NCBI GenBank assembly: GCA_964422145.1
Contig: CAYQZV010000001.1
Location: 193,750-257,749 of the forward strand
Source of the DNA: an uncultured bacterium
GTDB lineage: Bacteria; Fidelibacterota; Marinisomatia; Marinisomatales; JACNKV01
Length of the DNA stretch: 64,000 bases
Reading direction: 5' to 3'
The position numbers and the translations under genes are program-made. Shown piece by piece: positions 1 to 64,000 of this stretch. Every line of letters starts with the position of its first letter. Positions within the stretch are counted from its first letter, which is position 1. The notes beneath the pieces are model-generated. The model was given only the letters and a program-made list of their open reading frames with translations. It was not told the origin of the DNA and searched no databases.

Positions 1-1558
1 CAAACCCGACATCTCCGCAGACCAAACGATCCATTGGGCGATTGGTTTCCATGTCGGATGTCACACTTGATATAGCCTTGTCCTGGTCAAGGGTTTCTTC
101 GTAGGGAAAAGATTCAGCGATCGAACGATAGATGAAATCGTTTTTTTCATAAAGAAAACCGCGTGACGAATTACGAGATTGATAGAGGCGAACCAAAGAC
201 CGAACAACATCAGTTGCCGCATCAACAACACGTTTTTTCTCATTCTTCCATTTGGGTGAACCCAATGTAGACAGAACAACAGACTGTTTTTCTTTTCCGA
301 CATATCGATGAACCCGGTCAAATTTGTCCAAAGGGACATGAACCGCCGCACCGTTGCCATACTCAATTTTAATACATTCTTGAAGCCCGGCTTTTGAGCG
401 GAGTACAGACAAACCTTGATACCTGCCGATTCCGTATTCCCGGTGGACCAAATAGTCACCCTCCGCCAAGGAAAGCAGTGATGAAAGAGGTTGTTGCACA
501 ACATAATCTGTTTCCCACCTAAGCCGCGAAGAGGGGGTTTGCTTGAGGAAGTCATTGGCGGATAAAAACAAGACAGAGCAAAGCTGAAACGATTGTTGCA
601 GCACACCGGAAACAAAAAGAACATTTTGAGACAACTTTTTTTTAATGATTTGTATTTGAGACTCATTCTCTAAAAACACAATCATATCATCGGTGGGGAG
701 ATCCCCCGCAAAATCAACGATGGGACTTGAAGAAATGTCTGCTGTCTCTGAGTTTGTCTCACGGTTCTCCAGTATGGTAACCCAGCTGTTGTTTTTTCGA
801 CTAATTGAAATGACCAGTGTGTTTTTTGGAAGAGCCTCGGTAAGTGTGGTGTGTTGTGCTTTGTCATGATAATAATCAGATGGCGGAAACACCTCAATTT
901 GTTTTATGTCTGAAACTCGCCGCTGCGATACTGGATTGTATGCGCGCAACGAATCAATCGTTGAACCAAAAAGTTCAATACGGAGAGGATGTCTGGATTC
1001 ACGTAAGAAAACATCAACGATTCCTCCGCGAACAGAAAATGTATTTGGTGACATCGTTTTATCTACACGGGTATATCCCCACACCGAGAGATTATCAATC
1101 AAACGCTGAACATCAACAGCCCCACCCTGAATAAGCAGATGTGAGTCTTCGTTTTTTATGATAGGAACACAAGGCTCTATAGAGGATTCTTTTGATGAAA
1201 AAAACAACCCAAAAGAACAAGTCTTTACTGCACGCAATGCCTCCTCTCTGTAGCGCTTATGTTCAGAAACAAAACCTGGAACACTCGCAGGGAAAACATG
1301 ATCATCGGGGAAATAAAATGTTGACACAGGACCAAATAAATAAGCCGCTCGGTATAGAACTTCTGCTTCATCAGCGTCAGGACAAACAACAAGACACGGG
1401 TTTTGAGAAGAGAGATATTTTAACCACAGGGTTAATACAGACAGTGAATCAAAAGACAGGCGATTAAAAAAGCCGTCAGGAAAAGCTGCGCCAAAGAAAG
1501 AAGACCTTTTTTGAAAAAAAGACCGCAGCGACAAAACCCCTGTTTCACGTGAAACCAT
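1..1558 (-). CDS. mfd: Transcription-repair coupling factor Mfd, N-terminal ~519 aa (partial; continues past the left window edge)
   Basis: Manual translation of the minus strand from ATG at 1558-1556 gives one open frame to position 1. It reads ...PCLVVCPDADEAEVLY..., ...GDYLVHREYGIGRYQGL... (the Mfd/CarD-type motif) and ends ...DRLVCGDVGF (start of helicase motif I, GDVGFGKT). It is absent from the ORF track because it has no stop in the window. The track ORFs at 61-1467 are out-of-frame or antisense artefacts. Confidence 0.85.
   Translation of the reverse strand, partial: MVSRETGVLSLRSFFQKRSSFFGAAFPDGFFNRLSFDSLSVLTLWLKYLSSQNPCLVVCPDADEAEVLYRAAYLFGPVSTFYFPDDHVFPASVPGFVSEHKRYREEALRAVKTCSFGLFFSSKESSIEPCVPIIKNEDSHLLIQGGAVDVQRLIDNLSVWGYTRVDKTMSPNTFSVRGGIVDVFLRESRHPLRIELFGSTIDSLRAYNPVSQRRVSDIKQIEVFPPSDYYHDKAQHTTLTEALPKNTLVISISRKNNSWVTILENRETNSETADISSSPIVDFAGDLPTDDMIVFLENESQIQIIKKKLSQNVLFVSGVLQQSFQLCSVLFLSANDFLKQTPSSRLRWETDYVVQQPLSSLLSLAEGDYLVHREYGIGRYQGLSVLRSKAGLQECIKIEYGNGAAVHVPLDKFDRVHRYVGKEKQSVVLSTLGSPKWKNEKKRVVDAATDVVRSLVRLYQSRNSSRGFLYEKNDFIYRSIAESFPYEETLDQDKAISSVTSDMETNRPMDRLVCGDVGF
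1541..1555. promoter_or_regulatory. Copy 1 of the 15-bp motif TGTTTCACGTGAAAC (contains the perfect 14-bp palindrome GTTTCACGTGAAAC). It lies immediately 3' of the mfd ATG, covering codons 2-6.
   Basis: Read directly from the sequence. An identical 15-mer is found at 3436-3450. Confidence 0.5.
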
Positions 1559-1565
1559 AAAATAC

Positions 1566-3443
1566 CTATTTCACCAAATAGACGGCCAACACTGAAATGT
1601 CCGCCGGTGACACGCCGGAAATTCGCATAGCCTGCCCCAGCGTCTCGGGACGCACAAACAAAAGCTTCTCCCTTCCCTCATTTGATAAGCTTGGAATAGC
1701 ATGATAATCAAGGCCATCAGGAATAACAAAACTTTCCTGTTTTTTTAATTGAGCCACCTGTTGGTTTTGCCGATCAATATAACCAGAGTATTTAATCGTT
1801 GCTTCCACCTCTGAAACAATTTCTTCTTTTATTCCCTTTTCATAGCCGGAAGATTCGATTGATTTAAAATAGCGCTCTGGAAAAGACTTAATTGAGACAC
1901 CGGGGCGCTTTAGCACGCGCGTCGCAGGCATCTGTTGAATAAGCGTTGGCTGGTCCAGCTGCTGCAGAGCGGGGTTTATTTCATCCGGCGAAACGCTGGC
2001 TTCAAACTCGGATAAGAGTTGATCTGTTTGGTAAAGTTTGTTTTCTAGAAAACTGCAATAATCTTCAGAAAGAAGCCCAATGCGCTTAGCGTGGTGAAGC
2101 AAACGGCGATCAGTATTTGAATAGCGAAGGAGCAAACGAAACTCTGCGCGAGAGGTGAACATCCGATAAGGCTCCATGGTATCTTTTGTGATCAGGTCAT
2201 CAACCAAAACACCGATATATGCTTCGTTTCTGGCTAACGTTAGACTATCCTTGCCTTTCACATTCATTGATGCATTAATACCAGCGAGAAGCCCCTGCGC
2301 CGCCGCCTCTTCATAACCGGACGTCCCGTTAATTTGTCCAGCAAAAAACAGGCCGGAGATATTTTTAGATTCAAGTGTGGCATGCAATTGCGCGGGAGGA
2401 AAGAAGTCATACTCAATGGCATAACCGGGACGGAAGAATTGAACATTTTCAAAACCGGAAATGCATCGAAGAGATTCAAGCTGAACGTCTTCCGGCAAAC
2501 TTGTTGAAAACCCGTTCAGATAAATCTGGCTTGATCTGTTCCATTCCGGCTCAAGAAAAAGCAAGTGTGAATCATGGTGAGCAAAGCGATGAATTTTGTC
2601 TTCAATAGACGGGCAATATCGTGGGCCGACGCCAAAAACATCTCCGGAAAACATCGGTGAACGCTTAATGTTTTTTTGAATCACATCATGAGTTTTTGTC
2701 GTCGTTTTAATGTAATGACATGGGATGTTCGGCGGCTGAAAATCTTTTGTAGAAAAAGAAAACGGTGACGGGTGTTTGTCTCCAAACGAGGGTGTTGTTT
2801 TAGACCAATCAATTGAGCCCGCATCAAGCCGAGGCGGCGTACCGGTTTTTAGTCGCCCGGAAATAAATCCTCTTGAAACCAAACTTTCTGTAATGCCCTC
2901 AGACGTGGGCTCCCCCATTCTTCCTGCGGAAATTTTCCGTTCACCGACATGAACCAAGCCATTAAGAAAGGTTCCAAAAGTTAAAATCAGCTGGTCACAG
3001 TAAATCCGCTCACCGTTACGAAAGACAACACCGGAAACATGCCCAGCTTCTTCGATGAGATCAACAACCTCAACCTCAATTATATCAAGGTGGTTTTGCA
3101 TAGAAAGTTCAAAAAGAATTTTCTTTTCATAAAGACGCTTGTCGATTTGCGCTCTTGGAGACCAAACAGAACGGCCCTTAGATCGATTTAACATTTTGAA
3201 TTGAATACCGGACTGATCAGCAACTCGAGGCATAACCCCGCCCAGGATGTCAATCTCGCGAACAATTTGCCCCTTAGCCAACCCCCCGATAGCCGGATTA
3301 CAGGACATGCGCGCAACAGCATTTTTATCGAGGGTAATTAAGGCAGTATTACATCCCAATGATGAAGCAATATAAGCGGCTTCAACTCCGGCATGTCCCC
3401 CGCCGGCGACAATTACATCATAACGGCCTGAAGGGTGTTTCAC
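1566..3443 (-). CDS. mnmG: tRNA uridine-5-carboxymethylaminomethyl(34) synthesis enzyme MnmG (GidA)
   Basis: 625 aa. N-terminal FAD motif YDVIVAGGGHAGVEAA, with full-length GidA-like sequence. GTG start lies inside the palindrome at 3437-3450. Confidence 0.97.
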   Translation of the reverse strand: MKHPSGRYDVIVAGGGHAGVEAAYIASSLGCNTALITLDKNAVARMSCNPAIGGLAKGQIVREIDILGGVMPRVADQSGIQFKMLNRSKGRSVWSPRAQIDKRLYEKKILFELSMQNHLDIIEVEVVDLIEEAGHVSGVVFRNGERIYCDQLILTFGTFLNGLVHVGERKISAGRMGEPTSEGITESLVSRGFISGRLKTGTPPRLDAGSIDWSKTTPSFGDKHPSPFSFSTKDFQPPNIPCHYIKTTTKTHDVIQKNIKRSPMFSGDVFGVGPRYCPSIEDKIHRFAHHDSHLLFLEPEWNRSSQIYLNGFSTSLPEDVQLESLRCISGFENVQFFRPGYAIEYDFFPPAQLHATLESKNISGLFFAGQINGTSGYEEAAAQGLLAGINASMNVKGKDSLTLARNEAYIGVLVDDLITKDTMEPYRMFTSRAEFRLLLRYSNTDRRLLHHAKRIGLLSEDYCSFLENKLYQTDQLLSEFEASVSPDEINPALQQLDQPTLIQQMPATRVLKRPGVSIKSFPERYFKSIESSGYEKGIKEEIVSEVEATIKYSGYIDRQNQQVAQLKKQESFVIPDGLDYHAIPSLSNEGREKLLFVRPETLGQAMRISGVSPADISVLAVYLVK

Positions 3444-3450
3444 GTGAAAC
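3436..3450. promoter_or_regulatory. Copy 2 of TGTTTCACGTGAAAC. It spans the mnmE stop codon (TAG, 3450-3452) and the mnmG GTG start (3441-3443).
   Basis: Read directly from the sequence; identical to 1541-1555. Confidence 0.5.
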
Positions 3451-4775
3451 TACTTCCCTACGCAAAATTGACCAAAAATATTATTAAGGATGTCGTCCGG
3501 GGTGGTTTTTCCCAATACGATATCAAGAGAGGAGATCGCATTCCTGAGCTCGAACGCAACAAGCTCTGACTCGAATGAAGTCATTGATATATGACGCTGT
3601 GCAGACCGTATAAAACCCAAACAATCTTTAACGGCACGGTGTTGTCTGGCTGTCGTCAGGGCAATATGTTTTGTTTTTACAGAGGTTGAAACCAAGCGAT
3701 TTATAATCTGCGCTTTCAAAGATGAAACACCTTTTCCAGACAGAGCGGAGACAGGATAAAGCTCTTCGTTGTCCGGTGGTGACTGTAAATCGGTTTTATT
3801 GTGTAAAATAATGAAAGGTGACGTTAGGCTCTCAATAATATCTGGACTGATTTCGACGTTAGGCGCAACAATGTACAAAACAAGATCGGCATGAGAAATA
3901 GCGTCATCTGTTCGGCGTATTCCCTCCTGTTCGATTTGGTCATTTGATGTTCTTAATCCGGCTGTATCAACAAGCCGAACCGGAATTCCTCCCAAGTTTA
4001 ATTGAACATCAACACTGTCTCGCGTAGTGCCGGGGGTCGGGCTTGTAATTGCCCGGTCTGAATCTGAAAGAGCATTTAATAATGTGGACTTACCAACGTT
4101 AGGCTCTCCAATTAGAACAACATTGGCACCCTCAGTTAATAGCCTCCCGGAATTATATGATTGAAGAAGGTTTTCCAGCTCGTCTTTCAAGGGAGGAAAA
4201 ACATTAAAGATGTTTTGAATATCGTTCTCATGCAATTCATCTTCGGAAACATCGATAAAATATTCAACTGAAGACACAAGGTTTAGCAGTCGCTTTTTTA
4301 TTTGATGAAATGTCTTAGAAAGCTGTCCTTGAAGAATATGATAATTCAAATAAGCCGCCTCTGTTGTTTGGCTGTGGATAAGTCCGGAAACGGACTCTGC
4401 CTGAATAAGATCCATTTTTCCGTTTGCAAACGCACGCAGTGTAAACTCACCCGGGTCGGAAATCCTTGCTCCATGCGAAATACAAAGATCAACAATTTTT
4501 TGGACAAGAAGCGGGTTTCCGTGACAGGATATTTCTACAACATCTTCGCCGGTATAAGAATTAGGAGCTTGAAAATTAGTAACAACAGCTTGATCAAAAG
4601 CATGACCATTCTCGTCATGTAAAACAGAAAAAACAGCGAGATTTGGCTGAAGCAAGTCTTGTCTAGAAAGAGCTGTTGCGATCTGTTTTGAGACAGACCC
4701 GCTTAAACGAATAACAGAAATTCCCCCGACACCAAAAGGCGATGCGGGGGCGACTATCGTATCGTTTGAAATCAT
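3450..4775 (-). CDS. mnmE: tRNA modification GTPase MnmE (TrmE)
   Basis: 441 aa. G1 motif GEPNVGKSTLLNAL, G3 DTAGLR, G4 NKTDL, C-terminal CVGK motif. ATGA overlap with the yidC stop. Confidence 0.97.
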   Translation of the reverse strand: MISNDTIVAPASPFGVGGISVIRLSGSVSKQIATALSRQDLLQPNLAVFSVLHDENGHAFDQAVVTNFQAPNSYTGEDVVEISCHGNPLLVQKIVDLCISHGARISDPGEFTLRAFANGKMDLIQAESVSGLIHSQTTEAAYLNYHILQGQLSKTFHQIKKRLLNLVSSVEYFIDVSEDELHENDIQNIFNVFPPLKDELENLLQSYNSGRLLTEGANVVLIGEPNVGKSTLLNALSDSDRAITSPTPGTTRDSVDVQLNLGGIPVRLVDTAGLRTSNDQIEQEGIRRTDDAISHADLVLYIVAPNVEISPDIIESLTSPFIILHNKTDLQSPPDNEELYPVSALSGKGVSSLKAQIINRLVSTSVKTKHIALTTARQHRAVKDCLGFIRSAQRHISMTSFESELVAFELRNAISSLDIVLGKTTPDDILNNIFGQFCVGK

Positions 4776-6427
4776 TTTTTCTGTTTAACAGCGGGGGCGG
4801 TCGGTGTGTGTGGTGTAAGATATTTTTGCTGTAAAATCGTGAGCAGGTTAAACAGAGTATAGTAAAGATTCAGTCCTGACGGGAAACGATAGAAAATGAA
4901 AAGGAAAAAGATGTTCATCATATACATCATACTTTTTTGCTGCCCCGGTTGCGTAGGTGTCATTTGCTGTTGAACCAACATAGTTATCGTCATTAGAAGC
5001 GGTAAAATATTGATTGGGAAACTAGCAATATGAAACAGCGTGTCAGGTGCGGATAAATCTTGAATCCAAAGGAAAAAGGGTGCCCCGCGCAATTCAATTG
5101 TAGAACGGAACACTTGAAAAAGAGCAAATAAAAGCGGCATTTGAATTAGAACAGGAAGACACCCTCCCATCGGGTTCACACCCATTTCTTTGTAGAGCTC
5201 CATCGTCGCTTTATTCAGCTGCTGTGAGTTATTTTTATGCTTTTCTTTTAAGGCTGCAATCAGCGGCTGAACCTCTTGCATTTTTCGTGTAGACTGATAA
5301 CTTTTCTTCGTTAATGGGTAAACAATGATTTTGATGATGATTGAGAAAAGAACCAACACAACACCATAATTGGGGATAATATCATACAAAGCAACCAAAA
5401 CGTAAAGAACACCTTTTGCGATATGTCGAATAAAGGACCATCCGAAATTCATGATTTTTTCAAGGGAAACACCGAGTTCTTTTATTCTATCATACTGTAA
5501 AGGACCAAGATATAATGATGTTTCCTTACCGTCTAAAACACTTTGATGAACACTGACATTATATCGCGGTGTTGTTCCGTCGTGATCGCCGGAAACCTCT
5601 GCAGCGCTTCCCTTTTCTTTCGGGATTAATGCCGACGTGAAATACTTTGACCGAACAGCGACCCAATCAGTAACGCCAGTATATTTTTTGTTTAGCGTGG
5701 TGTTCTTTTTTAATCCGGGCGTGTAAAGCTCTTCACCCTGGTATACATAACCCTTAAAGTAGGTGAGATCGTCATCTACCCGTTTTTCAGTTACAGGCAT
5801 TCCCCCCATCCATGAAAGAGAATATGAATCCTGAGCTAACTGAGATAAAACAGGGACAAGATTAACCGAAACATCTATTTTATAGGATTGTGGATAAAAT
5901 GTTAATACTTTTTCAACAGGCTCATTAAACAGTGAAGTTTTGAATGTTAATGACACAGGATTGTCGTAGACATCAAACGAAGTTACATCGGATGAAAAAG
6001 CCCAGTTCTGATTTAATTCAACTGGCTCACCATCAATAGATTGTGTTCTTACAAGCAGATTGTTTTTATTATAGGAGTTGATAAGCTGAACGGGGAGCGA
6101 GTCTGCCATAGAATAATCTTTTAACGTGAAAGACAGTAAAGACCCGCCATTCTTGGAACTGACGACGGCGTTGTATAGATCGGTGTTTAAATACACTAAA
6201 GTTTCTTCTTGGTCATTGACGTCAAACGATGTTTGTTCTGCTCTGGTTTTTACAGGCGTTTTTAAAGGAGCTGGCTGTAATGCGGGCGGCGTAATATCCC
6301 TTTCGGAAGCTTGTTCGACGGTAGATGTTTCATCCGGAGCGGGCGGAGAAACGATACCCATGTAAAAGGGTGTTAAAATAAGAACAATAGCAATGAGGAA
6401 AAACGCAAAAAGGGTGTTTCTATCCAT
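4772..6427 (-). CDS. yidC: Membrane protein insertase YidC
   Basis: 551 aa. N-terminal TM segment, large periplasmic domain, and a conserved C-terminal core (...PLTKKSYQSTRKMQEVQP...GVNPMGGCLPVLIQMPLLFALF...). Confidence 0.95.
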   Translation of the reverse strand: MDRNTLFAFFLIAIVLILTPFYMGIVSPPAPDETSTVEQASERDITPPALQPAPLKTPVKTRAEQTSFDVNDQEETLVYLNTDLYNAVVSSKNGGSLLSFTLKDYSMADSLPVQLINSYNKNNLLVRTQSIDGEPVELNQNWAFSSDVTSFDVYDNPVSLTFKTSLFNEPVEKVLTFYPQSYKIDVSVNLVPVLSQLAQDSYSLSWMGGMPVTEKRVDDDLTYFKGYVYQGEELYTPGLKKNTTLNKKYTGVTDWVAVRSKYFTSALIPKEKGSAAEVSGDHDGTTPRYNVSVHQSVLDGKETSLYLGPLQYDRIKELGVSLEKIMNFGWSFIRHIAKGVLYVLVALYDIIPNYGVVLVLFSIIIKIIVYPLTKKSYQSTRKMQEVQPLIAALKEKHKNNSQQLNKATMELYKEMGVNPMGGCLPVLIQMPLLFALFQVFRSTIELRGAPFFLWIQDLSAPDTLFHIASFPINILPLLMTITMLVQQQMTPTQPGQQKSMMYMMNIFFLFIFYRFPSGLNLYYTLFNLLTILQQKYLTPHTPTAPAVKQKK

Positions 6428-6429
6428 AA

Positions 6430-6696
6430 TTATTTGACCGGATCATAACCTCCCGGATGGTAGGGGTGACATTTTGAAATACGCTTTCCAATAAGGAAGA
6501 AAGCATGGTGAAAAGATTTAGTTTTTAATGCGTCCAGCGCATAGCTAGAACAGGTGGGCTGAAAGCGGCACGAACTGCCGAAAAAATGCGAAAGCGTCAG
6601 TTGGTAAAGACGTACGATATAAATAAAAACTTTACGAAAGAAGCGGTCAATAAACGAGTAGATTGAACGATCTTCACAGCAAAGAAGCTTTCGCAC
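6430..6696 (-). CDS. yidD: Membrane protein insertion efficiency factor YidD
   Basis: 88 aa with the YidD signature ...CRFQPTCSSYALDAL...CHPYHPGGYDPV. The GTG start overlaps the rpmH stop by 1 nt (TAGTG). Confidence 0.9.
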   Translation of the reverse strand: MRKLLCCEDRSIYSFIDRFFRKVFIYIVRLYQLTLSHFFGSSCRFQPTCSSYALDALKTKSFHHAFFLIGKRISKCHPYHPGGYDPVK

Positions 6697-6830
6697 TAGG
6701 CAGAAAGAACCTTCCGTCCTTTTTTACGACGACGAGCTAGTACAGCACGGCCACCGACGGTAGACATTCTTTCTCTGAATCCGTGTTTATTCTTGCGCTT
6801 GCGATTACTTGGTTGAAATGTACGTTTCAT
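6696..6830 (-). CDS. rpmH: 50S ribosomal protein L34
   Basis: [47 protein letters not shown] at 6830 is preceded by AGGAGA (reverse complement of 6834-6840). The track ORF start at 6911 is an upstream extension. Confidence 0.93.
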
Positions 6831-6911
6831 TTTCTCTCCTATTTTAGCCGAGAAATTTACCACACTATGTAAATAGAAACAAAATAAAAACATTTGAGCA
6901 ACAAGACGCAA

Positions 6912-7075
6912 ATTTTAATATATATTAAATTCAAAAAAGGCAAACAGAGGCCAAGCAAACGATGTGATATATAAAAACCGTTTAATAAAAAAAAACTCAA
7001 AGAAACTCAAACAAAGTATTGTTTCACATTAGCAGAAACGAATAATTTTTATAAAAACAAACCTGTGGATAACCT
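6912..7075. promoter_or_regulatory. AT-rich rpmH/dnaA divergent control region. Candidate dnaA promoter and possible oriC unwinding region.
   Basis: The stretch is very AT-rich. AAACTCAAA is directly repeated at 6993-7001 and 7003-7011. A sigma70-like TTGTTT (7019-7024) - 16 nt - AATAAT (7041-7046) is present. An inverted repeat GTTTC-N9-GAAAC (7021-7039) sits in the promoter spacer. Gene strand polarity switches here. Confidence 0.4.
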
Positions 7076-7083
7076 GTGGATAA
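7064..7083 (+). promoter_or_regulatory. Two tandem perfect DnaA boxes, TGTGGATAA (7064-7072 and 7075-7083). The second contains the dnaA GTG start codon.
   Basis: Both are exact matches to the reverse complement of the consensus TTATCCACA. A 1-mismatch box, TGTGGACAA, lies at 7107-7115 inside dnaA. Confidence 0.75.
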
Positions 7084-8437
7084 CATTATTTTAAACCAAG
7101 ATTCCTTGTGGACAAAGACAAAAGAGTTCTTACGAGCATCGCTGCCGGATCACGCATTCAATACATGGTTTGACCCGATCAATTTCATTACCATGCATGG
7201 CAATGAGATGGTTTTAGAGGTTCCAAACCAGTTTTTTTATGAGTGGATTGAAAGTCATTATAAAAACACGATTGAGTCTACCATCTTTTCAAACCTCAAT
7301 CAAAAAGTCACGATAAAATATACAATTGCCCCGGAAGGTCAGCAAAAAACAGAAACAACACCTCAAAATTTAATTAATGAACAAAAAAAGAAAGAGGTAA
7401 GCAAACCCAAACTAAATGAGAAGTATATATTTTCATCGTTCATTGAAGGAAGCAATAACCAGTTCGCTAAAGCTGCATCAATGAGCGTAGCTGAAGAACC
7501 CGGGCAAAAATCATTTAATCCCCTTGTGATATACGGCGGGGTCGGATTAGGGAAAACACACCTTTTACATGCAATTGGAAATCACATATTATTTAAATCA
7601 CCGGAGAAAAACATCGTTTGTGCTTCAAGCGAAAAGTTTACACACGATTTTATTTCTAGTATTCAAAAGAACAGAACCGTTGAGTTTTCAAAATTTTATC
7701 GAAATGCGGATGTGTTACTGATTGACGATATCCAATTCTTTCAGGGGAAAGAACAAACACAGGAACAATTTTTTCACACATTTAACGAACTGTATCAATC
7801 CGGGAAACAAATTGTAATGACAGCTGATCGTTATCCGGGAGAAATGGTAAAACTACAAGACCGCCTTCTGTCACGCTTTACTTCAGGGGTGTCTGTGGAC
7901 ATTCAGCCGCCGGATTATGAAACACGGGTGGCAATCCTGATGGAAAAAGCGGAAACGAACAACCTGTCGTTATCTTACGAAATCATCGAATTTATTGCAA
8001 CACACATCACGAAAAACATCCGAGAATTAGAAAGCTCCGTGATCCAGCTGTTGGCACGATCTTCATTATTCAACAAAGAGATAGATATGAACCTTGTCCG
8101 TGACGCCATAAAAGAGCGGGTCGGGAATCGCATCAAAACAGATATTTCAATTGAAGACATTGTCAGAAGCGTCTCTCAAAAAACGAACATTTCCGAGAGA
8201 GAGATTGTCGGGACTGGACGAAAAAAACATGTAGCAGAAACAAGACAGATAGCCATGTATTTAACGCGCGAGATCATGAGTGCGTCATTAAACACAGTAG
8301 GCCTCTACTTTGGCGGCAGAGACCACACAACGGTTTTACACGCTTGCAGAACCATTGAAGAAAAGTTGAAAACCGACCAAAGAACAAAAGCGGTTGTTCA
8401 CAAAGTAAAGAGTGAATTCAAGAGTGTTTTTGACTAA
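7076..8437 (+). CDS. dnaA: Chromosomal replication initiator protein DnaA
   Basis: 453 aa. Walker A GGVGLGKTHLLHAIGN, Walker B LLIDDIQF, C-terminal DNA-binding domain (...GGRDHTTVLHACRTIE...). Confidence 0.97.
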   Translation: MDNIILNQDSLWTKTKEFLRASLPDHAFNTWFDPINFITMHGNEMVLEVPNQFFYEWIESHYKNTIESTIFSNLNQKVTIKYTIAPEGQQKTETTPQNLINEQKKKEVSKPKLNEKYIFSSFIEGSNNQFAKAASMSVAEEPGQKSFNPLVIYGGVGLGKTHLLHAIGNHILFKSPEKNIVCASSEKFTHDFISSIQKNRTVEFSKFYRNADVLLIDDIQFFQGKEQTQEQFFHTFNELYQSGKQIVMTADRYPGEMVKLQDRLLSRFTSGVSVDIQPPDYETRVAILMEKAETNNLSLSYEIIEFIATHITKNIRELESSVIQLLARSSLFNKEIDMNLVRDAIKERVGNRIKTDISIEDIVRSVSQKTNISEREIVGTGRKKHVAETRQIAMYLTREIMSASLNTVGLYFGGRDHTTVLHACRTIEEKLKTDQRTKAVVHKVKSEFKSVFD

Positions 8438-8846
8438 AAAATGAAAAAACAGACTCACGAGTCGGTTGAAAAACAGTAAAAATTATGAGAAATATGTAAA
8501 AATATTGTGATATGGCGCACAAATTCAAATTAAAATCTTGAAATTAATTGATGGTCGCCCTATTTTATCGCTCCTTGTATCGAGGGTGCTTATAGAATTA
8601 TGAGCAATTTTGATATCCAAGCGAAAAGAAATAGGTTGACGTAAGACAACCAAAACACACAACAGGAGGTAGACAATAAAAGGAATCGCTAAAACGATTG
8701 TTTCCGACACCCAAAGACAAAAAACAAAAAACTATCTTTGCGTTCGGCCCTGCCTCACCTACCTTAAAAAGATGGAAATACGGGTTTTAACAGCTCGACT
8801 GAATCCATCAAAACAAACCCAACAGTAACAAACTAAGGAGTAGATA

Positions 8847-11800
8847 ATGAGACTACTTAAACAAACGATTGTTTTTACGCTATTAGCGACGCTTGTTTTG
8901 TCATTCGGATTTGCATCCAATGTCCAAGATAGCGAGAAGCGAGTAAGAACAAAAGATAACCACCCGGCTTTTGTCACGCCTGAACATTATGATGTCGGCA
9001 GGACAGAAGACTTCACGCTTGTCTTAACAGACTCGTGGGGCGACGGCTGGGATGGAGCCAATATGGACGTCTTTCAAAACGGAACTCTGCTTTTAGACGA
9101 TATCACCATTGACGATGGCAGCGAAGCTGTTTTTACCTTTGCTGTCGACAATGGAGACCTAATTGAAACCGTTTACACGTCCGGAAGTTATGAAAGCGAA
9201 CATAGTTATGCGTTCTATGATCAGAACGGTAACTTTATTGTAGGTGACGGGCCCAGCCCCGGGGCAGGAGTAAGCTTTACCGTAGAAATATCATATGATA
9301 TTCCTGGATGTATGAATGTCGATGCCTGTAACTACAACCCCGATGCAACCATTGATGACGGAAGCTGCTGTATAACAAACTGCTTAACGGTAAATTTGAT
9401 GGATTCTTTGGGCGACGGCTGGAACGGCAACGTATTAACAATAGGTGAGAATGTATATGAACTGCCATCTGGTTCAAGTCTTTTGATTGATGACTGTTTA
9501 GATGACGGCACATACGTCGTTACCTGTGGCGGCGGATCCTATCAGAGCGAAGTGTCTTGGGAAATCCTTGATGGTGCAGGAGCCGTATTGCTAAGCGGCG
9601 GCGCTCCATTTGAGGGCGTTCTCCTTCTTGGAGAATCAACCGACATTCTCGGTTGTACAGACTCTACCGCGGTTAATTATGATCCTGATGCAACAGTTGA
9701 CGATGGTTCATGTGTATATGAAGGCGATGAGTGTCTTTATGCGCTTGATGGCGGTGTTGTAAATGGTGCTCCCACATATGGCGCAACCACAGAAGCTTAC
9801 GACGTGGACTGGTACAGCTTTGTTGTGGACGCAGATTATGACAACGTTATTGTATCTCTCTGCGGATCCGGCTATGATACAAAACTTGAAGTTTGGGGAG
9901 CGTGCGAAGACGCAGACTACCTTGGTTATAATGATGATGCACCTTGCGGAAACTTCAATTCACAAGTTGATTTAACAAACATTGTTGCCGGAACCTATTA
10001 CGCAAAAGTTTATGGATATGGATCAAGCTTTGGTGACTATGTTCTGACACTGACCGCATTTAATAACCCAACCTCCCCGACATTAACCGCAACCGGTATC
10101 GGCAGCGGCGTTTCTCTTGAGTGGGAAGGCGTGGTTGTTGATGAGCCAGCGGCTACTCAAATGCCGACGATTAACCCGGTGAACAAAGCACTGGACGTTA
10201 AACCTTACGACACATTTACTGCCGATTTAACGGTTTATAATTCCCGTGCCCTCTATGCGCTGACAGTTGGCGGCGGATCTTGGGACTCAGAAATCAGCTG
10301 GGAAATCACTGATACCGGCGCAAACATTCTTTACAGTGGTGGCGCAGGCGTCTTTGATATTGATCTTGCTGATGGGTCATATGTCTTTAATGGTTATGAT
10401 TCATATGGTGATGGTTGGAACGGCGGAACAGCCTTGTTAGTTGATGAGAATGGCGGCTATCAGTTCTTTTATGGGCTGCTGGACGGTGATTTCTTTACTG
10501 AAACATTTGATCTGCCGACATCCGACATTTGGGGCTGTACAGATCCTGCGGCCACAAACTATAATCCAGATGCAACAATGGACGACGGATCTTGTGATTA
10601 TACAGTACCATCAAATGATGAGTGTACATCACCAGAATTCGTTGAGGGACCATATCCCACTACAGTGACGGGCTCAAACCTTGGCGCAACTGTTGATTGT
10701 GAAGGCCTTCTTGATTGGAATGCAGTATGGTATGAAATTGACTTACCCTATGCTGCAAACAATGTAACGGTCACGCTTTGTGGAAATGATGCAGCAATTT
10801 CAAACGCAGGGATTATCTTAATGGATGACTGTGCATGTGATGATTACTTTGTTGCCTCATATTCCTGGACGGAAGAAGGGTGTATTGAGTTAAGTTTTGC
10901 TGAAATCGCAGGCCCTGGAACAATTTTATATCCTGCCTATATTGAACCGCAGCAGAACTTCACGGTCACAGTAGATGTTGAAGAGGTTTATGTACCAACG
11001 TTCAATATTTATAAAGATGGAGATTCTCTTGACGTCGGAGTTGATGGAAACTCGTACGTGGATTCAGACGTAGTACTTGGAACCGAATACTGCTATACCG
11101 TTGAACAGGTTTTACCTGGCGGTGATTTATCGGGCATGTCAAACGAGGCGTGTGCATCACCACTTGAAGGTGCAACAGGCACAAGCTGTGAGGATGCAAT
11201 CCCCGCGGTTCTTGGACAAAATGATGCAGAGCTAATGCCGTTGTGGTATTCATACACAGCACAAACAGATTGTGAGCTGGAAATCACGTCACAAAACGCA
11301 ACCGGAGACGCTGCATGGGACACATACTTATATGTATATGGATCTTGCCAAACTGACGGAGACGGAAACCTTATTGATCTGATAGGGTCTAACGATGATT
11401 GCTGCGGCTATTGGGGACCATCAACGGTCTCTATTATTGTTGCGGCCGGCGATGAAGTAAAAATCTTTTGGGATGACGCATGGGATTCTCAACCGTTTAC
11501 ATTCTTTGTTAATGAGAGCGCAATACCAACATGCGAAGACGATGAGTTTGAAGATGACGACAACAAAGACATTGCTGTAAACCACGGCGCAGAAGGAACC
11601 TTTACATACGCACTCTGTATGTATGACAACGAAGGCGGAATCATGCAGCCAAGTGGTGTGGCAGCTGTTGACTGGAGTGTTGTAACAGTTGAACCATATC
11701 ACATTCTAACAGCGGCAACACACGGCACTGGAGACCCCGGAAACGATATAGATCTATTCTTTGAAGATTATGCGGGTGACGGCGTCTGTGCATGGGGAGG

Positions 11801-14800
11801 CGGAGACGATCTTGCCGGAAGCGGAAACATGGACTGTGAAGAAGAGGCTTCATGGATAAATGAAACGCTTGAGCCTGTGAATGTCTATGTCGGTGTAATC
11901 TACTATGCCGGTGAAGATCCCATCCCCTATGAGCTGACAATCTCGCTTGTAGCACCGGAATGCCCGGATGCACCTCAAAACGTTGTTGCTGAACTCTCCG
12001 GAGATCAAACATCGATTGGTGTAACATGGGACGCCCCTCTTGTCATGCCGGGAACCGCACTTGCTGAAAACCGGAAAGAACAAAGAATGAGTTTGGAGCA
12101 AGCTGATAATCAGCCCACGAGAGCAAAACTGCACTCAACCAAACAGACTGCTAGACCAACAGCAACAACCAAAGGCCCCAGATACACAGCCGACTTAACC
12201 ATCCATGAAATCAGAGCCATGTATGCCTTAACGGTTGGCGGAGGCTCATGGGATAGTGAAATCTCTTGGAACATTACAGACACAGGCGCGAACGAACTTT
12301 ACAGCGGCGCTGCTGGCGTCTTCGATGTTGATCTTGCAGATGGAACCTATATCTTTAACGGATTTGATGCTTATGGTGACGGGTGGAACGGCGGAACAGC
12401 AACCCTTGTTGATGCCGATGGAGCCGTCCAGTTTACTGCAGGATTAGAAGACGGAGAATCTTTCTCTCTTGAGTTCACTGTACCAAACGCAGAAGTATAC
12501 GGCTGTACCGACCCTGAAGCGATAAACTACAATCCTGATGCAACGGTTGATGACGGTTCATGTTATTATGCCGGTGACACATGTCTAGAGCCGCTGACAG
12601 CTACTTATGGTGAAAATGCAGCAGACGGTGTCGGCCCTCAGTATTTCTCATATGTCGCAACGATGGATGCCCTTCTCACTGTAACATCACAAAATGCAAC
12701 CGGAGACGCTGTTTGGGATACATACCTTGGCGTTTTGGGTTCCTGTGATGTAGACGAGGATGGATATTATCTTGATGTCCTAGGTGCGAATGATGATTGC
12801 TGCGACTATTGGGGACCATCCACAGTAACTACTCAGGTTACAACAGGCCAAGAAGTGATCATTTACTGGACCGGTGCTTACTCACCGGGTCCGTTTACCT
12901 TCTGGGTAACAGAAGAAGAAATGGACTGTGTTGACGATGATTTTGAAGACAATGATTCTTCATCAAGCCCGGCAGCCATTACTGAAGGAACCTATGAACT
13001 TCAGCTTTGTGCAATTGACCCGGATTGGTTTGAAATCACAGTTGATAATGGATTTGAACTACATCTAACCGTAACAGATCATTCTGAAACCGGTATGGTT
13101 GATGTGGGGATTTGGGTATTTGAACTTGATGATACATATACACAGGTTTATAGCCCGAATGAAAACGTCCATAATGTTGTGTGGGCAAACAACTCCGACC
13201 ACCCAATGGTAGCTGATTTTGCCGTTGGTGATTTCTGGGACGGCGTTCCGGAAACGGCTTACACGCTGACCGTTGCACTTGTTCCGTTTGATCAGGTTAC
13301 CTACACGGTATATCGCTCAGACAATGGTGCTGAAGAGCAAATTCAAGCTTCAGGTCTTTTAAACATGGAATACACAGACACTGCTATTTCACAGGGAAAC
13401 CAATACTGCTATACAGTTACGGCAAACCTGCCTGAATACGAAAGCATCCATTCTTGTAATGATGCCTGTGTCACCATTGTTGAGCCCCCTGCAGCTCCGA
13501 CGAACGTTCAAGCTGAAGGAACCTGGTTTGAAGACTATGCTTCCATTGTATGGTCTTGGGACTATGAAGGTTACGTTGAGCCGGCTCGAGCTGACCAACA
13601 AGCAATTAATCTGCAAGACATTCTTGACGGAACGTATCAAAACACGACGCGTGATGTTGTTGGATTTATACTTGCGTTTGAATTCGGCGGAACAGTGTAT
13701 GAATTTGCAACAGAATATCTAAGCATCCTGATCTACGGATTTGCCGATGGTGATTATGTTTGCGGATGGGTTTATGCTGTTGATGATAACGGTGTGTTAT
13801 CTCTGCCTTCAGACACAGCATGTGCTGAAGCAGGCGGCGAAACAGGCTGTGAAGTTGTCGCTGACAACCTTGAAGGCTGGAACCTAATCAGTCTTGCTGT
13901 TGGTGTTGAAGACGCATCTGTTTCTGCTCTCTATCCGGGATCAATTGAAGGAACCTGTTATGGATATCCATATGGTGAACCTGTGAATACACTAGTAAAC
14001 GGTGATGGATACTGGTTAAGATTCACCGCAGCTGGAACAAACACCTTTGCAGGCGACTGCACAGATGATGTGGCTGTCTCCTTAGCTGAAGGCTGGAACT
14101 TGATTGGTAGTGTTTCTGCTTCTGCTGGACTAGCTGATCCGAGTGGTGTTATCATAGAGGGAACCCTGTATGATTATCCATATGGTGAACCCGCAACATC
14201 TGTTGAGCCAGGTAAAGGATACTGGGTACGCGCAAGCGCAGCCGGAGACGTAACGGTTTCTACCTCTGCTCTCGGCGGCTTAGCAAGAATCAGCGAACCG
14301 GAAGCCAATGTTCTTACGATCAACGGAATGAAACTGTACTTCGGTATGGATATGAATGAAAAAGATGCGCTGAGCTTCAGTATGCCTCCGAAACCGCCAG
14401 CAGGTGCATTTGATGTGCGTTTTGCCGGTGACATGAGAGCTATTGAGACATCAGGCATGATCCAAACCCAGGGAACAGATAATCTGTCCATCGAGTGGAA
14501 CGTGACCAAAGAAGCCGGTGACCACATGTTCTGGACAATCACAACCACGGATGGTCAAGTGATTGAAATGAATGGTTTTGGCAGTGTTGAATTATCTGGA
14601 AATATCAACAGCATTATGCTGGGTAAAACCAGAGAAATTCCTGAGCAGTTTATGCTTGCTCAAAACTTCCCGAACCCGTTCAACCCGGTAACCAGCATTG
14701 ATTATGCTCTTCCGGAAGAAGGCTTTGTAACGATCAGCGTTTACAATATCATGGGACAAAAAGTCACCGAACTTGTAAACAGCGTGAAACAAGGCGGATA

Positions 14801-14921
14801 CCATACGGTTGTTTGGAACGGAACCAATTCTCTTGGCGAACCAGTTTCTACCGGTGTATATATGTACGCGATTGAAGCTGAAGGCTTTACGGCTGTCAAG
14901 AAAATGATCTTGATGAAATAA
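8847..14921 (+). CDS. Giant modular secreted protein (2024 aa), a T9SS cargo. It has GDGW(N/D)G modules, Cys-bracketed NY(N/D)PDATxDDGSC linkers, PPC-like (pre-peptidase C-terminal-like) domains and Fn3-like mini-domains. No catalytic domain was recognised.
   Basis: AAGGAG SD 7 nt upstream of the ATG. Signal peptide MRLLKQTIVFTLLATLVLSFGFA. The frame stays open for 6 kb. The C-terminal tail NFPNPFNPVTSIDY...GVYMYAIEAEGFTAVKKMILMK is typical of the T9SS type-A sorting domain. Confidence 0.85.
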   Translation: MRLLKQTIVFTLLATLVLSFGFASNVQDSEKRVRTKDNHPAFVTPEHYDVGRTEDFTLVLTDSWGDGWDGANMDVFQNGTLLLDDITIDDGSEAVFTFAVDNGDLIETVYTSGSYESEHSYAFYDQNGNFIVGDGPSPGAGVSFTVEISYDIPGCMNVDACNYNPDATIDDGSCCITNCLTVNLMDSLGDGWNGNVLTIGENVYELPSGSSLLIDDCLDDGTYVVTCGGGSYQSEVSWEILDGAGAVLLSGGAPFEGVLLLGESTDILGCTDSTAVNYDPDATVDDGSCVYEGDECLYALDGGVVNGAPTYGATTEAYDVDWYSFVVDADYDNVIVSLCGSGYDTKLEVWGACEDADYLGYNDDAPCGNFNSQVDLTNIVAGTYYAKVYGYGSSFGDYVLTLTAFNNPTSPTLTATGIGSGVSLEWEGVVVDEPAATQMPTINPVNKALDVKPYDTFTADLTVYNSRALYALTVGGGSWDSEISWEITDTGANILYSGGAGVFDIDLADGSYVFNGYDSYGDGWNGGTALLVDENGGYQFFYGLLDGDFFTETFDLPTSDIWGCTDPAATNYNPDATMDDGSCDYTVPSNDECTSPEFVEGPYPTTVTGSNLGATVDCEGLLDWNAVWYEIDLPYAANNVTVTLCGNDAAISNAGIILMDDCACDDYFVASYSWTEEGCIELSFAEIAGPGTILYPAYIEPQQNFTVTVDVEEVYVPTFNIYKDGDSLDVGVDGNSYVDSDVVLGTEYCYTVEQVLPGGDLSGMSNEACASPLEGATGTSCEDAIPAVLGQNDAELMPLWYSYTAQTDCELEITSQNATGDAAWDTYLYVYGSCQTDGDGNLIDLIGSNDDCCGYWGPSTVSIIVAAGDEVKIFWDDAWDSQPFTFFVNESAIPTCEDDEFEDDDNKDIAVNHGAEGTFTYALCMYDNEGGIMQPSGVAAVDWSVVTVEPYHILTAATHGTGDPGNDIDLFFEDYAGDGVCAWGGGDDLAGSGNMDCEEEASWINETLEPVNVYVGVIYYAGEDPIPYELTISLVAPECPDAPQNVVAELSGDQTSIGVTWDAPLVMPGTALAENRKEQRMSLEQADNQPTRAKLHSTKQTARPTATTKGPRYTADLTIHEIRAMYALTVGGGSWDSEISWNITDTGANELYSGAAGVFDVDLADGTYIFNGFDAYGDGWNGGTATLVDADGAVQFTAGLEDGESFSLEFTVPNAEVYGCTDPEAINYNPDATVDDGSCYYAGDTCLEPLTATYGENAADGVGPQYFSYVATMDALLTVTSQNATGDAVWDTYLGVLGSCDVDEDGYYLDVLGANDDCCDYWGPSTVTTQVTTGQEVIIYWTGAYSPGPFTFWVTEEEMDCVDDDFEDNDSSSSPAAITEGTYELQLCAIDPDWFEITVDNGFELHLTVTDHSETGMVDVGIWVFELDDTYTQVYSPNENVHNVVWANNSDHPMVADFAVGDFWDGVPETAYTLTVALVPFDQVTYTVYRSDNGAEEQIQASGLLNMEYTDTAISQGNQYCYTVTANLPEYESIHSCNDACVTIVEPPAAPTNVQAEGTWFEDYASIVWSWDYEGYVEPARADQQAINLQDILDGTYQNTTRDVVGFILAFEFGGTVYEFATEYLSILIYGFADGDYVCGWVYAVDDNGVLSLPSDTACAEAGGETGCEVVADNLEGWNLISLAVGVEDASVSALYPGSIEGTCYGYPYGEPVNTLVNGDGYWLRFTAAGTNTFAGDCTDDVAVSLAEGWNLIGSVSASAGLADPSGVIIEGTLYDYPYGEPATSVEPGKGYWVRASAAGDVTVSTSALGGLARISEPEANVLTINGMKLYFGMDMNEKDALSFSMPPKPPAGAFDVRFAGDMRAIETSGMIQTQGTDNLSIEWNVTKEAGDHMFWTITTTDGQVIEMNGFGSVELSGNINSIMLGKTREIPEQFMLAQNFPNPFNPVTSIDYALPEEGFVTISVYNIMGQKVTELVNSVKQGGYHTVVWNGTNSLGEPVSTGVYMYAIEAEGFTAVKKMILMK
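10221..11950 (+). repeat. Intragenic super-module A of the 2024-aa protein. Order: GGGSWDSEISW/GDGWNG module, Cys linker, an extra PPC-like plus Fn3-like insert (10601-11183), the TSQNATGD PPC-like domain, then the CEDDEFEDDD PPC-like domain.
   Basis: The protein and DNA are paralogous to 12189-13290. For example, LYALTVGGGSWDSEISWEITDTGANILYSGGAGVFDIDLADGSYVFNGYDSYGDGWNGGTALLVD aligns with MYALTVGGGSWDSEISWNITDTGANELYSGAAGVFDVDLADGTYIFNGFDAYGDGWNGGTATLVD. Confidence 0.8.
12189..13290 (+). repeat. Intragenic super-module B, paralogous to A but lacking the 10601-11183 insert
   Basis: Same domain order and high residue identity. For example, TSQNATGDAVWDTYLGVLGSC...NDDCCDYWGPSTV aligns with TSQNATGDAAWDTYLYVYGSC...NDDCCGYWGPSTV. 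Confidence 0.8.
13866..14258 (+). repeat. Tandem ~65-aa repeat (2 copies) with the pattern L-EGWNLI(S/G)...Y-YPYGEP...G-GYW(L/V)R..AAG
   Basis: NLEGWNLISLAVG...CYGYPYGEPVNTLVNGDGYWLRFTAAG is followed by LAEGWNLIGSVSA...LYDYPYGEPATSVEPGKGYWVRASAAG. Confidence 0.7.
14649..14918 (+). other. T9SS C-terminal sorting domain (Por secretion tail) of the 2024-aa protein
   Basis: Motif series NFPNPFNP...I.Y.L......ISVYNIMGQKV..L......G.H.V.W.G.N..G..V..GVY.Y......F...KKM.L.K. Confidence 0.85.
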
Positions 14922-14933
14922 AATAACGAATAT

Positions 14934-14963
14934 AGATACGTGCCGCTTTTGCGGCACGTATCT
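14934..14963 (+). terminator. Perfect 13-bp stem hairpin (AGATACGTGCCGC-TTTT-GCGGCACGTATCT) 13 nt after the stop codon
   Basis: Read directly. There is no U-tract after the stem, so it is either an atypical terminator or an RNA-stability element. Confidence 0.55.
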
Positions 14964-15185
14964 AATATGTCGAAACAAACATAAAGATTAAGTACGTCCT
15001 CTTGGAGAGAAGTTGTTCTTTTCTCCGGGAGGATGTGGGTTATGAAGGAAAGCACCTGAACACCCTTTGATAAAACAGAGACTTTTATAAATAGAAAAAG
15101 ATTTTAACACAGTTATGTGAAAAGACAGATGCGGTTATACCCATTTGTACAAATATGAAGAACAATAAACGTTGGAGGAAATACA

Positions 15186-18100
15186 ATGTTTAAAACAATC
15201 AAATGCTTAAGCCTTGTGCTTGTTCTGTTTGCAGGACTAAGCGCCCAGGGCTTATTCTTCTCTGAATATATTGAGGGAAGTTCAAATAATAAGGCGTTGG
15301 AAATTTATAATCCGACAGATACAGATATCGATCTGTCCGGCTATGCGTTTCCGAATGTTTCAAATGCGCCGACCACTCCTGGTGAATACGAATATTGGAA
15401 CACATTCGACACAGGAGCGATTGTTCCGGCTGGTGGCGTATATGTGATCGCTCACCCGGATGCTGACCCGACCATTTTGGCAGTAGCCAACCAAACCTTC
15501 ACATATTTAAGCAATGGTGATGATGGATTTTCTTTAGTACAGGGAACCGAGACTGACTTTGTAGCCATTGATTGGATTGGTGATTGGAATGGTGATCCGG
15601 GCTCCGGTTGGGATGTCTGTGGACAGGCCGCTGCGACACAAAACCATACGCTTGTAAGAGCAATCGGTGTAAACAGCGGAAACGACTGGGCCGTCTCGTC
15701 TGCCTCTGAAACCTGCGAATGGGATGTTTATGACCAAAACACCTTTACATTTTTAGGATCTCACACGGCAGAAGCGCCGACGACTGTATTTGTCACGTTC
15801 CAAGTAGATGTCTCAGAACTTGATCTTGAAGGCTATGTTGATAACAACGGTGAACCATTTTACGGTGTATATGCTACAGGTAGTTTTGATGGATGGGCAG
15901 GTTGGGGAACCCAACTGACAGATGACGATGCTGATGGTATTTACGTAGGCACTGCGGAAATACCGGAAGGCACATATGAATATTTATTTACCATAAATGG
16001 ATGGAATGGTCTTGCCGGAAATCCGCCGCTTGGATCAGAATGTGATTGGAACCCCGCAGACGAATTTGCTAATTATGGAATGGTCGTTGGTCCGGAAGAC
16101 TTCACGTTAGATGTTGTTTGTTGGCAGAGCTGTATGGAATGTATCGATGCAGTTACTATCTATGATATTCAAGGACAGGCTGATGCATCACCTTATGCTG
16201 GTCAAGTTGTTGAAACATCGGGTGTGGTTACCGCGACAAACGGCAGCAACAAACACTTTATTCAGGATGGTACAGGCGCTTGGAACGGCATATATATATA
16301 TGATAGTGGAAACACTTATACTGTAGGTGACAACATTACACTGGTAGCTGAAGTAACAGAGTATTACGACCTAACTGAATTGATGAATGTCGCCAGCGTT
16401 ACAGTTAATTCTTCAGGTAATGCGCTTCCCGAACCGGTTGTACTTACAACGGCAGAGGTTAGCACGGAAGATTATGAGGGTGTTCTGGTTACGACAATCG
16501 GTCTTTGTGATAATGAAGCCAACAACTACGGTGAATGGTCTGTAGACGACGGTAGCGGTACCGCTTGGGCTGACGATCAATACTTTACTTTCGCACCGGT
16601 GCTTGGCACAGGATACGCGGTAACAGGACCGTTAAACTATTCGTATGGTGCCTACAAAATTCTCCCGCGTGATGCAGGAGATATTGTTGAGCAGGTTGTT
16701 GTTCCTGAATTTACATTTACCTTCAATGTTGCCGGCGCAGCAGACGATCGCAGTCTAACGGTTGGATTCTCAGCAGGCGCAACTGACGGTTATGATGCAG
16801 GTTTAGATACATACGCTCCTCCGGCGCCCCCAGCTCCGTCGTTTGACGTTGCCCTTGGATGGGAAAACGATCGCTACTTCACCCAAATCTTAAATGGGGC
16901 TGAAGCAGATTGGGGTGTTGAACATACATACGAAGTGCTCTTACAGTTTGATGAATCAAGCGCAATTACCTTTACTTGGGACAATACAGGACTGAGTGAA
17001 TTAGGTACATTTGTACTTGAAGATGCATTTGGTGGAAACATTGTCAATGTTGACATGAACGCAGAAACATCATTGTCTGTAGACAATCCGGCTTTGACTA
17101 TGTTAAAGCTAAGAGTAACTCCCGGTGATTATGTACCCCCTGTGGACGTACCGAACTTTGTGGGTTCAGTTAACTTTGCTGGCGCAAGCGAGAACCGTAG
17201 TTTAACTTTCGGTTTTTCTCCGGAAGCAACAGATGGATACGATGCAGGTTTAGACGCATATGCTCCTCCGGCACCTCCAGCTCCGTCGTTTGATGTTGCG
17301 CTAGGATGGGAAAACGATCGCTACTTCACCCAAATCTTAAATGGGGCTGAAGAAGATTGGGAAGTTGAACATGTTTATACACTCCAACTCCAATACGACG
17401 AATCAGGAGCCATTGCTCTTACATGGGACAACACCATGTGGGAATATTACGGTAATGTGACCCTGAGAGACGGTTGGGGCGGCGTTTTATTTAATGATGT
17501 TGACATGGTCGCTGTAAACAGTTTTGTTTTTGATAACCCCGCGTTTACAACAGCCGAGCTGTCTGTTAAACCGGGCGAATACATTCCGCTGCCACCGCCA
17601 CCGCCACCGGCACCGGAATTAACCGCAACGGCAGGTCCGGGATCCATTACACTTAGCTGGACAGCCATTGAAGAAGACACACCTCAAAACGGTGTTAACT
17701 TCACGCTTCCGATTACCGTTGACGCCGGCGGAGAAACGTCCTATACATTAACAACAGGATTTTCTTCTGATGCAACAGACGGCTATGATGAAGGAATCGA
17801 TCTTTATGCACCTCCGGCACCTCCACCCCCGTCTTTTGATGCAGCGCTCAACTGGCAGTCTGATCGGTATTACACCCAGATCTTAAATGGTGCAGACGGT
17901 ATCTATGATGAGCATGTCTATGATATCCAGCTTCAGTTTGATTCAAACAATCTGATCAACCTGACTTGGGAAAACGCAGGTTTAGCTGACCTTGGAACCT
18001 TTATTCTACAAGATGCATTTGGCGGAATGATCATTAATGTTGATATGACAGAAGTGGGCTCTGTTGTGGTTGATAACGTAGCACTTAACTTGCTGAAAGT

Positions 18101-19313
18101 ATTCATTACTCCGGTAGAGTCAAACTACTTGACCACGTTCGATTTATATCGCGATGGTGAATTGTTAGTACCCGGACTAGAAGGAACAACATACACAGAT
18201 ACAGGCTTACCACCACAAGAGTTTTGTTATACCATTACTCAAAATATGGTTGATGGATCAGTATCTGATCACTCAAACGAAGCCTGTGCAACGCCTGAAG
18301 TTTCCTCACCGCAAAACTTAACAGCGGTATTTGATGACGTTGAAGAAAACATCGATTTAAGCTGGGATGCAATGGAACAAGATATTCCAAGCAGCGATTT
18401 CGATTTCATACTTCCGATCACGGTTGATGCCGGTGGAGACGTTTCTTATACGTTAACCACAGGGTTTTCACCTCTTGCAACGGACGGCTATGATGAAGGA
18501 ATCGATCAGTATGCACCTCCGGCACCCCCACCTCCGTCCTTTGACGCAGCGCTCAGCTGGCAGTCAGATCGATACTATACGCAGATCTTAAACGGCGCAG
18601 ATGGTGTTTCTGAGGATCATATCTATGATATCCAGCTTCAGTTTGATTCAAATTATCTGATCAATCTGACGTGGGATAATACAGGGTTAGCTGATCTTGG
18701 AACCTTTATTCTCCAGGACGCTTTTGGTGGTATGATTATCGATGTTGATATGACGGAAGTTGGTTCAGTTACCGTTGATAATCCAGCCCTCAACCTGTTG
18801 AAAGTTATCATTACTCCAACATCGTTTGAATATACTCCGACGTTCAATATTTATAGGAACGGAGGATTGTATGTATCAGGAATTGAAGGAACTACCTACA
18901 CAGACGTAGACTTTGGACTGGGAACATTTTGTTATACAGTAACACAGATTTTGATAGATGACTCTGAATCAGGTCACTCAAATGAAGCTTGTGTAACAAT
19001 AGAAGATGGCGCGATTGATAATGATCTTCTCCCGGTAAGTTTTGCCTTACATCAAAACTACCCGAACCCATTCAATCCCATCACAACAATTACCTATGAT
19101 ATTGCTGAAGAAACCTTCGTCAATGTCAGTATTTACAATTTGATGGGACAAAAAGTTCGGACGCTGGTTTCTGCAAAACAAATACAAGGACAGTACTTTG
19201 TTCAGTGGGACGCAAGAAACGACCACGGCGGAGCATTGCCCACCGGTGTATATATCTATCGAATTGATGCCGGCAGTTTCACAGATGTGAGAAAACTGGT
19301 CTTAATGAAATAA
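15186..19313 (+). CDS. Giant modular secreted protein (1375 aa), a T9SS cargo. Order: lamin-tail-domain head, CBM-like beta-sandwich, ExeM/NucH-like OB-fold region without a nuclease domain, four copies of an unnamed ~140-aa PPAPPxPSFD module, two Fn3-like mini-domains, T9SS tail.
   Basis: GGAGG SD 8 nt upstream. Signal peptide MFKTIKCLSLVLVLFAGLSAQ. LTD signature LFFSEYIEGSSNNKALEIYNPTDTDIDLSGY. OB-like region IYDIQGQADASPYAGQVVETSGVVTA...YYDLTEL. C-terminal tail NYPNPFNPITTITY...GVYIYRIDAGSFTDVRKLVLMK. Confidence 0.85.
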   Translation: MFKTIKCLSLVLVLFAGLSAQGLFFSEYIEGSSNNKALEIYNPTDTDIDLSGYAFPNVSNAPTTPGEYEYWNTFDTGAIVPAGGVYVIAHPDADPTILAVANQTFTYLSNGDDGFSLVQGTETDFVAIDWIGDWNGDPGSGWDVCGQAAATQNHTLVRAIGVNSGNDWAVSSASETCEWDVYDQNTFTFLGSHTAEAPTTVFVTFQVDVSELDLEGYVDNNGEPFYGVYATGSFDGWAGWGTQLTDDDADGIYVGTAEIPEGTYEYLFTINGWNGLAGNPPLGSECDWNPADEFANYGMVVGPEDFTLDVVCWQSCMECIDAVTIYDIQGQADASPYAGQVVETSGVVTATNGSNKHFIQDGTGAWNGIYIYDSGNTYTVGDNITLVAEVTEYYDLTELMNVASVTVNSSGNALPEPVVLTTAEVSTEDYEGVLVTTIGLCDNEANNYGEWSVDDGSGTAWADDQYFTFAPVLGTGYAVTGPLNYSYGAYKILPRDAGDIVEQVVVPEFTFTFNVAGAADDRSLTVGFSAGATDGYDAGLDTYAPPAPPAPSFDVALGWENDRYFTQILNGAEADWGVEHTYEVLLQFDESSAITFTWDNTGLSELGTFVLEDAFGGNIVNVDMNAETSLSVDNPALTMLKLRVTPGDYVPPVDVPNFVGSVNFAGASENRSLTFGFSPEATDGYDAGLDAYAPPAPPAPSFDVALGWENDRYFTQILNGAEEDWEVEHVYTLQLQYDESGAIALTWDNTMWEYYGNVTLRDGWGGVLFNDVDMVAVNSFVFDNPAFTTAELSVKPGEYIPLPPPPPPAPELTATAGPGSITLSWTAIEEDTPQNGVNFTLPITVDAGGETSYTLTTGFSSDATDGYDEGIDLYAPPAPPPPSFDAALNWQSDRYYTQILNGADGIYDEHVYDIQLQFDSNNLINLTWENAGLADLGTFILQDAFGGMIINVDMTEVGSVVVDNVALNLLKVFITPVESNYLTTFDLYRDGELLVPGLEGTTYTDTGLPPQEFCYTITQNMVDGSVSDHSNEACATPEVSSPQNLTAVFDDVEENIDLSWDAMEQDIPSSDFDFILPITVDAGGDVSYTLTTGFSPLATDGYDEGIDQYAPPAPPPPSFDAALSWQSDRYYTQILNGADGVSEDHIYDIQLQFDSNYLINLTWDNTGLADLGTFILQDAFGGMIIDVDMTEVGSVTVDNPALNLLKVIITPTSFEYTPTFNIYRNGGLYVSGIEGTTYTDVDFGLGTFCYTVTQILIDDSESGHSNEACVTIEDGAIDNDLLPVSFALHQNYPNPFNPITTITYDIAEETFVNVSIYNLMGQKVRTLVSAKQIQGQYFVQWDARNDHGGALPTGVYIYRIDAGSFTDVRKLVLMK
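15249..15689 (+). other. Lamin tail domain (LTD)-like N-terminal domain
   Basis: SEYIEGSSNNKALEIYNPT...DLSGY...G.YVIAH......LSNGDDGFSLV...DWIG...NHTLVR. This is the same head seen in ExeM/NucH-type extracellular nucleases and other LTD proteins. Confidence 0.7.
16152..16684 (+). other. ExeM/NucH-like OB-fold (putative nucleic-acid or polymer binding) region. No endonuclease/exonuclease/phosphatase domain follows it.
   Basis: VTIYDIQGQADASPYAGQVVETSGVVTATNG..HFIQDGTGAWNGIYIYD...VTEYYDLTEL...YGEWSVDDGSG...YKILPRDAGDI. Confidence 0.55.
16707..17132 (+). repeat. PPAPPxPSFD module, copy R1
   Basis: ...SLTVGFSAGATDGYDAGLDTYAPPAPPAPSFDVALGWENDRYFTQILNGAEADW...FTWDNTGLSELGTFVLEDAFGG.IVNVDM...LKLRVTPGDY. 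Confidence 0.85.
17157..17582 (+). repeat. PPAPPxPSFD module, copy R2
   Basis: Paralogous to R1. A 49-nt run at 17304-17352 is identical to 16857-16905, although flanking synonymous sites differ. Confidence 0.85.
17691..18113 (+). repeat. PPAPPxPSFD module, copy R3
   Basis: ...PITVDAGGETSYTLTTGFSSDATDGYDEGIDLYAPPAPPPPSFDAALNWQSDRYYTQILNGADG...LQFDSNNLINLTWENAGLADLGTFILQDAFGGMIINVDMTEVGSV.VDN.ALNLLKVFITP. Confidence 0.85.
18393..18818 (+). repeat. PPAPPxPSFD module, copy R4
   Basis: Near-identical to R3 at the protein level (...PITVDAGGDVSYTLTTGFSPLATDGYDEGIDQYAPPAPPPPSFDAALSWQSDRYYTQILNGADG...). Confidence 0.85.
19041..19310 (+). other. T9SS C-terminal sorting domain of the 1375-aa protein
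   Basis: FALHQNYPNPFNPITTITYDI...VSIYNLMGQKVRTLV...GVYIYRIDAGSFTDVRKLVLMK. Confidence 0.85.
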
Positions 19314-19336
19314 TATTACGAATAAAAACGATAAAG

Positions 19337-19368
19337 AAAAGGGACCTGATGGGTCCCTTTTCTTTTAT
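19337..19368 (+). terminator. Rho-independent terminator (AAAAGGGACC-TGATG-GGTCCCTTTT followed by a T-tract)
   Basis: Read directly. GC-rich stem followed by CTTTTAT. Confidence 0.8.
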
Positions 19369-19400
19369 ATATAAAAATTAACATGGTTCAGAAAAAAGAC

Positions 19401-19430
19401 TTGATAAAAATTGCAAATCACACTTACAAT
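19401..19430 (+). promoter_or_regulatory. Candidate sigma70-type promoter for ssb: TTGATA (19401-19406) - 18 nt - TACAAT (19425-19430)
   Basis: Hexamer matches read directly, about 50 nt upstream of the ssb ATG. Confidence 0.4.
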
Positions 19431-19478
19431 CAAGCAGCACAAAACAATAGTTTATAACGAACACATGAGAGGTATAAC

Positions 19479-19877
19479 ATGCAAAAAGGAAGTATCAATA
19501 AAGTAATGTTAGTGGGCCATCTCGGCGGAGATGCCGAAAGCCGTTTCACACCAAACGGAAGCGCTGTTGCTACATTTAATATCGCAACCAACGAATCCAG
19601 AAGAAACGCTGAAGGTGGCTACGACGATAAAACGGAATGGCACCGCTGCGTTGTCTTTGGAAAAATGGCTGAAACAGCAGGAGAATACCTTAAAAAAGGA
19701 CAGTTGATTTATTTTGAAGGAAGGTTACAAACACGCTCTTGGGATGACAAAGACGGTGTCAAAAGATACACCACAGAAGTGATTGGGGACCGTTGGACAA
19801 TGCTTGGAAGACGAAATGACGATGGCGCTCAACAAGCCAAGGTAACCGATCCCGGCGATGACGACCTTCCCTTTTAA
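19479..19877 (+). CDS. ssb: Single-stranded DNA-binding protein
   Basis: 132 aa. OB-fold N-terminus NKVMLVGHLGGDAESRFTPNGSAVATFNIATNE and the acidic C-terminal tip DDDLPF. Confidence 0.97.
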   Translation: MQKGSINKVMLVGHLGGDAESRFTPNGSAVATFNIATNESRRNAEGGYDDKTEWHRCVVFGKMAETAGEYLKKGQLIYFEGRLQTRSWDDKDGVKRYTTEVIGDRWTMLGRRNDDGAQQAKVTDPGDDDLPF

Positions 19878-19900
19878 TTAAACAAACAAAACTCTGTAAC

Positions 19901-19934
19901 AAAAAGGGGCGTTTTGTCGCCCCTTTTTATTTTA
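19901..19934 (+). terminator. Rho-independent terminator (AAAAAGGGGCG-TTTTGT-CGCCCCTTTTT followed by ATTTT)
   Basis: Read directly. Confidence 0.85.
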
Positions 19935-19969
19935 GGATGAAGCATAAATTCCTGTAAATTCCCGTCGTC

Positions 19970-20698
19970 ATGAGCGCACGAACCAAGCTGGACCTATACT
20001 CTCCCCGGTCGAAATACATACAATATGTTGCCGGGTATTTGGCAATGTTTATCAGCTCGGTGATCGGTCGGTCTTCTATCTCAGGTAAAAAGCATATCCC
20101 AAAGGAAGCCCCGTTTATCGTTGCCAGTAACCACTTTAGCTATATTGATCCCGCCTTTGTGATAAGCGCGATACTACGCCCCATCAATTTTTTGGCGGCC
20201 AGTGAACAAAAAATCGACTGGTACTTTATGTGGGCGCCATGGCTCTATGGATTCATCCCCACCAACAGAAAAAAAATAGCTCCCTCAACAATAAAAACAT
20301 CACTTAACGTTTTAAAAAATGGGAAGATTTTAGGTATCTTTCCAGAGGGCTCGTCTACTGATACAACATTAAGAAAAGCGAAAAACGGCACGGTATATCT
20401 TTCAACGGTCACAGGAGTGCCGATCGTCCCGGTTGGAATATCCGGACTGGAAACCGCATGGAACGATCTATTCAGAGGAATCAGACCGCGCGTCAAAATA
20501 AACATCGGGAAATCGTTTGGACCGTTTTTTATGCCAAAAGAAAAAGAGAATAAAGAACCATTCCTTGATGAAATCGGCGTTGAAGTCATGTGCCGGATTG
20601 CCGCACTGCTCCCCGAAAAACAACATGGAATATTTAAAGGACGAAAAAGAATTAAAGATTTTCAGGCTGAAAACGACCTGAAGAAGACCGAACAGTAA
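19970..20698 (+). CDS. plsC: 1-acyl-sn-glycerol-3-phosphate acyltransferase family protein
   Basis: 242 aa. Acyltransferase HX4D motif (SNHFSYIDP) and a FPEGS block. Confidence 0.8.
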   Translation: MSARTKLDLYSPRSKYIQYVAGYLAMFISSVIGRSSISGKKHIPKEAPFIVASNHFSYIDPAFVISAILRPINFLAASEQKIDWYFMWAPWLYGFIPTNRKKIAPSTIKTSLNVLKNGKILGIFPEGSSTDTTLRKAKNGTVYLSTVTGVPIVPVGISGLETAWNDLFRGIRPRVKINIGKSFGPFFMPKEKENKEPFLDEIGVEVMCRIAALLPEKQHGIFKGRKRIKDFQAENDLKKTEQ

Positions 20699-21545
20699 TC
20701 AAAAACACACCGGTTAACGTGAATATCCCGCCGATCATCGTTTGTACTGGAACCGTCTCTGCAAAAAGCATCCAGGCTAAAACAGATGCTAAAACAGGTT
20801 CTCCCAGCGGAACCGAAGCAACAATTGTCGCTGATGACACGTATTTCATGGTATAACTGAAAACCGTGTGACCAAAAACCGTTGGGATAAGACCGAGAGC
20901 AATGAACCACGGAATATCTCTCGCTGAAAATTCAAACACAGATTGACCCAACACAGCCGCAAAGACAAACAATAAAACCGCAGCAACCATATACAGCGAT
21001 CGTCCGAAAACCACGGTCTTCGTTGATTGGCGAATAGCGCTGGTAAGCAGCCAGACAAACGCCAACCACAACGATCCTAATAATGCCAGCAGAATCCCCT
21101 GGGTGTGCTGGTCTGAAAGCTCAAAGTGTCCGCCGTGGATGATCACTCCTCCTGTCGCAGCTAAAATAAGTCCGAATACAACTTTTCGCTGAAGATCTTG
21201 TTTGTAGTAAATTTTCTCGATCAGAACTGTAAAAAATGGAGCTGTTGTTCCAAAAAGAGTGGCGTTAGCAACTGAGGTTAATTTTAGTGCACCAAAAAAA
21301 CAGGCGAAATGAAGCCCGAGGAAAACACCTGCAATAAGAATTTTTACGTAGAGAGACTTCTGAACAACACCCTGAGGTTTTATGGCACTATATGACCACA
21401 GAAAACAACTCGCTGTTGCCATTCGCCAGAAGGCAATCACCACCGCGGGGATGATGGGAAGCAGCCGAACAAAAATAGAAGATGTGCTGACAGAAACCAG
21501 CGCTAGGCAGAGCAATAAAACAACACGAATAGATGGCTGGGACAT
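20652..21545 (-). CDS. EamA/DMT family transporter
   Basis: 297 aa, about 10 predicted TM helices, duplicated EamA-like halves. The 3' end overlaps plsC convergently by 47 nt. Confidence 0.75.
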   Translation of the reverse strand: MSQPSIRVVLLLCLALVSVSTSSIFVRLLPIIPAVVIAFWRMATASCFLWSYSAIKPQGVVQKSLYVKILIAGVFLGLHFACFFGALKLTSVANATLFGTTAPFFTVLIEKIYYKQDLQRKVVFGLILAATGGVIIHGGHFELSDQHTQGILLALLGSLWLAFVWLLTSAIRQSTKTVVFGRSLYMVAAVLLFVFAAVLGQSVFEFSARDIPWFIALGLIPTVFGHTVFSYTMKYVSSATIVASVPLGEPVLASVLAWMLFAETVPVQTMIGGIFTLTGVFLITVRSSSGRFQPENL

Positions 21546-21550
21546 GTTGT

Positions 21551-22507
21551 TTAGTAGAGTGATTTAACCCAATCCGTGTCCGTAAGTGAAAGCGGGGCAC
21601 CGAGGTTTGATGCGGCATTGACTTGATCAACGTCTCTCATACCGAGAAGCACACACCCGGTGGGCGAATCTGTAAGCAGCGCATCTATGAGGCCACGCAT
21701 TACTGGCTGAGGATGATCTGAAAATCGCTCCAGAAGCAGCTCGCGGTTTTCCCGCATTTTATCGATAATACTTTGATCGTTAAAATCAGGAATGTTTAGT
21801 CGATAATCACCTTTAGGGAATGTCGTTGTTTTTGTGTATTTGCCAGTCAGTAAACCGTGTTTGATCGGAGAAAAGAAACAAACACCGATATTGTTTTCTT
21901 CGGCATATTGCCTGAGCCCGCTGGATTCAAATGTATCATCCATGACGTTTCGGTACGGCTGAACAACATCAGGATTAACCCGATCGATAAACCGCATCAT
22001 TTTATTTAAATCCCAGTCGGATAAACCAAGAAATCGCGTCTTCCCTTCTTCTTGCATCCGATGAAGCATTTCGTTGGCATCATCAAAATACTCTTCATTG
22101 TCACCAAAATTACAGTGATGTAAATAAAGAAGATCGACGGTTTCTACCTTGAGGTTTTTCAGTGAACGCTCGAATTGATTCCGCATATGCGTCGGATGGT
22201 ATAAATAAGGGTAGGGGCCCAGGCTCCATCCAAATTTTGTTGCAAGGAAAATATCATCTCTTGGCACGGTGTTCCACATGGATCCAATCACGGCTTCCGA
22301 TCGACCTTCACCATAAACATCAGCGGTATCCCAGTGGGATATACCGAGTTCCCAGGCGCGTATCATCGCGCTACAGGAATTTTTATCGGTTTGTCCTGCC
22401 CAGCCGACGGACATATCTCCGGAGATATTCTCTCCGCCGTAAGACCATGTACCGAGACTTACGCGCGGAACGGTGACGCCGGTCTTCCCTAAAATGACCG
22501 TTTCCAT
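21551..22507 (-). CDS. Aldo/keto reductase family oxidoreductase
   Basis: 318 aa. ...LGTWSYGG...HWDTADVYGEGRSE...LYLHH... is the typical AKR pattern. Confidence 0.85.
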   Translation of the reverse strand: METVILGKTGVTVPRVSLGTWSYGGENISGDMSVGWAGQTDKNSCSAMIRAWELGISHWDTADVYGEGRSEAVIGSMWNTVPRDDIFLATKFGWSLGPYPYLYHPTHMRNQFERSLKNLKVETVDLLYLHHCNFGDNEEYFDDANEMLHRMQEEGKTRFLGLSDWDLNKMMRFIDRVNPDVVQPYRNVMDDTFESSGLRQYAEENNIGVCFFSPIKHGLLTGKYTKTTTFPKGDYRLNIPDFNDQSIIDKMRENRELLLERFSDHPQPVMRGLIDALLTDSPTGCVLLGMRDVDQVNAASNLGAPLSLTDTDWVKSLY

Positions 22508-22561
22508 ACGGACTCCTTTCGAGTAAAGGTTATAATATTATGAACGGGTCTGGCGGTAAAG

Positions 22562-24517
22562 TTAAGCCAGCATCTCCGGTTTTACAACAGGTCCGTATTG
22601 GTCTTTTAAGTTCAGTAGATTAGATTTTTGCTTTTTGTAAATGTCAAAAAGCAAATCAGGAATATTTTCTTCTTTCTGATAGGCTTCAGTTTGGAGGTCA
22701 ATCCTTTGGATAATATTATCGACATACAGAGAGAATTGCATCATATACAGTTCTTTACTGTATTCTTTTCCAATGGAATCGAAGAGTGTTTTCAGATCAT
22801 CATAAAACGGGATATATCCGACAGGAGTTTCGATGGCCTTAACATCACCATGAACAAACAGCTCTAACCACCCCAGCCAGACTTTTACATCTCGTTTTTC
22901 TCCCAGCAAATTGGAGCCGCTTCCGCCGCGGTTTTCATGTGTGAGGAAGTAGTTCAATCCAGCCATTACCGGTTTTGCCCCGGAAGCAAATTTATCAGAA
23001 TTGAAAAAACCAAATTGTGCATTCATATAATCGGCTAAAGCGCCCGGAATGAACGGGGCGTTTGCCCAAGGTTGTCTTCTGACGCCGGTAGCACCGATTT
23101 CTGTAGCGGTTGCTTTAGAAACAATTGAGGCACCGATGACCACACCTTCTTCATTATTTTTGGCAACCCAAACAGGCGGCATGGTATCCGCATCACGGCC
23201 GGAGTAAGTGATGACTTTAATTTGTACGCCATTTGGATCTTCAGCGGCAGGGGTATTATGATTATTGATCGCTGAGGCTAAGAGGGTACAGCGGGAGTTT
23301 TTGTGCGACATCGGAACAGGCTTTCCGTTTGCATCTGTTTTTCCTTCGTACCAGTCACCTTGGAAGTTTGTACCGTTTTTAGGCGCAGTTTCACCGTTAC
23401 CGACCCAGTGCGGCTTACCAGCATCATCGACCAGCACATTAGACCAGATCACTTCTGTTCCGTCACCGCGCAGACAATCCATTAAGTAAGGATCACCCTC
23501 TGCGTTCACATCTTCCACAATACCGAAAATCCCTTTTTCAGGATTAATTCCGCGGCATGTACCGTCTTCTGCAATCCAAAGCTGGGCAAGATCGTCACCG
23601 ATAAAATCAGTTCCAACCATCGCCGTTGTGGTTTTACCACATCCTGAAGGAGCAGCACCGGCAAAATAAGTTGTGCGTCCGCCGGGTCCGGTCATCCCTG
23701 TAATAAACATATGCTCTGAAAGTTCTTCGTTCGTCTTGAAATAAGTGGCATAATCAACCGTGAAGCGGTGATTCCCCTTTTTCAATAAGAGTGTGTTTCC
23801 CGCATAAGTACAGAAGGTTGAGAAAGTTGTAAACCAACTGCGGTCCATTAAAATCCTTGCGTTGGGCACATCTTCAGGGCGATTCAACCCTTCAGAATGA
23901 AGGTTGGTGTAGAAAACACCTTTTCGTTCGACTTCGGTATCGAATTCATTATAACAGTTACGATATAATAATTCACCGGAATGGAACACATAACCGGAAG
24001 ATGAAATTTCAATGGCAGGAATCGAAGCGCGGGCACCAACAGGTCCTCTGCTAAAGAATCCGACAATCATTGTTTTGTCTTTCATAATGCCGCTTAAATA
24101 AGTCTGAAGATATTCAATCGCCTCATCTCGAATTACATATTTTGCAAGCGAGCTGATTTTTTCGTCTTTGTTGATAATATAAAATGTTTGATTGACTAAC
24201 CGCGCCTGATCTTCAGGAAGGTCAAAATGGATCGTATGTCCGGGTTTTGCCAAAGGCTTTTCCTCGCCTTTTTCGAGTGAATATTCTCTAATCCACTGGA
24301 TGTCTTCCGGTGTCCCGGAATTAATGAAGACATGATCAGGAGTGCATATTTCAATAGCGTTTGCAATTTTGATCAGGGTTTCTTCATTTTTGATGTGGGC
24401 AAGCTTTAATCTGTTTTCAGCATCAATATGTGCGTCAAACACATTGGTTGCTTCTTTTATCGTATTAATTTTGCCAAGAAACGGCAGGATATCAATTCCT
24501 TTTTTTAGCTCTAACAT
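22562..24517 (-). CDS. pckG: Phosphoenolpyruvate carboxykinase, GTP-type (divergent)
   Basis: 651 aa. ...YAGNTLLLKKGNH..., kinase-1a-like AAPSGCGKTT (canonical is PSACGKTN), ...IGDDLAQL...GINPEKGIFGIV..., ...NSRCT.... Confidence 0.7.
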   Translation of the reverse strand: MLELKKGIDILPFLGKINTIKEATNVFDAHIDAENRLKLAHIKNEETLIKIANAIEICTPDHVFINSGTPEDIQWIREYSLEKGEEKPLAKPGHTIHFDLPEDQARLVNQTFYIINKDEKISSLAKYVIRDEAIEYLQTYLSGIMKDKTMIVGFFSRGPVGARASIPAIEISSSGYVFHSGELLYRNCYNEFDTEVERKGVFYTNLHSEGLNRPEDVPNARILMDRSWFTTFSTFCTYAGNTLLLKKGNHRFTVDYATYFKTNEELSEHMFITGMTGPGGRTTYFAGAAPSGCGKTTTAMVGTDFIGDDLAQLWIAEDGTCRGINPEKGIFGIVEDVNAEGDPYLMDCLRGDGTEVIWSNVLVDDAGKPHWVGNGETAPKNGTNFQGDWYEGKTDANGKPVPMSHKNSRCTLLASAINNHNTPAAEDPNGVQIKVITYSGRDADTMPPVWVAKNNEEGVVIGASIVSKATATEIGATGVRRQPWANAPFIPGALADYMNAQFGFFNSDKFASGAKPVMAGLNYFLTHENRGGSGSNLLGEKRDVKVWLGWLELFVHGDVKAIETPVGYIPFYDDLKTLFDSIGKEYSKELYMMQFSLYVDNIIQRIDLQTEAYQKEENIPDLLFDIYKKQKSNLLNLKDQYGPVVKPEMLA

Positions 24518-24698
24518 TATTCCTCCAAAGAATTAAATATTTATACATCCTCAATAGACATATTTTGAGTGCGAATCAATACAGAAAATTAAGACAAGTA
24601 AATCTAAAATACCACAGCACCAAAGCAAAAAAGACAAAAATATCCGATTTTATAAAAATAGTCATTCCTCCTGTTTTTAGAATGTTTTACATTTGGTT

Positions 24699-25514
24699 AT
24701 GCCATTTTTAAAAACAAGCGACGATAGTTTCATTCATTATCGAATCAAAGGCAAAGGCTCTCCAGTTGTTTTTCTCCATGGATTGGGATCCTGCACGGAC
24801 GATTGGAACCTTCAGGTAAATTATTTTCGATCAACACATCTACGGATTACGGTTGATCTTAGAGGTCATGGTAAATCAGACAAACCTCATCCTTATCGAA
24901 AAGAATATTCGATAAGCCGCATGGCAAAGGATGTGTCAGAAGTCATAAACCACCTAAAGATTAAAAAAGCACATTTTGTCGGTTTGTCAATGGGCGGATG
25001 TACAGCGCTACAGGTTGCATTGGATTTTCCGGAAAGGGTTCAATCACTTATTTTAATCAACACACCGGTTTACGGCGGTGGGCGGCGGACTATCTTTCAA
25101 ATGCAGCTGGCTTTTCGATTATTTATTGTCCGAAATTTCGGCGTGAAGCCAATGGCGGCGATTATAGCCAATCGCTTGTTTCCAAGAAAAGATCAAGAGG
25201 AGCTTCGTCGCTTGGCTCGAAAAAGAATTAGTGAGAACCCGCAATGGTCTTATTATGGTTCAATATTGGCCATCGCAAAATTGAGGGTTGAGAAAAGATT
25301 GGGTGATCTAAAAAAACCAACGCTTATTTTAATCGGAGAAAAAGATAAAATTGTACACAACTTTTTGAATCAAACCTTAGCTAGACGATTAAAAAACGTA
25401 TCTGAATTACAGATAGTAAAAAACGCAGGACACGCCCTTCCTTTGGATTCTCCCGAGGTGTTTAATGAAATTCTATCGAACTGGTTGAAGAGAAAAGGTT
25501 TAATAAAGGGTTAA
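24699..25514 (+). CDS. Alpha/beta hydrolase fold protein
   Basis: HGLGS oxyanion region, nucleophile elbow GLSMGG, C-terminal GH. ATG at 24699; the track start at 24693 is TTG. Confidence 0.8.
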   Translation: MPFLKTSDDSFIHYRIKGKGSPVVFLHGLGSCTDDWNLQVNYFRSTHLRITVDLRGHGKSDKPHPYRKEYSISRMAKDVSEVINHLKIKKAHFVGLSMGGCTALQVALDFPERVQSLILINTPVYGGGRRTIFQMQLAFRLFIVRNFGVKPMAAIIANRLFPRKDQEELRRLARKRISENPQWSYYGSILAIAKLRVEKRLGDLKKPTLILIGEKDKIVHNFLNQTLARRLKNVSELQIVKNAGHALPLDSPEVFNEILSNWLKRKGLIKG

Positions 25515-25651
25515 TCCTGTAATTTTCTCTGATAAAATCATTTCCCATTTCGAATATTGAAAAACCACTAAATTCGCGGGCATTATTCACGAATGTTTTA
25601 TTTCAAAACGGAACATTCCTAATGACAATCATTAGAAGATTATAGATTAAT

Positions 25652-25942
25652 ATGATGACAGAAAAAAAATTAACCGAAGACCAACTGTTCGACCAACTGA
25701 TTGCATCGGTTGTACACAGCGCATGGGTTGCCCTTGGAAAGATCAAAAGCCCCGTAAGCGGAAAGACAGAAAAAGACCTTTTTCAAGCCTCCGTTCACAT
25801 TGATATGTTGGATATGATCTATAAACGCATGGACGGAAATTTATCCGAGAATGAAGAAACATATATCAGCCACCTGCTTCACGAATTAAAAATGAGTTTT
25901 ATCGAAGCAAAAGAAGAAAAAAATAAAAAAGAAAAGGAATGA
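25652..25942 (+). CDS. DUF1844-like small protein
   Basis: 96 aa. Pattern ...SAWVALGKIKSPVSGKTEKDLFQASVHIDMLDMIYKRMDGNLSENEETYISHLLHELKMSFIEA..., as I recall for the DUF1844 family. Confidence 0.55.
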   Translation: MMTEKKLTEDQLFDQLIASVVHSAWVALGKIKSPVSGKTEKDLFQASVHIDMLDMIYKRMDGNLSENEETYISHLLHELKMSFIEAKEEKNKKEKE

Positions 25943-25946
25943 ACCT

Positions 25947-28895
25947 GTGATTTCAAAATCATATATCCGCCTAAATCAGATTTTAGCAGGGATCACATTT
26001 TTACTGTCATTAATTGTATATTTGTTTACGGTTGCACCGACCGTATCCTTTTGGGACTGTGGTGAGTTTATTGCGACGTCGTACACGCTTGGAGTGCCGC
26101 ATCCCCCGGGAAGCCCGCTGTTTTTAATCATTGGAAGGATTTTCTCGATGCTTCCGATCGGGTCGGACATCGCCTATCGAATCAATCTTATTTCACCGCT
26201 TGTCAGTGCGGCTGCAGTTCTTTTGCTGTATTTGATCATCGTGAAAGTTGTAGCACATTGGCGTGGGGAGATCCGCACAAAAGCAGATGCAATTATTGCA
26301 TTTGGCGGCGCTTTTATCGGCGCAATGGTTTTTGCATTTTCTGACAGCCATTGGTTTAATGCTGTAGAGGCAGAGGTGTATTCTATCAGCACATTTTTTA
26401 CAGCCATTGTTGTTTGGCTGATTTTACATTGGTCCGAGCGGGCTGAAAAACCCGGGAATGAACGCTATATTTTGATCATTGCATATATGATGGGATTGGC
26501 GATCGGCGTTCACTTATTGAACCTGCTTGCTCTGCCGTTTATTGCGCTGATAGTTTATTTTAAAAAGCAAGACTTTGAATGGAAATCCTTTCTCGCGCTG
26601 ATGGGAATTACCGGACTTATCTTTTTTGTCATCCACAACGGAATCATAAAAGGCCTACCAAGATTAGCCGGGATGATCGGTGTTTGGGGTGTTGTTGGGG
26701 TTGTCATTCTGATTTTTGGTGCGCTGGTTTGGTCCGTGATCGAAAAACGGAAACTTCTTTCACTGGTGCTTACGTCAGTTGTTCTTATCCTTGTCGGATA
26801 CTCAAGCTACTCCATTATTTTTATTAGGTCTAATCAAAACCCAACCATTGATGAAAACAATCCAGAAACGGTTGCTGCAGCAATTTCATACCTCGAAAGA
26901 GAACAGTACGGTCAGGTTGGGCAATTCCCAAGAAGATATAACGACCTACCCGCAAAATATGTAGTAGTGGGACCTCCAAATGAAAACAACGAGTACTCTT
27001 CTACTCAAAATCGTCGCTACATGCTCTATAACCCCAAAGAACAGTGGTCGTATTTTATCAATTATCAGATGAAAAAAATGTATTGGCGATACTTCCTGTG
27101 GCAGTTTGCAGGACGAGGACCCTCCATTGAATCTGGCGTTACCACCTTTGGAGCAAACCAGAAAGAAGACGGCGTAGACTGGAGTCAGTTCGGGTTGCCC
27201 CTTGCATTTATTCTTGGGTTTGGCGGGATGTTTTATCATTATAGCCGGGATAAAAAAGAAGCCTTTTCTGTCTTCACACTTTTTTTCTTTACCGGCTTGG
27301 CCATTGTGCTTTATTTAAATCAGGACAACCCGCAGCCAAGGGAAAGAGATTATTCCTATGTCGGAAGCTTTTTAGCCTTCAGCATATGGGTTGGGATTGG
27401 TGCGTCTGCAATCTTTGAAACGGTTTACCAAAAAATTAAAGAGAAACAGCTGGCGCATCGATTAAACCTGATCACATTTTTAATTTTGGTTATTACTGTT
27501 CCTGCGGTGATGCTTCAGGCAAATTACCACGAGCACAATAGGTCAGGAAACTATGTTGCATGGGACATGAGTTATAATATGCTACAGTCCTGTGAACCGA
27601 ATGCGATCATTTTCACAAACGGAGATAACGACACGTTCCCGCTTTGGTACCTACAGGAGGTTGAAGGAATCCGCAAGGATGTCACCGTGGCAAACCTCAG
27701 TTTGTTGAATACACCGTGGTACATCAAACAATTACGAGATTCCCGACCAAAGGAAACTAGATTTATCCACATGGACGACGATCAAATAAATCAATATACC
27801 TCCGGGTTGATGCCGTGGGAAACACGGACGGTTCGCATTCCAGTTGCGAATGACCCGCTGAACACAAAAGGGTATATTGAATGGACGGTAAAACCAACGT
27901 ATGGCGGCGCGGCGTTAAAAGTTCAGGACATGATGATTTTAAAAATCCTAAACGACACAAGATGGAAACACCCGATTTATTTTGCCGTGACTGTCTCTCC
28001 CGCAAATAAGTTGGGGCTGGATGAACACATGGCGATGGAAGGACTCACGTTTCGAGTACACAGTCACAAGGTTGATATGATTGATCCTGAAAAAATGGAT
28101 TTATACTTGATGACCGAACTACAAGACGAAACATGGTCAGATGAGTTCACACCAGAATCCACGATATCTACCGAAAAAGATATCGAAAAAACATTTTGGT
28201 CTAAAAACTATCAGCCGGGCTATCTTTTCAGAAACCTTGGTAACGATGATATCTACTTCAACTCGCAAATTATTCGATTGCTTCAAAACTACCGCAGCGC
28301 ATATTGGCAATTAGCCGTTCACTATTTCTTGGAATTTCAGCGAGAAGGACGAAAAGCAAATCCGGATCAAACGTATAAAGAAGAGATGCAAACAAAAGCT
28401 CTTGAAACCTTAGATCAAATGTCCAAAAACATCCCTGAAAAAACAATACATCTTGAATCTCGAGAACTTTATTATCAAATCGGAATGTTGTACGGCCAGC
28501 TTGGAAACACAGCGCGATTCGAAGAGGTATTAGATGAAATTTCATCTAGAAAAAATCTTTCCGTGGACGAATTATTACGATATGGTCAAACCTACGTCCA
28601 AGAAGTGGGGAATTATGAAAAGGCTAAAAACATTTTCGAAACACTTTATTATTCATATTTACGGCAGGAAGAATCTGTAAAGGAAAAAGGCTTAAGCCGA
28701 TCTGGGTTAACACAAAGGTCATGGAACACATGGAAAAAAAGTTTTACAGAGATTGTTTCATCCCTGGTGTTGATCTACAAAGAATTGGGGCTGGATGAGC
28801 AATACAAGAAGGTTTTGACAGAGTGGGTTAAGCGTAACCCAACAGACACTAAAGCAAAACAAATGCTTTCAGAATCAGACGGCGAACAAAACTAA
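25947..28895 (+). CDS. DUF2723 (TMEM260-like) GT-C-fold membrane glycosyltransferase candidate with a C-terminal helical/TPR-like domain
   Basis: 982 aa, more than 10 TM helices. N-terminal signature APTVSFWDCGEFIATSYTLGVPHPPGSPLF. The soluble C-terminal ~450 aa is helical-repeat-like. GTG start 4 nt after the DUF1844 stop. Confidence 0.7.
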   Translation: MISKSYIRLNQILAGITFLLSLIVYLFTVAPTVSFWDCGEFIATSYTLGVPHPPGSPLFLIIGRIFSMLPIGSDIAYRINLISPLVSAAAVLLLYLIIVKVVAHWRGEIRTKADAIIAFGGAFIGAMVFAFSDSHWFNAVEAEVYSISTFFTAIVVWLILHWSERAEKPGNERYILIIAYMMGLAIGVHLLNLLALPFIALIVYFKKQDFEWKSFLALMGITGLIFFVIHNGIIKGLPRLAGMIGVWGVVGVVILIFGALVWSVIEKRKLLSLVLTSVVLILVGYSSYSIIFIRSNQNPTIDENNPETVAAAISYLEREQYGQVGQFPRRYNDLPAKYVVVGPPNENNEYSSTQNRRYMLYNPKEQWSYFINYQMKKMYWRYFLWQFAGRGPSIESGVTTFGANQKEDGVDWSQFGLPLAFILGFGGMFYHYSRDKKEAFSVFTLFFFTGLAIVLYLNQDNPQPRERDYSYVGSFLAFSIWVGIGASAIFETVYQKIKEKQLAHRLNLITFLILVITVPAVMLQANYHEHNRSGNYVAWDMSYNMLQSCEPNAIIFTNGDNDTFPLWYLQEVEGIRKDVTVANLSLLNTPWYIKQLRDSRPKETRFIHMDDDQINQYTSGLMPWETRTVRIPVANDPLNTKGYIEWTVKPTYGGAALKVQDMMILKILNDTRWKHPIYFAVTVSPANKLGLDEHMAMEGLTFRVHSHKVDMIDPEKMDLYLMTELQDETWSDEFTPESTISTEKDIEKTFWSKNYQPGYLFRNLGNDDIYFNSQIIRLLQNYRSAYWQLAVHYFLEFQREGRKANPDQTYKEEMQTKALETLDQMSKNIPEKTIHLESRELYYQIGMLYGQLGNTARFEEVLDEISSRKNLSVDELLRYGQTYVQEVGNYEKAKNIFETLYYSYLRQEESVKEKGLSRSGLTQRSWNTWKKSFTEIVSSLVLIYKELGLDEQYKKVLTEWVKRNPTDTKAKQMLSESDGEQN

Positions 28896-28917
28896 AACAA
28901 ACATCCAGAAAAACATA

Positions 28918-29964
28918 GTGAGCACAACACCAATGGTTTCAATTATTATTCCGCACTGGAATGGAATTGAAATACTTTCTGAATGTATTGAATCGTTAAA
29001 ATTATCGACCTACCCAAATATTGAGATTGTGGTTGTTGATAATTTATCAACGGACGGCAGCCAAAACTGGATCAAAAACAACCATCCTGACATTATCTTA
29101 ATTGAGAATGACAAAAATTACGGGTATGCGGGTGGATGCAATCGCGGTGTGAATGCCTGCCTGGGAGAATATATTATTTTTTTAAACAATGATACTGTCC
29201 AAACACCCGGTTGGATTGAGTATCTTGTTAACATCATGGCAGCAGAACCACAGATTGCAGCGGCACAACCCACGATAAGAAATTATTATCAAAAAAAACG
29301 TTTTGATTATGCGGGCGGTGCAGGCGGTGCAATGGATATTTTTGGATTTCCGTTTGCAAAAGGACGGATATTTTCCACACAGGAAAATGATACAGCACAA
29401 TACGCAGCTCCGGATGATATATTTTGGGCATCCGGGACAGCAATGATAGTACGAAAAGATCGGTTTATTGAGGCGGGCGGGTTTGATGAAACCTTTTTCG
29501 CACATATGGAAGAAATTGATCTGTGTTGGCGATTCCACCTGATGGGATTTAACATTCGATCAGCCCCAAAATCAATTGTATATCATAAAAATGCCGCTAC
29601 CCTGCCGCAGTATACAGTTCAAAAATATTATTTAAATCATCGAAATTCATTATTAATGATTCTCTCGAATTATACCCTTCTGCTGACCCTTTATTTGCTT
29701 CCAATTCGCCTTGCGCTTGAAGGCGTTGCGTTTATCTATGCTGCCATGATGTTAGATTGGAGACACGCCGTAGCGATTATTAAAGCCGTCGCATGGGTTG
29801 CATTTCATCCATTGGTGATATTTAGAAAAAGACGAAAAACAAAAAAGGTGAGAAAAGTAAAAGACAGAAATATTTTAGAAAAATTATATTGCGGAAGTAT
29901 CGTCTTAGACTATTATTTGTTAAGGAAAAAGACTTATCGGGAAATTGTATCTAAACCCGCCTGA
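28918..29964 (+). CDS. Family 2 glycosyltransferase
   Basis: 348 aa. VSIIIPHWNG..., DNLSTDGS, FLNNDT (DXD-like). C-terminal TM segments. Confidence 0.85.
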   Translation: MSTTPMVSIIIPHWNGIEILSECIESLKLSTYPNIEIVVVDNLSTDGSQNWIKNNHPDIILIENDKNYGYAGGCNRGVNACLGEYIIFLNNDTVQTPGWIEYLVNIMAAEPQIAAAQPTIRNYYQKKRFDYAGGAGGAMDIFGFPFAKGRIFSTQENDTAQYAAPDDIFWASGTAMIVRKDRFIEAGGFDETFFAHMEEIDLCWRFHLMGFNIRSAPKSIVYHKNAATLPQYTVQKYYLNHRNSLLMILSNYTLLLTLYLLPIRLALEGVAFIYAAMMLDWRHAVAIIKAVAWVAFHPLVIFRKRRKTKKVRKVKDRNILEKLYCGSIVLDYYLLRKKTYREIVSKPA

Positions 29965-30824
29965 TAAATATCTTCATTGTCCGAATCGAAATAAATCAAA
30001 TCCAGCAGCATATCTTCCTGCCGAAGGACAGATAAAACCCGTGTTAATGTTTCAGCATGCGTTTTTAGAAAATAGAGAGTATTTTGTTCCCTGGGGGTGA
30101 CTTGGTTTACTTCTTCAAGTCCGGCGAGCATCAACTTAAATTCTTTTAGGGCTTCCTCAATATTTCCATTATTAAAAAGATCGAGAGCATAGTAAAGAGA
30201 AAAACGCGCTTTTCTCAACCCAAAGTTTGAACTGAGATCATTCACGAGCGTTACCCGGTCACTCCAGCCTCGTTGATAATCTGAAGAACTGCCCCGAAGC
30301 GCAATGTTTCTACAGACTTCATACACCCGAGTTCCGCCGTTGGGTTCATAGGTATCCATTTCTCCGGCAAGGATTAGATTTCCGTAATAAGCAAGAAAAC
30401 TCGGGAGTGGCTCAAAAATCACCGGATCAAAATGAATTGCGCTACCTGGATTGTAGAAAAACTGAACTCCGTTGGCAAAATATCTCTGATCACCTCCGTT
30501 TGAAAAAAGCGCTTGAGCTAAAAATGTTTTAACAGATCCTTTGGTTGATGTTCCTTCAAAAATGATTTGAACATGAAGCGGAATCATCAAATCTTTATAT
30601 TCGTCATCCCAAATGATATTTTGATAGAAATACCCAATTTCCTCTTTTAGCGAAAACACTTCCTGCCGTTCATTTCCCCTCAGAAGGCGATCGTCAATCG
30701 TCACATGAATCTCTCCAAATTGGGCGACAGCGGGCTGAAAGAGGAAAAGAATAATAAAACAAAACCGTAAAATGCTTTTTCTAAACAAAGAGAAGGCGCG
30801 AGGAGATATATCTTTTGAAGCCAC
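29934..30824 (-). CDS. DUF4835-like secreted protein (family linked to the T9SS in Bacteroidota annotation)
   Basis: 296 aa with a signal/TM segment. Overall pattern similarity to DUF4835 as I remember it (...QEVF.L...I..F....W....., ...LPSFLAYYGNLILAGEMD..., ...GW.DR..LVNDL...). This is memory-based, with no search. Confidence 0.45.
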   Translation of the reverse strand: MASKDISPRAFSLFRKSILRFCFIILFLFQPAVAQFGEIHVTIDDRLLRGNERQEVFSLKEEIGYFYQNIIWDDEYKDLMIPLHVQIIFEGTSTKGSVKTFLAQALFSNGGDQRYFANGVQFFYNPGSAIHFDPVIFEPLPSFLAYYGNLILAGEMDTYEPNGGTRVYEVCRNIALRGSSSDYQRGWSDRVTLVNDLSSNFGLRKARFSLYYALDLFNNGNIEEALKEFKLMLAGLEEVNQVTPREQNTLYFLKTHAETLTRVLSVLRQEDMLLDLIYFDSDNEDIYQAGLDTISR

Positions 30825-30832
30825 GGTGTAAT

Positions 30833-31324
30833 TTATGAATCTATTTGTTCAAATATCCCGGTTTTTTTATTTTTTTCAACATTATCATGCTCAAAACATC
30901 TTCCATTCATGACGACATAGACTCCGCCTGGAAGGGTTTGGGCAAACGCCAATGCACTTCCAAGATTAAATAAACCATCCGAACTCCCGAATTTATAGGG
31001 GATCATTGCTCCGGTAAGCACAATAGTTTTATCTATGTTTGCTTCAGCAATCACTCTGGCTGTAACGGTCATCGTATCCGTACCGTGGGTGATTACAAGA
31101 TGTTTTTCTTTCGCATTGCGGCAATTTTCTACAATGATCTGCCGTTCTTGCTCAGTCATTTCGAGGCTGTCTTCCATCATCAGCGTCAGAATAGAAACGT
31201 TCACCCGGTTTCTCCCCAGACTCAGCATTTCCCTGACATGAGATTCTTTAAAGAACAGCGCTCCGCTTATTTCATCATACTCTTTATCAAAGGTTCCGCC
31301 GGTAACTAATATTTTGACTTTCAT
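30833..31324 (-). CDS. Single-domain asparaginase-family protein (N-terminal asparaginase domain only)
   Basis: 163 aa. ILVTGGTFDKEY (TGGT catalytic-Thr motif) and ITHGTDTM. Confidence 0.7.
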   Translation of the reverse strand: MKVKILVTGGTFDKEYDEISGALFFKESHVREMLSLGRNRVNVSILTLMMEDSLEMTEQERQIIVENCRNAKEKHLVITHGTDTMTVTARVIAEANIDKTIVLTGAMIPYKFGSSDGLFNLGSALAFAQTLPGGVYVVMNGRCFEHDNVEKNKKTGIFEQIDS

Positions 31325-31665
31325 AACACAGTATCAATATTGCCTGTAGGTCGTCCAACGACAGCTTTATCCCCATTGATGACAATCGGGCGCTCGATCA
31401 GCTTCGGATAAGAAGCCATTGCTGAGATTAATGCAGAATCGTCATCCAACTTTTCTTTTAGAGACAGCGTTTTAAAATCTTGTTCTTTCAGTCGGATAAA
31501 ATCTTTGGGCTTGAGATTCAGTTTTTCTGAGAGAGTAAAAAGTTCTTCTTCGGATAAGGGGTTTTTAAGATACTCAACCAACTCAAATTCGAGGTTTTTA
31601 TCTTTTAAGTATTGCAATCCTTCACGGCTTTTACTGCAGCGCGGATTATGAAGTATTTGTATCAT
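31321..31665 (-). CDS. ArsC/Spx/YffB family (arsenate reductase-like thioredoxin fold) protein
   Basis: 114 aa. IQILHNPRCSKSREGLQYL... with an N-terminal Cys. ATGA overlap with the asparaginase-like gene. Confidence 0.75.
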   Translation of the reverse strand: MIQILHNPRCSKSREGLQYLKDKNLEFELVEYLKNPLSEEELFTLSEKLNLKPKDFIRLKEQDFKTLSLKEKLDDDSALISAMASYPKLIERPIVINGDKAVVGRPTGNIDTVL

Positions 31666-31734
31666 GATTACAGACCTGTCTCTATAGAAGTTTTAGATGA
31701 TAATTTCATATCAAATTTAAAACCGCAAAGAGAT

Positions 31735-32349
31735 TTAATCCTTGCTGAAACTTAATGTTCTCGTTATTTCTGTTGATGCTGGGAGACAAAGACTTTCAAT
31801 CGGTTCAGTCGAACTGTTGACAATAATTGACGTAATCAACAGCGTGTCAAGGGGCTCGTAAGAGGTGTAAGAGATATCGACCGTTTGCTGGTCTTCATTA
31901 AATGAAAAACCTCCTTGAATATCCAATTGGTCGTAATCCAAATTGAGTTGAAACTCACCTGTCTCTACATCAGCGCTCCAACTCCCGTCTGAAGCAACTG
32001 AACTAAAAACGACAATCGGGTTGCAATTGGTTCCAATATTTACAGGAAGGGTGCCCGCCAATGAAGCGGCATAGTCCTCTTCTAACACAACTTGGCCGCC
32101 AATACCATCATTAGTATCATACATAATAGATCCACTGAACACTAACTGTCCGGAGTTGATAGGAAGTATTGTTCCGCCTAGCGCCACAGAAACCGTATCG
32201 ATATTTGAATAGGCGGTTGTTTCCGTTAAGAGCTGTGTTAACGACCAAGTTCCGACAAGAGGATGTAAATCTTCTTCAGATGGGGGAATCTGACATCCTA
32301 TGTAAAAACATAAAACAACAAAGAAAACAGGGAAGAGTTTGGTTTTCAT
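31735..32349 (-). CDS. Hypothetical lipoprotein
   Basis: 204 aa. Signal peptide with lipobox (FYIGC). LVGTWSL lipocalin-like opening motif. Confidence 0.6.
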   Translation of the reverse strand: MKTKLFPVFFVVLCFYIGCQIPPSEEDLHPLVGTWSLTQLLTETTAYSNIDTVSVALGGTILPINSGQLVFSGSIMYDTNDGIGGQVVLEEDYAASLAGTLPVNIGTNCNPIVVFSSVASDGSWSADVETGEFQLNLDYDQLDIQGGFSFNEDQQTVDISYTSYEPLDTLLITSIIVNSSTEPIESLCLPASTEITRTLSFSKD

Positions 32350-32382
32350 AAGGTAAGTCCTTTCTTGAAGTTAAATTTAGTA

Positions 32383-32862
32383 TTAACGGTTATCAAATTG
32401 AATCGAACTCCAGTAAGAGAAAGTTGTTATCTCCTTCTTTTTAATAATAACTGGATGAAGTAAAACATTTCCTATTGCATCAAGCTCAAAGAAAGAAAGC
32501 GGAAGCGAATCCGGATTCGCTAAAAATGAGTCAAGTTTTGTAATGAAAAACGATGGCTCAACGGTTATCCCGACGCTTGCCAAATAATAAGCACCCCTGT
32601 CAAGTTGAATGAAATAATTAAGCAATGTGTCTCCACGCACAACCGGATTACCATAAGACACAAGATAATCCGCAGGGTGTTCAGGGTCGGAAGTTATATC
32701 GCTGTCAAGCGCAAGAACGGTTATTCCGTAAATAGAATCGGGCCAACCACCTTCGATATGTAAAGAGCCTTCAACTCCGGAGACAGATGTTAAACCATTA
32801 TCATAACAGCCGACAAACAACAAGAACAGAGCCCCGAGAACGATATGTGTTTTATTGCTCAT
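32383..32862 (-). CDS. Hypothetical lipoprotein
   Basis: Likely start at ATG 32862 (MSNKTHIVLGALFLLFVGC, lipobox). The track start 32895 adds 11 aa. Confidence 0.55.
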   Translation of the reverse strand: MSNKTHIVLGALFLLFVGCYDNGLTSVSGVEGSLHIEGGWPDSIYGITVLALDSDITSDPEHPADYLVSYGNPVVRGDTLLNYFIQLDRGAYYLASVGITVEPSFFITKLDSFLANPDSLPLSFFELDAIGNVLLHPVIIKKKEITTFSYWSSIQFDNR

Positions 32863-32920
32863 TCTGGAAGAATGTAACAGATACCGGCAAAACACATCAA
32901 GTAAAATAATAAGTTAAAAG

Positions 32921-32948
32921 AAAAGGGCTGCAGAAACAGCCCTTTTCA
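32921..32948 (-). terminator. Hairpin AAAAGGGCTG-CAGAAA-CAGCCCTTTT between the FadL-like gene and the downstream lipoprotein genes
   Basis: Read directly. A/T tracts flank it on both sides. Confidence 0.65.
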
Positions 32949-32974
32949 TCATTTTATTTTCTTTTACGAAGAAA

Positions 32975-34648
32975 TTAGAATGCGTAGCAGAGTCCAACAG
33001 CAAAGTCTAGCGCTGTTTTCATGTATGTTTCATCAGCTGTTATTGTAAGTTCGTCGGTCAGCACAACATCTTTTGTTTCCGTACCTTCTTCATAAAATGT
33101 GTTGGAAATGCCAAAAGACAGTCCCATTTTTGAGTTCAGTTTGTATTTTCCGCCAAACCCAACTGTGTTGGATACAAGGCTATTGCTCATATCAGAATTA
33201 TAGCCCTTCAGAACATTTCCATCTGCAAATAACCAACCGCCACTTAAGGTTAAAGCCTCTGAAAGCGCAAATTCGGCACCCAGACCATACTCAAAACCAT
33301 TTTCAGTATAGGCTTCTTTACCGCCCCAGTCTACATCTTCGTTGAAGTAGAGATTGTAACTTCCTTCGAGCCTTAGAGACGGAAGCACTTTGAAGGATAG
33401 CCCAGTTGCCAGCACGGCAGGCATATCGGAATATGTTTTACCTCCGTTTGGAAAAAGACCTGAGCCGTCAACTTCTGTATCGTTAACCAGCGTCATTTCA
33501 GCTTTTCCTTCGTAGCGGAGAGAAAGAGCTAAACGGTCATTTGGAGTATAATAGAGTCCGAGAACAGGAGCAAAAGCAGATCCGTTTTGAGTGGCATCAA
33601 CTTCTATATCAGCTGTTTTGGCGGCGAAACCGGCATTTGTGGCTGCATCATTTGCGTATTGTTCAGACAAGGCAGCGTATGTTGTAGCAACAGCAAAGAA
33701 AGCTGGCTGAGTATTATTTGGTGTATTGATAGAACCGTCAAACGGAATTCCCAACTGTTCGGCACCACCCGCAAGAGTAGCATATGTCGCTTCATCGATA
33801 ATTCCATACGTTAAAAGATCGTCAAAAGTTAAATTCCCAGCATTCTCATCGTCTACAAGCGGCTGGAGACTCTCTCCTGCTCCCTGAGCTGCTTCTGCTG
33901 CATATCCTAATTGCTCAGCACCAATGGATAAAACATTAGACAGGTTTGTGAAAAACCCGGTCGCGGATGCCAATGTTGTTCCATCGTAGTTTGCTAAAGA
34001 CGCATCAATGTCGCTCGCATCTGGGTTGATTTGAATGTCTTTTAAATGTCCAATGTAAGTGTTTTTTGCCTGCACATAACGTCCGCCGACAGACACGGAC
34101 AACAGATCACTTACTTTGTATGACACATTTGCTTGGACACCCAGATAAACAGATGAACCCTCAAATGCCATGTCTAAGCCATAAGCAGTTGTTGGGATCT
34201 CGCTAGCAGTGAGAAGTGTAGGAATTATTGCAACATCATATTCAAAAGAAGGTAAACCTTCTTCAAAGTTAGCGCTACCACCGCCACCGATTGGCATAAG
34301 CCCAAGAGAAAACGCAAAGTCTCCGCGTTTATCTACATAATAAACATTGGGGAAAACAGGAGCAAAGGTTGATCCAAGGTACTTTTTTTCCTCACCGAAA
34401 AGTGAAAAAGAAGACTTTACTTCACGATCTTGCATAATGGTTTGATTGCTGAAGTAAAAATATTTACCATCGTCCAGGCTGGTTAAACCAGCGGGATTGA
34501 AGTAAACAGCATCAAGTCCGGTAGAGGCATTGCGATTCATGGTGCGGATAAAATCAGCACTGTGATTTGTGTTGTGTACTAAGTTGCCCCCCAAGACTAG
34601 ACCGGTGGTCAAAATAAACAGGAGAACAACAGAAACAGTTTTTTTCAT
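32975..34648 (-). CDS. FadL/TodX (OMPP1) family outer-membrane transport protein with an enlarged Ala/Gly-rich extracellular insertion
   Basis: 557 aa with a signal peptide. N-terminal hatch motif AVYFNPAGLTSL. Alternating beta-strand pattern. C-terminal ...GLCYAF (terminal Phe). Confidence 0.7.
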   Translation of the reverse strand: MKKTVSVVLLFILTTGLVLGGNLVHNTNHSADFIRTMNRNASTGLDAVYFNPAGLTSLDDGKYFYFSNQTIMQDREVKSSFSLFGEEKKYLGSTFAPVFPNVYYVDKRGDFAFSLGLMPIGGGGSANFEEGLPSFEYDVAIIPTLLTASEIPTTAYGLDMAFEGSSVYLGVQANVSYKVSDLLSVSVGGRYVQAKNTYIGHLKDIQINPDASDIDASLANYDGTTLASATGFFTNLSNVLSIGAEQLGYAAEAAQGAGESLQPLVDDENAGNLTFDDLLTYGIIDEATYATLAGGAEQLGIPFDGSINTPNNTQPAFFAVATTYAALSEQYANDAATNAGFAAKTADIEVDATQNGSAFAPVLGLYYTPNDRLALSLRYEGKAEMTLVNDTEVDGSGLFPNGGKTYSDMPAVLATGLSFKVLPSLRLEGSYNLYFNEDVDWGGKEAYTENGFEYGLGAEFALSEALTLSGGWLFADGNVLKGYNSDMSNSLVSNTVGFGGKYKLNSKMGLSFGISNTFYEEGTETKDVVLTDELTITADETYMKTALDFAVGLCYAF

Positions 34649-34961
34649 TTATGATTCCTCATTTTTTTGTTTTGTGGACACCCTGTTGTCTTTCAAATGA
34701 AACGATGAAACCTTATCACCTGCTTCAGTTGTTAGGACATCCAAGCTGCAGAATCTACCGTCGATTATTTTTATAAGTCAAATGAAAAAAACAACGCATT
34801 ATTTCAGAGTTTTTTGTCGATTTTTCGGAATAAAATTAATAATTGTACTCTGAAAACTTTCGTGATAAATTCTGCGACATTATATCGAACCCCGCTTGGG
34901 TTTCAATATGATACGATCTTTTCGTAAAAGAAAATTCACAGAATAACCAAGGAGAACATAG

Positions 34962-37900
34962 ATGAGAAAACGAAATCTGTCGGTCTTTACCGTCTTGATG
35001 TTGTTTGGATACCTGTTTGCACAGGGCGTCACAACATCCGGGCTTAGTGGACTGGTTTCAAACCAAGAAAACAAGCCTTTGGTTGGTGCAAACGTTGTGG
35101 TGACCCACGAACCCAGCGGCACCCAATATGGAACCATGGTGCGTGACGGCGGTGTCTACACGATTTTGAATATGCGTGTTGGCGGACCGTACACAGTTGT
35201 TGTTTCATATATTGGGTATAAAACACAAGTAGAGGAAAACGTATTTTTGAGTCTCGGCTCTGCGACGAATGCAAACTTCCAGCTCGTTCAGGAAACGATC
35301 GAAATGGAGGGTGTTGACGTTACAGCAGTTCAAGATGACCTCATGAATGCAAATCGCACGGGTGCAGCTACGTTTGTCGGTGGAGATCTCTTAGCTCAAA
35401 TGCCAACCATTAAACGAAGCACGCGAGACTTAACTCGTCTCGACCCTCGAAGTGATGGGAACTTTAGTTTTGGCGGACGGAACTGGCTGTATAATAATAT
35501 TTCACTGGATGGTTCATACTTTAACAATCCATTTGGATTAGATGATCCTGCTCCGGGCGGACAAGCCAATGCCGAACCTGTGCCGTTTGATGCGGTAGAA
35601 CAGGTTCAGGTTTCTGTTGCTCCCTTTGACGTTCGTGAAGGTGGATTCACAGGTGCCGGTATTAACACTGTGACTAAAAGCGGAACAAACACATTCGGCG
35701 GATCTGTCTACAATTTCAGCCATAGCGAAGCACTTCAAGGTAACTCCGTTGCCGGCTCAGATGTGGTCGCAGACCCATCACTGAACTACAATCAGTCTGG
35801 GTTTACTTTAAGCGGACCGTTTATTTATGACAAAGCATTCTTTTTTGTAAACTATGAAAGAGAGCGCAGAACAGACCCGGGTTCAAACTTTGTTGCTGAT
35901 GAAGACGGTAATATTGAATTTGGAGAATCTCGAGTCAGTGCTGATGTAATGGATGCAATTCGTGACCGTATGATGGATGTCTATGGATATGATACCGGTG
36001 ATTATCAAGGCTACAACCATGAAACAAACAATGACAAATTACTGGTCAAGCTGGACTTCAACTTGAGCGCAAATCACAATGCTGTATTTAGATACAATAT
36101 GTTGGATGCTTCAAGAGACCTTGGTCCGCACGGATTTGTACTAAGTTACAACGGGACAGGTCGCGGACCGAACAGCTCAAGCCTTCCGTTTGAAAACTCA
36201 GGGTATACGATTAATAACAAACTACATTCCTTTGCAGGAGAATTAAACAGCACATTCGGAGGGAATATCTCAAACCGGTTCTTCTTCAGTTACAATATGT
36301 TCCGTGATTGGAGAACCCCAAAAAGCGTTGACTTCCCGACAGTTGAAATTGGTGAAAATGGTTTGACATACACAACGATCGGTCACGAACCGTTCTCGAT
36401 CCATAATATTTTAGATCAGGACGTTCTGCAGATCACGAATAACACATCATACTTTATGGGAAAACATACACTGACAGCCGGGGTGAACTATGAACAGTTT
36501 AAGTTCTTTAACTCCTTCAATATTTTCCGCCATGGATTATTTATGCTGCCAGGAGATTTAGACTTGCTATACCCCGGAGCTGGATATTTGGATTTCTTAG
36601 GTGCCACAACATATTCATCTTTAGATAATTTCTTTATCCGTACGGACAACTCACCCGAAAACACTGATTTTGTTGATTTTAACAGCATGGTTGGTTCGGG
36701 ACCATTTAAAGGCGAACTTATTGATGTTGCTCAGCTTGCCTTTTATGCGCAGGACGAGTTTATGGTCAATGAAAAGCTGAATGTTACAGCCGGGCTTCGT
36801 GTAGACATTCCGATCTATAATACAGAACCGGTTGCAAACCCATTTTCAACTGACTCGCTAAGCTTATTAGATGAAAATGACAACCCCGAAATTGTAGACC
36901 AAGCAAAGCTCCCGGATGCAAAACCACTATATTCACCACGAGTTGGTTTTAACTATGATGTGAAGGGTGACCGCTCCATGCAGCTTCGCGGTGGAACCGG
37001 TATCTTTACCGGCAGACTTCCGTTTGTATGGATTGGTAACGTGATTTCGAACCCAGGAAATAATCCGAATATTCCTGGAGACGGAAGCAACCCAGATCAC
37101 GAAACAGACAGCGGCGAAGGCAGAGAACAAGGCGAAGACGTTGCTTCTGTATTACAGCAATCCTTTGACTTAAATGCAATGGTAGACGATTTTGAATGGC
37201 CGCAAGTTTGGACAACCAACTTAGCCTTAGACCTTGAATTGCCAAGCCAAATGCTGGGTACGTTTGAAATGGTTTATGGAAAAGATTTGAATGCCATTTA
37301 TATGCGGAATGCTGATCTAGTAGTTCCAGTCGATTCTCTTGCAGATGGCCGTCCTTACTTTGGTGGGGTTGGTGCAAACGAGCTGAACTCATTCTACCCG
37401 GGATCGGGTGAAGGAGCATACGTCATTGACAATACGGACGAAGGCTATAATCTGACATTAACCGGACAACTAAGAAAAGTTCACAATTGGGGATTAGTAT
37501 CAAGCATAGCTTATACCTACACACAATCCATGAATAATCTTAAGTCTACTGAAATTGCTTCAGTGCTATTCCAAAGTCAGCCGGTTCAGGGCGACCCGAA
37601 CAAGCCGACTCTTGCACCGTCTGAATTTGGTATTCGTCATCGCTTTATCGGAACAGCTAATTACACACACGACTGGTCTGCAACACAAAGCACAAACGTT
37701 GGGCTCTTCTATGAATTAGCTGAAGGAAATCAGTATGTTTACTCCGGCGGAAACCGTTACTCACACACCTATGCAGGCGATGTGAATGGCGATGGATTCT
37801 CAAACGATCTGATCTACATTCCTGAAAATGCAGACGATATCGTTTTAGCCGATACAACACAATGGGATGCGCTAAATGCATTCATTGAACAGGATCCTTA

Positions 37901-38234
37901 CTTAAGCGAAAACCGCGGCAAGATTGCCGAACGGCATGGACTGGTTAACCCATGGTTCAGCAACATAGATTTGAAAGTCCTTCATGACTATAGCACAGCC
38001 TATGGAAAATTCCAGTTCAGTATGGACATTTTGAATCTTGCTAACTTGTTGAATGACGAGTGGGGCGTACGTAAAGTTGCTAATCCAATGGCGCTTGCTC
38101 CGCTTGGTTTAACAGGCTGGGATGAAAACGGTGAGCCGATTCTTTCATTCAACGATGTCGAAGAAACCTTTATCGATGATCCGGGTCTCTTCTCACGCTG
38201 GCGTATGCAGTTTGGAATCCGTTACATCTTCTAA
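34962..38234 (+). CDS. TonB-dependent receptor, Oar-like (N-terminal carboxypeptidase-regulatory-like domain)
   Basis: 1090 aa. AAGGAG SD and a signal peptide. CarboxypepD_reg-like region GLVSNQENKPLVGANVVVTHEPSGTQYGT...YTVVVSYIGYKT. Plug region followed by a long barrel. C-terminal ...FGIRYIF. Confidence 0.85.
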   Translation: MRKRNLSVFTVLMLFGYLFAQGVTTSGLSGLVSNQENKPLVGANVVVTHEPSGTQYGTMVRDGGVYTILNMRVGGPYTVVVSYIGYKTQVEENVFLSLGSATNANFQLVQETIEMEGVDVTAVQDDLMNANRTGAATFVGGDLLAQMPTIKRSTRDLTRLDPRSDGNFSFGGRNWLYNNISLDGSYFNNPFGLDDPAPGGQANAEPVPFDAVEQVQVSVAPFDVREGGFTGAGINTVTKSGTNTFGGSVYNFSHSEALQGNSVAGSDVVADPSLNYNQSGFTLSGPFIYDKAFFFVNYERERRTDPGSNFVADEDGNIEFGESRVSADVMDAIRDRMMDVYGYDTGDYQGYNHETNNDKLLVKLDFNLSANHNAVFRYNMLDASRDLGPHGFVLSYNGTGRGPNSSSLPFENSGYTINNKLHSFAGELNSTFGGNISNRFFFSYNMFRDWRTPKSVDFPTVEIGENGLTYTTIGHEPFSIHNILDQDVLQITNNTSYFMGKHTLTAGVNYEQFKFFNSFNIFRHGLFMLPGDLDLLYPGAGYLDFLGATTYSSLDNFFIRTDNSPENTDFVDFNSMVGSGPFKGELIDVAQLAFYAQDEFMVNEKLNVTAGLRVDIPIYNTEPVANPFSTDSLSLLDENDNPEIVDQAKLPDAKPLYSPRVGFNYDVKGDRSMQLRGGTGIFTGRLPFVWIGNVISNPGNNPNIPGDGSNPDHETDSGEGREQGEDVASVLQQSFDLNAMVDDFEWPQVWTTNLALDLELPSQMLGTFEMVYGKDLNAIYMRNADLVVPVDSLADGRPYFGGVGANELNSFYPGSGEGAYVIDNTDEGYNLTLTGQLRKVHNWGLVSSIAYTYTQSMNNLKSTEIASVLFQSQPVQGDPNKPTLAPSEFGIRHRFIGTANYTHDWSATQSTNVGLFYELAEGNQYVYSGGNRYSHTYAGDVNGDGFSNDLIYIPENADDIVLADTTQWDALNAFIEQDPYLSENRGKIAERHGLVNPWFSNIDLKVLHDYSTAYGKFQFSMDILNLANLLNDEWGVRKVANPMALAPLGLTGWDENGEPILSFNDVEETFIDDPGLFSRWRMQFGIRYIF

Positions 38235-38266
38235 GATGTGATTTGATTTTCAAATAAAATGAAAAT

Positions 38267-38294
38267 AGAAAAGCCGGCGATTGCCGGCTTTTCT
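38267..38294. terminator. Bidirectional terminator (AGAAAAGCCGGC-GATT-GCCGGCTTTTCT) between the TonB-dependent receptor and nupC
   Basis: Read directly. Confidence 0.8.
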
Positions 38295-38317
38295 ATTATG
38301 GAAAATGAAGAAACTTT

Positions 38318-39535
38318 TTAGATTAATAATCCTGCCAGCGTTGCGGTCAGCCATGAAGCCAAAGCGCCGCCGATCATAGCTTTTAATCCCAACTTTGAAA
38401 GGTGTTTTCGTCGATTGGGAGCAATTCCGCCGATTCCGCCCAATTGAATACCAATCGATGCGAAGTTTGCAAATCCGCAAAGAGCATAACTTGCAATAAT
38501 CGCGGTGCGATCAGAAATCGCACCGGCCGAACGCAGCTCTACTAAATCACCATAGGCGATCAGTTCAGTTAAAACAAGTTTTTCTCCCATAAGCGTACCC
38601 ATTGTTCCAGCTTCTGCCCAGGGGATACCCATTGTCCATGCGAGCGGCATGAATACCCAGCCGAATATTTCCTGGAGGGAAAAACCGAACAAACCAAGAA
38701 GATAGTTTATCATTGCGATAAGCGCAACAAAGGCAACAAGCATAGCTCCCACATTTGCAGCAAGCTTCAACCCGTCAGAAGCCCCTCGCGCAGTGGCTTC
38801 CATCATGTTATCATCTAATTTTTCAACATGAATGTTAACACTTCCTGAGGTTTCAGAGATTTCTGTTTCAGGGTAAATGATTTTTGCAATGACAAGCGCA
38901 GCGGGAGCGCTCATAATCGACGCAGCCATAAGATGTCCCGCGATATTCGGAACATCCTGAAGCATTTTTACGTAAATAGCCAGAACACCGCCAGCCACTG
39001 TGGCAAAACCGCCGACCATAACGGCCATTAACTCAGACTGTGTCATTTTTTCGACAAAAGGACGAACCATTAACGGAGCTTCTGTTTGACCGACAAAGAT
39101 GTTTGCAGACACGCTCAATGTTTCGCTACCAGACGTTTTAAGCGTTTTCTGCATGGCTTTTGCAATCCATTTGATGATAAACTGCATGACTCCAAGGTGG
39201 TACATCACCGCCATCAAAGACGAAAAGAAAATGATGGTCGGCAGAACGCGGAATGCGAAGTTCATCAACGGTCCCTCAACCACACCCGCCCCAAAGGACT
39301 TGAATAAAAAATCACTTCCTGCGTCTGAAAAACTCAGCAGTTTCTTTACAACCGTATCCACACCGGCAAAGAACGGTTGCCCAATCGGTGTTTTTAAAAT
39401 GAATAATGCAAATACAAGCTGGAGAGCTAATCCAAAAATAATGAGTCGTTTGTTAATAGCAGATCGATTGTTAGACATTGCGAATGCAATTCCTAACAAA
39501 ACAAAAATTCCGAGAACACCTGTAAATTCTGACAT
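38318..39535 (-). CDS. nupC: NupC/NupG (CNT) family nucleoside transporter
   Basis: 405 aa. The N-terminus and overall sequence are typical of concentrative nucleoside transporters (...FILKTPIGQPFF..., ...NIFVGQTEAPL..., ...GFANFASIGIQLGG...). Confidence 0.9.
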   Translation of the reverse strand: MSEFTGVLGIFVLLGIAFAMSNNRSAINKRLIIFGLALQLVFALFILKTPIGQPFFAGVDTVVKKLLSFSDAGSDFLFKSFGAGVVEGPLMNFAFRVLPTIIFFSSLMAVMYHLGVMQFIIKWIAKAMQKTLKTSGSETLSVSANIFVGQTEAPLMVRPFVEKMTQSELMAVMVGGFATVAGGVLAIYVKMLQDVPNIAGHLMAASIMSAPAALVIAKIIYPETEISETSGSVNIHVEKLDDNMMEATARGASDGLKLAANVGAMLVAFVALIAMINYLLGLFGFSLQEIFGWVFMPLAWTMGIPWAEAGTMGTLMGEKLVLTELIAYGDLVELRSAGAISDRTAIIASYALCGFANFASIGIQLGGIGGIAPNRRKHLSKLGLKAMIGGALASWLTATLAGLLI

Positions 39536-39695
39536 GAATCAAACCTCCGTTAATTAAAGAAACTATACAACAATGGCTGTATAACTGGGCAGTAAAGTTA
39601 AGAGAAATATTGCGATGAGACACAAGGTATTTCACATGAGAAACTATTGGTAGTCTGCAATCAGTTAATGTAATTTTTATTAAACAAATTATCCC

Positions 39696-40727
39696 ATGAA
39701 AATAAACGGCAAAGATTATCGAACCGTCTGGATGGACGGACAAACCATAAAAACCATTGAACAAAACAAACTTCCTGAATCGTTTGAGATTGTTCAAATC
39801 AACGACATTGATGCAGTGATTTCTGCAATTCAAACGATGGTGATTCGCGGCGCACCTGCAATCGGAGCAATGGGAGCCTACGGTTTGGCACAGGCAATCT
39901 CCTTATCTGAAAACCCCGGACAAGACGAGATGAATGCTTTCCGAAATAAACTGATTACCGCAAGACCGACCGCCTATGATTTAGAACACGGATTAAACTG
40001 GGTGTTGGCTGAGGCAAATAAAGGCAAAACACCGAAAGAGGTGAAGACAAAAGCACTCGACGCTGCAAAGCAATATGCCAATATTTCTGCGGCGGCCTGT
40101 AAAAAAATCGGAGAGTTTGGCAATAAGCTGATACATGATAACGCTAAAATATTAACCCATTGTAATGCAGGCGCATTGGCTACAGTTGATTATGGAACAG
40201 CTCTGTCACCTATTCGTGCGGCACATGACGAAGGGAAATCCGTATTTGTCTTCGTGGATGAAACCCGCCCTCGGCTCCAAGGTGCAAAACTCACGGCCTT
40301 TGAGTTGTACCAAGAAGGAATTGAACACGCAGTGATCGCAGACAATGCCGCCGGTTACTTTATGGCAAACGGAGAAATTGATTTAGTGATCACGGGAACG
40401 GACCGCGTTGCAGCCAATGGTGATATTGCCAATAAAATCGGAACCTATGAAAAAGCAGTTGTGGCAAAAGAACACAATATTCCAGTGTATATTGCAGCAC
40501 CCACTTCTACCATTGATTTTACTTGTCCGACAGGTAAGGACATCCCGATTGAAGAAAGAGACCCGAATGAAGTTCTTTGTGTAAATGATATCCGGGTTAC
40601 CTCAAAAGGAAGCTCTGCGCGAAACCCGGCTTTTGATATTACCCCGGCTAAATTCATTGCAGGTATCATAACCGAATTTGGAATTATTAAACCGAATGAA
40701 TTGGATAAACTGGACAAAAATGGCTGA
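39696..40727 (+). CDS. mtnA: S-methyl-5-thioribose-1-phosphate isomerase (MtnA / eIF-2B-like family)
   Basis: 343 aa. ...MVIRGAPAIGA..., THCNAGALAT, VDETRPRLQG, GTDRVAANGDIANKIGTY. Confidence 0.9.
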   Translation: MKINGKDYRTVWMDGQTIKTIEQNKLPESFEIVQINDIDAVISAIQTMVIRGAPAIGAMGAYGLAQAISLSENPGQDEMNAFRNKLITARPTAYDLEHGLNWVLAEANKGKTPKEVKTKALDAAKQYANISAAACKKIGEFGNKLIHDNAKILTHCNAGALATVDYGTALSPIRAAHDEGKSVFVFVDETRPRLQGAKLTAFELYQEGIEHAVIADNAAGYFMANGEIDLVITGTDRVAANGDIANKIGTYEKAVVAKEHNIPVYIAAPTSTIDFTCPTGKDIPIEERDPNEVLCVNDIRVTSKGSSARNPAFDITPAKFIAGIITEFGIIKPNELDKLDKNG

Positions 40728-41310
40728 GATATACACCGGCACTAAATTCACATCCATTCGATTGTCAAACAGCGTTTTAAGTTCTTCAAAAACCCAATTA
40801 TTAATATCTTGGGGTGTTCAATTTGGAATGAAAGGGCTTGCTCCGAAAACCGAATCCGGTCACGCCGGCAATCTCAGTGTTCGTACAAAGAACGGGTTTT
40901 TGATTACGGGCGCAGGTCAGTCTTTAGAAGGTTTGGATCAAAACGCTGTTTCGGAAGTGGTTTCATTTTTTATCAATACAAAAAAAGTTTTATTTCATGG
41001 AATTCCTGAACCCAGCTCAGAAGCTTTCATGCACGGACTCATCTATCAAGACCGTCCGGATGTGAATGCAATATTTCACGGTCACAACGACACATTAACA
41101 AGATTTGCTTCGCGGCTAGGATATCCTGAAACACAAAAAGAAGTACCCTATGGTACGATTGAAGGAGCAGAGATGGTTAGGGATATTTTAAGATCAGAAG
41201 AGTTTTGTATTATAAAAAAGCACGGATTTGTTTCACTGGGCGCAACAGCAGATTTTGCCGGCGAAGCCGTACTAGAGGTGTTGGCGAAATTAAAAACAGT
41301 AACGCCTTAG
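40720..41310 (+). CDS. Class II aldolase/adducin-domain protein (MtnB-type dehydratase or Ald2-type MTRu-1-P / 5-deoxyribulose-1-P aldolase)
   Basis: ATG at 40720 overlaps the mtnA stop (ATGGCTGA). Motifs AGNLSVRT, EPSSEAFMHGLIY, AIFHGHN, KKHGFVSLG. Confidence 0.75.
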   Translation: MAEIYTGTKFTSIRLSNSVLSSSKTQLLISWGVQFGMKGLAPKTESGHAGNLSVRTKNGFLITGAGQSLEGLDQNAVSEVVSFFINTKKVLFHGIPEPSSEAFMHGLIYQDRPDVNAIFHGHNDTLTRFASRLGYPETQKEVPYGTIEGAEMVRDILRSEEFCIIKKHGFVSLGATADFAGEAVLEVLAKLKTVTP

Positions 41311-42557
41311 AAAAGCTCTCGCAAAACACGGCGAACTTTTTCCCTCATGATATCTTCTTCTGAAACCACTCTGTTTTCCATTAGGATTTTCCCTCGGCAA
41401 ATCGTTGTCTGAATACATTCGCTCTGTGCGGAGTAAACAAGGTTTGACACGAGGTTGTGATTTGGAATAAGGTGCGAATCATTTAAATCAATTAAAAGCA
41501 AATTTGCCAACATTCCTTCTTTTATTTCACCAGCCGGCAAACCTAACAAAGAAGCCCCGCCTTTTGTTGCAGTAGAAAACACCTCTTCGGCCGTCATTAA
41601 AGACGGATCAGCTGTATGAGATTTTTGGAGAAGAGCCGCGATTTTCATTTCCTCCATCATGTTTAGGTTATTGTTGGCTGCGCAACCATCTGTGCCCAAG
41701 CCGACACGCAGTTTAGCAGATTGAATACGCTGATAAGGAAACACACCCGAGCTGAGCTTCATATTTGAGACAGGACAATGAACCACACCGACACCATGAT
41801 CAGCCAGGATAGAAATCTCATGGTCAGACAACCAATTTGTATGAACCGCAATAAGATGCGGACCTAAAAAATTAATACTGTGTAAATACTCCACGGGTCG
41901 CATGCCTGTGTTTTCAACCCATTCGTCCACCTCGGTTTGTGTTTCTGATAAATGCATGTGTAAAAGCAAGCCGTTTTCACGCGCAAAATCCCTTGCCCAT
42001 AGTAAGCCGGGTTTTGAAACGGTATAAAGAGCGTGTACTCCGACAGTATATGTAACATTAGGGGAATGTTCATTGCGGTTGTGATATAAATTGATCTGTT
42101 CTTCAATTTGTTTTCTGGACTGTTCAGAATCGCCCAGATCTAGAAAAGCGCTTGAAAGATGAGCGAAAAGTCCGGAATCCTTCACAGCCTGCGCTGTTCC
42201 GTTGTAATGCCAATACATATCATTGAAGTGAGTTGTTCCGGTTTTTATCATTTCAAGGGCGGCAAGTCTTGCACCCCAGTAGACATGTTCCTCGGTCAAT
42301 TTAGACTCAATAGGCCAAATCTTTGTTGTCAGCCAATCATGCAGTTTCATATCGTCTGCATATCCGCGTAAAAGTGTCATCGCAGAATGGGTATGCGCGT
42401 TCACAAACGACGGGATAATAGCCAGCCCTTCTCCGGAAATGATTTTTTTCGCATGGAGATTTAAAGACTTTCCGATGATTTTAATCGTTTCACCTTCTAT
42501 AAAAACATCTGTTTTGCATCCATCGAGCAGTACATTTTTAATTAGGATAGTATTCAT
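41307..42557 (-). CDS. mtaD: 5'-methylthioadenosine / S-adenosylhomocysteine (5'-deoxyadenosine) deaminase, amidohydrolase superfamily
   Basis: 416 aa. SFVNAHTHSAMTLLRGYADDMKLHDWL, ...HLSET..., ...GTDG.... Confidence 0.85.
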   Translation of the reverse strand: MNTILIKNVLLDGCKTDVFIEGETIKIIGKSLNLHAKKIISGEGLAIIPSFVNAHTHSAMTLLRGYADDMKLHDWLTTKIWPIESKLTEEHVYWGARLAALEMIKTGTTHFNDMYWHYNGTAQAVKDSGLFAHLSSAFLDLGDSEQSRKQIEEQINLYHNRNEHSPNVTYTVGVHALYTVSKPGLLWARDFARENGLLLHMHLSETQTEVDEWVENTGMRPVEYLHSINFLGPHLIAVHTNWLSDHEISILADHGVGVVHCPVSNMKLSSGVFPYQRIQSAKLRVGLGTDGCAANNNLNMMEEMKIAALLQKSHTADPSLMTAEEVFSTATKGGASLLGLPAGEIKEGMLANLLLIDLNDSHLIPNHNLVSNLVYSAQSECIQTTICRGKILMENRVVSEEDIMREKVRRVLRELF

Positions 42558-42746
42558 ATGATTCTATTTAAGCCTCTTCAAAAATCGGGTATAATCTAAT
42601 CTGCTTAGGATACTCATTACTTGAGTTTTTTATGAAATTATTTTCTCAAAGAGAAATTAGATACTTACATATAATGGCGTCTTCGGTGTAATCTTTCCTG
42701 TCTTTTTCACAAGATTTATTCTAGACTACAAAAAGAGGTTTATACT

Positions 42747-44042
42747 TTGAAAGCAGATCAAGATAAAATAATGATCATTGTCGGAGCCCAGTGGGGCGAT
42801 GAAGGAAAAGGTAAAATAACAGATTTCTTTGCAGGAGAATCTTCTTACGTTGTGCGCTTTCAAGGAGGAAACAATGCGGGGCATACGATTATCACAGGAG
42901 GTGAAACGTACAAATTGCATTTGATTCCATCTGGTGTCATATATAATAAACCGGCAAACATTATCGGAAACGGCGTCGTGGTTGACCCGAAAACACTTTT
43001 GGATGAAATTCAGATGCTGAAAGACCGGGGAATTGATCCAAAGGTGCTTGTTAGTGATCGTGCCCATGTGATTTTTCCTTATCACATTTCATTGGATGAA
43101 GCCCTAACAAAACACCAGGGCGGGTTAGCGGCAGGCAGTACAAAACGCGGAATTGCCCCCGCATATGCAGATAAAATGTTTCGAAACGGCATTCGGATCG
43201 TTGACCTGCTCAATAAAGAGATATTTAGAGAAAAGCTCCAAAAAGCATATTCGTTTTCAAAAGTGTTAGTAGAAGATGCTTTAGGCGGAAAACTGGAATT
43301 CGATTTTGAGACAGTCTTTCAAAGCTATGTGGAATACGGTGAGCAGTTGAAACCATATATTAAAGATATTTCTGTTCTTTTATATGAAGCATATAAAAAT
43401 GGGGAAAGAATTTTATTTGAAGGCGCCCAAGGGATGAGCCTGGACGTGGATCACGGCATCTTTCCACATACGACCAGCAGCAATACAATTGCTGGAAATA
43501 TTTCCAACGGATGCGGTGTAACCTTTCGCAAGATCGACCGGATCATCGGTATCACAAAAGCCTATGTCAGTCGGGTGGGGCAAAGCCCGTTTCCAACTGA
43601 GTTGGGTGAGGATGAGGCGGAGACACTTCGCACAAAAGGAGGAGAATTTGGAACAACAACCGGCAGGCCCCGTCGCGTTGGATGGCTCGATTTAGTACAG
43701 TTAAAACAAGCCGTTCGCGTAAACGGACTTACAGAAATTGCTCTGACCAAACTGGATATTTTAACCGGATATAAACAGCTATCAGTCTGTGTTGCCTATA
43801 AAGCAGATGGAAAAACCATCCATGAAATGCCGGCAGACCTTGCCTTGTATCGCAAGGCGACACCGGTTTATACAACATTGCCCGGCTGGGAGACGCTCGA
43901 TGAATCATCGATTGAAAAAGGATACTCAAGCCTTCCGAAAGAACTCCGAGACTATGTCCGATTTATTGAAGAAGAAGTCGAATGTCCGGTGAGTATTATA
44001 TCGGTAGGACCGCAGCGGCACGAAACCATTATAAGACCATGA
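42747..44042 (+). CDS. purA: Adenylosuccinate synthase
   Basis: 431 aa. GAQWGDEGKGK, GGNNAGHT. TTG start at 42747 with AAGAGG 7 nt upstream; the alternative ATG at 42771 lacks an SD. Confidence 0.95.
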   Translation: MKADQDKIMIIVGAQWGDEGKGKITDFFAGESSYVVRFQGGNNAGHTIITGGETYKLHLIPSGVIYNKPANIIGNGVVVDPKTLLDEIQMLKDRGIDPKVLVSDRAHVIFPYHISLDEALTKHQGGLAAGSTKRGIAPAYADKMFRNGIRIVDLLNKEIFREKLQKAYSFSKVLVEDALGGKLEFDFETVFQSYVEYGEQLKPYIKDISVLLYEAYKNGERILFEGAQGMSLDVDHGIFPHTTSSNTIAGNISNGCGVTFRKIDRIIGITKAYVSRVGQSPFPTELGEDEAETLRTKGGEFGTTTGRPRRVGWLDLVQLKQAVRVNGLTEIALTKLDILTGYKQLSVCVAYKADGKTIHEMPADLALYRKATPVYTTLPGWETLDESSIEKGYSSLPKELRDYVRFIEEEVECPVSIISVGPQRHETIIRP

Positions 44043-44593
44043 GCAATAAAATGAGAACACACACAGATGTCGAAAAAATCTTGATCGACGAAAAAAATAT
44101 TCTAAACAGAATTGATGAACTTGCGGAACAAATTGAAAAGGATTATGCCGATGTGGATAACATCATGATCATCTCGATTCTCAAAGGATCGTTTATGTTC
44201 ACCTCGGACCTGGTGAAACGCCTATCCATTCCGCATATCGTGGACTTTATGGCGTTAAGTACCTACGGGGCTGAGTCCAAAGCAAGCGGTGAGGTTCGGG
44301 TGTTGATGGACCTTCGGCATCCGGTGCAAAACCAGCATGTCTTGGTCGTTGAAGATATTATTGACAGCGGATTAACCCTGCAGTTTCTTGAACGCATTCT
44401 GATGTCGCGCAATGTTGCATCGCTTAAAACCTGCGTGCTAACCCAAAAAGAAGGGAAAGACCATAACATAAAAACGGATTATCTCGGGTTTACGATTCCG
44501 GATGTTTGGGTGGTTGGCTACGGACTTGATTTCGCAGATAAACACCGCACGCTGCCGTATATTGCGGAGCTAAAACCGGAAGTGTATCAATAG
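44039..44593 (+). CDS. hpt: Hypoxanthine phosphoribosyltransferase
   Basis: ATG at 44039 overlaps the purA stop (ATGA). PRPP motif VLVVEDIIDSGLTL. Confidence 0.92.
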   Translation: MSNKMRTHTDVEKILIDEKNILNRIDELAEQIEKDYADVDNIMIISILKGSFMFTSDLVKRLSIPHIVDFMALSTYGAESKASGEVRVLMDLRHPVQNQHVLVVEDIIDSGLTLQFLERILMSRNVASLKTCVLTQKEGKDHNIKTDYLGFTIPDVWVVGYGLDFADKHRTLPYIAELKPEVYQ

Positions 44594-44604
44594 ATTGGAT
44601 AACC

Positions 44605-45954
44605 ATGTCTGAACCTTTATTACAATTATCTCCGCTGGATGGCCGATATGAAAACCTAACTAAACCGCTGGCGGAATGTTTTTCTGAAAAAGCGCTGATG
44701 ATCCAGCGCATCAAGGTCGAAATTGAATATCTGATTGCACTCGGCGATGCCCCTACGGTTGAAGAACGACCGCGTTTCTCTGATTCCGAAAAAAACAATT
44801 TGAGACATATTTATCAACATTTCACAACAGAAGATGCTGCCGCTGTCAAAGCTATTGAAGCAGAGACGAATCATGACATCAAAGCTATTGAATATTTTCT
44901 TCGTACAAAAACCGACAAAAATATCCACCCGTGGATTCATTTTGCACTTACATCTGAAGACATCAATAATTTAGCGTACACATTAATGTGGAAAGACGGT
45001 GTTGAAAAAGTTTTCTTACCTGAGCTGAAAAAAACAAAGAGTGCATTAAACGAATTAGCAGACAAATATGCCGGTTTGCCGATGCTTGCAATGACACACG
45101 GGCAGCCCGCCGTTACAACAACATTCGGGAAAGAACTAGCAGTGTTTTCAACGCGGCTTGAACGGCAAATAGCCCAACTGACGTCCCAAGTCTTGTGCGG
45201 AAAACTTAATGGTGCCGTCGGGACGTGGGCAGCGCATTCAATCGCCTGTCCCGAAACAGACTGGATACAGTTCTCACAGAACTTTGTAAAAACCCTTGGG
45301 TTGGAACCAAATTTGATCACGACACAGATCGAACCTCATGATTCATTGATTGAAAGCGCACATCAAGTTGTTCGTATCAACTCTATCCTTATTGATTTAT
45401 GCCGTGATTTTTGGATGTACATCAGCAGGGGAATTTTAACACAGAAAAACGTGGCTTCTGAGGTCGGATCATCAACCATGCCTCAAAAAATAAATCCGAT
45501 TCAATTTGAAAATGCAGAAGGAAACCTCGGTATTTCAAACGCGATGTTTAATCACTTTGCTGAAAAACTTCCCATATCCAGAATGCAGAGAGATTTGTCC
45601 GACAGCACTGTTCAAAGGAATCTCGGCGCTGCGATGGGGTATGCATTTATTGCACTAAAAAACATAGGTCGCGGATTGGCAAAAATTGATGTTGACACGA
45701 AACAGATGGAGAATGAAGTATCATCCCGCTGGGAAGTGTTGGGTGAAGCCGTCCAAACGTTGTTGAGAAAAGCAGGACGTGCAGATGCATATGAAATTCT
45801 GAAAGAAAAAACGCGCGGAAAGCAATTGGACAAAGAAAATTATTTAGCACTAATCGACGAATTGCCTTTATCGAAATCGGACAAACAGCGGCTAAAAAAA
45901 TTGACGCCTAACGACTATACAGGACAGGCAGAGAAGCTCGTTAAACGTTTATGA
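44605..45954 (+). CDS. purB: Adenylosuccinate lyase
   Basis: 449 aa. Fumarate-lyase signature SSTMPQKINP. Confidence 0.95.
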   Translation: MSEPLLQLSPLDGRYENLTKPLAECFSEKALMIQRIKVEIEYLIALGDAPTVEERPRFSDSEKNNLRHIYQHFTTEDAAAVKAIEAETNHDIKAIEYFLRTKTDKNIHPWIHFALTSEDINNLAYTLMWKDGVEKVFLPELKKTKSALNELADKYAGLPMLAMTHGQPAVTTTFGKELAVFSTRLERQIAQLTSQVLCGKLNGAVGTWAAHSIACPETDWIQFSQNFVKTLGLEPNLITTQIEPHDSLIESAHQVVRINSILIDLCRDFWMYISRGILTQKNVASEVGSSTMPQKINPIQFENAEGNLGISNAMFNHFAEKLPISRMQRDLSDSTVQRNLGAAMGYAFIALKNIGRGLAKIDVDTKQMENEVSSRWEVLGEAVQTLLRKAGRADAYEILKEKTRGKQLDKENYLALIDELPLSKSDKQRLKKLTPNDYTGQAEKLVKRL

Positions 45955-46749
45955 TATAAATCGGGGATAGTCGGTAATGATCCCCGATACACCCTGATCT
46001 ACAAGCCGGTCAACCGCAGGCTTAGTATTGACCGTCCAAACATTCAAAGCCAATCCCTTTTTCTTTGCGAATGCGATGAGTTTTTCATCAACAAACTCCG
46101 CCGTTGGATGAAGGCAGTCAGGATGCACCCAATACATACACCATTTTAAATGCATGTTTTCACTGTCAATAATGTATCCGGTCGGGATATCTTTTTGTAG
46201 AAACTTTACGATCCAAACAATAATCGGATTGAAGCTGGAAACAATCACCTTTTGTTTTATTTTTCCCGCCTGAATCAAACGAACCACTGCACGAGCGGTT
46301 CGGGGATCAAATATTTTATGTGTTTTGATCTCAATGTTAATTCTAAGGTTTTCGGGAAGTGCTTTAGACACATCTTCTAGCAGATAGAGCCGATCCGTTT
46401 TATTTGGATGAGACCGAACACCCGCATGAACAAAAGACAAATCCTCCCAATCTGAATCTGGAATAAACCCGGAACCATCTGTTTCCCGCTCGAGATCAAT
46501 ATTGTGCGAGCAAACCACTTTACCGTCCCGCGTACCGATGACATCAATCTCGATTCCCTTGAAGCCGGCATCCATTGCAGCAACATATGAGGACAAGGTG
46601 TTTTCAGGAGCATCGTGCAAAGAACCTCGGTGCCCGATGTACATCGGTGTATCGGTGTAGAAATCCTTTGGGAACACGGGTTTCCACGAAAACAGTACCC
46701 ACAATATAACGATAAGGATCCCGACACAAAGTATAAGGAAAATATTCAT
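45949..46749 (-). CDS. Glycerophosphodiester phosphodiesterase family protein (membrane-anchored)
   Basis: HRGS...APENTL motif with an N-terminal TM helix. ATG at 46749 is preferred; the track start at 46767 is TTG and would overlap the upstream gene. Confidence 0.85.
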   Translation of the reverse strand: MNIFLILCVGILIVILWVLFSWKPVFPKDFYTDTPMYIGHRGSLHDAPENTLSSYVAAMDAGFKGIEIDVIGTRDGKVVCSHNIDLERETDGSGFIPDSDWEDLSFVHAGVRSHPNKTDRLYLLEDVSKALPENLRINIEIKTHKIFDPRTARAVVRLIQAGKIKQKVIVSSFNPIIVWIVKFLQKDIPTGYIIDSENMHLKWCMYWVHPDCLHPTAEFVDEKLIAFAKKKGLALNVWTVNTKPAVDRLVDQGVSGIITDYPRFIS

Positions 46750-46753
46750 AGCA

Positions 46754-49165
46754 CTATTTTGGAACAACCATCAGATATCTGAACTCATCACTGTTTCGGA
46801 TAAAAGATTCATCGAACCAGGTGGTTCGATATTCTCCGGCATTATACATAAGCGCTTGGTCATCATAGTGCGGAGAGTTGTGAAGACCCGATTGTCCCGT
46901 TGGGAGGATGAATTGTGTCTCATTAAGATTGTTAAAATCAACGATCCTTCTCATCGATGCTCCCGCCGTTTGTTTATAGGGTTTGGTATAACTGTATCCG
47001 CCGGCACGAACCGTTCTTGAAGATCCGCCCGATTCAAAAGGTCCCACATTAAAATTAAACAGCCAATCAAGTATTTTAACTTTTCCCATGGAATGAGGAT
47101 GAGTCATGGAATGCAGCTTACCCCAAGCCCAAACAGAAGGGTCGTTACCCAGTTTATCTTCAAGCTCTGAAACAGCATCGTTCAAAGACTTTAACAGGAT
47201 CATATCACGAGTTTCAACAATATCTTTGGTCTCAATATTGTCGAACCAGGTTGCTGTTTCTTCCACCAGCATTTTTCTCAGCGTGCGCATATTTAAATAC
47301 CGGACACCAATAAAGGCATCGAGGAAAGACGGCCCCAGCAGGGAAAGTTCATCACCAAAGATATTTCGAACGACATGCAGAGTAAAGGATTGAAATATCA
47401 TAGCTTCAGCTGAGTTGGCTTCTTCATTTCCGTTCCAGTCGGCCAACATCGAAAACACTTTTTTCATGTTCCCGGTTTCAGTTCCAGTTTTCAAAGAAAG
47501 AACTAACGGAAGCATGGTTTGGTTGAATGGAGAAACCAAGTCCAGCTGTATAGATTTCATATCCTCAACCGTTGCTTTGTCGATTTCAGACAGGCGTTGA
47601 TTAATCCGTTGAATGCGACTCGGATCGGCCCAAAGATTTGAAATATAATAAGGAAATTCATCCCCAACCGTTTTGTTGTTTGCTGTTGCAATTACGCCGG
47701 ACTTCGGATTGTATAAGTATGGCATTTCTTCAAAGGGAACCCAACTTTTCCAATCATAATCAGGATCGTGGCCGGGTCTTGGAATAAGCATTTTACCGTT
47801 TTTACGGATGGGAATATGAACAGCGGGACGCCAACCGATATTTCCATCTGTGTCGGCATAAACCATATTTTGTCCGGGCGCACAAAATTCGGAGATTGCG
47901 TTGGAAAAATCATCCCAATTCTCAATCAAATTCAAATGAATAATGGATTCAATGTCTTTTGAAGGTTTATGCCCGGTCCAGCTCATAGAAAGAACATTTT
48001 CGGAATTTTTCAGCAAAGAATGAATGTCGCTGATTACAGGACCGTGAACCGTCTTTCGAACAGTGATTGTTGTATCTCTTCCGCCCTTTAGTGGAATCGT
48101 CTCCGATATTATTTCCATCTCTTTCCAATCGTCTCCATGTAAATATAAATTGGGGTTTTCAGGATGTATCTTTTCTGTAAAAAAGTCAATATCGTCTGTC
48201 ATCACATTTGTAAAACCCCATGCGCAGTGTTCATTTTGGCCAATGACGGGGAGTGGAATTCCGGCAAGATAAACTCCGCTTACATTAAATCGCCCGCCCT
48301 TTAAATGCATTTCATACCACTTGGCAGGCTGTGTGAATTCAAGGTGGGGATCGTTTGCCAAAATAGGCTTTCCGGAATAGGTTCTGTTGCCGGATAAAAC
48401 CCAATTGTTTGAACCGAAGTCCGGGCTGCTGTTTCCTAACAGGTTTCGAATAGCCATCTCTTCATTCCACACGGCGGAAAAAACTTTTTGATAAAAATCA
48501 TCGCGACTTGTTCCCACAATTGTTGGAAGATAATCATGATCATCCGGAAGCAGCTCCAGAAGTTTTTTCTCACCAAAATATTCCAAAATGGCTCCATAAA
48601 CAATTTCCGGCTTCCATGAAGACTCTAACTCGTGTGCCATCAAGCGTTCATATCCAGCGACGTCTTGAGGCCGCCAACGAATGGGTCGAACTCCAAGGAT
48701 TTTGAACTCGATGGGAAGATCAGAACCCAACTCGTCAATACAGGCATTGATCCCATCACAGAAAGAGATCAGAATTTGTTTATCTTCGGGCGATAATACA
48801 GCATACATTTTTTCTGCCATTTCAGGAATACGCCAAGTTCGGAGATAGATATCGCTTTTCAAGAGGTCGTCGCCGAATAAGAGGGCAAGCTCACCCCGAA
48901 CGGCAGCAGCGGCAGATGTCATTTGAAACAGCCGCTCGCGGGCGGCGACATATCCGGCGGTAAAAAACAGATCATGTTCATTGTTGGCAAAAATATGCGG
49001 AGTTCCATAAGAATCGGTAAAAATTTCGACATTTTCCTCTATTCCATCTAATACGATGGTACCCTCATAAACAGGAAGAGCATGGTGGAAAAACAGCTTT
49101 CCTATAAAAAATGAAAGAACAACAACAAAAAGGACTATCGCTAAAAACAAATTCTTTTTTTTCAT
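46754..49165 (-). CDS. Penicillin acylase / acyl-homoserine-lactone acylase family (Ntn hydrolase, S45)
   Basis: 803 aa with an N-terminal signal/anchor. Autoprocessing site ...DFGSNNWVLSG (nucleophile Ser). Confidence 0.85.
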   Translation of the reverse strand: MKKKNLFLAIVLFVVVLSFFIGKLFFHHALPVYEGTIVLDGIEENVEIFTDSYGTPHIFANNEHDLFFTAGYVAARERLFQMTSAAAAVRGELALLFGDDLLKSDIYLRTWRIPEMAEKMYAVLSPEDKQILISFCDGINACIDELGSDLPIEFKILGVRPIRWRPQDVAGYERLMAHELESSWKPEIVYGAILEYFGEKKLLELLPDDHDYLPTIVGTSRDDFYQKVFSAVWNEEMAIRNLLGNSSPDFGSNNWVLSGNRTYSGKPILANDPHLEFTQPAKWYEMHLKGGRFNVSGVYLAGIPLPVIGQNEHCAWGFTNVMTDDIDFFTEKIHPENPNLYLHGDDWKEMEIISETIPLKGGRDTTITVRKTVHGPVISDIHSLLKNSENVLSMSWTGHKPSKDIESIIHLNLIENWDDFSNAISEFCAPGQNMVYADTDGNIGWRPAVHIPIRKNGKMLIPRPGHDPDYDWKSWVPFEEMPYLYNPKSGVIATANNKTVGDEFPYYISNLWADPSRIQRINQRLSEIDKATVEDMKSIQLDLVSPFNQTMLPLVLSLKTGTETGNMKKVFSMLADWNGNEEANSAEAMIFQSFTLHVVRNIFGDELSLLGPSFLDAFIGVRYLNMRTLRKMLVEETATWFDNIETKDIVETRDMILLKSLNDAVSELEDKLGNDPSVWAWGKLHSMTHPHSMGKVKILDWLFNFNVGPFESGGSSRTVRAGGYSYTKPYKQTAGASMRRIVDFNNLNETQFILPTGQSGLHNSPHYDDQALMYNAGEYRTTWFDESFIRNSDEFRYLMVVPK

Positions 49166-49253
49166 GACATGCTCCTTGGACGAAAAGAGTTTTTCGAATT
49201 AATTTTCCGGCCATTATTAAACAACTGCTTTTAAATAACAGCAATCAATCTGA

Positions 49254-50066
49254 ATGAATAAACCGAATACGCTTAGAACTAAGTTAGGAAAGTTTCCAAC
49301 CCCAAAGCAACATGGGGCTTGGGCCATGTTTATTATTCCATCTTTGTTGGTAATGGGGGTCGTTCAAAACATAGATTTTGTTTCTGTTGGGGTCTTTCTT
49401 GGATATATTGTTGTGTTTCTATCCTATCAACCGGCAACGGATTTTGTTCGTTATTTTCGAAAAAACGCACAGATAGATTTTCCATTATTATTCTGGATAT
49501 TTATTTTGGGTGGAACAGGTTCCGCCTTGGTCATAGCGCCCATTGTGTATTATTCAAAGTGGCAAGCTTTGTTCTTTGGCGGGGTTGTGGTTTTTGCATT
49601 AAATATTCACCTGTGGCTGACATTGAAAAAAGAACACATGTCGGTTTTTGGAGAACTTTTCGGAATAGCAGGATTGACAGCATCAGCGCCGCTAATGTTC
49701 ATCTATTTACAAGGAAATTTAGATACAACAGGTTGGCTGCTGTGGTATGTATCGTATTTGTATTTTGGCGGGAGCGTATTCTATGTTAAGCTGGCTGTTT
49801 ACCCCAAAAAAGAAAGTGATCAACGAACAAAATTAGAAAACAAATTACTTTTGTATAATGGAATTATCCTTGTTTCTCTATGCGGGTTGATCTTTTTTAC
49901 AGGATTGTCGATATGGATACTATCTGCGTTTATTCCATTTATAATAAAATCGATTAACTCTGTTTATACGAAAAATCCCATCAAGCAGAAACCAAGAAGA
50001 ATTGGAATTAAAGAGTTGATTCACGCAACGTATTTCTTGGTAGCGTCCATTCTGTCTTTTTCTTGA
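49254..50066 (+). CDS. YwiC-like family membrane protein
   Basis: 270 aa, about 8 TM helices. N-terminal PKQHGAWAMF motif. Confidence 0.6.
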   Translation: MNKPNTLRTKLGKFPTPKQHGAWAMFIIPSLLVMGVVQNIDFVSVGVFLGYIVVFLSYQPATDFVRYFRKNAQIDFPLLFWIFILGGTGSALVIAPIVYYSKWQALFFGGVVVFALNIHLWLTLKKEHMSVFGELFGIAGLTASAPLMFIYLQGNLDTTGWLLWYVSYLYFGGSVFYVKLAVYPKKESDQRTKLENKLLLYNGIILVSLCGLIFFTGLSIWILSAFIPFIIKSINSVYTKNPIKQKPRRIGIKELIHATYFLVASILSFS

Positions 50067-50131
50067 GCCGCAATAAGTCAGTAGTGAATAAGTAATTTAT
50101 TACAGTTTGAACTAAGAGGCTGTGATGAATA

Positions 50132-50578
50132 TCACGGTTTTACCGAATATTGATATTGAAAAACCCCTCGTTTTGGATTCACTTCAACTTTATCAATAAA
50201 TTCAACCGATAATTCATTTTTCAATTCGCCAAATAATTTGATTCCGCGGCCGAAAACAAGCGGATGAATCGTCAAATACATATGTGTGAGGTATGGCGCA
50301 AATTTCTCATTGGTTTTTCCCCCGCCGATCACAAAACATTTGTCAGCGGCAATATTTGATAAAACTACTTTGGGATCATCGTCCCGATGAACGACAATCA
50401 TCTCCCTGTTTTCTAGGGTAGACGGCAACGTATTAAATGTGTTAGATCCCATAATTACTGGATACCCCAGCGTTTGTTTTTTAAACAAGGGTAGGTCTTC
50501 TGACCAATCAATGACTTCATTGGAATGACGGGCAACGTAGCCATCAAGCGTAACAGCAGCGATTAGGATTACATTCAA
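50132..50578 (-). CDS. Dihydrofolate reductase family protein (RibD C-terminal-like)
   Basis: 148 aa. MNVILIAAVTLDGYVAR...VIMGSNTF.... Confidence 0.65.
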   Translation of the reverse strand: MNVILIAAVTLDGYVARHSNEVIDWSEDLPLFKKQTLGYPVIMGSNTFNTLPSTLENREMIVVHRDDDPKVVLSNIAADKCFVIGGGKTNEKFAPYLTHMYLTIHPLVFGRGIKLFGELKNELSVEFIDKVEVNPKRGVFQYQYSVKP

Positions 50579-50600
50579 TTTAACGGTGGTTTATTCGATG

Positions 50601-53171
50601 TTAACGAGAATCTTTGCTCAGGGCGGATGTGATCAAATAACCCAGGTACTCTCGATGAGCACGAGTGTTTTGATCTTTAGACGGTCGTTTAAGCACTTGT
50701 TTTTTTACCCGGCTTAATTGATCAAATACATGTGTTTTTGATAAATTGTCATATCGGGAATGTTCATCAAGCACATCAATTAACTGTTGAATGTATTCTG
50801 TTTGCAGATTTCTGCGATACGTATTGACGGACAGTTTAATATCTTTATCAAACACAGCCGATGTCAGATCGTCCAGCATCTTGGGCAACAGATAGTCGTT
50901 TCCGTAACGCTCAGTGTCTGATATTCGTTTCATCACCGCAGGATGCAGCAGATGGCGAAGAACTGATCGCTGAATGGACAACACCCTGTCGTGAATTTTT
51001 GGGTCTTCAGTGGAGTAATTCCATCCGCGGCGCTGTCTTTGTAAAAACGAAAAAACATATTCAGGGTCGGTAAAAGCATCCGGAGAAAACACCAGTGATT
51101 CAAGCAGAGACATCGCCTGTTCTTGTGTTTCGAGATCAACAGGTGTATAGGGTAAATGAGCTCCGGCTTGACCTGCGAAAGACCGATCCACATAAACACC
51201 CCCGATGTATCGCGAAATAACCCGCGCACAATTTCGATATTCCCGATCCAAGATATAAAACGCATCTTTTAATGGATGGTAGGACATTTCATCTTCAGAA
51301 TATTTTTCGATCAATTGGTCATACATTCCACGGATGAGCTCCATTCGTTTTTCAGCATACTGAATAGGATCAGAACTCATATCATCAACCATTACTCTTG
51401 GATCAACTCCGCCACCGACCCAACTCATTGCATCCGCATCGTGTCCAAACAAAAGGACATGCTCAACCGAGCGGGATAGAATAGTGTTCAGCAAATCTTT
51501 TTCAGATTGATCAGAGCCGACAGGTGTGTATCCGTATTCGATTGCCCAGTCATCATACGGGCCGGTACAAGTTGAGTAATATTCGCCTTGCTTTTCAGGG
51601 TCCGGAGATAAGTTAACCGTAACATAATCCATTACCGAACTGGTCAAGCCGACTTTTTGGGTAAGTTCTTTATTGTGAACATTCTCGATTGAATGCAAAT
51701 GACTGGATTTAAAATTATGTGCCAAACCAAATGTATGCCCGAGCTCATGCAAAATCAAGCGAACGATCGATTCTTCCACTAAATCATCCTTAAATGTTTC
51801 ATCATTTTCAAGAAAATTCATGGCGGTTGTTCCGAATAGATTCCCCTGGTGGACATGATCGCCCACCGAGCAATAATGTGAATTATCTTCGGTAGAATAC
51901 AACGCACTGTAACGAACCCGATTCGTAAAATAAACATACTCAAGCATAATATCTGCCCCAAGGATTTCACCCGTTCGCGGATTGACAAAACTGGGACCGT
52001 ATCCACCGAATGGCGGGTTGGGAGAGGATGTCCAACGAAGAACATTATATCGGATATCACCGGCATCCCAATCGGCATCATCGGGCTGAATTTTTACTTG
52101 AATGGCGTTTTTAAACCCCGCTTTTTCAAAGGACTTGTTCCACCCTAAAACACCCTTTTTTATAGCATCGCGAAATTCCAACGGAGTTGTATTCTCTATC
52201 CACCAAACGATCGGTTTTATCGGCTCTGAAAGTTCAGCGTCGGGATGTTTTTTTTGTAAATCCCATCGATGGATCATGTCCTTCCACGGCGTGTGGGAGG
52301 CAGACGTCATATCCTCAACCCAAGTTGTGAAATATCCGACACGCGGATCATCCCTTCGCGGTGTGTAATCATTGTTCGGCATGGAAATCAAGCTGTGCTG
52401 AAGGACAAGCGTGACGTACCGGGCATCGGTAACGCCCCAGCTTCCGCCACGGCTCGGCGAAGGGTTATCATATACATATTCGACGACGATGTCGGAGTTC
52501 ATTGGATAATTATTAATAGCCTGATATTTCGTTTTACTAGAGCTTAGACTGCCCAATGTGAATCGGTCGGATGATGAAATGCCGTGGCGGGCAGACGGTT
52601 TGATCTGATACAGATCTTCAGAAAGAAAAACATTGTTTGCGTTGATCAAATATTTTGTATTGGTAGTGTCTGTGGCGACGATCTTTTCAGACACCATCAC
52701 CGCTGGGCTTATGTTTGCATCGGCGGCACGGCTTAACGGATTTTCTGGATCGAAATAAAAAGTGGTATTTTGGGTTTCAAACTCGATACGGTCAAAATAT
52801 TTTTTAAGCGTAAAAACTTTGCTTTGGCGATAGGAGCCGCGGTTTAACCCAACGTCAACAATTCCGTCTTTCGCATGCAGAAAATGGATATATTCATTGT
52901 TCAGCTGGTTTGTGGTGATCACCATAAACAATTCACCATTTGTTGTGTCCTGATAAAACGTGAACAAACCGTCAAAACAATTCATATCTTTTATTTTATC
53001 TTCAAACGTTTCTGTTTTTTTTGTTTCAGGGATGCTCACAGAATCAACGGGGGCGGATGTTTTTTCAGCCACAACTTCAACCGTCGGCATCGTTTGTCCG
53101 AATGCAAAACAGAGAAGTGAAAGACTAAGCACTAAAGATTGGTTCAGTAAATTCATGTTGGTCTCTTTCAT
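50601..53171 (-). CDS. Secreted zinc-dependent metalloprotease (HExxH; DUF4953/DUF5117-type architecture)
   Basis: 856 aa with a signal peptide. Zincin motif LHELGHTFGLAHNF. ATGA overlap with the upstream methyltransferase gene. Confidence 0.75.
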   Translation of the reverse strand: MKETNMNLLNQSLVLSLSLLCFAFGQTMPTVEVVAEKTSAPVDSVSIPETKKTETFEDKIKDMNCFDGLFTFYQDTTNGELFMVITTNQLNNEYIHFLHAKDGIVDVGLNRGSYRQSKVFTLKKYFDRIEFETQNTTFYFDPENPLSRAADANISPAVMVSEKIVATDTTNTKYLINANNVFLSEDLYQIKPSARHGISSSDRFTLGSLSSSKTKYQAINNYPMNSDIVVEYVYDNPSPSRGGSWGVTDARYVTLVLQHSLISMPNNDYTPRRDDPRVGYFTTWVEDMTSASHTPWKDMIHRWDLQKKHPDAELSEPIKPIVWWIENTTPLEFRDAIKKGVLGWNKSFEKAGFKNAIQVKIQPDDADWDAGDIRYNVLRWTSSPNPPFGGYGPSFVNPRTGEILGADIMLEYVYFTNRVRYSALYSTEDNSHYCSVGDHVHQGNLFGTTAMNFLENDETFKDDLVEESIVRLILHELGHTFGLAHNFKSSHLHSIENVHNKELTQKVGLTSSVMDYVTVNLSPDPEKQGEYYSTCTGPYDDWAIEYGYTPVGSDQSEKDLLNTILSRSVEHVLLFGHDADAMSWVGGGVDPRVMVDDMSSDPIQYAEKRMELIRGMYDQLIEKYSEDEMSYHPLKDAFYILDREYRNCARVISRYIGGVYVDRSFAGQAGAHLPYTPVDLETQEQAMSLLESLVFSPDAFTDPEYVFSFLQRQRRGWNYSTEDPKIHDRVLSIQRSVLRHLLHPAVMKRISDTERYGNDYLLPKMLDDLTSAVFDKDIKLSVNTYRRNLQTEYIQQLIDVLDEHSRYDNLSKTHVFDQLSRVKKQVLKRPSKDQNTRAHREYLGYLITSALSKDSR

Positions 53172-53677
53172 GATTTATCAGATGATTTAAATTCTTTTTT
53201 TAAAAAAGTGTATGAAGGAAAAAATTGTCCGGTTCGTTGCATGTATTCATGATATTGATCTTCGAAACGATCAAGAATATACTGTTCTTCTTTTGTTACA
53301 ATCCATGACCAGAAAAACGTCAACGGGACCACAGACAACAGCAACATCCAGGAGTAAAAGTAAAGAGCAAGCAAGCCGGTTGCAGAGTAGATCAATGCAC
53401 TGTAAAACGGGTGTCGTATATATTGATAGGGGCCATGCGTCACGAGTCTTTTCCCCCATCCGTTTTTGAGCAAGGTGATCATTCCGCCACCATAGAGATA
53501 GGCGGCATCTGCCCCCAGAACAATCAGCAACAGTATGCGGAAGGTGTCGTCAATTTTTATTGCTGGAATTCCCAATAGTTTTTCTATCGAGAAGAAAACG
53601 ATCCAAACAACAATGGTTACAATCAGACCAACAGGGCCGACACCAAAAATTCGTTTATAATGAGATGAAAGACGCAT
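53168..53677 (-). CDS. Isoprenylcysteine carboxyl methyltransferase (ICMT)/phospholipid methyltransferase family membrane protein
   Basis: 169 aa, 4-5 TM helices. ...LVTHGPYQYIRHPFYSALIY.... Confidence 0.75.
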   Translation of the reverse strand: MRLSSHYKRIFGVGPVGLIVTIVVWIVFFSIEKLLGIPAIKIDDTFRILLLIVLGADAAYLYGGGMITLLKNGWGKRLVTHGPYQYIRHPFYSALIYSATGLLALYFYSWMLLLSVVPLTFFWSWIVTKEEQYILDRFEDQYHEYMQRTGQFFPSYTFLKKEFKSSDKS

Positions 53678-53778
53678 ATTGAATTTTATTTTAATGTGTA
53701 AAGTTACAGTATTTAATCAATGATAGTATGATTGGATATTTAGCTGTAATATTTCAGCAATTAGAAAGAGGCCTTTTT

Positions 53779-53982
53779 ATGGAAAAATTAGCATATATCA
53801 TTCTAGGTTCCGTCGCAATCGCTTGGATCAGCGCAGTTATCTATGGAATGGTCGCAGCATTTCCGTACGGATTAATTGGATTAATCACCATTTTTGCTGT
53901 CGGAATGCTTTTTGTAAAAATTCTAAAAGAACGGCTGGAAAGCAAGGAAGATGACTATTACGATAAACATATAGATCAGTAA
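53779..53982 (+). CDS. Small two-TM membrane protein (67 aa), hypothetical
   Basis: ATG at 53779 is preceded by AAGAGG. Two hydrophobic helices followed by a charged tail. Confidence 0.5.
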   Translation: MEKLAYIILGSVAIAWISAVIYGMVAAFPYGLIGLITIFAVGMLFVKILKERLESKEDDYYDKHIDQ

Positions 53983-54265
53983 TATCATTCAGATGAACCA
54001 ATCAACTCAAATCAATGCGTTAAATGTTTGGAGACAGATTTCCAAAACCTTGGACACCTTCAATTGCTTTAAAAGGGTTTTTGACAATAGAATGATCGCT
54101 GAAGAAAGCATTGTCTATCAGCGAAAGGTTTTCTTCGCGATTAAACAAAAAGCGCTGTTAAGCGGGTTGTCTTTTTCATCGTGGTATAAACTATGGCGAA
54201 AGACTGTTTCTGTTCGGCATTAACATGACTTTAATAGCGTACAAAAAAATATCAGGAGTTATCAA

Positions 54266-54586
54266 ATGAAAATCACAACACAAGACCAATTCTCAGATTA
54301 TGAAATCATCGAAACGCTAGGTGTGGTAAAAGGAAACACAATCAGAGCCAGACATGTCGGAAAAGATATTATGGCCGGATTAAGAACTATTGTCGGCGGT
54401 GAAATTACAGAGTACACAAAAATGCTTGCCGAGTCTCGGGAACAGGCGCTTGATCGTTTGATCAATTCTGCTGAAAACCTGAATGCTGACGGCGTTGTGT
54501 GTTTGCGGTTCACCACATCCGCCGTGATGACCGGTTCGGCAGAATTGCTGGCCTACGGTACCGCTGTAAAACTGAGAAAAAAATAA
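54266..54586 (+). CDS. YbjQ family (UPF0145) protein
   Basis: 106 aa. ...YEIIETLGVVKGNTIRARHVGKDIMAGLR.IVGGEI.EYTKML.ESREQALDRL...A..LNADGVV.LRF... Confidence 0.85.
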   Translation: MKITTQDQFSDYEIIETLGVVKGNTIRARHVGKDIMAGLRTIVGGEITEYTKMLAESREQALDRLINSAENLNADGVVCLRFTTSAVMTGSAELLAYGTAVKLRKK

Positions 54587-54610
54587 TCGAATACCCGATC
54601 TGAAACTGAA

Positions 54611-54630
54611 CCTGTGATCAAAATCACAGG
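54611..54630 (+). terminator. Hairpin CCTGTGAT-CAAA-ATCACAGG after ybjQ
   Basis: Read directly. The downstream T-tract is weak or delayed. Confidence 0.5.
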
Positions 54631-54761
54631 GTGAAAAAAACTGTTTTATATATATCTCTTGTAATATTATATTTCTAACAGATATAACGATTATAACAGT
54701 AATAATAGTTATAATAGAATCTGGGATTCGCGTGTATATCAAAAAATCGAATGGAGCCACA

Positions 54762-56003
54762 ATGAAGAGAATTACCATATTCATATTAACATTAGCCGTG
54801 TTCATCTCTGCACAATATCCCGTCAATCTTGATGTTACTCTCACTCCGTATGTAACATATTATATTTCCTCGGTTGATTTAAATACAGGAAGCTCAAGTG
54901 TTCCGATTTTTCAAGCAAGACTTTCAAACAATACTTCAGACAGCGTGTCGGTGATCATGGATTTTGAAGTCATTATCGACTCAGACTTTTTGGGTTTGGA
55001 CAGTGAAACCATCATCAAAGCGAAAACGAACCCCTTCTTTTTTGAAAACGATATCTTTATTTCAAATATGGACATGACAGTTGACACAAGAGGCATTTAC
55101 GATGTTGAAGGAAATCAAGTAGAGATTTCAGTCGTCATAGAAGAAAAAATCGACATGGATATGTCAACAGCTGAAGACTTATTTAACGCTGTTGTGCAAT
55201 CCGGGAAACTGCCTGATGGGAATTACAGCTATCGGGTAAATTTATATAACGGTGAGGATGAAACGGAAGTTTGGGGCGAGTTTGAAGAAACACTCAGCGT
55301 TACCTCTCCAACCTATTTACAGCTGATCTCTCCCGGCGGACAGCTTGCGGATACGACATCGAATGAAATATTCACGAATTATCCCGTGCTTCAGTGGGAA
55401 TCAGATCCATGCAACTACATTGACCCCGAAACCGGAGATTACGGTTGTCAATATTTTCTGCGGGTAGCGGAGTTTAATCCAGAAATTCATTCTTCAGTTG
55501 ATGAAGCCATTGAATCCACAACCCGATTACCGCTGAACCAAGCTGAGGATTGGGAATTGGTCGGAACCGGCGTGACATCATTTCAGTATCCTGCAATCGA
55601 CGTTGGAGAATTAGAGCAGGGAAAAGTATACGTCTGGCAATGTTTAAAACGGATAAAAACCACGGATGGTTTCGACGAAGTATTTAGTGACATTATGGTG
55701 TTTAAAGTCAAGGATTTTACCGAAACCGCAGAGGAAGAAGCGGAACCGGCATCCAGCGGTGAAGATGCACCGGCGTCAGCTGCACTCCAGTCCATCATTG
55801 GAGGGGATCAATTTGAAGCCCTGTTTGGTGAAGGAGGTTCAGCCTATGGATATTTACCAACGGGAAACATTCTGCATAACAATACCGTTGTCGACCTTTC
55901 GTTTGTCCAATCCTTGTTGTCAGGCGGGATAGAAGAAACCGATTCGGAGGGAAACACCTCCTACCGCCCGATCTCCATCATCTCAGTTGAGGTGTCCGAA
56001 TGA
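54762..56003 (+). CDS. Hypothetical secreted protein (413 aa) with an acidic C-terminal region. First gene of a three-gene envelope operon.
   Basis: ATG at 54762 with GGAG 5 nt upstream. Signal peptide MKRITIFILTLAVFISA. I recognise no family. The stop overlaps the next gene's start (ATGA). Confidence 0.65.
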   Translation: MKRITIFILTLAVFISAQYPVNLDVTLTPYVTYYISSVDLNTGSSSVPIFQARLSNNTSDSVSVIMDFEVIIDSDFLGLDSETIIKAKTNPFFFENDIFISNMDMTVDTRGIYDVEGNQVEISVVIEEKIDMDMSTAEDLFNAVVQSGKLPDGNYSYRVNLYNGEDETEVWGEFEETLSVTSPTYLQLISPGGQLADTTSNEIFTNYPVLQWESDPCNYIDPETGDYGCQYFLRVAEFNPEIHSSVDEAIESTTRLPLNQAEDWELVGTGVTSFQYPAIDVGELEQGKVYVWQCLKRIKTTDGFDEVFSDIMVFKVKDFTETAEEEAEPASSGEDAPASAALQSIIGGDQFEALFGEGGSAYGYLPTGNILHNNTVVDLSFVQSLLSGGIEETDSEGNTSYRPISIISVEVSE

Positions 56004-56671
56004 AACAAATAATCATATCAGTCATGTTTCTCACCATGTTGTTCGGTGAGAGAAAAATTGCCATTGCTGTTAAATCAAAAGGCACCGTAAATCATGTATT
56101 TGCAGGTCAGGAAACAACAGCGCCATTGAAACTCGGAGCCGGATTGGCCAATGAAGACAGAATTCAAACAGACGAAGACGGATTTGCGGTGGTGATGTAT
56201 TTGGATGACAAAACCACAATGAAAATTCGTGAAGACTCTGATTTTCTGGTTGGAGGACAGAGATCGGAAAGCGGGATTAATAAACGTGTTTTTCTCAATT
56301 ATGGACAATTGAAAGTCTCGGTCACAAAACAAAAAGGAAAAGAATTTATTATTGCGACAACAACATCAGTTGCCTCAGTAAAAGGAACGGAAATCATTGT
56401 TGTTTCAGACCCGTTGTTGGGGGATTTGTTCTCCACATTAACCGGATCAATTGTTGTTACAAATAATATCACCGGAGATTCAACGGCTGTCAATGTAGGA
56501 GAGACGGCAAGTTCTACTCCAGATGGCGAACTAGATCTTACTGAAACGAATGAGGAATTGCTTCCTGAATTTGAAACAGAAGAAGAAACCGGCGAAGAAA
56601 TTAATGAATTAAAGTTCGAAATCGAAGATGCAAACGGAAACATAAAGGAAGTAATTATTCGGTATCAATAA
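56000..56671 (+). CDS. FecR-domain protein with an acidic C-terminal tail
   Basis: 223 aa with an N-terminal hydrophobic segment. FecR-like beta-rich core (...KLGAGLANEDRIQTDEDGFAVVMYLDDKTTMKIREDSDFLV...TTTSVASVKGTEIIVV...). Tail rich in E/T. Confidence 0.6.
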   Translation: MKQIIISVMFLTMLFGERKIAIAVKSKGTVNHVFAGQETTAPLKLGAGLANEDRIQTDEDGFAVVMYLDDKTTMKIREDSDFLVGGQRSESGINKRVFLNYGQLKVSVTKQKGKEFIIATTTSVASVKGTEIIVVSDPLLGDLFSTLTGSIVVTNNITGDSTAVNVGETASSTPDGELDLTETNEELLPEFETEEETGEEINELKFEIEDANGNIKEVIIRYQ

Positions 56672-56701
56672 TGTTTTTCTAAAACAAGAAACAGGCTCAT
56701 T

Positions 56702-59035
56702 ATGAAAAAAAGAATAATTAAAATACTGTTTATGATTGGAATAACATCACAATGTTTTGCTGATGATATTCTAATTTTTAGTCCGATGCCGGATGAAACG
56801 GTATTCGGAACTGATGTGTTGATCGCCGCATCGTTTTATTCTTTGGGTGGTGTATCAACCGATCGAATCCAAGTGTTTTTAAATGATATTGAGATCACCA
56901 ATCAGGCGGAAGTAGAACCGGAAATGGTCAGCTATGCGCCTTCAATACTAAACTCAGGTAAACATATCGTATTGATCAGAATTTTTCGGGACAACATGGA
57001 CCCGCTTGAACAGACCTGGGGTTTTACGGTTACCGGAGAGAAAAAATGGACAGATGAAATTGATTGGGGTGGAAAAATAACATCTGATTACCGATTGGAA
57101 CAAGCGGGAGAAGAAGAGCTGTCCCTTGGAAATGTCGGTGTATACTTTAACGGTTCAGCCTATGAATGGTTTAAACTAAAAACCAGCATCAAACTTGCAT
57201 CAGATGAAGACCCGCTTCTTCAGCCTAGAAACCGCTTTACATTGCAGGCATCTTTAGGTAAATATTTTGATCTAGGTTTTGGTGATACAAATCCAAGAAT
57301 GACGCGATTCACGTTAGACGGGAAACGGGTCCGCGGGTTTAATGCCCATCTGAAACTAAAGTATTTAAAAGTTCATTTTATCACCGGAGAACTCGTCCGT
57401 GCGATCGATGGAAACTTAAATGAAAACGAACCGAACTCGGCTTATGTTATTTTTCACCAAGGGTTTCAGGACTCACTTGCCACATTTAGGTTGAACCGGC
57501 AAGGATACACGTTCAAACAAAAGATTTTAGCCGGCCGACTCAGCTTTGGCCGAGGAAAGAATTTTCAGTTGGGCTTGAATTTTTTGAAGGTAAAAGACGA
57601 TATAAATAGTGTTAATCCTGTTATAGAAAAGGCCAACATTGTTGTTGACAATGAAGACTGGGCATTGGCATCGGGTGTCTATACATTTGATGAAATTACT
57701 AGATTAAACGGAGCCCCGACAGGAAACGGATATTATTATCAAATACTTCAAGACGAAGAAAGCGATTGGGGTGGAGCAACTCCGAAAGATAATCTTGTTA
57801 TCAGTTCCGATATCGGAATGTATTTTGACAATAAAAAGATACTATTAGAAGGTGAAGCCGCTTTAAGCTTATACAATAAAGATATTTGGAACGGCGCGAT
57901 GTCCATTGCAGAGATGGACACACTCATGGATGACAGTCTCGACAATTCGCTGGCGGGATCATTTGACCTTTCAACACTCCCTTTTGACCCACAGGATATT
58001 GAAGATATTTTTGTGATTGGTTTTAATATGGTTCCGCTAGCACCGATCGACATTTCAATTTTTACCGATTCATCTAAAACAAGCATAACAGACGCAATCT
58101 TAAATATGCCCTCTTTATCTTATAGGGGAAGAGCAAAGCTAAATTATTTTGGTCATTATTTCACGGCAGAATATTCCCGGATCGGCCCTGAATACAGGTC
58201 ATTGGCAAACCCTTATTTATTGGCGGGATTTAATCAGGTAACAATTAGTGACAGAATCCAATTATTTAAAAACAGGGTTCTTTTAACCTTAGAATATCGA
58301 CATCAAAACGATGATGTTCTCACCGCAGAAACAAATGTAACGACCGAAAATCGAATCCTGACAAACATGACTTTGATTCCAGGGCCGGGATTACCAACCT
58401 TCACAGTTGGGTTTAGAAACACGAATCGAGAAAATGGAATTACTGATATCGAAGAGTTTATCAATCAGACGACAGATAGCACGACGTACAAGGATAACCG
58501 TGAAAACACAAATACAATAAGCTTTACGTCATCAGCGACTTATGTATTCAATCTTTTTGACTCACGGCATACGGTATTTGGCACATTTGTCTCGTATAAT
58601 AAAGCCGATCAGATAACCGATGATCGTGAACTGGACCCGGCATATGTTGATCCTAAACTTGTTTCAAATGTGTTTAATTTTGCTTTGACATCGCGATATG
58701 GTTTTATCCCGTTAAAAACAACACTGAGTTTTACAATGAACACCAGTGAGTTCAGTATTGCCCCCGGAGAAGTTGCCGACCAGCAATTCATGTCCGGAAA
58801 ACTGAGCGTTGAGTATGGATTCATTGATAATAAACTCGCCGTGTTGGGAGGACTTGATTTTATGACCGGAGAGGGGATCCAAGATGTTTCAAAATTTGGG
58901 ATGAACGGCGGCGTTCGGTTTAAACTGATTGACGGACTGATGGCACAAGCCACACTCAATGTCAGACAAAAATCTGTAGCCGGAGAGTCTTCATCTGAAG
59001 TGATAGGCGTTGCGACGCTTTCGTATCTTTTCTAG
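56702..59035 (+). CDS. Hypothetical outer-membrane beta-barrel protein (777 aa) with an N-terminal Ig-like domain
   Basis: Signal peptide MKKRIIKILFMIGITSQCFA. Long run of alternating amphipathic strands. C-terminal ...ATLSYLF (aromatic terminus). Confidence 0.6.
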   Translation: MKKRIIKILFMIGITSQCFADDILIFSPMPDETVFGTDVLIAASFYSLGGVSTDRIQVFLNDIEITNQAEVEPEMVSYAPSILNSGKHIVLIRIFRDNMDPLEQTWGFTVTGEKKWTDEIDWGGKITSDYRLEQAGEEELSLGNVGVYFNGSAYEWFKLKTSIKLASDEDPLLQPRNRFTLQASLGKYFDLGFGDTNPRMTRFTLDGKRVRGFNAHLKLKYLKVHFITGELVRAIDGNLNENEPNSAYVIFHQGFQDSLATFRLNRQGYTFKQKILAGRLSFGRGKNFQLGLNFLKVKDDINSVNPVIEKANIVVDNEDWALASGVYTFDEITRLNGAPTGNGYYYQILQDEESDWGGATPKDNLVISSDIGMYFDNKKILLEGEAALSLYNKDIWNGAMSIAEMDTLMDDSLDNSLAGSFDLSTLPFDPQDIEDIFVIGFNMVPLAPIDISIFTDSSKTSITDAILNMPSLSYRGRAKLNYFGHYFTAEYSRIGPEYRSLANPYLLAGFNQVTISDRIQLFKNRVLLTLEYRHQNDDVLTAETNVTTENRILTNMTLIPGPGLPTFTVGFRNTNRENGITDIEEFINQTTDSTTYKDNRENTNTISFTSSATYVFNLFDSRHTVFGTFVSYNKADQITDDRELDPAYVDPKLVSNVFNFALTSRYGFIPLKTTLSFTMNTSEFSIAPGEVADQQFMSGKLSVEYGFIDNKLAVLGGLDFMTGEGIQDVSKFGMNGGVRFKLIDGLMAQATLNVRQKSVAGESSSEVIGVATLSYLF

Positions 59036-59054
59036 TCCGCTTGGTTGGATGTGA

Positions 59055-59090
59055 ATAAAAAAACCACGATAATGTTATCGTGGTTTTTTT
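59055..59090. terminator. Bidirectional terminator (A-tract, CCACGATA-ATGT-TATCGTGG, T-tract) between the beta-barrel gene and nifJ
   Basis: Read directly. Confidence 0.85.
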
Positions 59091-59129
59091 ATTTAATCAT
59101 GATTGTCCTACACCGGACAACCAAATGAG

Positions 59130-62100
59130 TTATTCTTCTGTTTCATTTACCCAGCTTGAACGTCTGACGAAACTCGCGTAGTTTGCTTCGACTTGCTTTT
59201 CAGCTTCTTTGAGTAATTCCTCAGCGCGTTCCGGCATGCTTTTTGTCAGCATTTTAAACCGGTTTTCGTGATAAAGAAAGTCTTTCAGGTTTCCTTTGGG
59301 TTTCTTTGAATCCAGTTTCAACGGGTTTTTCCCCTCGAGAGCATTCTCAGGATTGTAACGGTACAGTGTCCAGTATCCGCTGTCTACAGCAGCTTTTTGC
59401 TGTTTCAATCCGTCTTCCATACCGTATCCATGAGCGATACAATGACTGTATGCAATGATGATTGATGGTCCTGGATAAGCTTCTGCCTCAATGAACGCTC
59501 GAATGGTTTGAGTGTCGTTTGCACCCATTGCCACGGATGCAACATAGACATTACCGTAGCTCATGGCTATCGCACCAAGGTCTTTCTTGCCCATACTTTT
59601 TCCTGAGGCGGCAAATTTTGCAATTGCAGCCATTGGTGTAGCTTTAGATGCCTGACCACCTGTGTTGGAATAGACCTCAGTATCCAAGACAAGAATGTTG
59701 ACGTTTTCACCGGAAGCGATCACATGATCTAAGCCGCCGAAACCGATGTCATAAGCCCATCCGTCTCCGCCCATGATCCAGACACTTTTCTTTACTAAGT
59801 TATCTGAGATTGAGAGAAGCTGTTTGGCGCGAGGATTGTCTAAGCCTTCTAAAGCAGATTCAAGCTGTTCTACACGTTTACGTTGTTCAAAGATGCCCGG
59901 TTCAGTGGTTTGGTCTGCATTCAGAATTGCATCAACCAATTCATTTTGACCGATCTTTAGACGAAGTTCTTCAAGCAGTTCTTGCGCATGTTCTTGGTGT
60001 TTATTGATTGTCATTCTAAATCCAAGTCCGAATTCGGCATTATCTTCAAACAGAGAGTTGTTCCAGGTTGGGCCGCGGCCTTCTGCATTCTTTGCCCACG
60101 GTGTTGTCGGGAGATTTCCACCGTAGATGGATGAACATCCAGTGGCATTCGCAACGACCATTCTATCGCCGAAAAGCTGAGAAGCCAATTTCACGTAAGG
60201 TGTTTCACCGCACCCGGCACACGCACCGGAGAACTCAAATAACGGCTGTAGAAGCTGACTGCCGCGAGGCGTGACATGATTCACTTTTTCACGGTCAACT
60301 TCAGGGATGTTTAAAAAGAAATCCCAGTTCTCAACTTCTTTCTCTTTGATCGGGAGCCAATCTTCCATATTGATGGCTTTGTGATCCGGGTTGGTTTTAT
60401 CTGAAATCGGACAAACATCTACACACAGAGTACATCCGGTACAATCTTCGCCGGCAACCTGAAGTGTGTAAACTTCATTTTCATTCCACTCCTTACCTTT
60501 GGCTTTTACGTGCTTGAAGGTTTCAGGTGCATCTGAAAGCAAGGCGTTATCATAGATTTTTGGACGGATCACAGCATGCGGACAAACCATCACACATTTG
60601 TTACACTGGATACAAATATCTGGATCCCAAACCGGAACTTCATCAGAGATATTCCGTTTTTCAAATTGCGTGGTTGCCGTCGGCCAGGTTCCGTCTGTAG
60701 GCATAGCGCTGACAGGAAGAGCATCTCCTTCGCCGGCAATGATCTTTGATGTCACATTTTTATAAAACTCAGGCGCTTTATCGCTGAGTTCAACACCTTT
60801 TGCTTCAACCCCAGTTTCAATATTCGGCACATCAATCTGATGCAGGTTAGCCAGCGTTTTATCAACAGCTTCATAGTTTTTCTCAACCACCGCATCGCCT
60901 TTGATCCCGTAGGTCTTTTTAATTGCCTGTTTGATTTTGGCGATGGCTTCTTCCTGTGAAAGGATACCGGAGATCGCAAAGAAACACGTCTGCATGATCG
61001 TATTGATACGGGTCCCCATTCCGGTTTCTTTTGCAACCGCACGCGCGTTGATATTATAAAACGCTAGTTTTTTATCAATGATGTGTTTTTGAACATTCCG
61101 TGGGAGCTCGTTCCAAACCTCATCGGACGAATAAGGACTGTTTAATAAGAAGATTCCACCGGGGACAGCATTTCCTAAGACATCTTGTGTCATCAATAAT
61201 TCAAATTTATGAACCGCAATGAAATTCGCATGCTGGATCAAATAAGTTGATTGAATTTGTTTCTTGCCGAAACGAAGGTGAGATACGGTCGTACTGCCGG
61301 ATTTTTTTGAATCATACACAAAATATCCCTGGGCAAAATTGTCTGTTTCTTCACCAATGATCTTGATCGAGTTTTTGTTTGCACCCACGGTACCGTCTGA
61401 ACCCAACCCGTAGAACATCCCTCTGAAAACGCCGTCTTCATTGAGAAGGAACTCATCCTTGACGTCTAAACTGGTGTTCGTCACGTCGTCGATAATACCT
61501 ACAGTGAAGTGATTTTTGGGTGCATCCTGATCGAGATTATCAAAGATGGCTTTGATCATCGACGGTGTAAATTCTTTCGAAGACAGTCCGTAACGCCCGC
61601 CGTAGATTTTCGGGGTTTCACTAAATGGAAAATCATCAGTGTTCGATGCTTCAGCGATTGCCGCAACAACATCACCGTATAGCGGCTCGCCCACAGCGCC
61701 CGGTTCTTTCGTCCGGTCAAGCACAGCAAGTTGTTTAACAGTTGAAGGAAGCGCTTTGATAAAATGTTCAATAGAGAACGGTCTGTAGAGCCGGACTTTC
61801 AACACACCGACTTTTTGGCCGTCTTTATTCATTGCATTGACGGTTTCATGCACAGATTCTGCACCCGACCCCATGATAATGATAACTTTTTCAGCATCTT
61901 CTGCACCGTAATAATCAAAAAGACGATAGGATCTGCCGGTCAATTCAGCGAACTTGTCCATTGTCTTTTGCACAACGCCCGGAACAGCATCATAATATGG
62001 ATTAATGGTTTCACGAGTTTGGAAGTAAGTATCCGGATTGTGAGCGGTTCCGCGCAGCACAGGACTGTTCGGGTTCATGGCTCGTTTACGATTTGCGATG

Positions 62101-62699
62101 ACCAGATCGTTGTCGATCATTGTTTTAATGTCATCGTCATCCAGTTGTTCAATTTTAATCACTTCGTGTGAAGTTCTAAATCCGTCAAAGAAGTGCAGGA
62201 AGGGCAAACGAACTTCCAGTGTGGCAGCTTGAGCAATTAAGGCAAAATCCTGAACTTCTTGAACGCTTCCCGATGCCAGCATAGACCATCCGGCTTGACG
62301 AACGGCCATGACATCGGAATGGTCACCAAAGATTGAAAGTGCATGTGTTGCGATCGTTCTTGCGGAGACATGGAAGACCGTCGGCGTCATTTCTGCCGCG
62401 ATCTTATACATATTCGGGATCATAAGCAGTAATCCCTGCGACGCTGTAAACGTTGTGGTTAACGCTCCGGTTTGGAGCGCGCCGTGAACAGCCCCGGCTG
62501 CACCGCCTTCACTTTGCATTTCTACAACGGATGGTGTGGTTCCCCAAATATTTTTTCTGTCTTCGGACGACCATGCGTCGGCATGCTCTCCCATTGCAGA
62601 TGATGGGGTGATGGGATAAATAGCAATAACTTCATTCGTTTTATGGGCGATATAAGCGGCGGCTTCGTTGCCGTCAATAGTTACCATTTTTCTGGACAT
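59130..62699 (-). CDS. nifJ: Pyruvate:ferredoxin (flavodoxin) oxidoreductase, single-polypeptide type
   Basis: 1189 aa. Two ferredoxin-type clusters (CIQCNKCVMVCP, CTGCTLCVDVCP). TPP-binding region GGDGWAYDIGFGGLDHV. Confidence 0.95.
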   Translation of the reverse strand: MSRKMVTIDGNEAAAYIAHKTNEVIAIYPITPSSAMGEHADAWSSEDRKNIWGTTPSVVEMQSEGGAAGAVHGALQTGALTTTFTASQGLLLMIPNMYKIAAEMTPTVFHVSARTIATHALSIFGDHSDVMAVRQAGWSMLASGSVQEVQDFALIAQAATLEVRLPFLHFFDGFRTSHEVIKIEQLDDDDIKTMIDNDLVIANRKRAMNPNSPVLRGTAHNPDTYFQTRETINPYYDAVPGVVQKTMDKFAELTGRSYRLFDYYGAEDAEKVIIIMGSGAESVHETVNAMNKDGQKVGVLKVRLYRPFSIEHFIKALPSTVKQLAVLDRTKEPGAVGEPLYGDVVAAIAEASNTDDFPFSETPKIYGGRYGLSSKEFTPSMIKAIFDNLDQDAPKNHFTVGIIDDVTNTSLDVKDEFLLNEDGVFRGMFYGLGSDGTVGANKNSIKIIGEETDNFAQGYFVYDSKKSGSTTVSHLRFGKKQIQSTYLIQHANFIAVHKFELLMTQDVLGNAVPGGIFLLNSPYSSDEVWNELPRNVQKHIIDKKLAFYNINARAVAKETGMGTRINTIMQTCFFAISGILSQEEAIAKIKQAIKKTYGIKGDAVVEKNYEAVDKTLANLHQIDVPNIETGVEAKGVELSDKAPEFYKNVTSKIIAGEGDALPVSAMPTDGTWPTATTQFEKRNISDEVPVWDPDICIQCNKCVMVCPHAVIRPKIYDNALLSDAPETFKHVKAKGKEWNENEVYTLQVAGEDCTGCTLCVDVCPISDKTNPDHKAINMEDWLPIKEKEVENWDFFLNIPEVDREKVNHVTPRGSQLLQPLFEFSGACAGCGETPYVKLASQLFGDRMVVANATGCSSIYGGNLPTTPWAKNAEGRGPTWNNSLFEDNAEFGLGFRMTINKHQEHAQELLEELRLKIGQNELVDAILNADQTTEPGIFEQRKRVEQLESALEGLDNPRAKQLLSISDNLVKKSVWIMGGDGWAYDIGFGGLDHVIASGENVNILVLDTEVYSNTGGQASKATPMAAIAKFAASGKSMGKKDLGAIAMSYGNVYVASVAMGANDTQTIRAFIEAEAYPGPSIIIAYSHCIAHGYGMEDGLKQQKAAVDSGYWTLYRYNPENALEGKNPLKLDSKKPKGNLKDFLYHENRFKMLTKSMPERAEELLKEAEKQVEANYASFVRRSSWVNETEE

Positions 62700-62825
62700 C
62701 TTCTTTTCCTTATGGTTTTTTAATGAAAAAACTGTGCTGACCTCTAAGATCAGCGCGAAATTTACAAACTTTTTTAATTTCGCAACTACGACAAAAGAGA
62801 AAAGATAATGGATATATAAATGAGT

Positions 62826-63152
62826 TTATTCTTCCCAGATATTATAGATCACACCGAACGGATCTCGAATATAACAATCTTGTCCTTTTCCTCTCCACCG
62901 AAGGACTTTACACCCGTTTTTGACGAGGTGGTCACGGGCTTCTTTGAGATCGGACACAAATAACTCCAGCACCGGCCCGCTGAACTCATCGTCCTCTAAA
63001 ACATAAAGAGTGATCGGATCCGCATCAAATTCAGCTAAATCCGGATCGGAAGAACGATTTTTAAACCCGATTACATTTGAGTAGAAATCAACAGCTTCTG
63101 AAAAATTTTTATGTCGAACAGCGATATTTGAGCTCATTTTGAATTTGATCAT
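62826..63152 (-). CDS. VOC (glyoxalase/bleomycin-resistance) family protein
   Basis: 108 aa with a single betaalphabetabetabeta module pattern (...AVDFYSNVIGF...DPFGVIYNIWE). Confidence 0.6.
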   Translation of the reverse strand: MIKFKMSSNIAVRHKNFSEAVDFYSNVIGFKNRSSDPDLAEFDADPITLYVLEDDEFSGPVLELFVSDLKEARDHLVKNGCKVLRWRGKGQDCYIRDPFGVIYNIWEE

Positions 63153-63163
63153 GGTCTCACTCC

Positions 63164-63616
63164 TTAATGATTATCATTTGGTGTAAAGGTAAGGGTTAAA
63201 ACATCCGGTAAAAGTAAGTCGTGGATAAAATCTCCTTTTTGTCGCGTCCATGCGGCTTTTACATTAATGATAGTTTTACCATCGTAAACACCGCTCCACT
63301 CAATCGTTTCTCCGTTTCCGATTGGAGCTTTTGCATAAAACTTTATACCGCCATCCACCGACTCCCATGAATATTCAATTTTATCGTGAGAACCTTTTGC
63401 AGACCAAATCAGGAAACCATCTTCGAATGAAAGTGTCCCCTTGACACCGATCAATCCATAAATTCCATCGGCTTTGATTTTTCCATGGAATGTTTTTCCG
63501 CCCAAAGCGGAAGATGGTTTTTCATCAGACGCGCATAAACTATTTACAGACAAAAACAGACCAATCGTCAAACAGACATCAAAACAGTTTCTCAACACAC
63601 TCCTTTTTCTATACAT
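63164..63616 (-). CDS. Hypothetical small secreted protein
   Basis: Probable ATG at 63616 (MYRKRSVLRNCFDVCLTIGLFLSVNSLCA signal peptide). The track start 63667 would overlap the MATE gene. Confidence 0.5.
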   Translation of the reverse strand: MYRKRSVLRNCFDVCLTIGLFLSVNSLCASDEKPSSALGGKTFHGKIKADGIYGLIGVKGTLSFEDGFLIWSAKGSHDKIEYSWESVDGGIKFYAKAPIGNGETIEWSGVYDGKTIINVKAAWTRQKGDFIHDLLLPDVLTLTFTPNDNH

Positions 63617-64000
63617 CGATATGCTTCCAATCACCTTTGTTGATTTTCCACACCATTGCCGCTGCAAAAATCACGATATATACAATAAAGATTGCCCACG
63701 GACCCATAAATCCGGTATGAAAATATTTGACAGCGATATAACTAGCGGGGAGAAAAAACCCCCAAACCACCAATGCTTCCACGGTGGCCGGGAAAATCGT
63801 ATTTCCCGCGCCGGAGAGGGCAAACCAGAGCGTTAATCCAAAGGCATCAACAAACTGAACCAATGCAGCCAGCCGAAGAGCATTGATCCCGATTTCTAAA
63901 ACCTGAGGGTCATTCGTAAAAATGGGAATGATATATTGCGGGAGAAAGAGGAACATAATTCCTACAGCCCCCATGACTAAAAAAGACCAGCGCACACTTT
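63609..64000 (-). CDS. MATE family efflux transporter, C-terminal ~130 aa (partial; continues past the right window edge)
   Basis: The frame stays open to position 64000. ...NALRLAALVQFVDAFGLTLWFALSGAGNT... is typical of the last MATE TM helices. Confidence 0.7.
   Translation of the reverse strand, partial: SVRWSFLVMGAVGIMFLFLPQYIIPIFTNDPQVLEIGINALRLAALVQFVDAFGLTLWFALSGAGNTIFPATVEALVVWGFFLPASYIAVKYFHTGFMGPWAIFIVYIVIFAAAMVWKINKGDWKHIDV

What the first reader, a model, noticed from the sequence alone, without database searches (positions are those of the whole stretch)
8847..19313. Two giant modular T9SS-cargo genes sit directly downstream of dnaA, where dnaN-recF-gyrB would be expected
Two co-oriented ORFs (2024 aa and 1375 aa, 10.2 kb of coding sequence) follow dnaA. 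Each has its own signal peptide, SD site and terminator hairpin, and each carries a closely related T9SS C-terminal sorting tail. They also share the Fn3-like mini-domain xFNIY(K/R)(D/N)G...Y(T/V)D......(Y/F)CYTV.Q......S..SNEAC. In about 3400 residues I recognise no catalytic domain, only binding, spacer or repeat modules, and most of these I cannot assign to a named family. An origin-proximal, leading-strand position gives the highest gene dosage during growth. That is unusual for what looks like an accessory surface system, and no dnaN is visible anywhere in the window.
Basis: partly seen in the sequence, partly recalled or inferred. Interest (0 to 1): 0.7.

Follow-up and report, generated by a model that had tools for sequence, protein, structure and literature searches.

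The report
Giant secreted surface proteins beside dnaA
Two very large surface proteins with no detectable enzyme domain, tagged for type IX secretion, follow the replication-initiator gene in a SAR406 (Marinimicrobia) genome; this is a common inherited gene order in that phylum, not an anomaly.

Summary
Two co-oriented ORFs (2024 and 1375 aa) follow dnaA. Each has a signal peptide, a Shine-Dalgarno site, a strong hairpin after its stop codon and a type-A T9SS C-terminal sorting domain. No catalytic domain was found by Pfam, NCBIfam, PDB sequence search or two AlphaFold models.

The interpretation needs correcting. The window comes from a Marinimicrobia (SAR406/Fidelibacterota) genome. None of 84 related dnaA loci has a dnaN-like sequence within about 10 kb. 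The usual order is mnmG-mnmE-yidC-yidD-rpmH <> dnaA-[slot]-ssb-plsC-eamA. In 33 of 64 informative loci the slot holds a giant LTD/T9SS protein like the second gene. The pair is therefore inherited, not a misassembly: independent assemblies and orthologs at 64-68% identity show the same junctions.

The second protein carries LTD, CBM48-like and tandem OB modules, as extracellular nucleases do, but lacks their nuclease domain. The shared "mini-domain" looks like the C-terminal part of an Fn3 domain split by a large nested insert.

The most likely function is surface-anchored polymer binding or adhesion. This is a new member of a known kind, of modest interest. Two of its modules (GDGW, R150) have no Pfam model.

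The parts
6430..6830 (-). yidD (6430-6696) and rpmH (6696-6830). These are the last genes of the divergent mnmG-mnmE-yidC-yidD-rpmH cluster (1566-6830).
   Evidence: Translations; Pfam. The same cluster lies upstream of dnaA in 64 of 65 related loci.
6831..7115 (.). AT-rich rpmH-dnaA spacer (245 bp, 27% GC). Two perfect DnaA boxes (7064, 7075) and one 1-mismatch box (7107) overlap the dnaA start. This is a candidate oriC or a dnaA operator.
   Evidence: The box pair is present in nearly all 80 related loci.
7076..8437 (+). dnaA (453 aa)
   Evidence: TIGR00362 515.6 bits; Pfam Bac_DnaA, DnaA_N and Bac_DnaA_C.
8438..8846 (+). dnaA-G1 spacer (409 bp, 35.5% GC). It holds no DnaA box, no terminator-like hairpin directly after dnaA, and AAGGAG before the G1 start.
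8847..14921 (+). G1, a 2024-aa acidic (pI 4.05) T9SS cargo protein
   Evidence: An identical protein was found on 3 contigs, those shown coming from Logan assemblies of two sequencing runs. Orthologs at 68% and 64% identity lie in the same synteny.
8979..9722 (+). G1 aa 45-292: two GDGW modules, each followed by a Cys-linker (GCTDxxAxNYNPxATxDDGSC)
   Evidence: AlphaFold model with pLDDT 86, all-beta. No PDB fold match at E < 1e-3. The profile finds 21,400 representative proteins.
9723..10064 (+). G1 aa 293-406: PPC-like module (PPCa)
   Evidence: Pfam PPC 20.1 bits, below the 25.9 cut-off. PPCa is homologous to PPCb by hhalign, 92.6%.
10068..11174 (+). G1 aa 408-776: split Fn3 no. 1. Strands A-B (408-430), then the nested insert GDGW-CysLink-PPCa (467-712), then strands C-G, which are the 'mini-domain' (711-776).
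11175..11981 (+). G1 aa 777-1045: modules PPCb and PPCc
   Evidence: No PDB sequence relative.
11982..13484 (+). G1 aa 1046-1546: split Fn3 no. 2. Strands A-B (1046-1076), then a linker and the insert GDGW-CysLink-PPCb-PPCc, then strands C-G (1474-1546).
   Evidence: The spliced sequence matches Pfam fn3 at 27.7 bits (cut-off 25) across the junction; the mini-domain alone matches nothing.
13485..14636 (+). G1 aa 1547-1930: an Fn3-like segment, two GWNL repeats (1676-1735, 1748-1805) and a pre-CTD region carrying a PPxPPxxFD motif
   Evidence: The pre-CTD region resembles R150 only weakly (hhalign 15%). The Fn3-like reading rests on inspection.
14637..14918 (+). G1 T9SS type-A C-terminal sorting domain (aa 1931-2024)
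   Evidence: TIGR04183 30.5 bits against a cut-off of 23. Pfam Por_Secre_tail 25.9 bits against 27; FlgD_ig 27.6 bits.
14933..14964 (+). 14-bp-stem hairpin after G1
   Evidence: -28.8 kcal/mol, z -7.5.
15186..19313 (+). G2, a 1375-aa acidic (pI 4.05) T9SS cargo protein
   Evidence: Orthologs P0122-P0124; syntenic in L001 and L002.
15246..15770 (+). G2 aa 21-195: lamin-tail domain with an ExeM-type extension
   Evidence: Pfam LTD 45.1 bits against a cut-off of 34.3. NF033680 ExeM matches aa 21-195.
15774..16145 (+). G2 aa 197-320: CBM48/CBM20-like module (alpha-glucan-binding type)
   Evidence: The profile hits the SEX4 CBM48 at 1.6e-6, and also pullulanase, SIP2/AMPK-beta and amylase CBMs. Weak Pfam X25 hit.
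16149..16685 (+). G2 aa 322-500: tandem OB-like region, as in the N-terminus of ExeM/NucH nucleases. No EEP nuclease domain follows.
   Evidence: NF033681 positions 2-108 only. The profile hits the N-terminus of the EEP protein 9sf8 at 1.8e-7 and the RPA32 OB fold at 0.012.
16686..17585 (+). G2 aa 501-800: two free-standing R150 repeats
   Evidence: 64% identical to each other; the family has 142 proteins.
17601..19013 (+). G2 aa 806-1276: two Fn3 domains, each split by a nested R150 module. Strands A-B lie at 806-831 and 1040-1066, R150 at 832-976 and 1067-1214, strands C-G at 977-1037 and 1216-1276.
   Evidence: The two copies are 80% identical. AlphaFold model of 832-1045 with pLDDT 90.9. 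Splice test. No PDB fold match.
19029..19310 (+). G2 T9SS type-A C-terminal sorting domain (aa 1282-1375)
   Evidence: TIGR04183 40.3 bits against 23; Por_Secre_tail 32.1 bits against 27.
19333..19365 (.). Terminator-like hairpin (14-15 bp stem) after G2, T-rich on the + strand
   Evidence: -21.8 kcal/mol, z -6.1.
19479..21545 (.). ssb (+), plsC-like acyltransferase (+) and eamA (-). These form the conserved right flank of the slot.
   Evidence: conserved in related loci.
29934..30824 (-). DUF4835/PorD-like gene. It is the only possible T9SS component seen in the window.
   Evidence: Pfam DUF4835 64.3 bits against a cut-off of 25. NCBIfam T9SS_PorD 61.8 bits, below the 170 cut-off.

Best explanation
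**What they are.** G1 and G2 are real, vertically inherited genes of a Marinimicrobia (SAR406) bacterium. They encode very acidic, multi-domain proteins with no detectable enzyme domain.

**How they most likely work (inferred).** The Sec pathway carries each protein across the inner membrane. The type IX system then recognises the type-A C-terminal domain, moves the protein across the outer membrane, removes the tail and leaves the protein attached to, or shed from, the cell surface. The tail is C-terminal, so the N-terminal modules point outward on a stalk of beta-sandwich repeats. In G2 these outward modules are LTD, a CBM48-like module and two nuclease-type OB folds. In G1 they are GDGW and PPC-like modules. 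The stalk is made of R150 repeats and of Fn3 domains split by nested inserts. The heads would bind polymers such as alpha-glucan or extracellular DNA, or particles, for substrate capture or attachment.

**Why they sit after dnaA.** The position is most simply inherited phylum-level gene order around the origin, not a displaced dnaN operon and not an adaptation for gene dosage.

**Shown:** gene reality, synteny, domain content, and the absence of any detectable catalytic domain.
**Inferred:** secretion, surface anchoring, ligands and orientation.
For: **Gene reality and synteny.** An identical G1 was found on 3 contigs, including Logan assemblies of two runs, and those shown carry the same dnaA-G1-G2 junctions. 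Orthologs at 68% and 64% identity lie in the same mnmG-mnmE-yidC-rpmH<>dnaA-G1-G2-ssb-plsC-eamA order. G1 identity is comparable with that of its neighbours. Internal DNA repeats are at most 80% identical.

**Phylum context.** All 80 DnaA-related loci come from Marinimicrobia-type MAGs or SAGs. A giant gene sharing G1/G2 modules follows dnaA in 33 of 64 informative loci. Of 22 complete examples, 21 have the T9SS CTD and 17 have LTD. The other frequent families are Ig-like, MAM, Cleaved_Adhesin, CARDB, PKD and cadherin; no enzyme family is among the 25 listed.

**Secretion signals.** TIGR04183 scores above its cut-off in both proteins. Signal-peptide-like N-termini are visible. A DUF4835/PorD-like gene lies 11 kb away.

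**Binding-type modules.** LTD scores above its Pfam cut-off. The CBM48-like profile hits SEX4 at 1.6e-6. The OB-like profile hits the N-terminus of an EEP nuclease at 1.8e-7. In ExeM the OB-like region is essential and is proposed to bind the substrate, while the LTD is dispensable for DNA degradation (PMC6085458).

**No enzyme.** No catalytic family appears in Pfam or NCBIfam. PDB sequence search gave nothing for G1 and only one marginal, unrelated match for G2 (E 0.06). The AlphaFold models of the GDGW and R150 modules are confident, all-beta and resemble only generic Ig/Fn3/adhesin arrays.
Against: - No core T9SS gene (sprA/sov, porV, porU, gldKLMN) was seen. Only 64 kb of the genome could be examined, and the PorD-like hit is below the NCBIfam cut-off.
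- The literature retrieved still describes the T9SS as confined to Bacteroidota (abstracts).
- About 700 residues of G1 have no assigned fold (PPCb, PPCc, GWNL repeats, pre-CTD region). A small or novel active site cannot be excluded.
- Ligands are inferred only from module families. No binding residues were checked.
- No expression data were available.
- Origin proximity rests on synteny and three DnaA boxes, not on a whole-chromosome skew.
Confidence: 0.65

Rival explanations
1. The position directly after dnaA is itself selected. Possible reasons are early replication, guaranteed co-orientation of very long transcription units with the replication fork, or tethering of the origin region to the envelope while a giant secretory protein is transcribed, translated and exported together (transertion).
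For: The giant gene keeps this position and orientation in 33 of 64 loci across a phylum whose DnaA proteins have diverged to 54-79% identity, even though its own architecture changes greatly. It is always co-oriented with dnaA. The neighbours include yidC and yidD, which are membrane-insertion factors.
Against: The whole neighbourhood is syntenic: mnmG-mnmE-yidC lies upstream in 64 of 65 loci, and ssb-plsC-eamA is common downstream. Inertia therefore explains the position. In 29 of the 64 loci the layout has no giant gene at this site. No data on expression or chromosome localisation exist. SAR406 bacteria are not known as fast growers (general knowledge).
Confidence: 0.1
2. One or both proteins are enzymes with an unrecognised catalytic module, for example a new protease, nuclease or glycanase. 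G2 would then be a divergent ExeM/NucH-type extracellular nuclease.
For: G2 shares LTD and the OB-like region with ExeM/NucH. Some module-sharing homologs carry trypsin (PF00089) or EEP (PF03372) domains. Several G1 modules have no assigned fold.
Against: No EEP or other catalytic model matches; NF033681 covers only positions 2-108 of 546. The orthologs P0122-P0124 also lack EEP. Every delimited module is 150 aa or shorter. The two modelled modules are plain beta-sandwiches, and the others are repeats or read as beta-rich by inspection. No enzyme family is among the 25 commonest families in 22 dnaA-adjacent relatives.
Confidence: 0.1
3. The dnaA-ssb slot is a flexible genomic island. The giant surface genes are swapped or remodelled under phage or grazer pressure, so they serve mainly as variable surface shields or decoys, not as ligand binders.
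For: The slot content varies: one or two giants of 600-3257 aa, none at all, or an inserted PEPCK gene or a 205-224-aa ORF. Architectures differ widely between species. Modules are shuffled between G1-like and G2-like proteins.
Against: Within the close clade G1 is conserved along its full length at 64-68% identity, like its housekeeping neighbours. The protein is identical in separate samples. No integrase, tRNA or repeat boundary flanks the slot.
Confidence: 0.1
4. The junctions are assembly artefacts, or the ORFs are collapsed repeats or pseudogenes.
For: The sequence comes from a metagenome-type assembly, and repetitive modular genes are prone to misassembly.
Against: Logan assemblies of two separate sequencing runs give the identical 2024-aa protein and the same flanks. 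Two diverged relatives have the same order. The reading frames are intact, and the internal repeats are at most 80% identical.
Confidence: 0.02

Closest known systems
T9SS type-A CTD cargo proteins of Bacteroidota (for example P. gingivalis gingipains and Hbp35; Flavobacterium surface and secreted proteins)
   Same: An N-terminal signal peptide plus a C-terminal sorting domain of about 80-90 aa that matches TIGR04183/PF18962. The body is modular and beta-rich. The expected fate is surface attachment or release after the tail is removed.
   Different: The host is Marinimicrobia, outside the phylum in which the system has been studied. No enzyme domain is present. The tail is of the FlgD_ig-like subtype. 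The secretion machinery was not seen in the sequence available.
ExeM / NucH / Xds extracellular nucleases (LTD, OB-like region, EEP domain)
   Same: The G2 N-terminus has the same LTD with its extension and the same OB-like region.
   Different: The EEP catalytic domain that defines the family is absent. A CBM48-like module sits between LTD and the OB folds. The C-terminus is a T9SS tail, whereas ExeM has a GlyGly-CTERM/rhombosortase anchor (PMC6085458).
Giant modular bacterial adhesins (SiiE, SdrD, Bap-type and LapA/RTX adhesins; SprB of gliding Bacteroidota)
   Same: Length of 1400-2000 aa or more, very acidic, with tandem Ig/Fn3-like beta-sandwiches and ligand-binding modules at the end distal to the anchor. 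The weak fold matches are to SiiE, SdrD and Bap.
   Different: They use other secretion routes (T1SS, sortase). SprB uses a type-B CTD. There is no significant sequence or fold match, and no RTX or BIg repeats.
Surface glycan-binding proteins and CBM48/CBM20 starch- or glycogen-binding modules
   Same: The profile of the G2 197-320 module matches the SEX4, pullulanase and AMPK-beta/SIP2 binding modules.
   Different: It is not attached to a GH13 or phosphatase catalytic domain, and it is not in a Sus-like locus. The binding residues were not checked.
The canonical origin cluster rnpA-rpmH-dnaA-dnaN-recF-gyrB
   Same: The left half (mnmG, mnmE, yidC, yidD, rpmH, dnaA) and the DnaA boxes are present.
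   Different: dnaN, recF and gyrB are not linked to dnaA here or in any of the 84 related loci. ssb lies downstream of the slot.

Membership tests
T9SS type-A cargo | C-terminal sorting domain matching TIGR04183 / PF18962 above the curated cut-off | tested here: met
   TIGR04183 scores 30.5 bits (G1) and 40.3 bits (G2) against a cut-off of 23. PF18962 scores 32.1 bits (G2, above 27) and 25.9 bits (G1, just below 27).
T9SS type-A cargo | N-terminal Sec signal peptide | tested here: met
   By inspection: MRLLKQTIVFTLLATLVLSFGFA|SN and MFKTIKCLSLVLVLFAGLSA|QG. No predictor was available.
T9SS type-A cargo | Core T9SS machinery (SprA/Sov, PorV, PorU, GldK/L/M/N) encoded in the same genome | tested here: inconclusive
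   Only a DUF4835/PorD-like gene was found in the 64-kb window. The main ORFs were scanned.
T9SS type-A cargo | Demonstrated export, with CTD cleavage and surface attachment | not testable with these tools
   This needs proteomics or genetics.
ExeM/NucH extracellular nuclease | EEP (endonuclease/exonuclease/phosphatase) catalytic domain | tested here: not met
   There is no PF03372 hit. NF033681 matches only model positions 2-108 of 546, at 32 bits against a cut-off of 300.
ExeM/NucH extracellular nuclease | N-terminal LTD followed by an OB-like nucleic-acid-binding region | tested here: met
   LTD scores 45.1 bits against 34.3. NF033680 matches aa 21-195. The OB profile hits 9sf8 at 1.8e-7.
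Fibronectin type III domain (the shared 'mini-domain') | A contiguous seven-strand domain of about 85-90 aa matching PF00041 | tested here: not met
   The mini-domains alone give no fn3 hit, and the model shows only 4 strands.
Fibronectin type III domain (the shared 'mini-domain') | A full match once the upstream A-B strand segment is joined to the mini-domain (split domain with a nested insert) | tested here: met
   fn3 scores 27.7 bits (above 25) across the junction for G1 copy 2. For the other three copies the Fn3-like RGI_lyase score rises from 14-17 to 19-23 bits, with coverage extended to the N-terminal model positions. No structure model of the joined domain was made.
PPC (bacterial pre-peptidase C-terminal) domain | Match to PF04151 above the cut-off | tested here: inconclusive
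   20.1 bits against a cut-off of 25.9 for G1 319-390. PPCa is homologous to PPCb (hhalign 92.6%); PPCc is not. No PDB sequence hit.
CBM48/CBM20 alpha-glucan-binding module | Sequence-profile similarity to solved CBM48/CBM20 modules | tested here: met
   SEX4 at 1.6e-6, pullulanase at 5.6e-4, SIP2 at 6e-4. Ligand-binding residues were not examined.
SprB-type gliding adhesin | Type-B CTD (TIGR04131) and SprB repeats | tested here: not met
   The NCBIfam scan reports only the type-A model. The CHU_C hits are sub-threshold.
Canonical dnaA-dnaN-recF-gyrB operon | dnaN immediately downstream of dnaA | tested here: not met
   No DnaN-like sequence better than E = 1.6 was found in the window or the 84 loci. 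The query was E. coli DnaN recalled from memory. The ORFs after dnaA were identified.

The most novel reading that the evidence does not exclude
In the SAR406/Marinimicrobia phylum the site immediately downstream of dnaA, next to the likely origin, is a conserved and functionally selected home for the cell's main giant surface protein. Selection could act through replication-transcription co-orientation, early replication, or transertion-based anchoring of the origin. These proteins are built partly from domain families absent from Pfam: GDGW with its Cys-linker (about 21,400 representative proteins) and R150. They also contain Fn3 domains split by nested inserts. Together they would define the cell-surface interface of one of the ocean's most abundant uncultured phyla.
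Probability: 0.1. Interest if true: 0.6.

Novelty: new member of a known kind. Interest (0 to 1): 0.35.

Why it matters
SAR406/Marinimicrobia are abundant in the dark ocean and almost entirely uncultured, so how their cells meet particles and polymers is unknown. This locus gives a concrete, phylum-wide candidate: a giant T9SS-tagged protein with LTD, CBM and OB modules but no enzyme. That makes hypotheses about surface capture of glucans or extracellular DNA directly testable.

The analysis also shows that the apparent oddity is a lineage norm. It flags two widespread modules with no Pfam model and a nested split-Fn3 architecture, which could improve annotation of many thousands of marine metagenomic proteins.

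The textbook statement that the T9SS is confined to Bacteroidota does not fit these cargo signatures. Settling that needs the machinery genes to be found.

Tried and rejected
**Searches of the window that found nothing**
- Rfam and tRNA scans.
- phmmer of the full proteins against PDB sequences: nothing for G1 and one marginal, unrelated match for G2.
- A CTD HMM search of all window ORFs found no T9SS cargo other than G1 and G2.

**Module-level tests**
- Foldseek against the PDB gave no hit at E < 1e-3 for either model.
- Profile searches of PPCa, PPCb and PPCc against PDB sequences gave nothing meaningful.
- An hhalign test of whether the G1 pre-CTD region is an R150 relative was inconclusive (15%).

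**Origin and dnaN**
- GC skew in the window cannot locate the origin. The left arm is only 7 kb, and the skew over 8-20 kb may simply reflect the composition of the two giant genes.
- The dnaA-G1 spacer was considered as an oriC candidate and rejected: it has no DnaA box even at 2 mismatches.
- The promoter scan found no more sites than shuffled sequence.
- DnaN search of all loci: no hit.

**Literature**
- Searches joining Marinimicrobia or SAR406 with T9SS, Por secretion or LTD found nothing relevant. The Fidelibacter description does not mention secretion.
- Searches for the GDGW/DDGSC motif found nothing relevant.

**Artefact check**
- A recent-duplication or assembly-collapse origin of the repeats was rejected, because DNA repeats are at most 80% identical.
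Full report

Yes. The ORF list shows dnaA at 7076-8437, then two co-oriented ORFs at 8847-14921 (2024 aa, called G1 here) and 15186-19313 (1375 aa, G2) (translations).

DnaA is unambiguous: TIGR00362 scores 515.6 bits.

Both giant proteins end in a T9SS type-A sorting domain. TIGR04183 scores 30.5 and 40.3 bits against a cut-off of 23. Pfam Por_Secre_tail and FlgD_ig also match. The two tails are 50% identical over 94 residues.

Both N-termini read as Sec signal peptides (inspection only). AAGGAG and GGAGGA precede the start codons.

Strong hairpins follow both stop codons: 14933-14964 at -28.8 kcal/mol (z -7.5), and 19333-19365 at -21.8 kcal/mol (z -6.1). No comparable structure follows dnaA.

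The shared xFNIY(K/R)(D/N)G...CYTV...SNEAC segment occurs twice in each protein. The best-matching copies of the two proteins are 43-50% identical.

**2. Is it an assembly artefact?**

No. The identical 2024-aa protein was found on three contigs. Those shown are Logan assemblies of two sequencing runs, with the same dnaA-G1-G2 junctions.

Two diverged relatives (G1 orthologs at 68% and 64% identity) show the same order: mfd-mnmG-mnmE-yidC-rpmH <> dnaA-G1-G2-ssb-plsC-eamA. One of them has a PEPCK gene inserted between dnaA and G1.

G1 diverges about as fast as its housekeeping neighbours. Against L001, G1 is 68% identical, mnmE 59%, yidC 72% and dnaA 79%. Internal DNA repeats are at most 80% identical, so repeat collapse is unlikely.

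**3. Whose genome is it, and what is normal there?**

A DnaA-based scan of one genome per species returned 80 loci. DnaA identity is 54-79%, and nearly all are labelled Marinimicrobia, Neomarinimicrobiota or Fidelibacterota, that is SAR406.

- **Upstream of dnaA.** mnmG-mnmE-yidC is conserved in 64 of 65 loci.
- **Downstream of dnaA.** The 64 loci with at least 3 kb of sequence fall into three layouts.
  - 33 have one or two giant genes (about 600-3257 aa) sharing G1/G2 modules, followed where the sequence extends far enough by ssb-plsC-eamA.
  - 16 have plsC-eamA, with ssb detected in some, and no giant gene.
  - 13 have an unrelated lpxB/lpxK block.
  - The remaining 2 have other content.
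- **dnaN.** A tblastn/phmmer search found nothing better than E = 1.6 in the window or in any of the 84 loci. The query was E. coli DnaN recalled from memory, so this is a lead-quality check. It agrees with the ORF identities seen.

So dnaN-recF-gyrB is not expected here. From my own knowledge, dnaA and dnaN are also unlinked in Bacteroidota such as Porphyromonas.

Pfam was run on 22 complete dnaA-adjacent giants. Of these, 21 have Por_Secre_tail and FlgD_ig, and 17 have LTD. The other frequent families are Ig-like (ASH/HYDIN), CarboxypepD_reg, MAM, Cleaved_Adhesin, CARDB, FG-GAP, PKD and cadherin. No enzyme family is among the 25 listed.

G2, with its LTD...Fn3...CTD layout, is therefore the phylum-wide occupant of the slot. 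G1-type orthologs occur only in the closest clade (L001, L002, L005, L007), although GDGW modules also appear in some single giants elsewhere.

**4. Is the locus origin-proximal?**

Probably.

- The classic origin neighbourhood lies divergently upstream: mnmG/gidA, mnmE, yidC, yidD and rpmH.
- The rpmH-dnaA spacer is 245 bp at 27% GC, against 42.5% for the window, and contains long A/T runs.
- Two perfect DnaA boxes and one 1-mismatch box sit at the dnaA start.
- A box pair at this position was counted in nearly all related loci.

The dnaA-G1 spacer has no DnaA box. GC skew within the window is uninformative.

The dosage argument is weak. Origin-linked dosage is important mainly in fast growers (general knowledge).

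**5. What are the proteins made of?**

Self-comparison and module HMMs give the maps below.

*G1*
- Signal peptide.
- Two GDGW modules, each followed by a 25-aa Cys-linker (GCTDxxAxNYNPxATxDDGSC).
- PPCa.
- Split Fn3 no. 1: strands A-B, then GDGW-CysLink-PPCa, then strands C-G.
- PPCb and PPCc.
- Split Fn3 no. 2: strands A-B, then linker-GDGW-CysLink-PPCb-PPCc, then strands C-G.
- An Fn3-like segment, two GWNL repeats and a pre-CTD region.
- CTD.

*G2*
- Signal peptide.
- LTD: Pfam 45.1 bits against a cut-off of 34.3, with an ExeM-type extension.
- CBM48/20-like module: the profile hits the SEX4 CBM48 at 1.6e-6, and also pullulanase, SIP2/AMPK-beta and amylase CBMs.
- Tandem OB-like region: the profile hits the N-terminus of the EEP nuclease 9sf8 at 1.8e-7 and the RPA32 OB fold at 0.012.
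- Two free-standing R150 repeats.
- Two Fn3 domains, each split by an R150 module.
- CTD.

The EEP nuclease domain that defines ExeM/NucH is absent. NF033681 covers only positions 2-108 of 546. It is also absent from the G2 orthologs.

In ExeM, the OB-like region and the EEP domain are essential for activity. The LTD is dispensable for DNA degradation, and its role is unknown (PMC6085458).

Both mature proteins are extremely acidic: pI 4.05, 15-16% Asp+Glu and 2% Lys+Arg.

**6. The unassigned modules**

- **GDGW plus Cys-linker.** The AlphaFold model of G1 38-292, built on 21 aligned di-modules, has pLDDT 86 and is all-beta.
- **R150 plus mini-domain.** The model of G2 832-1045, built on 60 sequences, has pLDDT 90.9 and pTM 0.74.
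- **How common they are.** GDGW and the Cys-linker are very common. About 1,300 GDGW and 1,000 Cys-linker copies occur in 118 of the first 120 homologs, many of which have no Pfam annotation at all. A di-module profile finds 21,400 of 1.84 billion representative proteins at E <= 1e-3, and 2,045 at E <= 1e-30. R150 is rare, with 142 proteins. These include stand-alone proteins of about 166 aa and signal peptide-R150-CTD proteins of about 260 aa, so R150 folds independently.
- **PPC-like modules.** PPCa and PPCb are homologous (hhalign 92.6%). PPCa gives a sub-threshold Pfam PPC hit. PPCc remains unassigned.

**7. The 'mini-domain' is a split Fn3**

Each mini-domain is preceded, 150-400 residues upstream, by a segment that reads like Fn3 strands A-B (PxNLxA....VxLxW). 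I joined that segment to the mini-domain in silico and scanned the result against Pfam.

- For G1 copy 2, the joined sequence matches fn3 at 27.7 bits (cut-off 25, E 3e-6) across the junction. The mini-domain alone matches nothing.
- For the other three copies, the Fn3-like RGI_lyase score rises from 14-17 to 19-23 bits. Model coverage extends from positions 33-82 to positions 12-82.

The AlphaFold model shows only four strands for the mini-domain, consistent with a C-C'-F-G sheet that lacks its partner strands. This is an inference.

**8. Mechanism**

- **Shown:** gene reality, synteny, module content, and the absence of any recognisable catalytic domain.
- **Inferred from what is known of the T9SS:**
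  - Sec export.
  - Recognition of the type-A tail, passage across the outer membrane and removal of the tail.
  - Attachment to, or release from, the cell surface.
  - N-terminal binding heads projected outward on a beta-sandwich stalk.
- **Plausible ligands:** alpha-glucans (via the CBM48-like module) and nucleic acid (via the OB folds). GDGW and PPC ligands are unknown, and the acidity suggests Ca2+ dependence.
- **T9SS machinery:** the only hint in the window is a DUF4835/PorD-like gene at 29934-30824. It passes the Pfam cut-off but is below the NCBIfam cut-off. The rest of the genome could not be examined.
- **Literature:** no paper in the library connects Marinimicrobia with the T9SS.

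**9. Verdict**

The finding is real, but its hook dissolves. The arrangement is a common ancestral-looking gene order of the SAR406 phylum, and giant T9SS proteins without enzyme domains are a familiar kind in the FCB group. What remains of interest:
- the phylum-wide positional conservation next to the probable origin;
- the nuclease-like head without a nuclease;
- two module families with no Pfam model;
- the nested split-Fn3 design.

Interest 0.35; new member of a known kind.

Noticed in passing
window 8979-9722, 10245-10604, 12213-12572: The GDGW module (DS[WYF]GDGWNG ... GGGS[WY]xSE[IV]SW, with the two halves in either order) and its 25-aa Cys-linker have no Pfam model. Yet a di-module profile hits 21,400 of 1.84 billion representative proteins. 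In other proteins the Cys-linker also occurs in tandem arrays at 20-29 aa spacing.
   Followed up: partly
window 16686-18827 (four R150 copies): R150 is a 150-aa domain with the invariant motif GFSxxATDGxDxxxDxYAPPxPPxPxFD. Its AlphaFold model is confident and has no PDB match. The family is small (142 proteins). It includes stand-alone proteins of about 166 aa, minimal signal peptide-R150-CTD proteins, and a few Planctomycetota proteins with dockerin.
   Followed up: partly
window 7063-7115: Two perfect tandem DnaA boxes (CTGTGGATAAC x2) overlap the listed GTG start of dnaA, and a third box lies 30 nt inside the gene. A box pair at this position was counted in nearly all 80 related loci. This suggests autoregulation or part of oriC. 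The true start codon may lie downstream.
   Followed up: partly
window 29934-30824 (-): A DUF4835/PorD-like gene sits next to a GT2 glycosyltransferase (28918-29964) and a TMEM260-like protein O-mannosyltransferase (25947-28895). Together these could relate to T9SS function or to glycosylation of cargo.
   Followed up: no
L002 7967-9583; window 22562-24517 (-): One relative has an ATP-type PEPCK gene inserted between dnaA and the G1 ortholog. The window instead carries a GTP-type PEPCK a few kb downstream on the other strand.
   Followed up: no
L019, L031, L032, L038, L041, L043, L061 (about 200-700 bp after dnaA): In several species an unannotated ORF of 205-224 aa sits between dnaA and the giant gene. 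Its identity is unknown.
   Followed up: no
L009 and L013 (JAADGP01); L060 and L080 (CAYYXU01): Two different dnaA contigs occur in the same MAG, in one case one with and one without the giant gene. This suggests mixed bins.
   Followed up: no
L010, L052, L077, L082: Contigs with Marinimicrobia-type dnaA neighbourhoods are filed under MAGs labelled Bacteroidota, Methylococcaceae, Proteobacteria and Legionellales. Bin contamination or mislabelling is likely.
   Followed up: no
homologs P0141-P0240: There is a large family of proteins of about 1330 aa, one source-labelled Crocinitomicaceae (Flavobacteriales). They combine the same highly conserved LTD head (55-65% identical to G2) with a cupredoxin (PF00127) domain, and often carry the name 'predicted extracellular nuclease' although no EEP domain is listed. 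They may be systematically misnamed.
   Followed up: no
window 15243-15248 (G2 signal-peptide cleavage site): The predicted cleavage LSA|QG would expose an N-terminal glutamine. This fits the 'Q-rule' described for Bacteroidetes signal peptidase I substrates (PMC5837995 abstract), which is reported not to hold for the whole FCB group.
   Followed up: no

Follow-up and report, generated by a model that had tools for sequence, protein, structure and literature searches.

The closest described systems for comparison are the extracellular nucleases of the ExeM/Xds/NucH type (NCBIfam models NF033680 and NF033681; Shewanella ExeM, Vibrio cholerae Xds) and the Streptococcus pyogenes nuclease SpnA (PDB 9sf8/9sf9). 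ExeM consists of a lamin tail domain (LTD), two OB folds, and a domain of the endonuclease/exonuclease/phosphatase (EEP) type at residues 464-830 (PMC6085458). Xds has its LTD at residues 30-134, its OB fold at 221-300, and its EEP domain at 473-846 (PMC6746945), and in SpnA the OB folds OB1-OB4 are followed by the nuclease (PMC13601614). Nuclease activity or DNA binding depends on the OB domains in ExeM (PMC6085458), Xds (PMC6746945), and SpnA (PMC13601614), and the LTD is dispensable for nuclease activity in ExeM (PMC6085458) and Xds (PMC6746945). The first-pass annotation of the DNA analyzed here stated that the LTD and OB region flank the EEP domain in such nucleases; in these three studies both are N-terminal to it.

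The window is a 64-kb stretch of DNA (64,000 nucleotides) in which an open reading frame at 15186..19313 on the plus strand encodes a protein of 1375 amino acids with an intact frame (1375 codons). We were able to allot all of its residues to domains (Table 1). From the N-terminus, the signal peptide is followed by an LTD, then by a weak CBM48-like sandwich and a tandem OB pair, by four modules of approximately 148 amino acids, and by a type IX secretion system (T9SS) sorting domain. Modules 3 and 4 are nested within the B-C loops of Fn3 domains while modules 1 and 2 are free, and the mature chain is made up of β-rich binding or spacer domains throughout. The C-terminal two-thirds had been described as four copies of an unnamed module; the four copies stand, but this part also holds the Fn3 hosts of modules 3 and 4 and the sorting domain, which had been missed. 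The sorting domain (profile match at aa 1292-1372) scores above the curated cutoffs (TIGR04183, 40.3 bits against 23; PF18962, 32.1 against 27). Together with the signal peptide, which we read from the sequence, it marks the protein as predicted T9SS cargo and supports the surface display that had been proposed. Homologues begin their LTD at the same LFFSEY as the window protein, which supports the signal-peptide boundary. A hairpin comparable to the one that follows the gene is found at 14933-14964, 3' of the upstream gene. In its architecture, the protein neatly exemplifies a class of modular surface proteins that is common, and it is not a new kind of system.

Table 1. Features of the 1375-residue protein and its 3' flank (positions are those of the window).
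Feature	Position	Strand	Residues	Basis and remarks
Sec signal peptide	15186..15248	+	1-21	MFKTIKCLSLVLVLFAGLSAQ followed by G; basic N-terminus, hydrophobic core, and A-x-Q/G site, read by eye from the sequence
Lamin tail domain (LTD)	15246..15770	+	21-195	Pfam core 21-126; PF00932 and NF033680
CBM48/CBM20-like β-sandwich (weak assignment)	15771..16190	+	196-335	Sub-threshold Pfam scores, phmmer links, PDB matches
Tandem OB-fold pair	16191..16700	+	336-505	Ends in YSYGAYKILPRD; NF033681, AF2, Foldseek, SpnA profile match
Module 1, free-standing	16692..17138	+	503-651	Family HMM E=2.6e-70; PPAPPAPSFD at aa 545
Module 2, tandem duplicate of module 1	17148..17594	+	655-803	HMM E=1.8e-64; 447-nt DNA unit, 78% identical
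Fn3 host A, strands A-B	17607..17684	+	808-833	PAPELTATAGPGSITLSWTAIEEDTP; spliced-flank alignment
Module 3, in B-C loop of Fn3 A	17685..18128	+	834-981	HMM E=5.1e-73; AF2 model
Fn3 host A, strands C-G	18129..18320	+	982-1045	Spliced-flank alignment
Fn3 host B, strands A-B	18321..18389	+	1046-1068	Within 705-nt tandem unit
Module 4, inserted in Fn3 B	18390..18833	+	1069-1216	HMM E=2.4e-72
Fn3 host B, strands C-G	18834..19040	+	1217-1285	Spliced-flank alignment
Type-A T9SS C-terminal sorting domain	19059..19310	+	1292-1375	PF18962 E=1.5e-7, FlgD_ig E=6e-9, TIGR04183 E=2.3e-10
14-bp perfect hairpin, likely terminator	19333..19365			20 nt past the stop codon

The head of the protein has the same order as ExeM and Xds, that is, a signal peptide, an N-terminal LTD, and then a YhcR-like OB-fold region. 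The LTD matches PF00932 above the gathering score (aa 21-126, E=1.5e-11 / 1.7e-12), and aa 21-195 match positions 24-176 of NF033680, the NCBIfam ExeM model. Within the OB region, aa 345-437 match positions 2-108 of the 546 in NF033681 (ExeM_NucH_DNase; E=5.7e-8). The AF2 model of aa 336-505 has a pLDDT of 94-98, and its best Foldseek matches are tandem OB folds (HIN-200, Teb1, RPA/CST, and SSB; probability 1.00, E-values down to 5.5e-5). A profile of the region also matches the SpnA nuclease structure 9sf8 in OB3-OB4 (E=7.7e-7; residues 13-80 and 210-233), and this match takes in the terminal YSYGxYK motif immediately ahead of the nuclease domain. Both domain assignments made at first pass are therefore upheld, and the profile matches indicate that the OB pair is homologous to the one that directly precedes the EEP domain in ExeM, Xds, NucH, and SpnA. 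The very best Foldseek matches, the HIN-200 proteins IFI16, AIM2, and p204 (E 5.5e-5, probability 1.00), are eukaryotic, intracellular proteins whose two tandem OB barrels bind dsDNA without cutting it. Their likeness to the window protein is at the level of the fold only (10-12% identity, TM 0.25-0.40 on the two-domain model), with no sign of common descent.

Unlike ExeM, Xds, and NucH, the window protein has a further domain between the LTD and the OB pair. Its Pfam scores fall below gathering (X25_BaPul_like, E=2.1e-4, 21.8 bits against a cutoff of 27; AMPK1_CBM, E=1.5e-3, 19.1 bits against 26.8). phmmer links it at E-values of 1e-8 to 1e-13 to three proteins (P0140, P0141, and P0162) whose own domains pass CBM_48/AMPK1_CBM, its PDB matches are the CBM of SEX4/DSP4, and its AF2 pLDDT is only 35-65. 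These data suggest a CBM-like domain that is real but weakly supported. A sandwich had been placed here at 15781-16010; its presence holds, while its extent is 15771-16190, to about aa 335.

Neither PF03372 (EEP) nor any other nuclease family was found in Pfam and NCBIfam searches of the whole protein (E<=1) or of its separate parts (E<=10). A PDB sequence search yielded no catalytic domain, and a fold search of aa 196-505 returned OB folds and one CBM only, with no catalytic fold. The matches to the nuclease models fall short of the curated cutoffs (62.6 bits against 1300 for NF033680 and 32.1 against 300 for NF033681). A cryptic catalytic domain in the 15.7-16.7 kb region was considered and rejected because a 140-aa sandwich and the 170-aa OB pair account for the whole of it. 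The absence of a catalytic domain, which the first-pass annotation had asserted with the advice to verify it by HMM search, is thus borne out even at lenient E-values. Where the EEP domain stands C-terminal to the OB region in ExeM/NucH, the window protein has four novel modules and Fn3 domains instead: the end of the OB pair (YSYGAYKILPRD) runs straight into module 1, and the modules begin exactly at the expected place of the nuclease. Since the OB pair passes directly into module 1, the catalytic domain is replaced, not degraded. Furthermore, since LTD and OB are both N-terminal to EEP in ExeM, Xds, and SpnA, the modules replace the nuclease downstream of the OB pair, with nothing excised between the LTD and that pair.

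We found 1339 matches to the head, the best of which are 40-60% identical and six of which span 99% of it; among the 120 matches listed, 104 have the LTD and 87 have the OB region. No nuclease is present among the 25 commonest of the 39 Pfam families in 46 sampled relatives. The head's own family is annotated as 'Lamin tail domain-containing protein' or as COG2374, 'predicted extracellular nuclease', and occurs in marine bacteria of the FCB group (Flavobacteriales, Cloacimonadota, and Marinimicrobia). These relatives (e.g., P0038, P0118, P0124, and P0131) carry the LTD and OB of the head, 40-60% identical and frequently present in 2-3 copies, many with T9SS or dockerin tails, and no nuclease family was found in those checked. 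They differ from the window protein in that they are usually 700-800 aa long, are without the PPAPP module, and have PKD or Cys-rich spacers between LTD and OB. The window protein likewise joins an LTD and an ExeM-type OB region in one predicted secreted chain without a nuclease. The head without a nuclease, which had been presented as a peculiarity, is by predicted domain content what is usual in its more than 1,300 marine relatives, with no nuclease family in those checked.

The resemblance of the head to ExeM/NucH could also mean that a deletion removed the EEP domain from an ExeM-type gene, which is becoming a pseudogene. However, the frame of 1375 codons is intact, relatives as a rule have the nuclease-less form, and a related MAG holds a syntenic orthologue, 74% identical, that is also without EEP. 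This orthologue has a different LTD, additional domains, and one module fewer. The dN/dS of 0.05-0.10 points to purifying selection, and the CBM and OB head is the most constrained part (0.05). The pseudogene explanation is effectively refuted by the orthologue, by selection, and by the domain content of relatives.

The four modules carry PPAPPxPSFD at aa 545, 694, 876, and 1111, match one another by BLASTP at E-values of 1e-34 to 1e-43, and match the family HMM at 1e-64 to 1e-73 per copy. At the DNA level there are two tandem units, one of 447 nt (modules 1-2, 78% identical) and one of 705 nt (Fn3 and module, 80% identical). Module 4 shares 81% amino acid identity with module 3 and is absent from the syntenic orthologue; these comparisons indicate that it is a recent duplicate of the unit of Fn3 and module 3. 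When spliced together, the flanks of Fn3 A (aa 808-833 and 982-1045) align contiguously, over positions 7-80, with a pair of canonical Fn3 repeats in P0269 (E-values of 7e-6 and 4e-4 against a local database of roughly 1,300 sequences), and the match to the Fn3-like PF18370 grows from profile positions 31-81 to 14-82. As judged from these alignments, a whole domain has clearly been inserted into a loop of Fn3.

Profile searches included, the module has no sequence match in Pfam, NCBIfam, or the PDB, and the copies are thus, as had been claimed, of an unnamed family. We found that this family is large: an exhaustive profile search (E<=1e-3) gave 1,484 clusters at 50% identity with 1-7 copies per protein, whereas a word-index search with one module gave 37 close fragments only and so understates it. 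A sequence identical to the window protein stands in the representative library (P0159). All window copies have the family core, ATDGYDxGxDxYAPPxPPxPxFDA ... W.D ... L.D.FGG ... DM, of which the acidic loop and the polyproline are the most conserved feature. Residues W56, Y61, Y62, Q64, H76, W94, N96, and Q108 are conserved in the modules, the aromatics only within the Marinimicrobia subfamily. The AF2 model of module 3, the modeling suggested at first pass, is all-β with about 11 strands (pLDDT 89.8, pTM 0.84) and matches no named fold family. In a search of BFVD with Foldseek, a single match looked real (TM 0.62): a protein of an uncultured marine phage labelled 'putative hemin binding protein', which is probably another member of the module family and carries no functional information. 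From its sequence, the module is probably a Ca2+-stabilised sandwich. We surveyed 44 diverse members, as had also been advised, and found adhesin-type partner domains (T9SS tail, PKD, Big_9, cadherin-like, Fn3, CBM48, cohesin, and dockerin); the 25 commonest of their 65 partner families include no family of enzymes. Because some relatives consist of a signal peptide, the module, and a sorting domain alone (P0010 being such a minimal protein), the module seems to have a surface role of its own. In the literature, we found nothing relevant on the module or on LTDs with T9SS in Marinimicrobia.

It is conceivable that the module, or aa 196-335, holds a catalytic site such as that of a novel nuclease, phosphodiesterase, or lyase. 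Several Asp of the module are invariant and one His is nearly so, and a module without known homologue could, as far as its sequence goes, have such a function. However, no catalytic family was detected at any threshold, the predicted fold is a plain β-sandwich, His76 is not conserved family-wide, and its occurrence in 1-7 copies with adhesin-type partners is what one typically sees in domains that bind or act as spacers. We therefore consider a cryptic enzyme very improbable.

The same partner domains bear on whether the protein is an adhesin for glycans or particles, in which the modules would be a new CBM-like family that binds polysaccharide or marine particles together with the CBM48-like domain, and the OB pair would bind oligosaccharide and not DNA. 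The β-sandwich with its conserved aromatic and polar residues and its acidic, probably Ca2+-binding loop would suit such a role. Partners include CBM48, CBM20, CBM4_9, CHB_HEX_C, SusE, cohesin, and dockerin; modules are found alone on the (predicted) surface in P0010; and LTDs are linked with oligosaccharide-binding domains by Mans et al. 2004, as quoted in PMC6085458. Against this, the modules match no CBM by sequence or fold, nor any other named family tested (cohesins and other β-sandwiches). No glycoside hydrolase occurs among the 25 commonest of the 65 partner families or in the neighbourhood, and the aromatics are kept within the Marinimicrobia subfamily alone, the acidic and polyproline loop being the core shared across the family. 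A glycan or particle adhesin is, in our view, possible but rather unlikely.

The rapid shuffling seen in the orthologue (its LTD differs, it has further domains, and one module is missing) and the recent tandem duplications raise the question whether modules and Fn3 domains do no more than form a stalk or a layer at the surface, with the head a leftover of domain shuffling that has no specific ligand. A giant T9SS cargo gene next to the window gene, and likewise next to the gene of P0010, would fit such a coat or spacer. However, it is the CBM and OB head that is most constrained, and its conservation in more than 1,300 proteins is not expected of a functionless remnant; we regard a purely structural role as improbable.

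We favor, with a probability of roughly 55%, a non-enzymatic cell-surface protein of Marinimicrobia (SAR406-type) that would bind extracellular DNA or a similar polymer and be held on a β-sandwich stalk. We infer the polymer binding, as the first-pass annotation did, from the sequence, and the one result that strengthens it is that the OB pair is homologous to the OB pair with which SpnA, ExeM, and Xds bind DNA. Against this explanation, OB folds can also bind oligosaccharides and proteins, the LTD can be dispensed with for nuclease activity in ExeM and Xds, the CBM48-like domain scores below the Pfam thresholds and is poorly modelled, and the surroundings of the gene do not suggest a locus for DNA foraging, since no nuclease, nucleotidase, or uptake gene lies nearby. 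The 64-kb window also contains no SusC/D-like system, T9SS machinery gene, tRNA, or Rfam element; the search turned up nothing beyond housekeeping genes, a single TonB-type barrel, and peptidases. The window gene adjoins another giant T9SS cargo gene, and the context of P0010 holds more T9SS cargo genes only.

In such a binder, the sorting domain would be cleaved and the C-terminus anchored to the outer membrane, by analogy with type-A T9SS cargo of Bacteroidota. Anchoring after T9SS export is established for Bacteroidota, and its extension to Marinimicrobia is by analogy. The LTD-CBM-OB head would form the distal tip, and, going by sequence conservation, the four modules and two Fn3 domains a stalk, which may be a few tens of nm long. 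The head would capture extracellular DNA, or some other long polymer of anionic or glycan nature, uncut at the cell surface, and the captured polymer could serve retention, hand-over to separate nucleases, or particle attachment. Cell-envelope association, predicted here, would be shared with ExeM/Xds/NucH, which have a GlyGly-CTERM/rhombosortase tail in contrast to the T9SS sorting domain of the window protein. SpnA, whose OB3-OB4 are homologous to the OB pair, would likewise resemble it, by analogy, in C-terminal surface anchoring, but SpnA has a nuclease and is anchored by sortase through LPXTG, whereas the window protein has no nuclease, uses T9SS, and carries an LTD and a CBM-like domain in addition. 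The type-A T9SS adhesins of Bacteroidota (SprB-, RemA-, and Hbp35-type) are alike in having a signal peptide, a long array of Ig-like, Fn3, or PKD sandwiches, and a Por_Secre_tail, and their genes cluster with other cargo genes, as at the window gene. The window protein differs in that its repeat is an undescribed module, its host phylum is Marinimicrobia, and its anchoring and function are putative.

A bolder proposal, which we offer tentatively and hold to be rather unlikely, is that PPAPP may be a new fold-level family with ligand binding of its own (e.g., Ca2+-dependent, with a glycan, DNA, or cell-surface partner), wide in T9SS cargo of the FCB group (Marinimicrobia, Calditrichota, and others). 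Insertion of whole domains into Fn3 B-C loops would then be a 'display' design of Marinimicrobia, and the window protein a DNA-capturing, nuclease-free receptor.

These findings change no paradigm; their value lies at the level of curation and in a testable hypothesis. The LTD-OB family is mislabelled 'predicted extracellular nuclease' without having a nuclease domain, and inferences of DNA degradation drawn from that label in metagenomes would be wrong. The module family, with about 1,500 clusters at 50% identity and neither a Pfam/NCBIfam model nor a solved relative, merits an entry as a family as well as a structure. The dark ocean harbours abundant, uncultured Marinimicrobia (SAR406), whose interactions with dissolved and particulate organic matter are poorly known. 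Should the head bind DNA, proteins of this kind would be candidates for the initial step in capturing extracellular DNA in the deep sea, and a DNA-capturing receptor, if that proposal is true, would be relevant to the cycling of dissolved DNA in the ocean interior.

The reading frame annotated for the protein under study (hereafter the window protein) is a single plus-strand frame exactly as the first-pass annotation gave it, and its product is predicted to be a secreted T9SS cargo built only of binding or spacer-type domains. What actually speaks for export and display at the surface is the type-A T9SS sorting domain at the C-terminus (aa 1292-1372; Pfam Por_Secre_tail, FlgD_ig). We found that both domains proposed for the N-terminal third hold up. 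Pfam placed a lamin tail domain (LTD) at aa 21-126 (E=1.5e-11, over gathering score), while the OB-like region was recovered by the NCBIfam ExeM/NucH DNase model (aa 345-437, E=5.7e-8), as OB folds in Foldseek and by a SpnA profile match. These nuclease models were matched only in part, namely positions 24-176 of 884 in the ExeM exonuclease model (by aa 21-195) and 2-108 of 546 in the DNase model, whose part bearing the endonuclease/exonuclease/phosphatase (EEP) domain had no match in the window protein. The CBM-like domain, originally placed at 15781-16010, extends further, to about aa 335 (nt 16190), and its sandwich assignment is weak: X25 and AMPK1_CBM matches in Pfam were both under threshold. 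It is linked transitively (E 1e-8 to 1e-13) to domains of three relatives, P0140, P0141 and P0162, which do pass CBM48/AMPK1_CBM.

We asked whether the protein conceals a catalytic domain. In agreement with the absence reported from the sequence, Pfam and NCBIfam searches with the whole protein (E<=1) and nine pieces of it (E<=10) returned no nuclease, phosphatase or hydrolase family, and phmmer against PDB sequences gave just two insignificant matches. Nor did a predicted model of aa 196-505, compared by Foldseek, disclose a cryptic catalytic domain in 15.7-16.7 kb. Residues 336-505 of this model are all-beta (pLDDT 94-98), while residues 196-335 are poor because few homologues were available. 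Against PDB, the confident part matched only OB-fold proteins (probability 1.00, E down to 5.5e-5), including HIN-200 domains of IFI16, p204 and AIM2, Teb1 AB, RPA/CST subunits, aspartyl/asparaginyl/lysyl-tRNA-synthetase anticodon-binding domains, Thermus SSB and YgiW; the weak part matched the glucan phosphatase SEX4. A profile of the region also matched PDB 9sf8/9sf9 (E=7.7e-7, chain residues 13-80 and 210-233), Streptococcus pyogenes nuclease A, in which OB3 and OB4 are resolved adjoining the nuclease domain (PMC13601614). The second of these stretches consists of the motif GPVSYSYGNYKV; in the window protein its counterpart, GPLNYSYGAYKILPRD, forms the very last part of the OB pair, and module 1 follows directly. 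With the signal peptide, LTD, sandwich, OB pair, four modules, two Fn3 domains and sorting domain placed, no unassigned stretch is long enough for an EEP domain. We consider it very improbable that the window protein is a cryptic enzyme.

The order of domains in characterized nucleases is signal, LTD, two YhcR-like OB folds and then EEP (aa 464-830) in ExeM (PMC6085458), and LTD (30-134), OB (221-300) and EEP (473-846) in Xds (PMC6746945). The LTD and OB regions are therefore both N-terminal to the nuclease and do not flank it, as had been stated. Compared with ExeM and Xds, the window protein lacks all that follows the OB pair there, and the modules occupy that place. Its head is homologous to the front end with which ExeM/Xds/SpnA nucleases bind their DNA substrate, without the nuclease; the protein would work like the substrate-binding half of an ExeM/SpnA-type nuclease carried on the framework of a T9SS adhesin. 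The ExeM/NucH family does not include it, since the defining EEP domain is absent on test and scores are far under cutoffs; it belongs to a nuclease-less LTD-OB family and to the T9SS type-A cargo class.

A search with the head returned at least 1339 proteins at E<=1e-3, the best being 700-800-aa proteins of marine Flavobacteriales, Cloacimonadota and Marinimicrobia labelled 'lamin tail domain-containing protein' or 'predicted extracellular nuclease' (COG2374). The EEP family PF03372 was in none of these best matches by precomputed domain lists. Among the 120 head relatives listed, 104 carry the window-type LTD and 87 the window-type OB unit (1-3 copies each). A direct Pfam scan of 46 diverse relatives yielded 39 families, the 25 commonest of which include LTD (37), T9SS tail (14), plastocyanin-like, dockerin, PKD, CBM48/20/4_9, cadherin and tRNA_anti OB domains and no nuclease family. 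Thus the nuclease-less LTD-OB protein is a common, unstudied type, the window head is not very unusual, and the 'extracellular nuclease' labels on such proteins are over-annotations. Within relatives P0038-P0157, many nuclease-less LTD-OB proteins bear the public tag 'predicted extracellular nuclease' (COG2374/K07004). Plastocyanin-like copper-binding domains occur in 7/46 sampled relatives and dockerins in 6/46.

The C-terminal two-thirds, described as four modules, does contain them (PPAPPxPSFD at aa 545, 694, 876 and 1111) but also holds Fn3 halves and the sorting domain. All four copies are alike in pairwise BLASTP (E 1e-34 to 1e-43) and match the family HMM at E 1e-64 to 1e-73. At the DNA level there are tandem units of 447 nt (starts 16729/17176, 78% identical) and 705 nt (starts 17655/18360, 80% identical). 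When the flanks of modules 3 and 4 were spliced, they aligned unbroken (positions 7-80) to canonical Fn3 repeats of the relative P0269, and the Fn3-like PF18370 match lengthened from profile positions 31-81 to 14-82. These alignments indicate that the flanks are two halves of an Fn3 domain and, therefore, that modules 3 and 4 each sit, as a whole domain, within the B-C loop of an Fn3 host.

The module, called unnamed in the first-pass annotation, matched nothing in Pfam (queried with the four copies at E<=10 and with six diverse relatives), NCBIfam or PDB sequences, the last even by profile at E<=10. AF2 gave a confident all-beta model from a 24-sequence alignment (about 11 strands, pLDDT 89.8, pTM 0.84), in which a long loop (residues 27-50) holds the conserved ATDGYDxGxDxYAPPxPPxPxFDA. 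The family-wide invariant core (acidic loop, polyproline stretch, W.D, L.D.FGG, DM) suggests that Ca2+ stabilises the sandwich, whereas only the Marinimicrobia subfamily has the aromatic DRYYTQ/H/W.N residues. Foldseek gave one real-looking fold match (TM 0.62, E=2.4e-4), to a 'hemin binding protein' on a contig of a marine phage, which is probably another family member. This entry (BFVD A0A8D9C8P8, uncultured marine phage, 'putative hemin binding protein' of 587 aa) represents either a copy of the module carried by a phage or a contig of bacterial origin that was binned as viral.

A word-index search with the module gave 37 matches, understating family size. When 1.84 billion cluster representatives were searched exhaustively with a profile, 1484 matched at E<=1e-3, of which 581 reached <=1e-10 and 126 reached <=1e-30; single proteins carried one to seven copies. 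Named carriers are from Marinimicrobia and Calditrichota and are named for other domains (PKD, FlgD-Ig, T9SS target). The survey of carriers that the first-pass annotation called for found 65 partner families in 44 diverse members, the 25 commonest including T9SS tail (23/44), PKD, Big_9, cadherin-like, CHB_HEX_C, Fn3, cohesin, dockerin, SusE and CBM48 and no enzyme family. That the window protein is a glycan or particle adhesin, its modules forming a new CBM-like family, is a tentative alternative that we hold to be unlikely. Some relatives (e.g., P0010) consist of a signal peptide, one module and a sorting domain, and the genes around these minimal proteins encode further T9SS cargo. Arrays of genes for surface proteins seem to be typical of such genomes. 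The P0010 gene lies between genes for a >3000-aa PKD protein and a 675-aa PKD/cadherin T9SS protein.

The locus is chromosomal and lies close to the origin (mnmG, mnmE, yidC, dnaA, the 2024-aa cargo gene, the window-protein gene, ssb, acyltransferase, PEPCK), followed further along by housekeeping genes alone. Both hairpins in the table are probably terminators, and each large cargo gene would then be its own transcription unit. A module-pattern scan of one genome per species found 25 loci, all named ones being Candidatus Marinimicrobia/Neomarinimicrobiota MAGs. One locus, L001, is syntenic with the window (large protein, ssb, acyltransferase, then two minus-strand genes). Its orthologue shares 74% identity with the window protein over the stretch that begins with the CBM-like domain and closes with module 3, but has a different LTD type (29% identity), PKD, an extra ~170-aa domain and a second CBM-like domain, which shows that heads are shuffled rapidly on a conserved OB and module body. 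Since it carries only three modules, the fourth module and its Fn3 host are a recent tandem duplication. Against this orthologue dN/dS was 0.05 for CBM and OB and 0.10 for modules, rough values as dS is near saturation; between internal duplicates it was 0.19-0.23. These ratios point to strong purifying selection, especially on the head. The gene is a maintained one, and the idea of a decaying nuclease is thereby effectively refuted.

Coordinates of features in the window and in related loci
Feature	Position	Strand	Remarks
mnmG, mnmE, yidC, then dnaA	1566-8437	-, then +	origin-type order
650-nt gap	6428-7075		could hold oriC/DnaA boxes
2024-aa T9SS cargo protein	8847-14921	+	neighbour of window-protein gene
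Perfect 14-bp hairpin	14933-14964		12 nt past stop of 2024-aa cargo gene
Window protein	15186-19313	+	1375 aa
Perfect 14-bp hairpin	19333-19365		20 nt past stop of window-protein gene
TMEM260-like protein	25947-28895	+	982 aa
Pfam-less ORF	32975-34648	-	557 aa
Pfam-less ORF	54732-56003	+	423 aa
Pfam-less ORF	56702-59035	+	777 aa
Orthologue of window protein	L001 2386-6921		CAZYDH010000001.1; 1511 aa
P0010 locus	L026 1-12245		ENA ERZ24794642

Apart from its sorting domain, the 2024-aa cargo protein has no Pfam match. It contains repeated Cys-rich 'GCTD..A.NY.P.A..DDGSC' spacers, 'DSWGDGWNG' units and, at ~aa 1840-1889 (MPPKPPAGAFDVRF), a weak match to a broadened module HMM (domain E=0.0025). 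C-terminal halves of Fn3 domains occur at ~aa 712-773 and 1474-1546, and strands like Fn3 A/B are seen hundreds of residues before them; the protein may share the design of domains grafted into Fn3 loops, with much larger inserts. The TMEM260-like protein has a protein O-mannosyltransferase domain (E=5e-67) and TPR, making it a candidate glycosylation enzyme for surface proteins. The Pfam-less ORFs have no family at E<=1e-5.

We infer, at slightly better than even odds (roughly 0.55), that the exported protein would be anchored to the outer membrane by its C-terminus, as in Bacteroidota, that its modules and Fn3 domains would form a stalk, and that the distal LTD-CBM-OB head would capture extracellular DNA, or some polymer like it, and leave it intact. 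That the protein is a purely structural coat seems improbable. Two points are new: the module is recognised as a large unnamed family in which no relative has a solved structure, and it is nested in Fn3 loops. The system itself is not surprising; its interest, which is moderate, lies in domain curation and in the marine ecology of DNA and particles.

Follow-up and report, generated by a model that had tools for sequence, protein, structure and literature searches.

A compact family of class II aldolase-fold proteins, encoded beside the isomerase gene mtnA, lies, in a bacterium probably related to Marinimicrobia, at the centre of a locus that likely recycles waste nucleosides of S-adenosylmethionine (SAM) chemistry and is grouped with hypoxanthine-to-AMP genes. 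By sequence comparison the family is distinct and previously unnamed, neither MtnB nor canonical Ald2/DrdA, and its partnership with mtnA is tight and widespread, fusions included. On gene content and context, we consider it fairly probable that the whole locus carries out SAM by-product salvage with a DHAP-shunt-like aldolase, coupled to the conversion of hypoxanthine to AMP. The separate aldolase family, missed in an earlier note on this DNA, is the more notable point.

Gene content and layout

The locus lies in a 64-kb window (the whole stretch of DNA that was analysed) and comprises nupC, mtnA, a class II aldolase-fold gene, an MTA/SAH-type deaminase gene, purA, hpt and purB. The seven predicted open reading frames were present at or very near the positions reported earlier, and profile searches agreed with all seven gene identities named there.

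38264..38297, minus strand: hairpin terminator, strong, a 15-bp stem followed by a T run, 3' of nupC
38318..39535, minus strand: nupC, CNT-family concentrative nucleoside transporter (TIGR00804, 414 bits, cutoff 442; PF01773, PF07670 and PF07662 match)
39536..39695, unstranded: divergent nupC/mtnA spacer with short conserved promoter-like blocks
39696..40727, plus strand: mtnA, 5-methylthioribose-1-phosphate isomerase (NF004326, 412.6 bits, cutoff 271; TIGR00512, 384 bits, cutoff 279)
40720..41310, plus strand: compact class II aldolase-fold protein, 196 aa (PF00596, 68.5 bits)
41307..42557, minus strand: MtaD/DadD-type amidohydrolase, a predicted 5'-substituted adenosine deaminase (PRK08393, 438 bits; PRK06038, 436 bits; PRK07228, 319 bits)
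42558..42746, unstranded: divergent deaminase/purA spacer with blocks conserved in an alignment of four species
42747..44042, plus strand: purA, adenylosuccinate synthase (NF002223, 556 bits, cutoff 402; PF00709, 564 bits)
44039..44593, plus strand: hpt, hypoxanthine(-guanine) phosphoribosyltransferase (TIGR01203, 193.7 bits, cutoff 150)
44605..45954, plus strand: purB, adenylosuccinate lyase (NF006764, 626 bits, cutoff 446; PF00206 and PF08328 match)

These genes fall into four transcription units, nupC (-), mtnA-aldolase (+), the deaminase (-) and purA-hpt-purB (+); the seven adjacent genes of the earlier note are not a single operon. The terminator separates nupC (-) from the gene convergent with it, 34962-38234 (+), and its hairpin accounts for Rfam sRNA matches below threshold at 38205-38330, which are spurious. 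All three purine genes exceed equivalog cutoffs. For hpt, called at both 184 aa and 180 aa, the likeliest start is 44039, where an ATGA makes it overlap the purA stop; 44051 is the other candidate.

Profile and PDB matches place the window isomerase in the MtnA clade and not in that of ribose-1,5-bisphosphate (R15P) isomerases: the R15P isomerase model TIGR00511 gave 222 bits, under its cutoff of 314, and the best PDB match was TM0911 (1T9K, 1e-82), with B. subtilis MtnA at 4e-68 and R15P isomerases at ~1e-44. By inference, 5-deoxyribose-1-phosphate may be an additional substrate.

The deaminase, whose 3' end overlaps that of the convergent aldolase gene by 4 nt, scored best against PRK08393 and PRK06038, followed by the 5'-deoxyadenosine deaminase model PRK07228, all under equivalog cutoffs. 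Its best PDB match was the MTA/SAH deaminase 4F0R (1e-69), followed by P. aeruginosa PA3170 (1e-64) and Tm0936 (2e-58). A guanine or cytosine deaminase identity was rejected, as these structures match far better than 8-oxoguanine deaminase (2e-40); the guanine deaminase model TIGR02967 gave 132 bits. The proposed MtaD/DadD type thus stands, the protein grouping with MTA/SAH/5'-deoxyadenosine deaminases and, among these, with experimentally characterised MTA/SAH deaminases. Aligned with Tm0936 (33% identity), its catalytic and ribose-binding residues are intact: H55, H57, W75, E84, the His aligned with Tm0936 H173, HxxE, H228 and D279 are kept, as is R148, and R136 is replaced by Ser. No PNP_UDP_1 phosphorylase was found in the 64-kb window, as noted previously, or in the 10 kb past its right end, and no PNP, MtnP or MTIP phosphorylase adjoins any deaminase-containing locus.

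A compact aldolase-fold family partnered with mtnA

ATG 40720 is the start of the aldolase gene, in place of the TTG with which the mechanical open reading frame begins, and gives a 196-aa protein whose N terminus, MAEIYTGTKF, is conserved in the family as a specific strand (MAEIYxGxKF). This start overlaps the mtnA stop in ATGGCTGA, and the aldolase is therefore translationally coupled to mtnA, as had been proposed. Clustering at 50% identity divides the family into about 236 groups. Of its 76 informative loci, 53 have mtnA as the immediate upstream neighbour in the same orientation, mostly with gaps of -34 to +15 nt. Such loci occur in more than ten phyla and include Marinimicrobia, Bacteroidota, Verrucomicrobia, Cloacimonadota, Armatimonadota, Margulisbacteria, WOR-1, Omnitrophota, CPR and DPANN archaea. 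MtnA and the aldolase are fused in P0052 (561 aa, IF-2B and Aldolase_II domains) and in the fragment P0022.

Self-contained modules of four genes, MTAP-Apt-MtnA-aldolase, were found in genomes labelled DPANN, CPR or WOR-1; their MTAP and Apt exceed equivalog cutoffs, and the phosphorylases score as MTAP, not PNP. In the window's clade, mtnA-aldolase is grouped with the deaminase and hpt. Apt stands beside a phosphorylase and Hpt beside a deaminase, and the base-salvage enzyme therefore fits the base expected to be released. This is the pairing that the pathway predicts, and the combination of sugar module and base-salvage enzyme recurs independently as Apt with MTAP in DPANN, CPR and WOR-1.

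The metal and phosphate site of the family is intact and the fold is aldolase-like. Zinc- and phosphate-binding residues (the His triad, the GNxS/SS phosphate motifs and the equivalent of FucA Glu73) are invariant or nearly so, the family-invariant positions being G50, N51, S53, S99, E101, H105, Y109, H120, H122, G145 and G169. The AF2 model has a pLDDT of 94.5. Foldseek ranked FucA first, then DrdA, then 2IRP, and the family profile matched FucA (1e-22) and DrdA (9e-17) over the full length. The family is remote from the proven Ald2 and DrdA enzymes: the window protein matches FucA at only 1.6e-7, E. coli Ald2 at 8e-81. Neither the Tyr113 loop of FucA nor its C-terminal tail is present in the family, and aldolase activity is therefore not certain.

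No NCBIfam model came near its cutoff. The top match, at 50 bits, was the haloarchaeal ribulose-1-phosphate aldolase NF053831, tied with FucA_Meth (NF040649), typified by M. jannaschii MJ1418. NF053831 and the short archaeal class II aldolases (FucA_Meth, PRK08660 and PRK08333) are similarly small (model lengths 179-208 aa) and gave the best though weak NCBIfam matches, FucA_Meth aligning over the full length. Membership was nevertheless rejected at 41-50 bits against cutoffs of 203-300, and the MtnA partner and N-terminal motif are specific to the compact family.

A divergent MtnB-type dehydratase, which together with MtnA would supply steps 2 and 3 of methionine salvage with the later genes elsewhere, is in our view quite improbable. 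MtnB (human APIP, 4M6R; Aquifex aq_1979, 2IRP) does share the fold, the His triad and the genomic partner MtnA, which it usually accompanies. All 68 family members weakly match MtnB models (best E-value 4.7e-19), the family profile matches 2IRP at 8e-18 and APIP at 5e-4, and msrA lies directly upstream of mtnA in one relative (L090). However, the MtnB-model, 2IRP and APIP matches cover the N-terminal half only, the MtnB model TIGR03328 gives 33.7 bits (cutoff 137), and the family lacks the stretch bearing the E-[ML]-[IL]-K motif that APIP and aq_1979 (both MtnB-type references) have in common. Nor are downstream methionine-salvage genes linked to it: the 75 loci examined contain no MtnC-, MtnD-, MtnW-, MtnX- or MtnK-like neighbour, the verrucomicrobial HAD neighbour being YihX-like and neither MtnC nor MtnX, and in the four-gene modules the product of a dehydratase would dead-end. 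The earlier note had reported no mtnC/mtnD/mtnW-type genes nearby, which extends from the window to these 75 related loci, and had left open an MtnB affinity that the profiles do not bear out; of the DHAP-shunt/Ald2 route that it favoured, the shunt remains the best reading, but Ald2 orthology falls away with the assignment to a separate compact family.

Conservation of the neighbourhood and regulation

The mtnA-aldolase-deaminase core is conserved, whereas conservation of the nupC and purA-hpt flanks does not reach beyond a narrow subclade. The arrangement is kept in relatives L004-L008 (aldolase identity 64-68%), and nupC holds the same position at 85-91% identity in L004, L007 and L008. A deaminase is linked to mtnA-aldolase in those three, in L023/L090, in Armatimonadota (L012/L013) and in Cloacimonadota (L014/L038); in L083 it directly follows the aldolase gene, inside which the contig begins, so that any mtnA upstream would lie off the contig. 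L023/L090 (aldolase identity 65%) keeps the core, with msrA and an aminotransferase gene in place of nupC and purA. Clustering with purA-hpt-purB had been put forward as the salient feature; because only the narrow subclade shows the link to purA-hpt and nupC, and L023/L090 has lost it, the link is weaker than suggested.

The purA...purB unit is a purine operon, and in L004 five genes with purL/M/Q/C/E domain signatures lie between hpt and purB. purA and purB are housekeeping genes, which we counted against a specific coupling.

We consider it less likely than not that mtnA-aldolase-deaminase alone is a functional unit and that nupC and purA-hpt-purB are an inherited neighbourhood of one clade and not a selected loop. 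The four separate transcription units, the replacement of both flanks in L023/L090 and the position of purA-hpt at the head of a large de novo purine operon in L004 point this way, as does the regulatory evidence. Regulatory RNA had been envisaged for both divergent spacers, but Rfam gave no match at gathering thresholds in either, hence no known RNA family or riboswitch, and nothing even at E<=5 in 39536..39695. Compared with three relatives, that spacer has short conserved stretches, among them TGTAATTTTT ~25 nt ahead of the mtnA start codon; these look like promoters. A sigma-70 scan was not above chance. In 42558..42746, the TTACAT(A/G)TAAT and GTGTAATCTT blocks conserved among four species probably represent promoter and leader of purA, and elsewhere in the window the palindrome of this spacer shows no enrichment. 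Rfam, spacer alignments and the palindrome scan together identified no element common to the four units. Against mere inheritance, four species-level lineages with a mean intergenic column identity of ~56% (the window, L004, L007 and L008) keep the nupC and purA-hpt neighbours, the analogous Apt pairing with MTAP-MtnA-aldolase arose independently, and the conversion of hypoxanthine to AMP takes precisely Hpt, PurA and PurB.

Proposed pathway and known routes

The best reading is the pathway given in the earlier note. MTA or 5'-deoxyadenosine, whether formed internally or taken up through NupC, would be turned by the deaminase into the inosine analogue, from which a phosphorylase encoded elsewhere would release hypoxanthine and a 5-substituted ribose-1-phosphate. 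MtnA would isomerise this sugar to the ribulose-1-phosphate, and the compact aldolase would split 5-methylthio- or 5-deoxy-ribulose-1-phosphate into DHAP and 2-(methylthio)acetaldehyde or acetaldehyde. Hpt, PurA and PurB would return hypoxanthine to AMP. From sequence and context only, we infer which substrates are used, what chemistry the aldolase performs, that a phosphorylase acts, and what the purA-hpt-purB/nupC adjacency means for function.

An unlikely alternative is ordinary nucleoside degradation, in which NupC would import adenosine or inosine, the deaminase would make inosine, a PNP would yield hypoxanthine and ribose-1-phosphate, and an MtnA-like isomerase and the aldolase would then produce ribulose-1-phosphate and, from it, DHAP and glycolaldehyde; such a route would bypass phosphopentomutase and the pentose phosphate pathway. 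The weak top match to a ribulose-1-phosphate aldolase and the adjoining importer and hpt are consistent with it. Moreover, Tm0936-type deaminases accept adenosine as well as SAH, and archaeal MTAPs have broad specificity. Yet the isomerase exceeds MtnA equivalog cutoffs, the DPANN, CPR and WOR-1 module phosphorylases score above cutoff as MTAP and not PNP, and we know of no dedicated ribose-1-phosphate isomerase.

Salvage of SAM by-products would instead be a variant of the known DHAP shunt, each step having a precedent. In Rhodospirillum rubrum and extraintestinal E. coli, the shunt uses MtnP, or Pfs with MtnK, followed by MtnA and Ald2; in Bacillus thuringiensis, a 5-deoxyribose pathway relies on DrdK, DrdI and DrdA (PMC10986504, PMC6079011). 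As in these systems, the gene for an MtnA-type isomerase is immediately followed by one for a zinc-type class II aldolase fold, DHAP and an aldehyde are the proposed products, and clusters sometimes include transporters. The window aldolase differs in its 196-aa length, in falling outside the Ald2/DrdA/FucA clade, and in having the MAEIYxGxKF strand without the Tyr113 loop and C-terminal tail; entry would be through a deaminase rather than MtnP or Pfs with MtnK, and the cluster has neither kinase nor phosphorylase. Counting against our reading, MtnB-type enzymes can be promiscuous, as Arabidopsis DEP1 is in cleaving 5-deoxyribulose-1-phosphate (PMC6079011).

The deaminase-first route, which the earlier note had rightly called established in methanogens, also has a bacterial precedent, according to PMC6302742, which cites Guan 2011/2012 and Miller 2014/2018. 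In P. aeruginosa, MTA deaminase PA3170 and MTI phosphorylase PA3004 pass the sugar to methionine salvage; in M. jannaschii, DadD, MTIP and MJ0454 act, and the sugar is proposed to feed DKFP synthesis (both as cited in PMC6079011 and PMC6302742). The window deaminase falls into one amidohydrolase subgroup with these deaminases (PA3170 in 4DYK and 4GBD, 1e-64; DadD model, 319 bits), and hypoxanthine is likewise the expected released base. Unlike in those routes, it is linked to mtnA-aldolase, in one subclade also to hpt-purA-purB, with no partner phosphorylase in the 64 kb and 10 kb rightward. The compact family, which many uncultivated bacteria and archaea pair with MtnA, would perform the sugar-splitting step here if our reading is true.

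A seven-gene cluster in four transcription units

Searches against NCBIfam and Pfam recovered the ORFs of all seven genes that the earlier note had described and confirmed each assignment. Their order along the window is as follows.

38318-39535, minus strand: nupC (TIGR00804, 414 bits; cutoff 442)
39696-40727, plus strand: mtnA (NF004326, 412.6 bits, cutoff 271; TIGR00512, 384 bits, cutoff 279)
40720-41310, plus strand: class II aldolase-fold gene, here the compact aldolase (PF00596, 68.5 bits)
41307-42557, minus strand: amidohydrolase (deaminase) gene (PRK08393, below its cutoff)
42747-44042, plus strand: purA (NF002223, 556 bits; cutoff 402)
44039 or 44051 to 44593, plus strand: hpt (TIGR01203, 193.7 bits; cutoff 150)
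44605-45954, plus strand: purB (NF006764, 626 bits; cutoff 446)

The product of mtnA scored below the cutoff of the ribose-1,5-bisphosphate isomerase model and MtnA structures headed its PDB ranking, identifying it, together with the NCBIfam scores, as the MtnA-type 5-methylthioribose-1-phosphate isomerase that characterizes the DHAP shunt. ATG 40720 opens the aldolase gene, whose beginning overlaps the stop codon of mtnA in ATGGCTGA; this start agrees with public gene calls and yields the conserved N terminus of the family. A candidate hpt start and the purA stop overlap in ATGA, the deaminase gene is convergent with the aldolase gene with a 4-nt overlap, and a strong hairpin terminator lies 3' of nupC. 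The cluster therefore stands as previously described in its gene content and is divided among four transcription units, namely nupC, mtnA-aldolase, the deaminase gene and purA-hpt-purB.

The two divergent spacers had been put forward as places to look for conserved regulatory RNA, and our scan returned no Rfam family and no riboswitch in either. At gathering thresholds the whole window had no Rfam match, and at E ≤ 5 the interval 38000-46200 had only sub-threshold sRNA matches, located on the nupC terminator hairpin. Scans for sigma-70 promoters and terminators did not rise above shuffled expectation, the nupC terminator excepted. Conserved blocks were nevertheless found. The near-palindrome TTACAT(A/G)TAA(T) (TTACATGTAA), followed by GTGTAATCTT, lies about 60-80 nt 5' of purA in four species:

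42665-42675: near-palindrome before purA, with equivalent sites in L004, L007 and L008 (loci of relatives carrying the compact aldolase)

This element may serve as an operator or as the -10 box of a promoter. Another conserved block, TGTAATTTTT, precedes mtnA, and together the spacer blocks (TTACAT(A/G)TAAT, GTGTAATCTT and TGTAATTTTT) look like promoter and leader elements. The blocks show no enrichment elsewhere in the window, which contains two matches to TTACATGTAA against 2.6 expected, and this gives no evidence of a regulon motif.

Several other features of the window were recorded. The genes mnmG, mnmE and yidC (all minus strand) and dnaA (plus strand) lie together at 1566-8437, with a 650-bp gap (6428-7075) before dnaA, and on account of this grouping the window lies near the replication origin of the chromosome and probably spans it. 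PEPCK and PFOR genes are also present. Two long proteins of 2024 and 1375 aa (8847-14921 and 15186-19313) carry C-terminal FlgD_ig or Por_Secre_tail domains and have no Pfam match over most of their length; they are probably T9SS cargo, a pointer to the FCB group. At 54732-59035, a FecR-domain gene (56000-56671) sits between ORFs of 423 and 777 aa, neither with a Pfam match, and the trio stays together in Logan contigs L087 and L088. The 777-aa ORF (56702-59035) equals in length the FGAR-amidotransferase-like (PurL-type) gene of L004; with no Pfam match, it was rejected as PurL. A 163-aa ORF (30833-31324) next to an ArsC-family gene has only the N-terminal domain of asparaginase and is either truncated or stand-alone.

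Placement of the compact aldolase

The compact aldolase scored no more than 50 bits on every NCBIfam model (cutoffs 137-650), as did 68 of its relatives. FucA models gave 35-47 bits against cutoffs of 264-400, and the direct match to FucA had an E-value of 1.6e-7, compared with 8e-81 for the proven Ald2 of E. coli, a close FucA paralogue. Although encoded with mtnA, the compact aldolase thus falls outside the FucA-like clade of Ald2 and DrdA (the aldolase of the B. thuringiensis 5-deoxyribose pathway) that marks the DHAP shunt. Scores on the MtnB models were similarly low (TIGR03328, 33.7 bits, cutoff 137; PRK09220, 35.3 bits, cutoff 226), with an alignment spanning residues 22-127 only. A profile of the family matched FucA (1e-22) and DrdA (9e-17) over the full length, and matched the MtnB-type proteins Aquifex aq_1979 (2IRP; 8e-18) and human APIP (5e-4) over the N-terminal half only. 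With an AF2 model (pLDDT 94.5) as query, a structure search ranked FucA first (E 9e-12, TM ~0.7), DrdA 21st and 25th, and 2IRP 37th.

Motif comparisons gave a consistent picture of what the family keeps and what it has lost. It retains GNxS, PSSE (the position of FucA Glu73) and the His triad, has about 20 extra N-terminal residues and lacks the C-terminal tail of FucA. Y109 is invariant and T138 nearly so, and the Glu and PYGT of a TxxE-x-PYGT motif are conserved. All 12 family members in the alignment have lost the stretch separating HxH from the PY/GT motif, the part that carries Tyr113 in FucA and Ald2 and E-[ML]-[IL]-K in APIP and aq_1979. The E-[ML]-[IL]-K motif is evident from the alignment of APIP with 2IRP; the family has no counterpart of this Glu-carrying segment. 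Glu139 of APIP reportedly has a catalytic role, according to work attributed to Kang and colleagues in 2014. The references aligned were Ald2 of E. coli S88 (taken from the S88 locus), APIP (sequence verified) and aq_1979; a blastn search of E. coli genomes with mtnA gave no match.

The placement against MtnB, Ald2 and FucA rests on profile, structure and motif comparisons with few verified references at identities of ~20-25%. Clustering with MtnB, which the earlier note had named, together with a canonical methionine-salvage operon elsewhere, as evidence against its reading, was not found in these comparisons. A divergent MtnB dehydratase would account for the N-terminal match to aq_1979 but would have to dispense with the Glu-carrying segment and sit closer to FucA in predicted structure, and we consider it very unlikely. 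The earlier preference for the DHAP-shunt or Ald2 type thus holds in so far as the protein is not MtnB, and fails in so far as the distance from FucA (1.6e-7) and the missing Tyr113 loop set it apart from Ald2 and DrdA orthologues. Because of these differences in profile, structure and alignment, we regard the compact aldolase as a third lineage of the fold. The proposed formation of DHAP and an aldehyde from 5-methylthio- or 5-deoxy-ribulose-1-phosphate receives indirect support from the conserved Glu, the His triad, the phosphate motifs and the FucA-like predicted structure. JGI labels family members generically as ribulose-5-phosphate 4-epimerase/fuculose-1-phosphate aldolase, and neither the family nor the window cluster is described in the full-text literature searched, which lay mostly outside subscription journals.

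Distribution and genomic partners of the family

An exhaustive profile search returned 236 clusters (50% identity) at E ≤ 1e-30, and a scan of one genome per species found 164 relatives of the compact aldolase. We fetched the loci of 80 of these, every one of them in a metagenome-derived assembly. The lineages represented are Marinimicrobia, Bacteroidota/Chlorobi, Verrucomicrobia, Cloacimonadota, Armatimonadota, Margulisbacteria, WOR-1/Saganbacteria, Omnitrophota, Planctomycetota, Syntrophales and CPR, as well as several DPANN archaeal lineages. The gene immediately 5' of the aldolase gene, in the same orientation, is mtnA in 53 of the 76 informative loci, with estimated gaps mostly from -34 to +15 nt. 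Two family proteins are fusions of MtnA and the aldolase: P0052 (561 aa; L089 5029-6714), which joins an IF-2B to an Aldolase_II domain and whose contig has the archaeal markers prefoldin, UPF0147 and Lhr helicase, and P0022, a fragment of another such fusion. In Verrucomicrobia, 360-aa ORFs that look like aldolase-HAD fusions were discounted, because the N-terminal half of each results from reading a GC-rich aldolase gene out of frame.

Neighbours within 5 kb were clustered in 75 loci and the recurrent families scanned; none was MtnC, MtnD, MtnW, MtnX or MtnK. Pfam scans of the large ORFs of the window likewise found no mtnC, mtnD, mtnW or mtnX, so the earlier statement that mtnC, mtnD and mtnW-type genes are absent nearby extends from the window to related loci. 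In six loci (L019, L034, L041, L043, L044 and L074; three archaeal, one WOR-1, one CPR and one unclassified, with labels including DPANN), an MTAP gene adjoins mtnA-aldolase, scoring above the TIGR01694 cutoff in four of four tested. All but L019 also have an adjacent apt (above cutoff in three of three tested), forming a four-gene module. Such a module is self-sufficient only if its last enzyme yields a central metabolite, which argues for aldol cleavage, and the MtnA-like genes of DPANN, CPR and WOR-1 genomes may serve a DHAP-shunt-type route instead of the RuBisCO nucleoside pathway.

Other partners are lineage-specific. Eight verrucomicrobial loci have a YihX-like HAD phosphatase gene immediately 3' of the aldolase gene (for example, L035 10561-11172 and L060 5855-6466). 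Its product scores 77-95 bits on a glucose-1-phosphatase model, below the cutoff; being YihX-like, it was rejected as MtnC or MtnX, and a sugar-1-phosphate of the pathway could be its substrate. In Planctomycetota (L082 7878-9911 and L084 7833-9911), an acetyl-CoA synthetase gene, without mtnA, lies directly upstream of the compact aldolase, a loose fit with a pathway whose later products include acetaldehyde or acetate. Armatimonadota and Cloacimonadota have a deaminase gene near the aldolase gene, directly after it on the same strand in L038 and L083.

Closer to the window, the order nupC / mtnA-aldolase / deaminase / purA-hpt is retained in L004, L007 (from a Candidatus Neomarinimicrobiota MAG, the closest labelled relative of the cluster) and L008, the last with purB after hpt as in the window. 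Given the label of L007, the source organism of the window is probably related to Marinimicrobia. L004 (68% aldolase identity) has five genes with purL/M/Q/C/E signatures between hpt and purB (14540-20591), next to which purA-hpt-purB of the window looks like a cut-down or variant version of a larger purine operon. L023/L090, with the same level of aldolase identity as these relatives (65%), has only msrA-mtnA-aldolase / deaminase-aminotransferase; msrA (peptide methionine sulfoxide reductase; L090 8408-8941) is immediately upstream of mtnA-aldolase, and the nupC and purA flanks are missing. The clustering that the earlier note expected to be conserved is therefore so for a core of mtnA, aldolase and deaminase, and the purine flank is a feature of the subclade formed by the window, L004, L007 and L008. 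This restricted spread would fit a chance placement of nupC and the purine genes beside the three-gene core, which would be compatible with the proposed enzymology. We hold it to be possible though doubtful, as the base-salvage enzyme matches the predicted base in both settings (Apt with the adenine-releasing MTAP, Hpt with the deaminase), a correspondence that supports a functional link short of proof.

The deaminase and a proposed salvage pathway

The solved structures nearest to the window deaminase are all MTA/SAH deaminases (4F0R, 1e-69; P. aeruginosa PA3170 with entries 4DYK and 4GBD, 1e-64; Tm0936, 2e-58). 8-Oxoguanine deaminase follows at 2e-40, and NCBIfam models of guanine and cytosine deaminases score far lower; a grouping with the latter two, which would have spoken against the earlier reading, was thus not found. 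Scores are below the curated equivalog cutoffs (PRK08393, 438 bits against 617; PRK06038, 436 against 609; PRK07228, 319 against 522). Residues were read from a BLASTP alignment to Tm0936, whose sequence was checked against 1P1M. The metal ligands and catalytic residues HxH, H200, E203, H228 and D279 (Tm0936 numbering) are all kept, as are W75, E84 and the His aligned with H173; R136 is replaced by Ser and R148 is retained. In Tm0936, W75, E84 and H173 are said to bind the nucleoside, and R136 and R148 the homocysteine carboxylate, in work attributed to Hermann and colleagues in 2007. The change at R136 suggests, from sequence, that the window deaminase may bind SAH more weakly.

The analysis establishes the gene identities, the coupling of mtnA with the aldolase gene, the conservation of active-site residues and the conserved context. 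From these we infer a pathway with predicted substrates throughout, predicted aldolase chemistry and a predicted phosphorylase. NupC would import nucleosides and the deaminase would convert MTA or 5'-deoxyadenosine to the inosine analogues, from which an unlinked phosphorylase would release hypoxanthine and a sugar-1-phosphate. MtnA would isomerize the sugar, the compact aldolase would yield DHAP and 2-(methylthio)acetaldehyde or acetaldehyde, and Hpt, PurA and PurB would regenerate AMP. Every step has precedent: the DHAP shunt has been described (PMC10986504, PMC6079011), and PMC6302742 summarizes the routes in which P. aeruginosa and M. jannaschii start with deamination. As had been noted, the phosphorylase is not encoded in the window: Pfam scans of all its large ORFs found no PNP_UDP_1 phosphorylase, and none lies in the 10 kb past the right edge. 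The same regions contain no enzyme forming the sugar-1-phosphate (MtnP, or MtnN with MtnK), and no 5'-methylthioinosine/5'-deoxyinosine phosphorylase was found in the window or in any deaminase-containing locus fetched.

General nucleoside ribose catabolism via ribulose-1-phosphate would also suit a cluster with a nucleoside importer, and we judge it improbable beside an isomerase that scores above the MtnA cutoffs and, in other genomes, MTAP. A broader and still unlikely possibility is that the family marked by MAEIYxGxKF is a previously unrecognized enzyme that forms, with an MtnA that is adjacent, translationally coupled or fused to it, the core of a distinct, ancient route for disposal of 5'-deoxy-nucleoside or nucleoside sugars. 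Its users would be many uncultivated, largely anaerobic bacterial phyla and DPANN archaea, and its chemistry may differ from that of Ald2. The enzyme could then cleave ribulose-1-phosphate derived from ordinary ribose-1-phosphate, in which case four genes would take streamlined organisms (DPANN, CPR) from nucleosides to DHAP with no need of RuBisCO or the pentose phosphate pathway. A different reaction on methylthioribulose-1-phosphate would be the alternative.

All cells that use SAM to make polyamines or to drive radical reactions have to dispose of MTA and 5'-deoxyadenosine, a task that is largely unannotated in most uncultivated anaerobes, in CPR bacteria and in DPANN archaea. If the proposed salvage pathway is right, the two-gene signature of mtnA and the compact aldolase, the latter missed by current curated models and given only the general name of a class II aldolase or an epimerase, annotates a DHAP-shunt-type pathway. 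The window would be a variant that opens with deamination and has the genes for turning hypoxanthine into AMP close by, so that sugar and base salvage are encoded side by side. The cluster overturns no established view, and would be useful for annotating the disposal of SAM by-products in uncultivated lineages.
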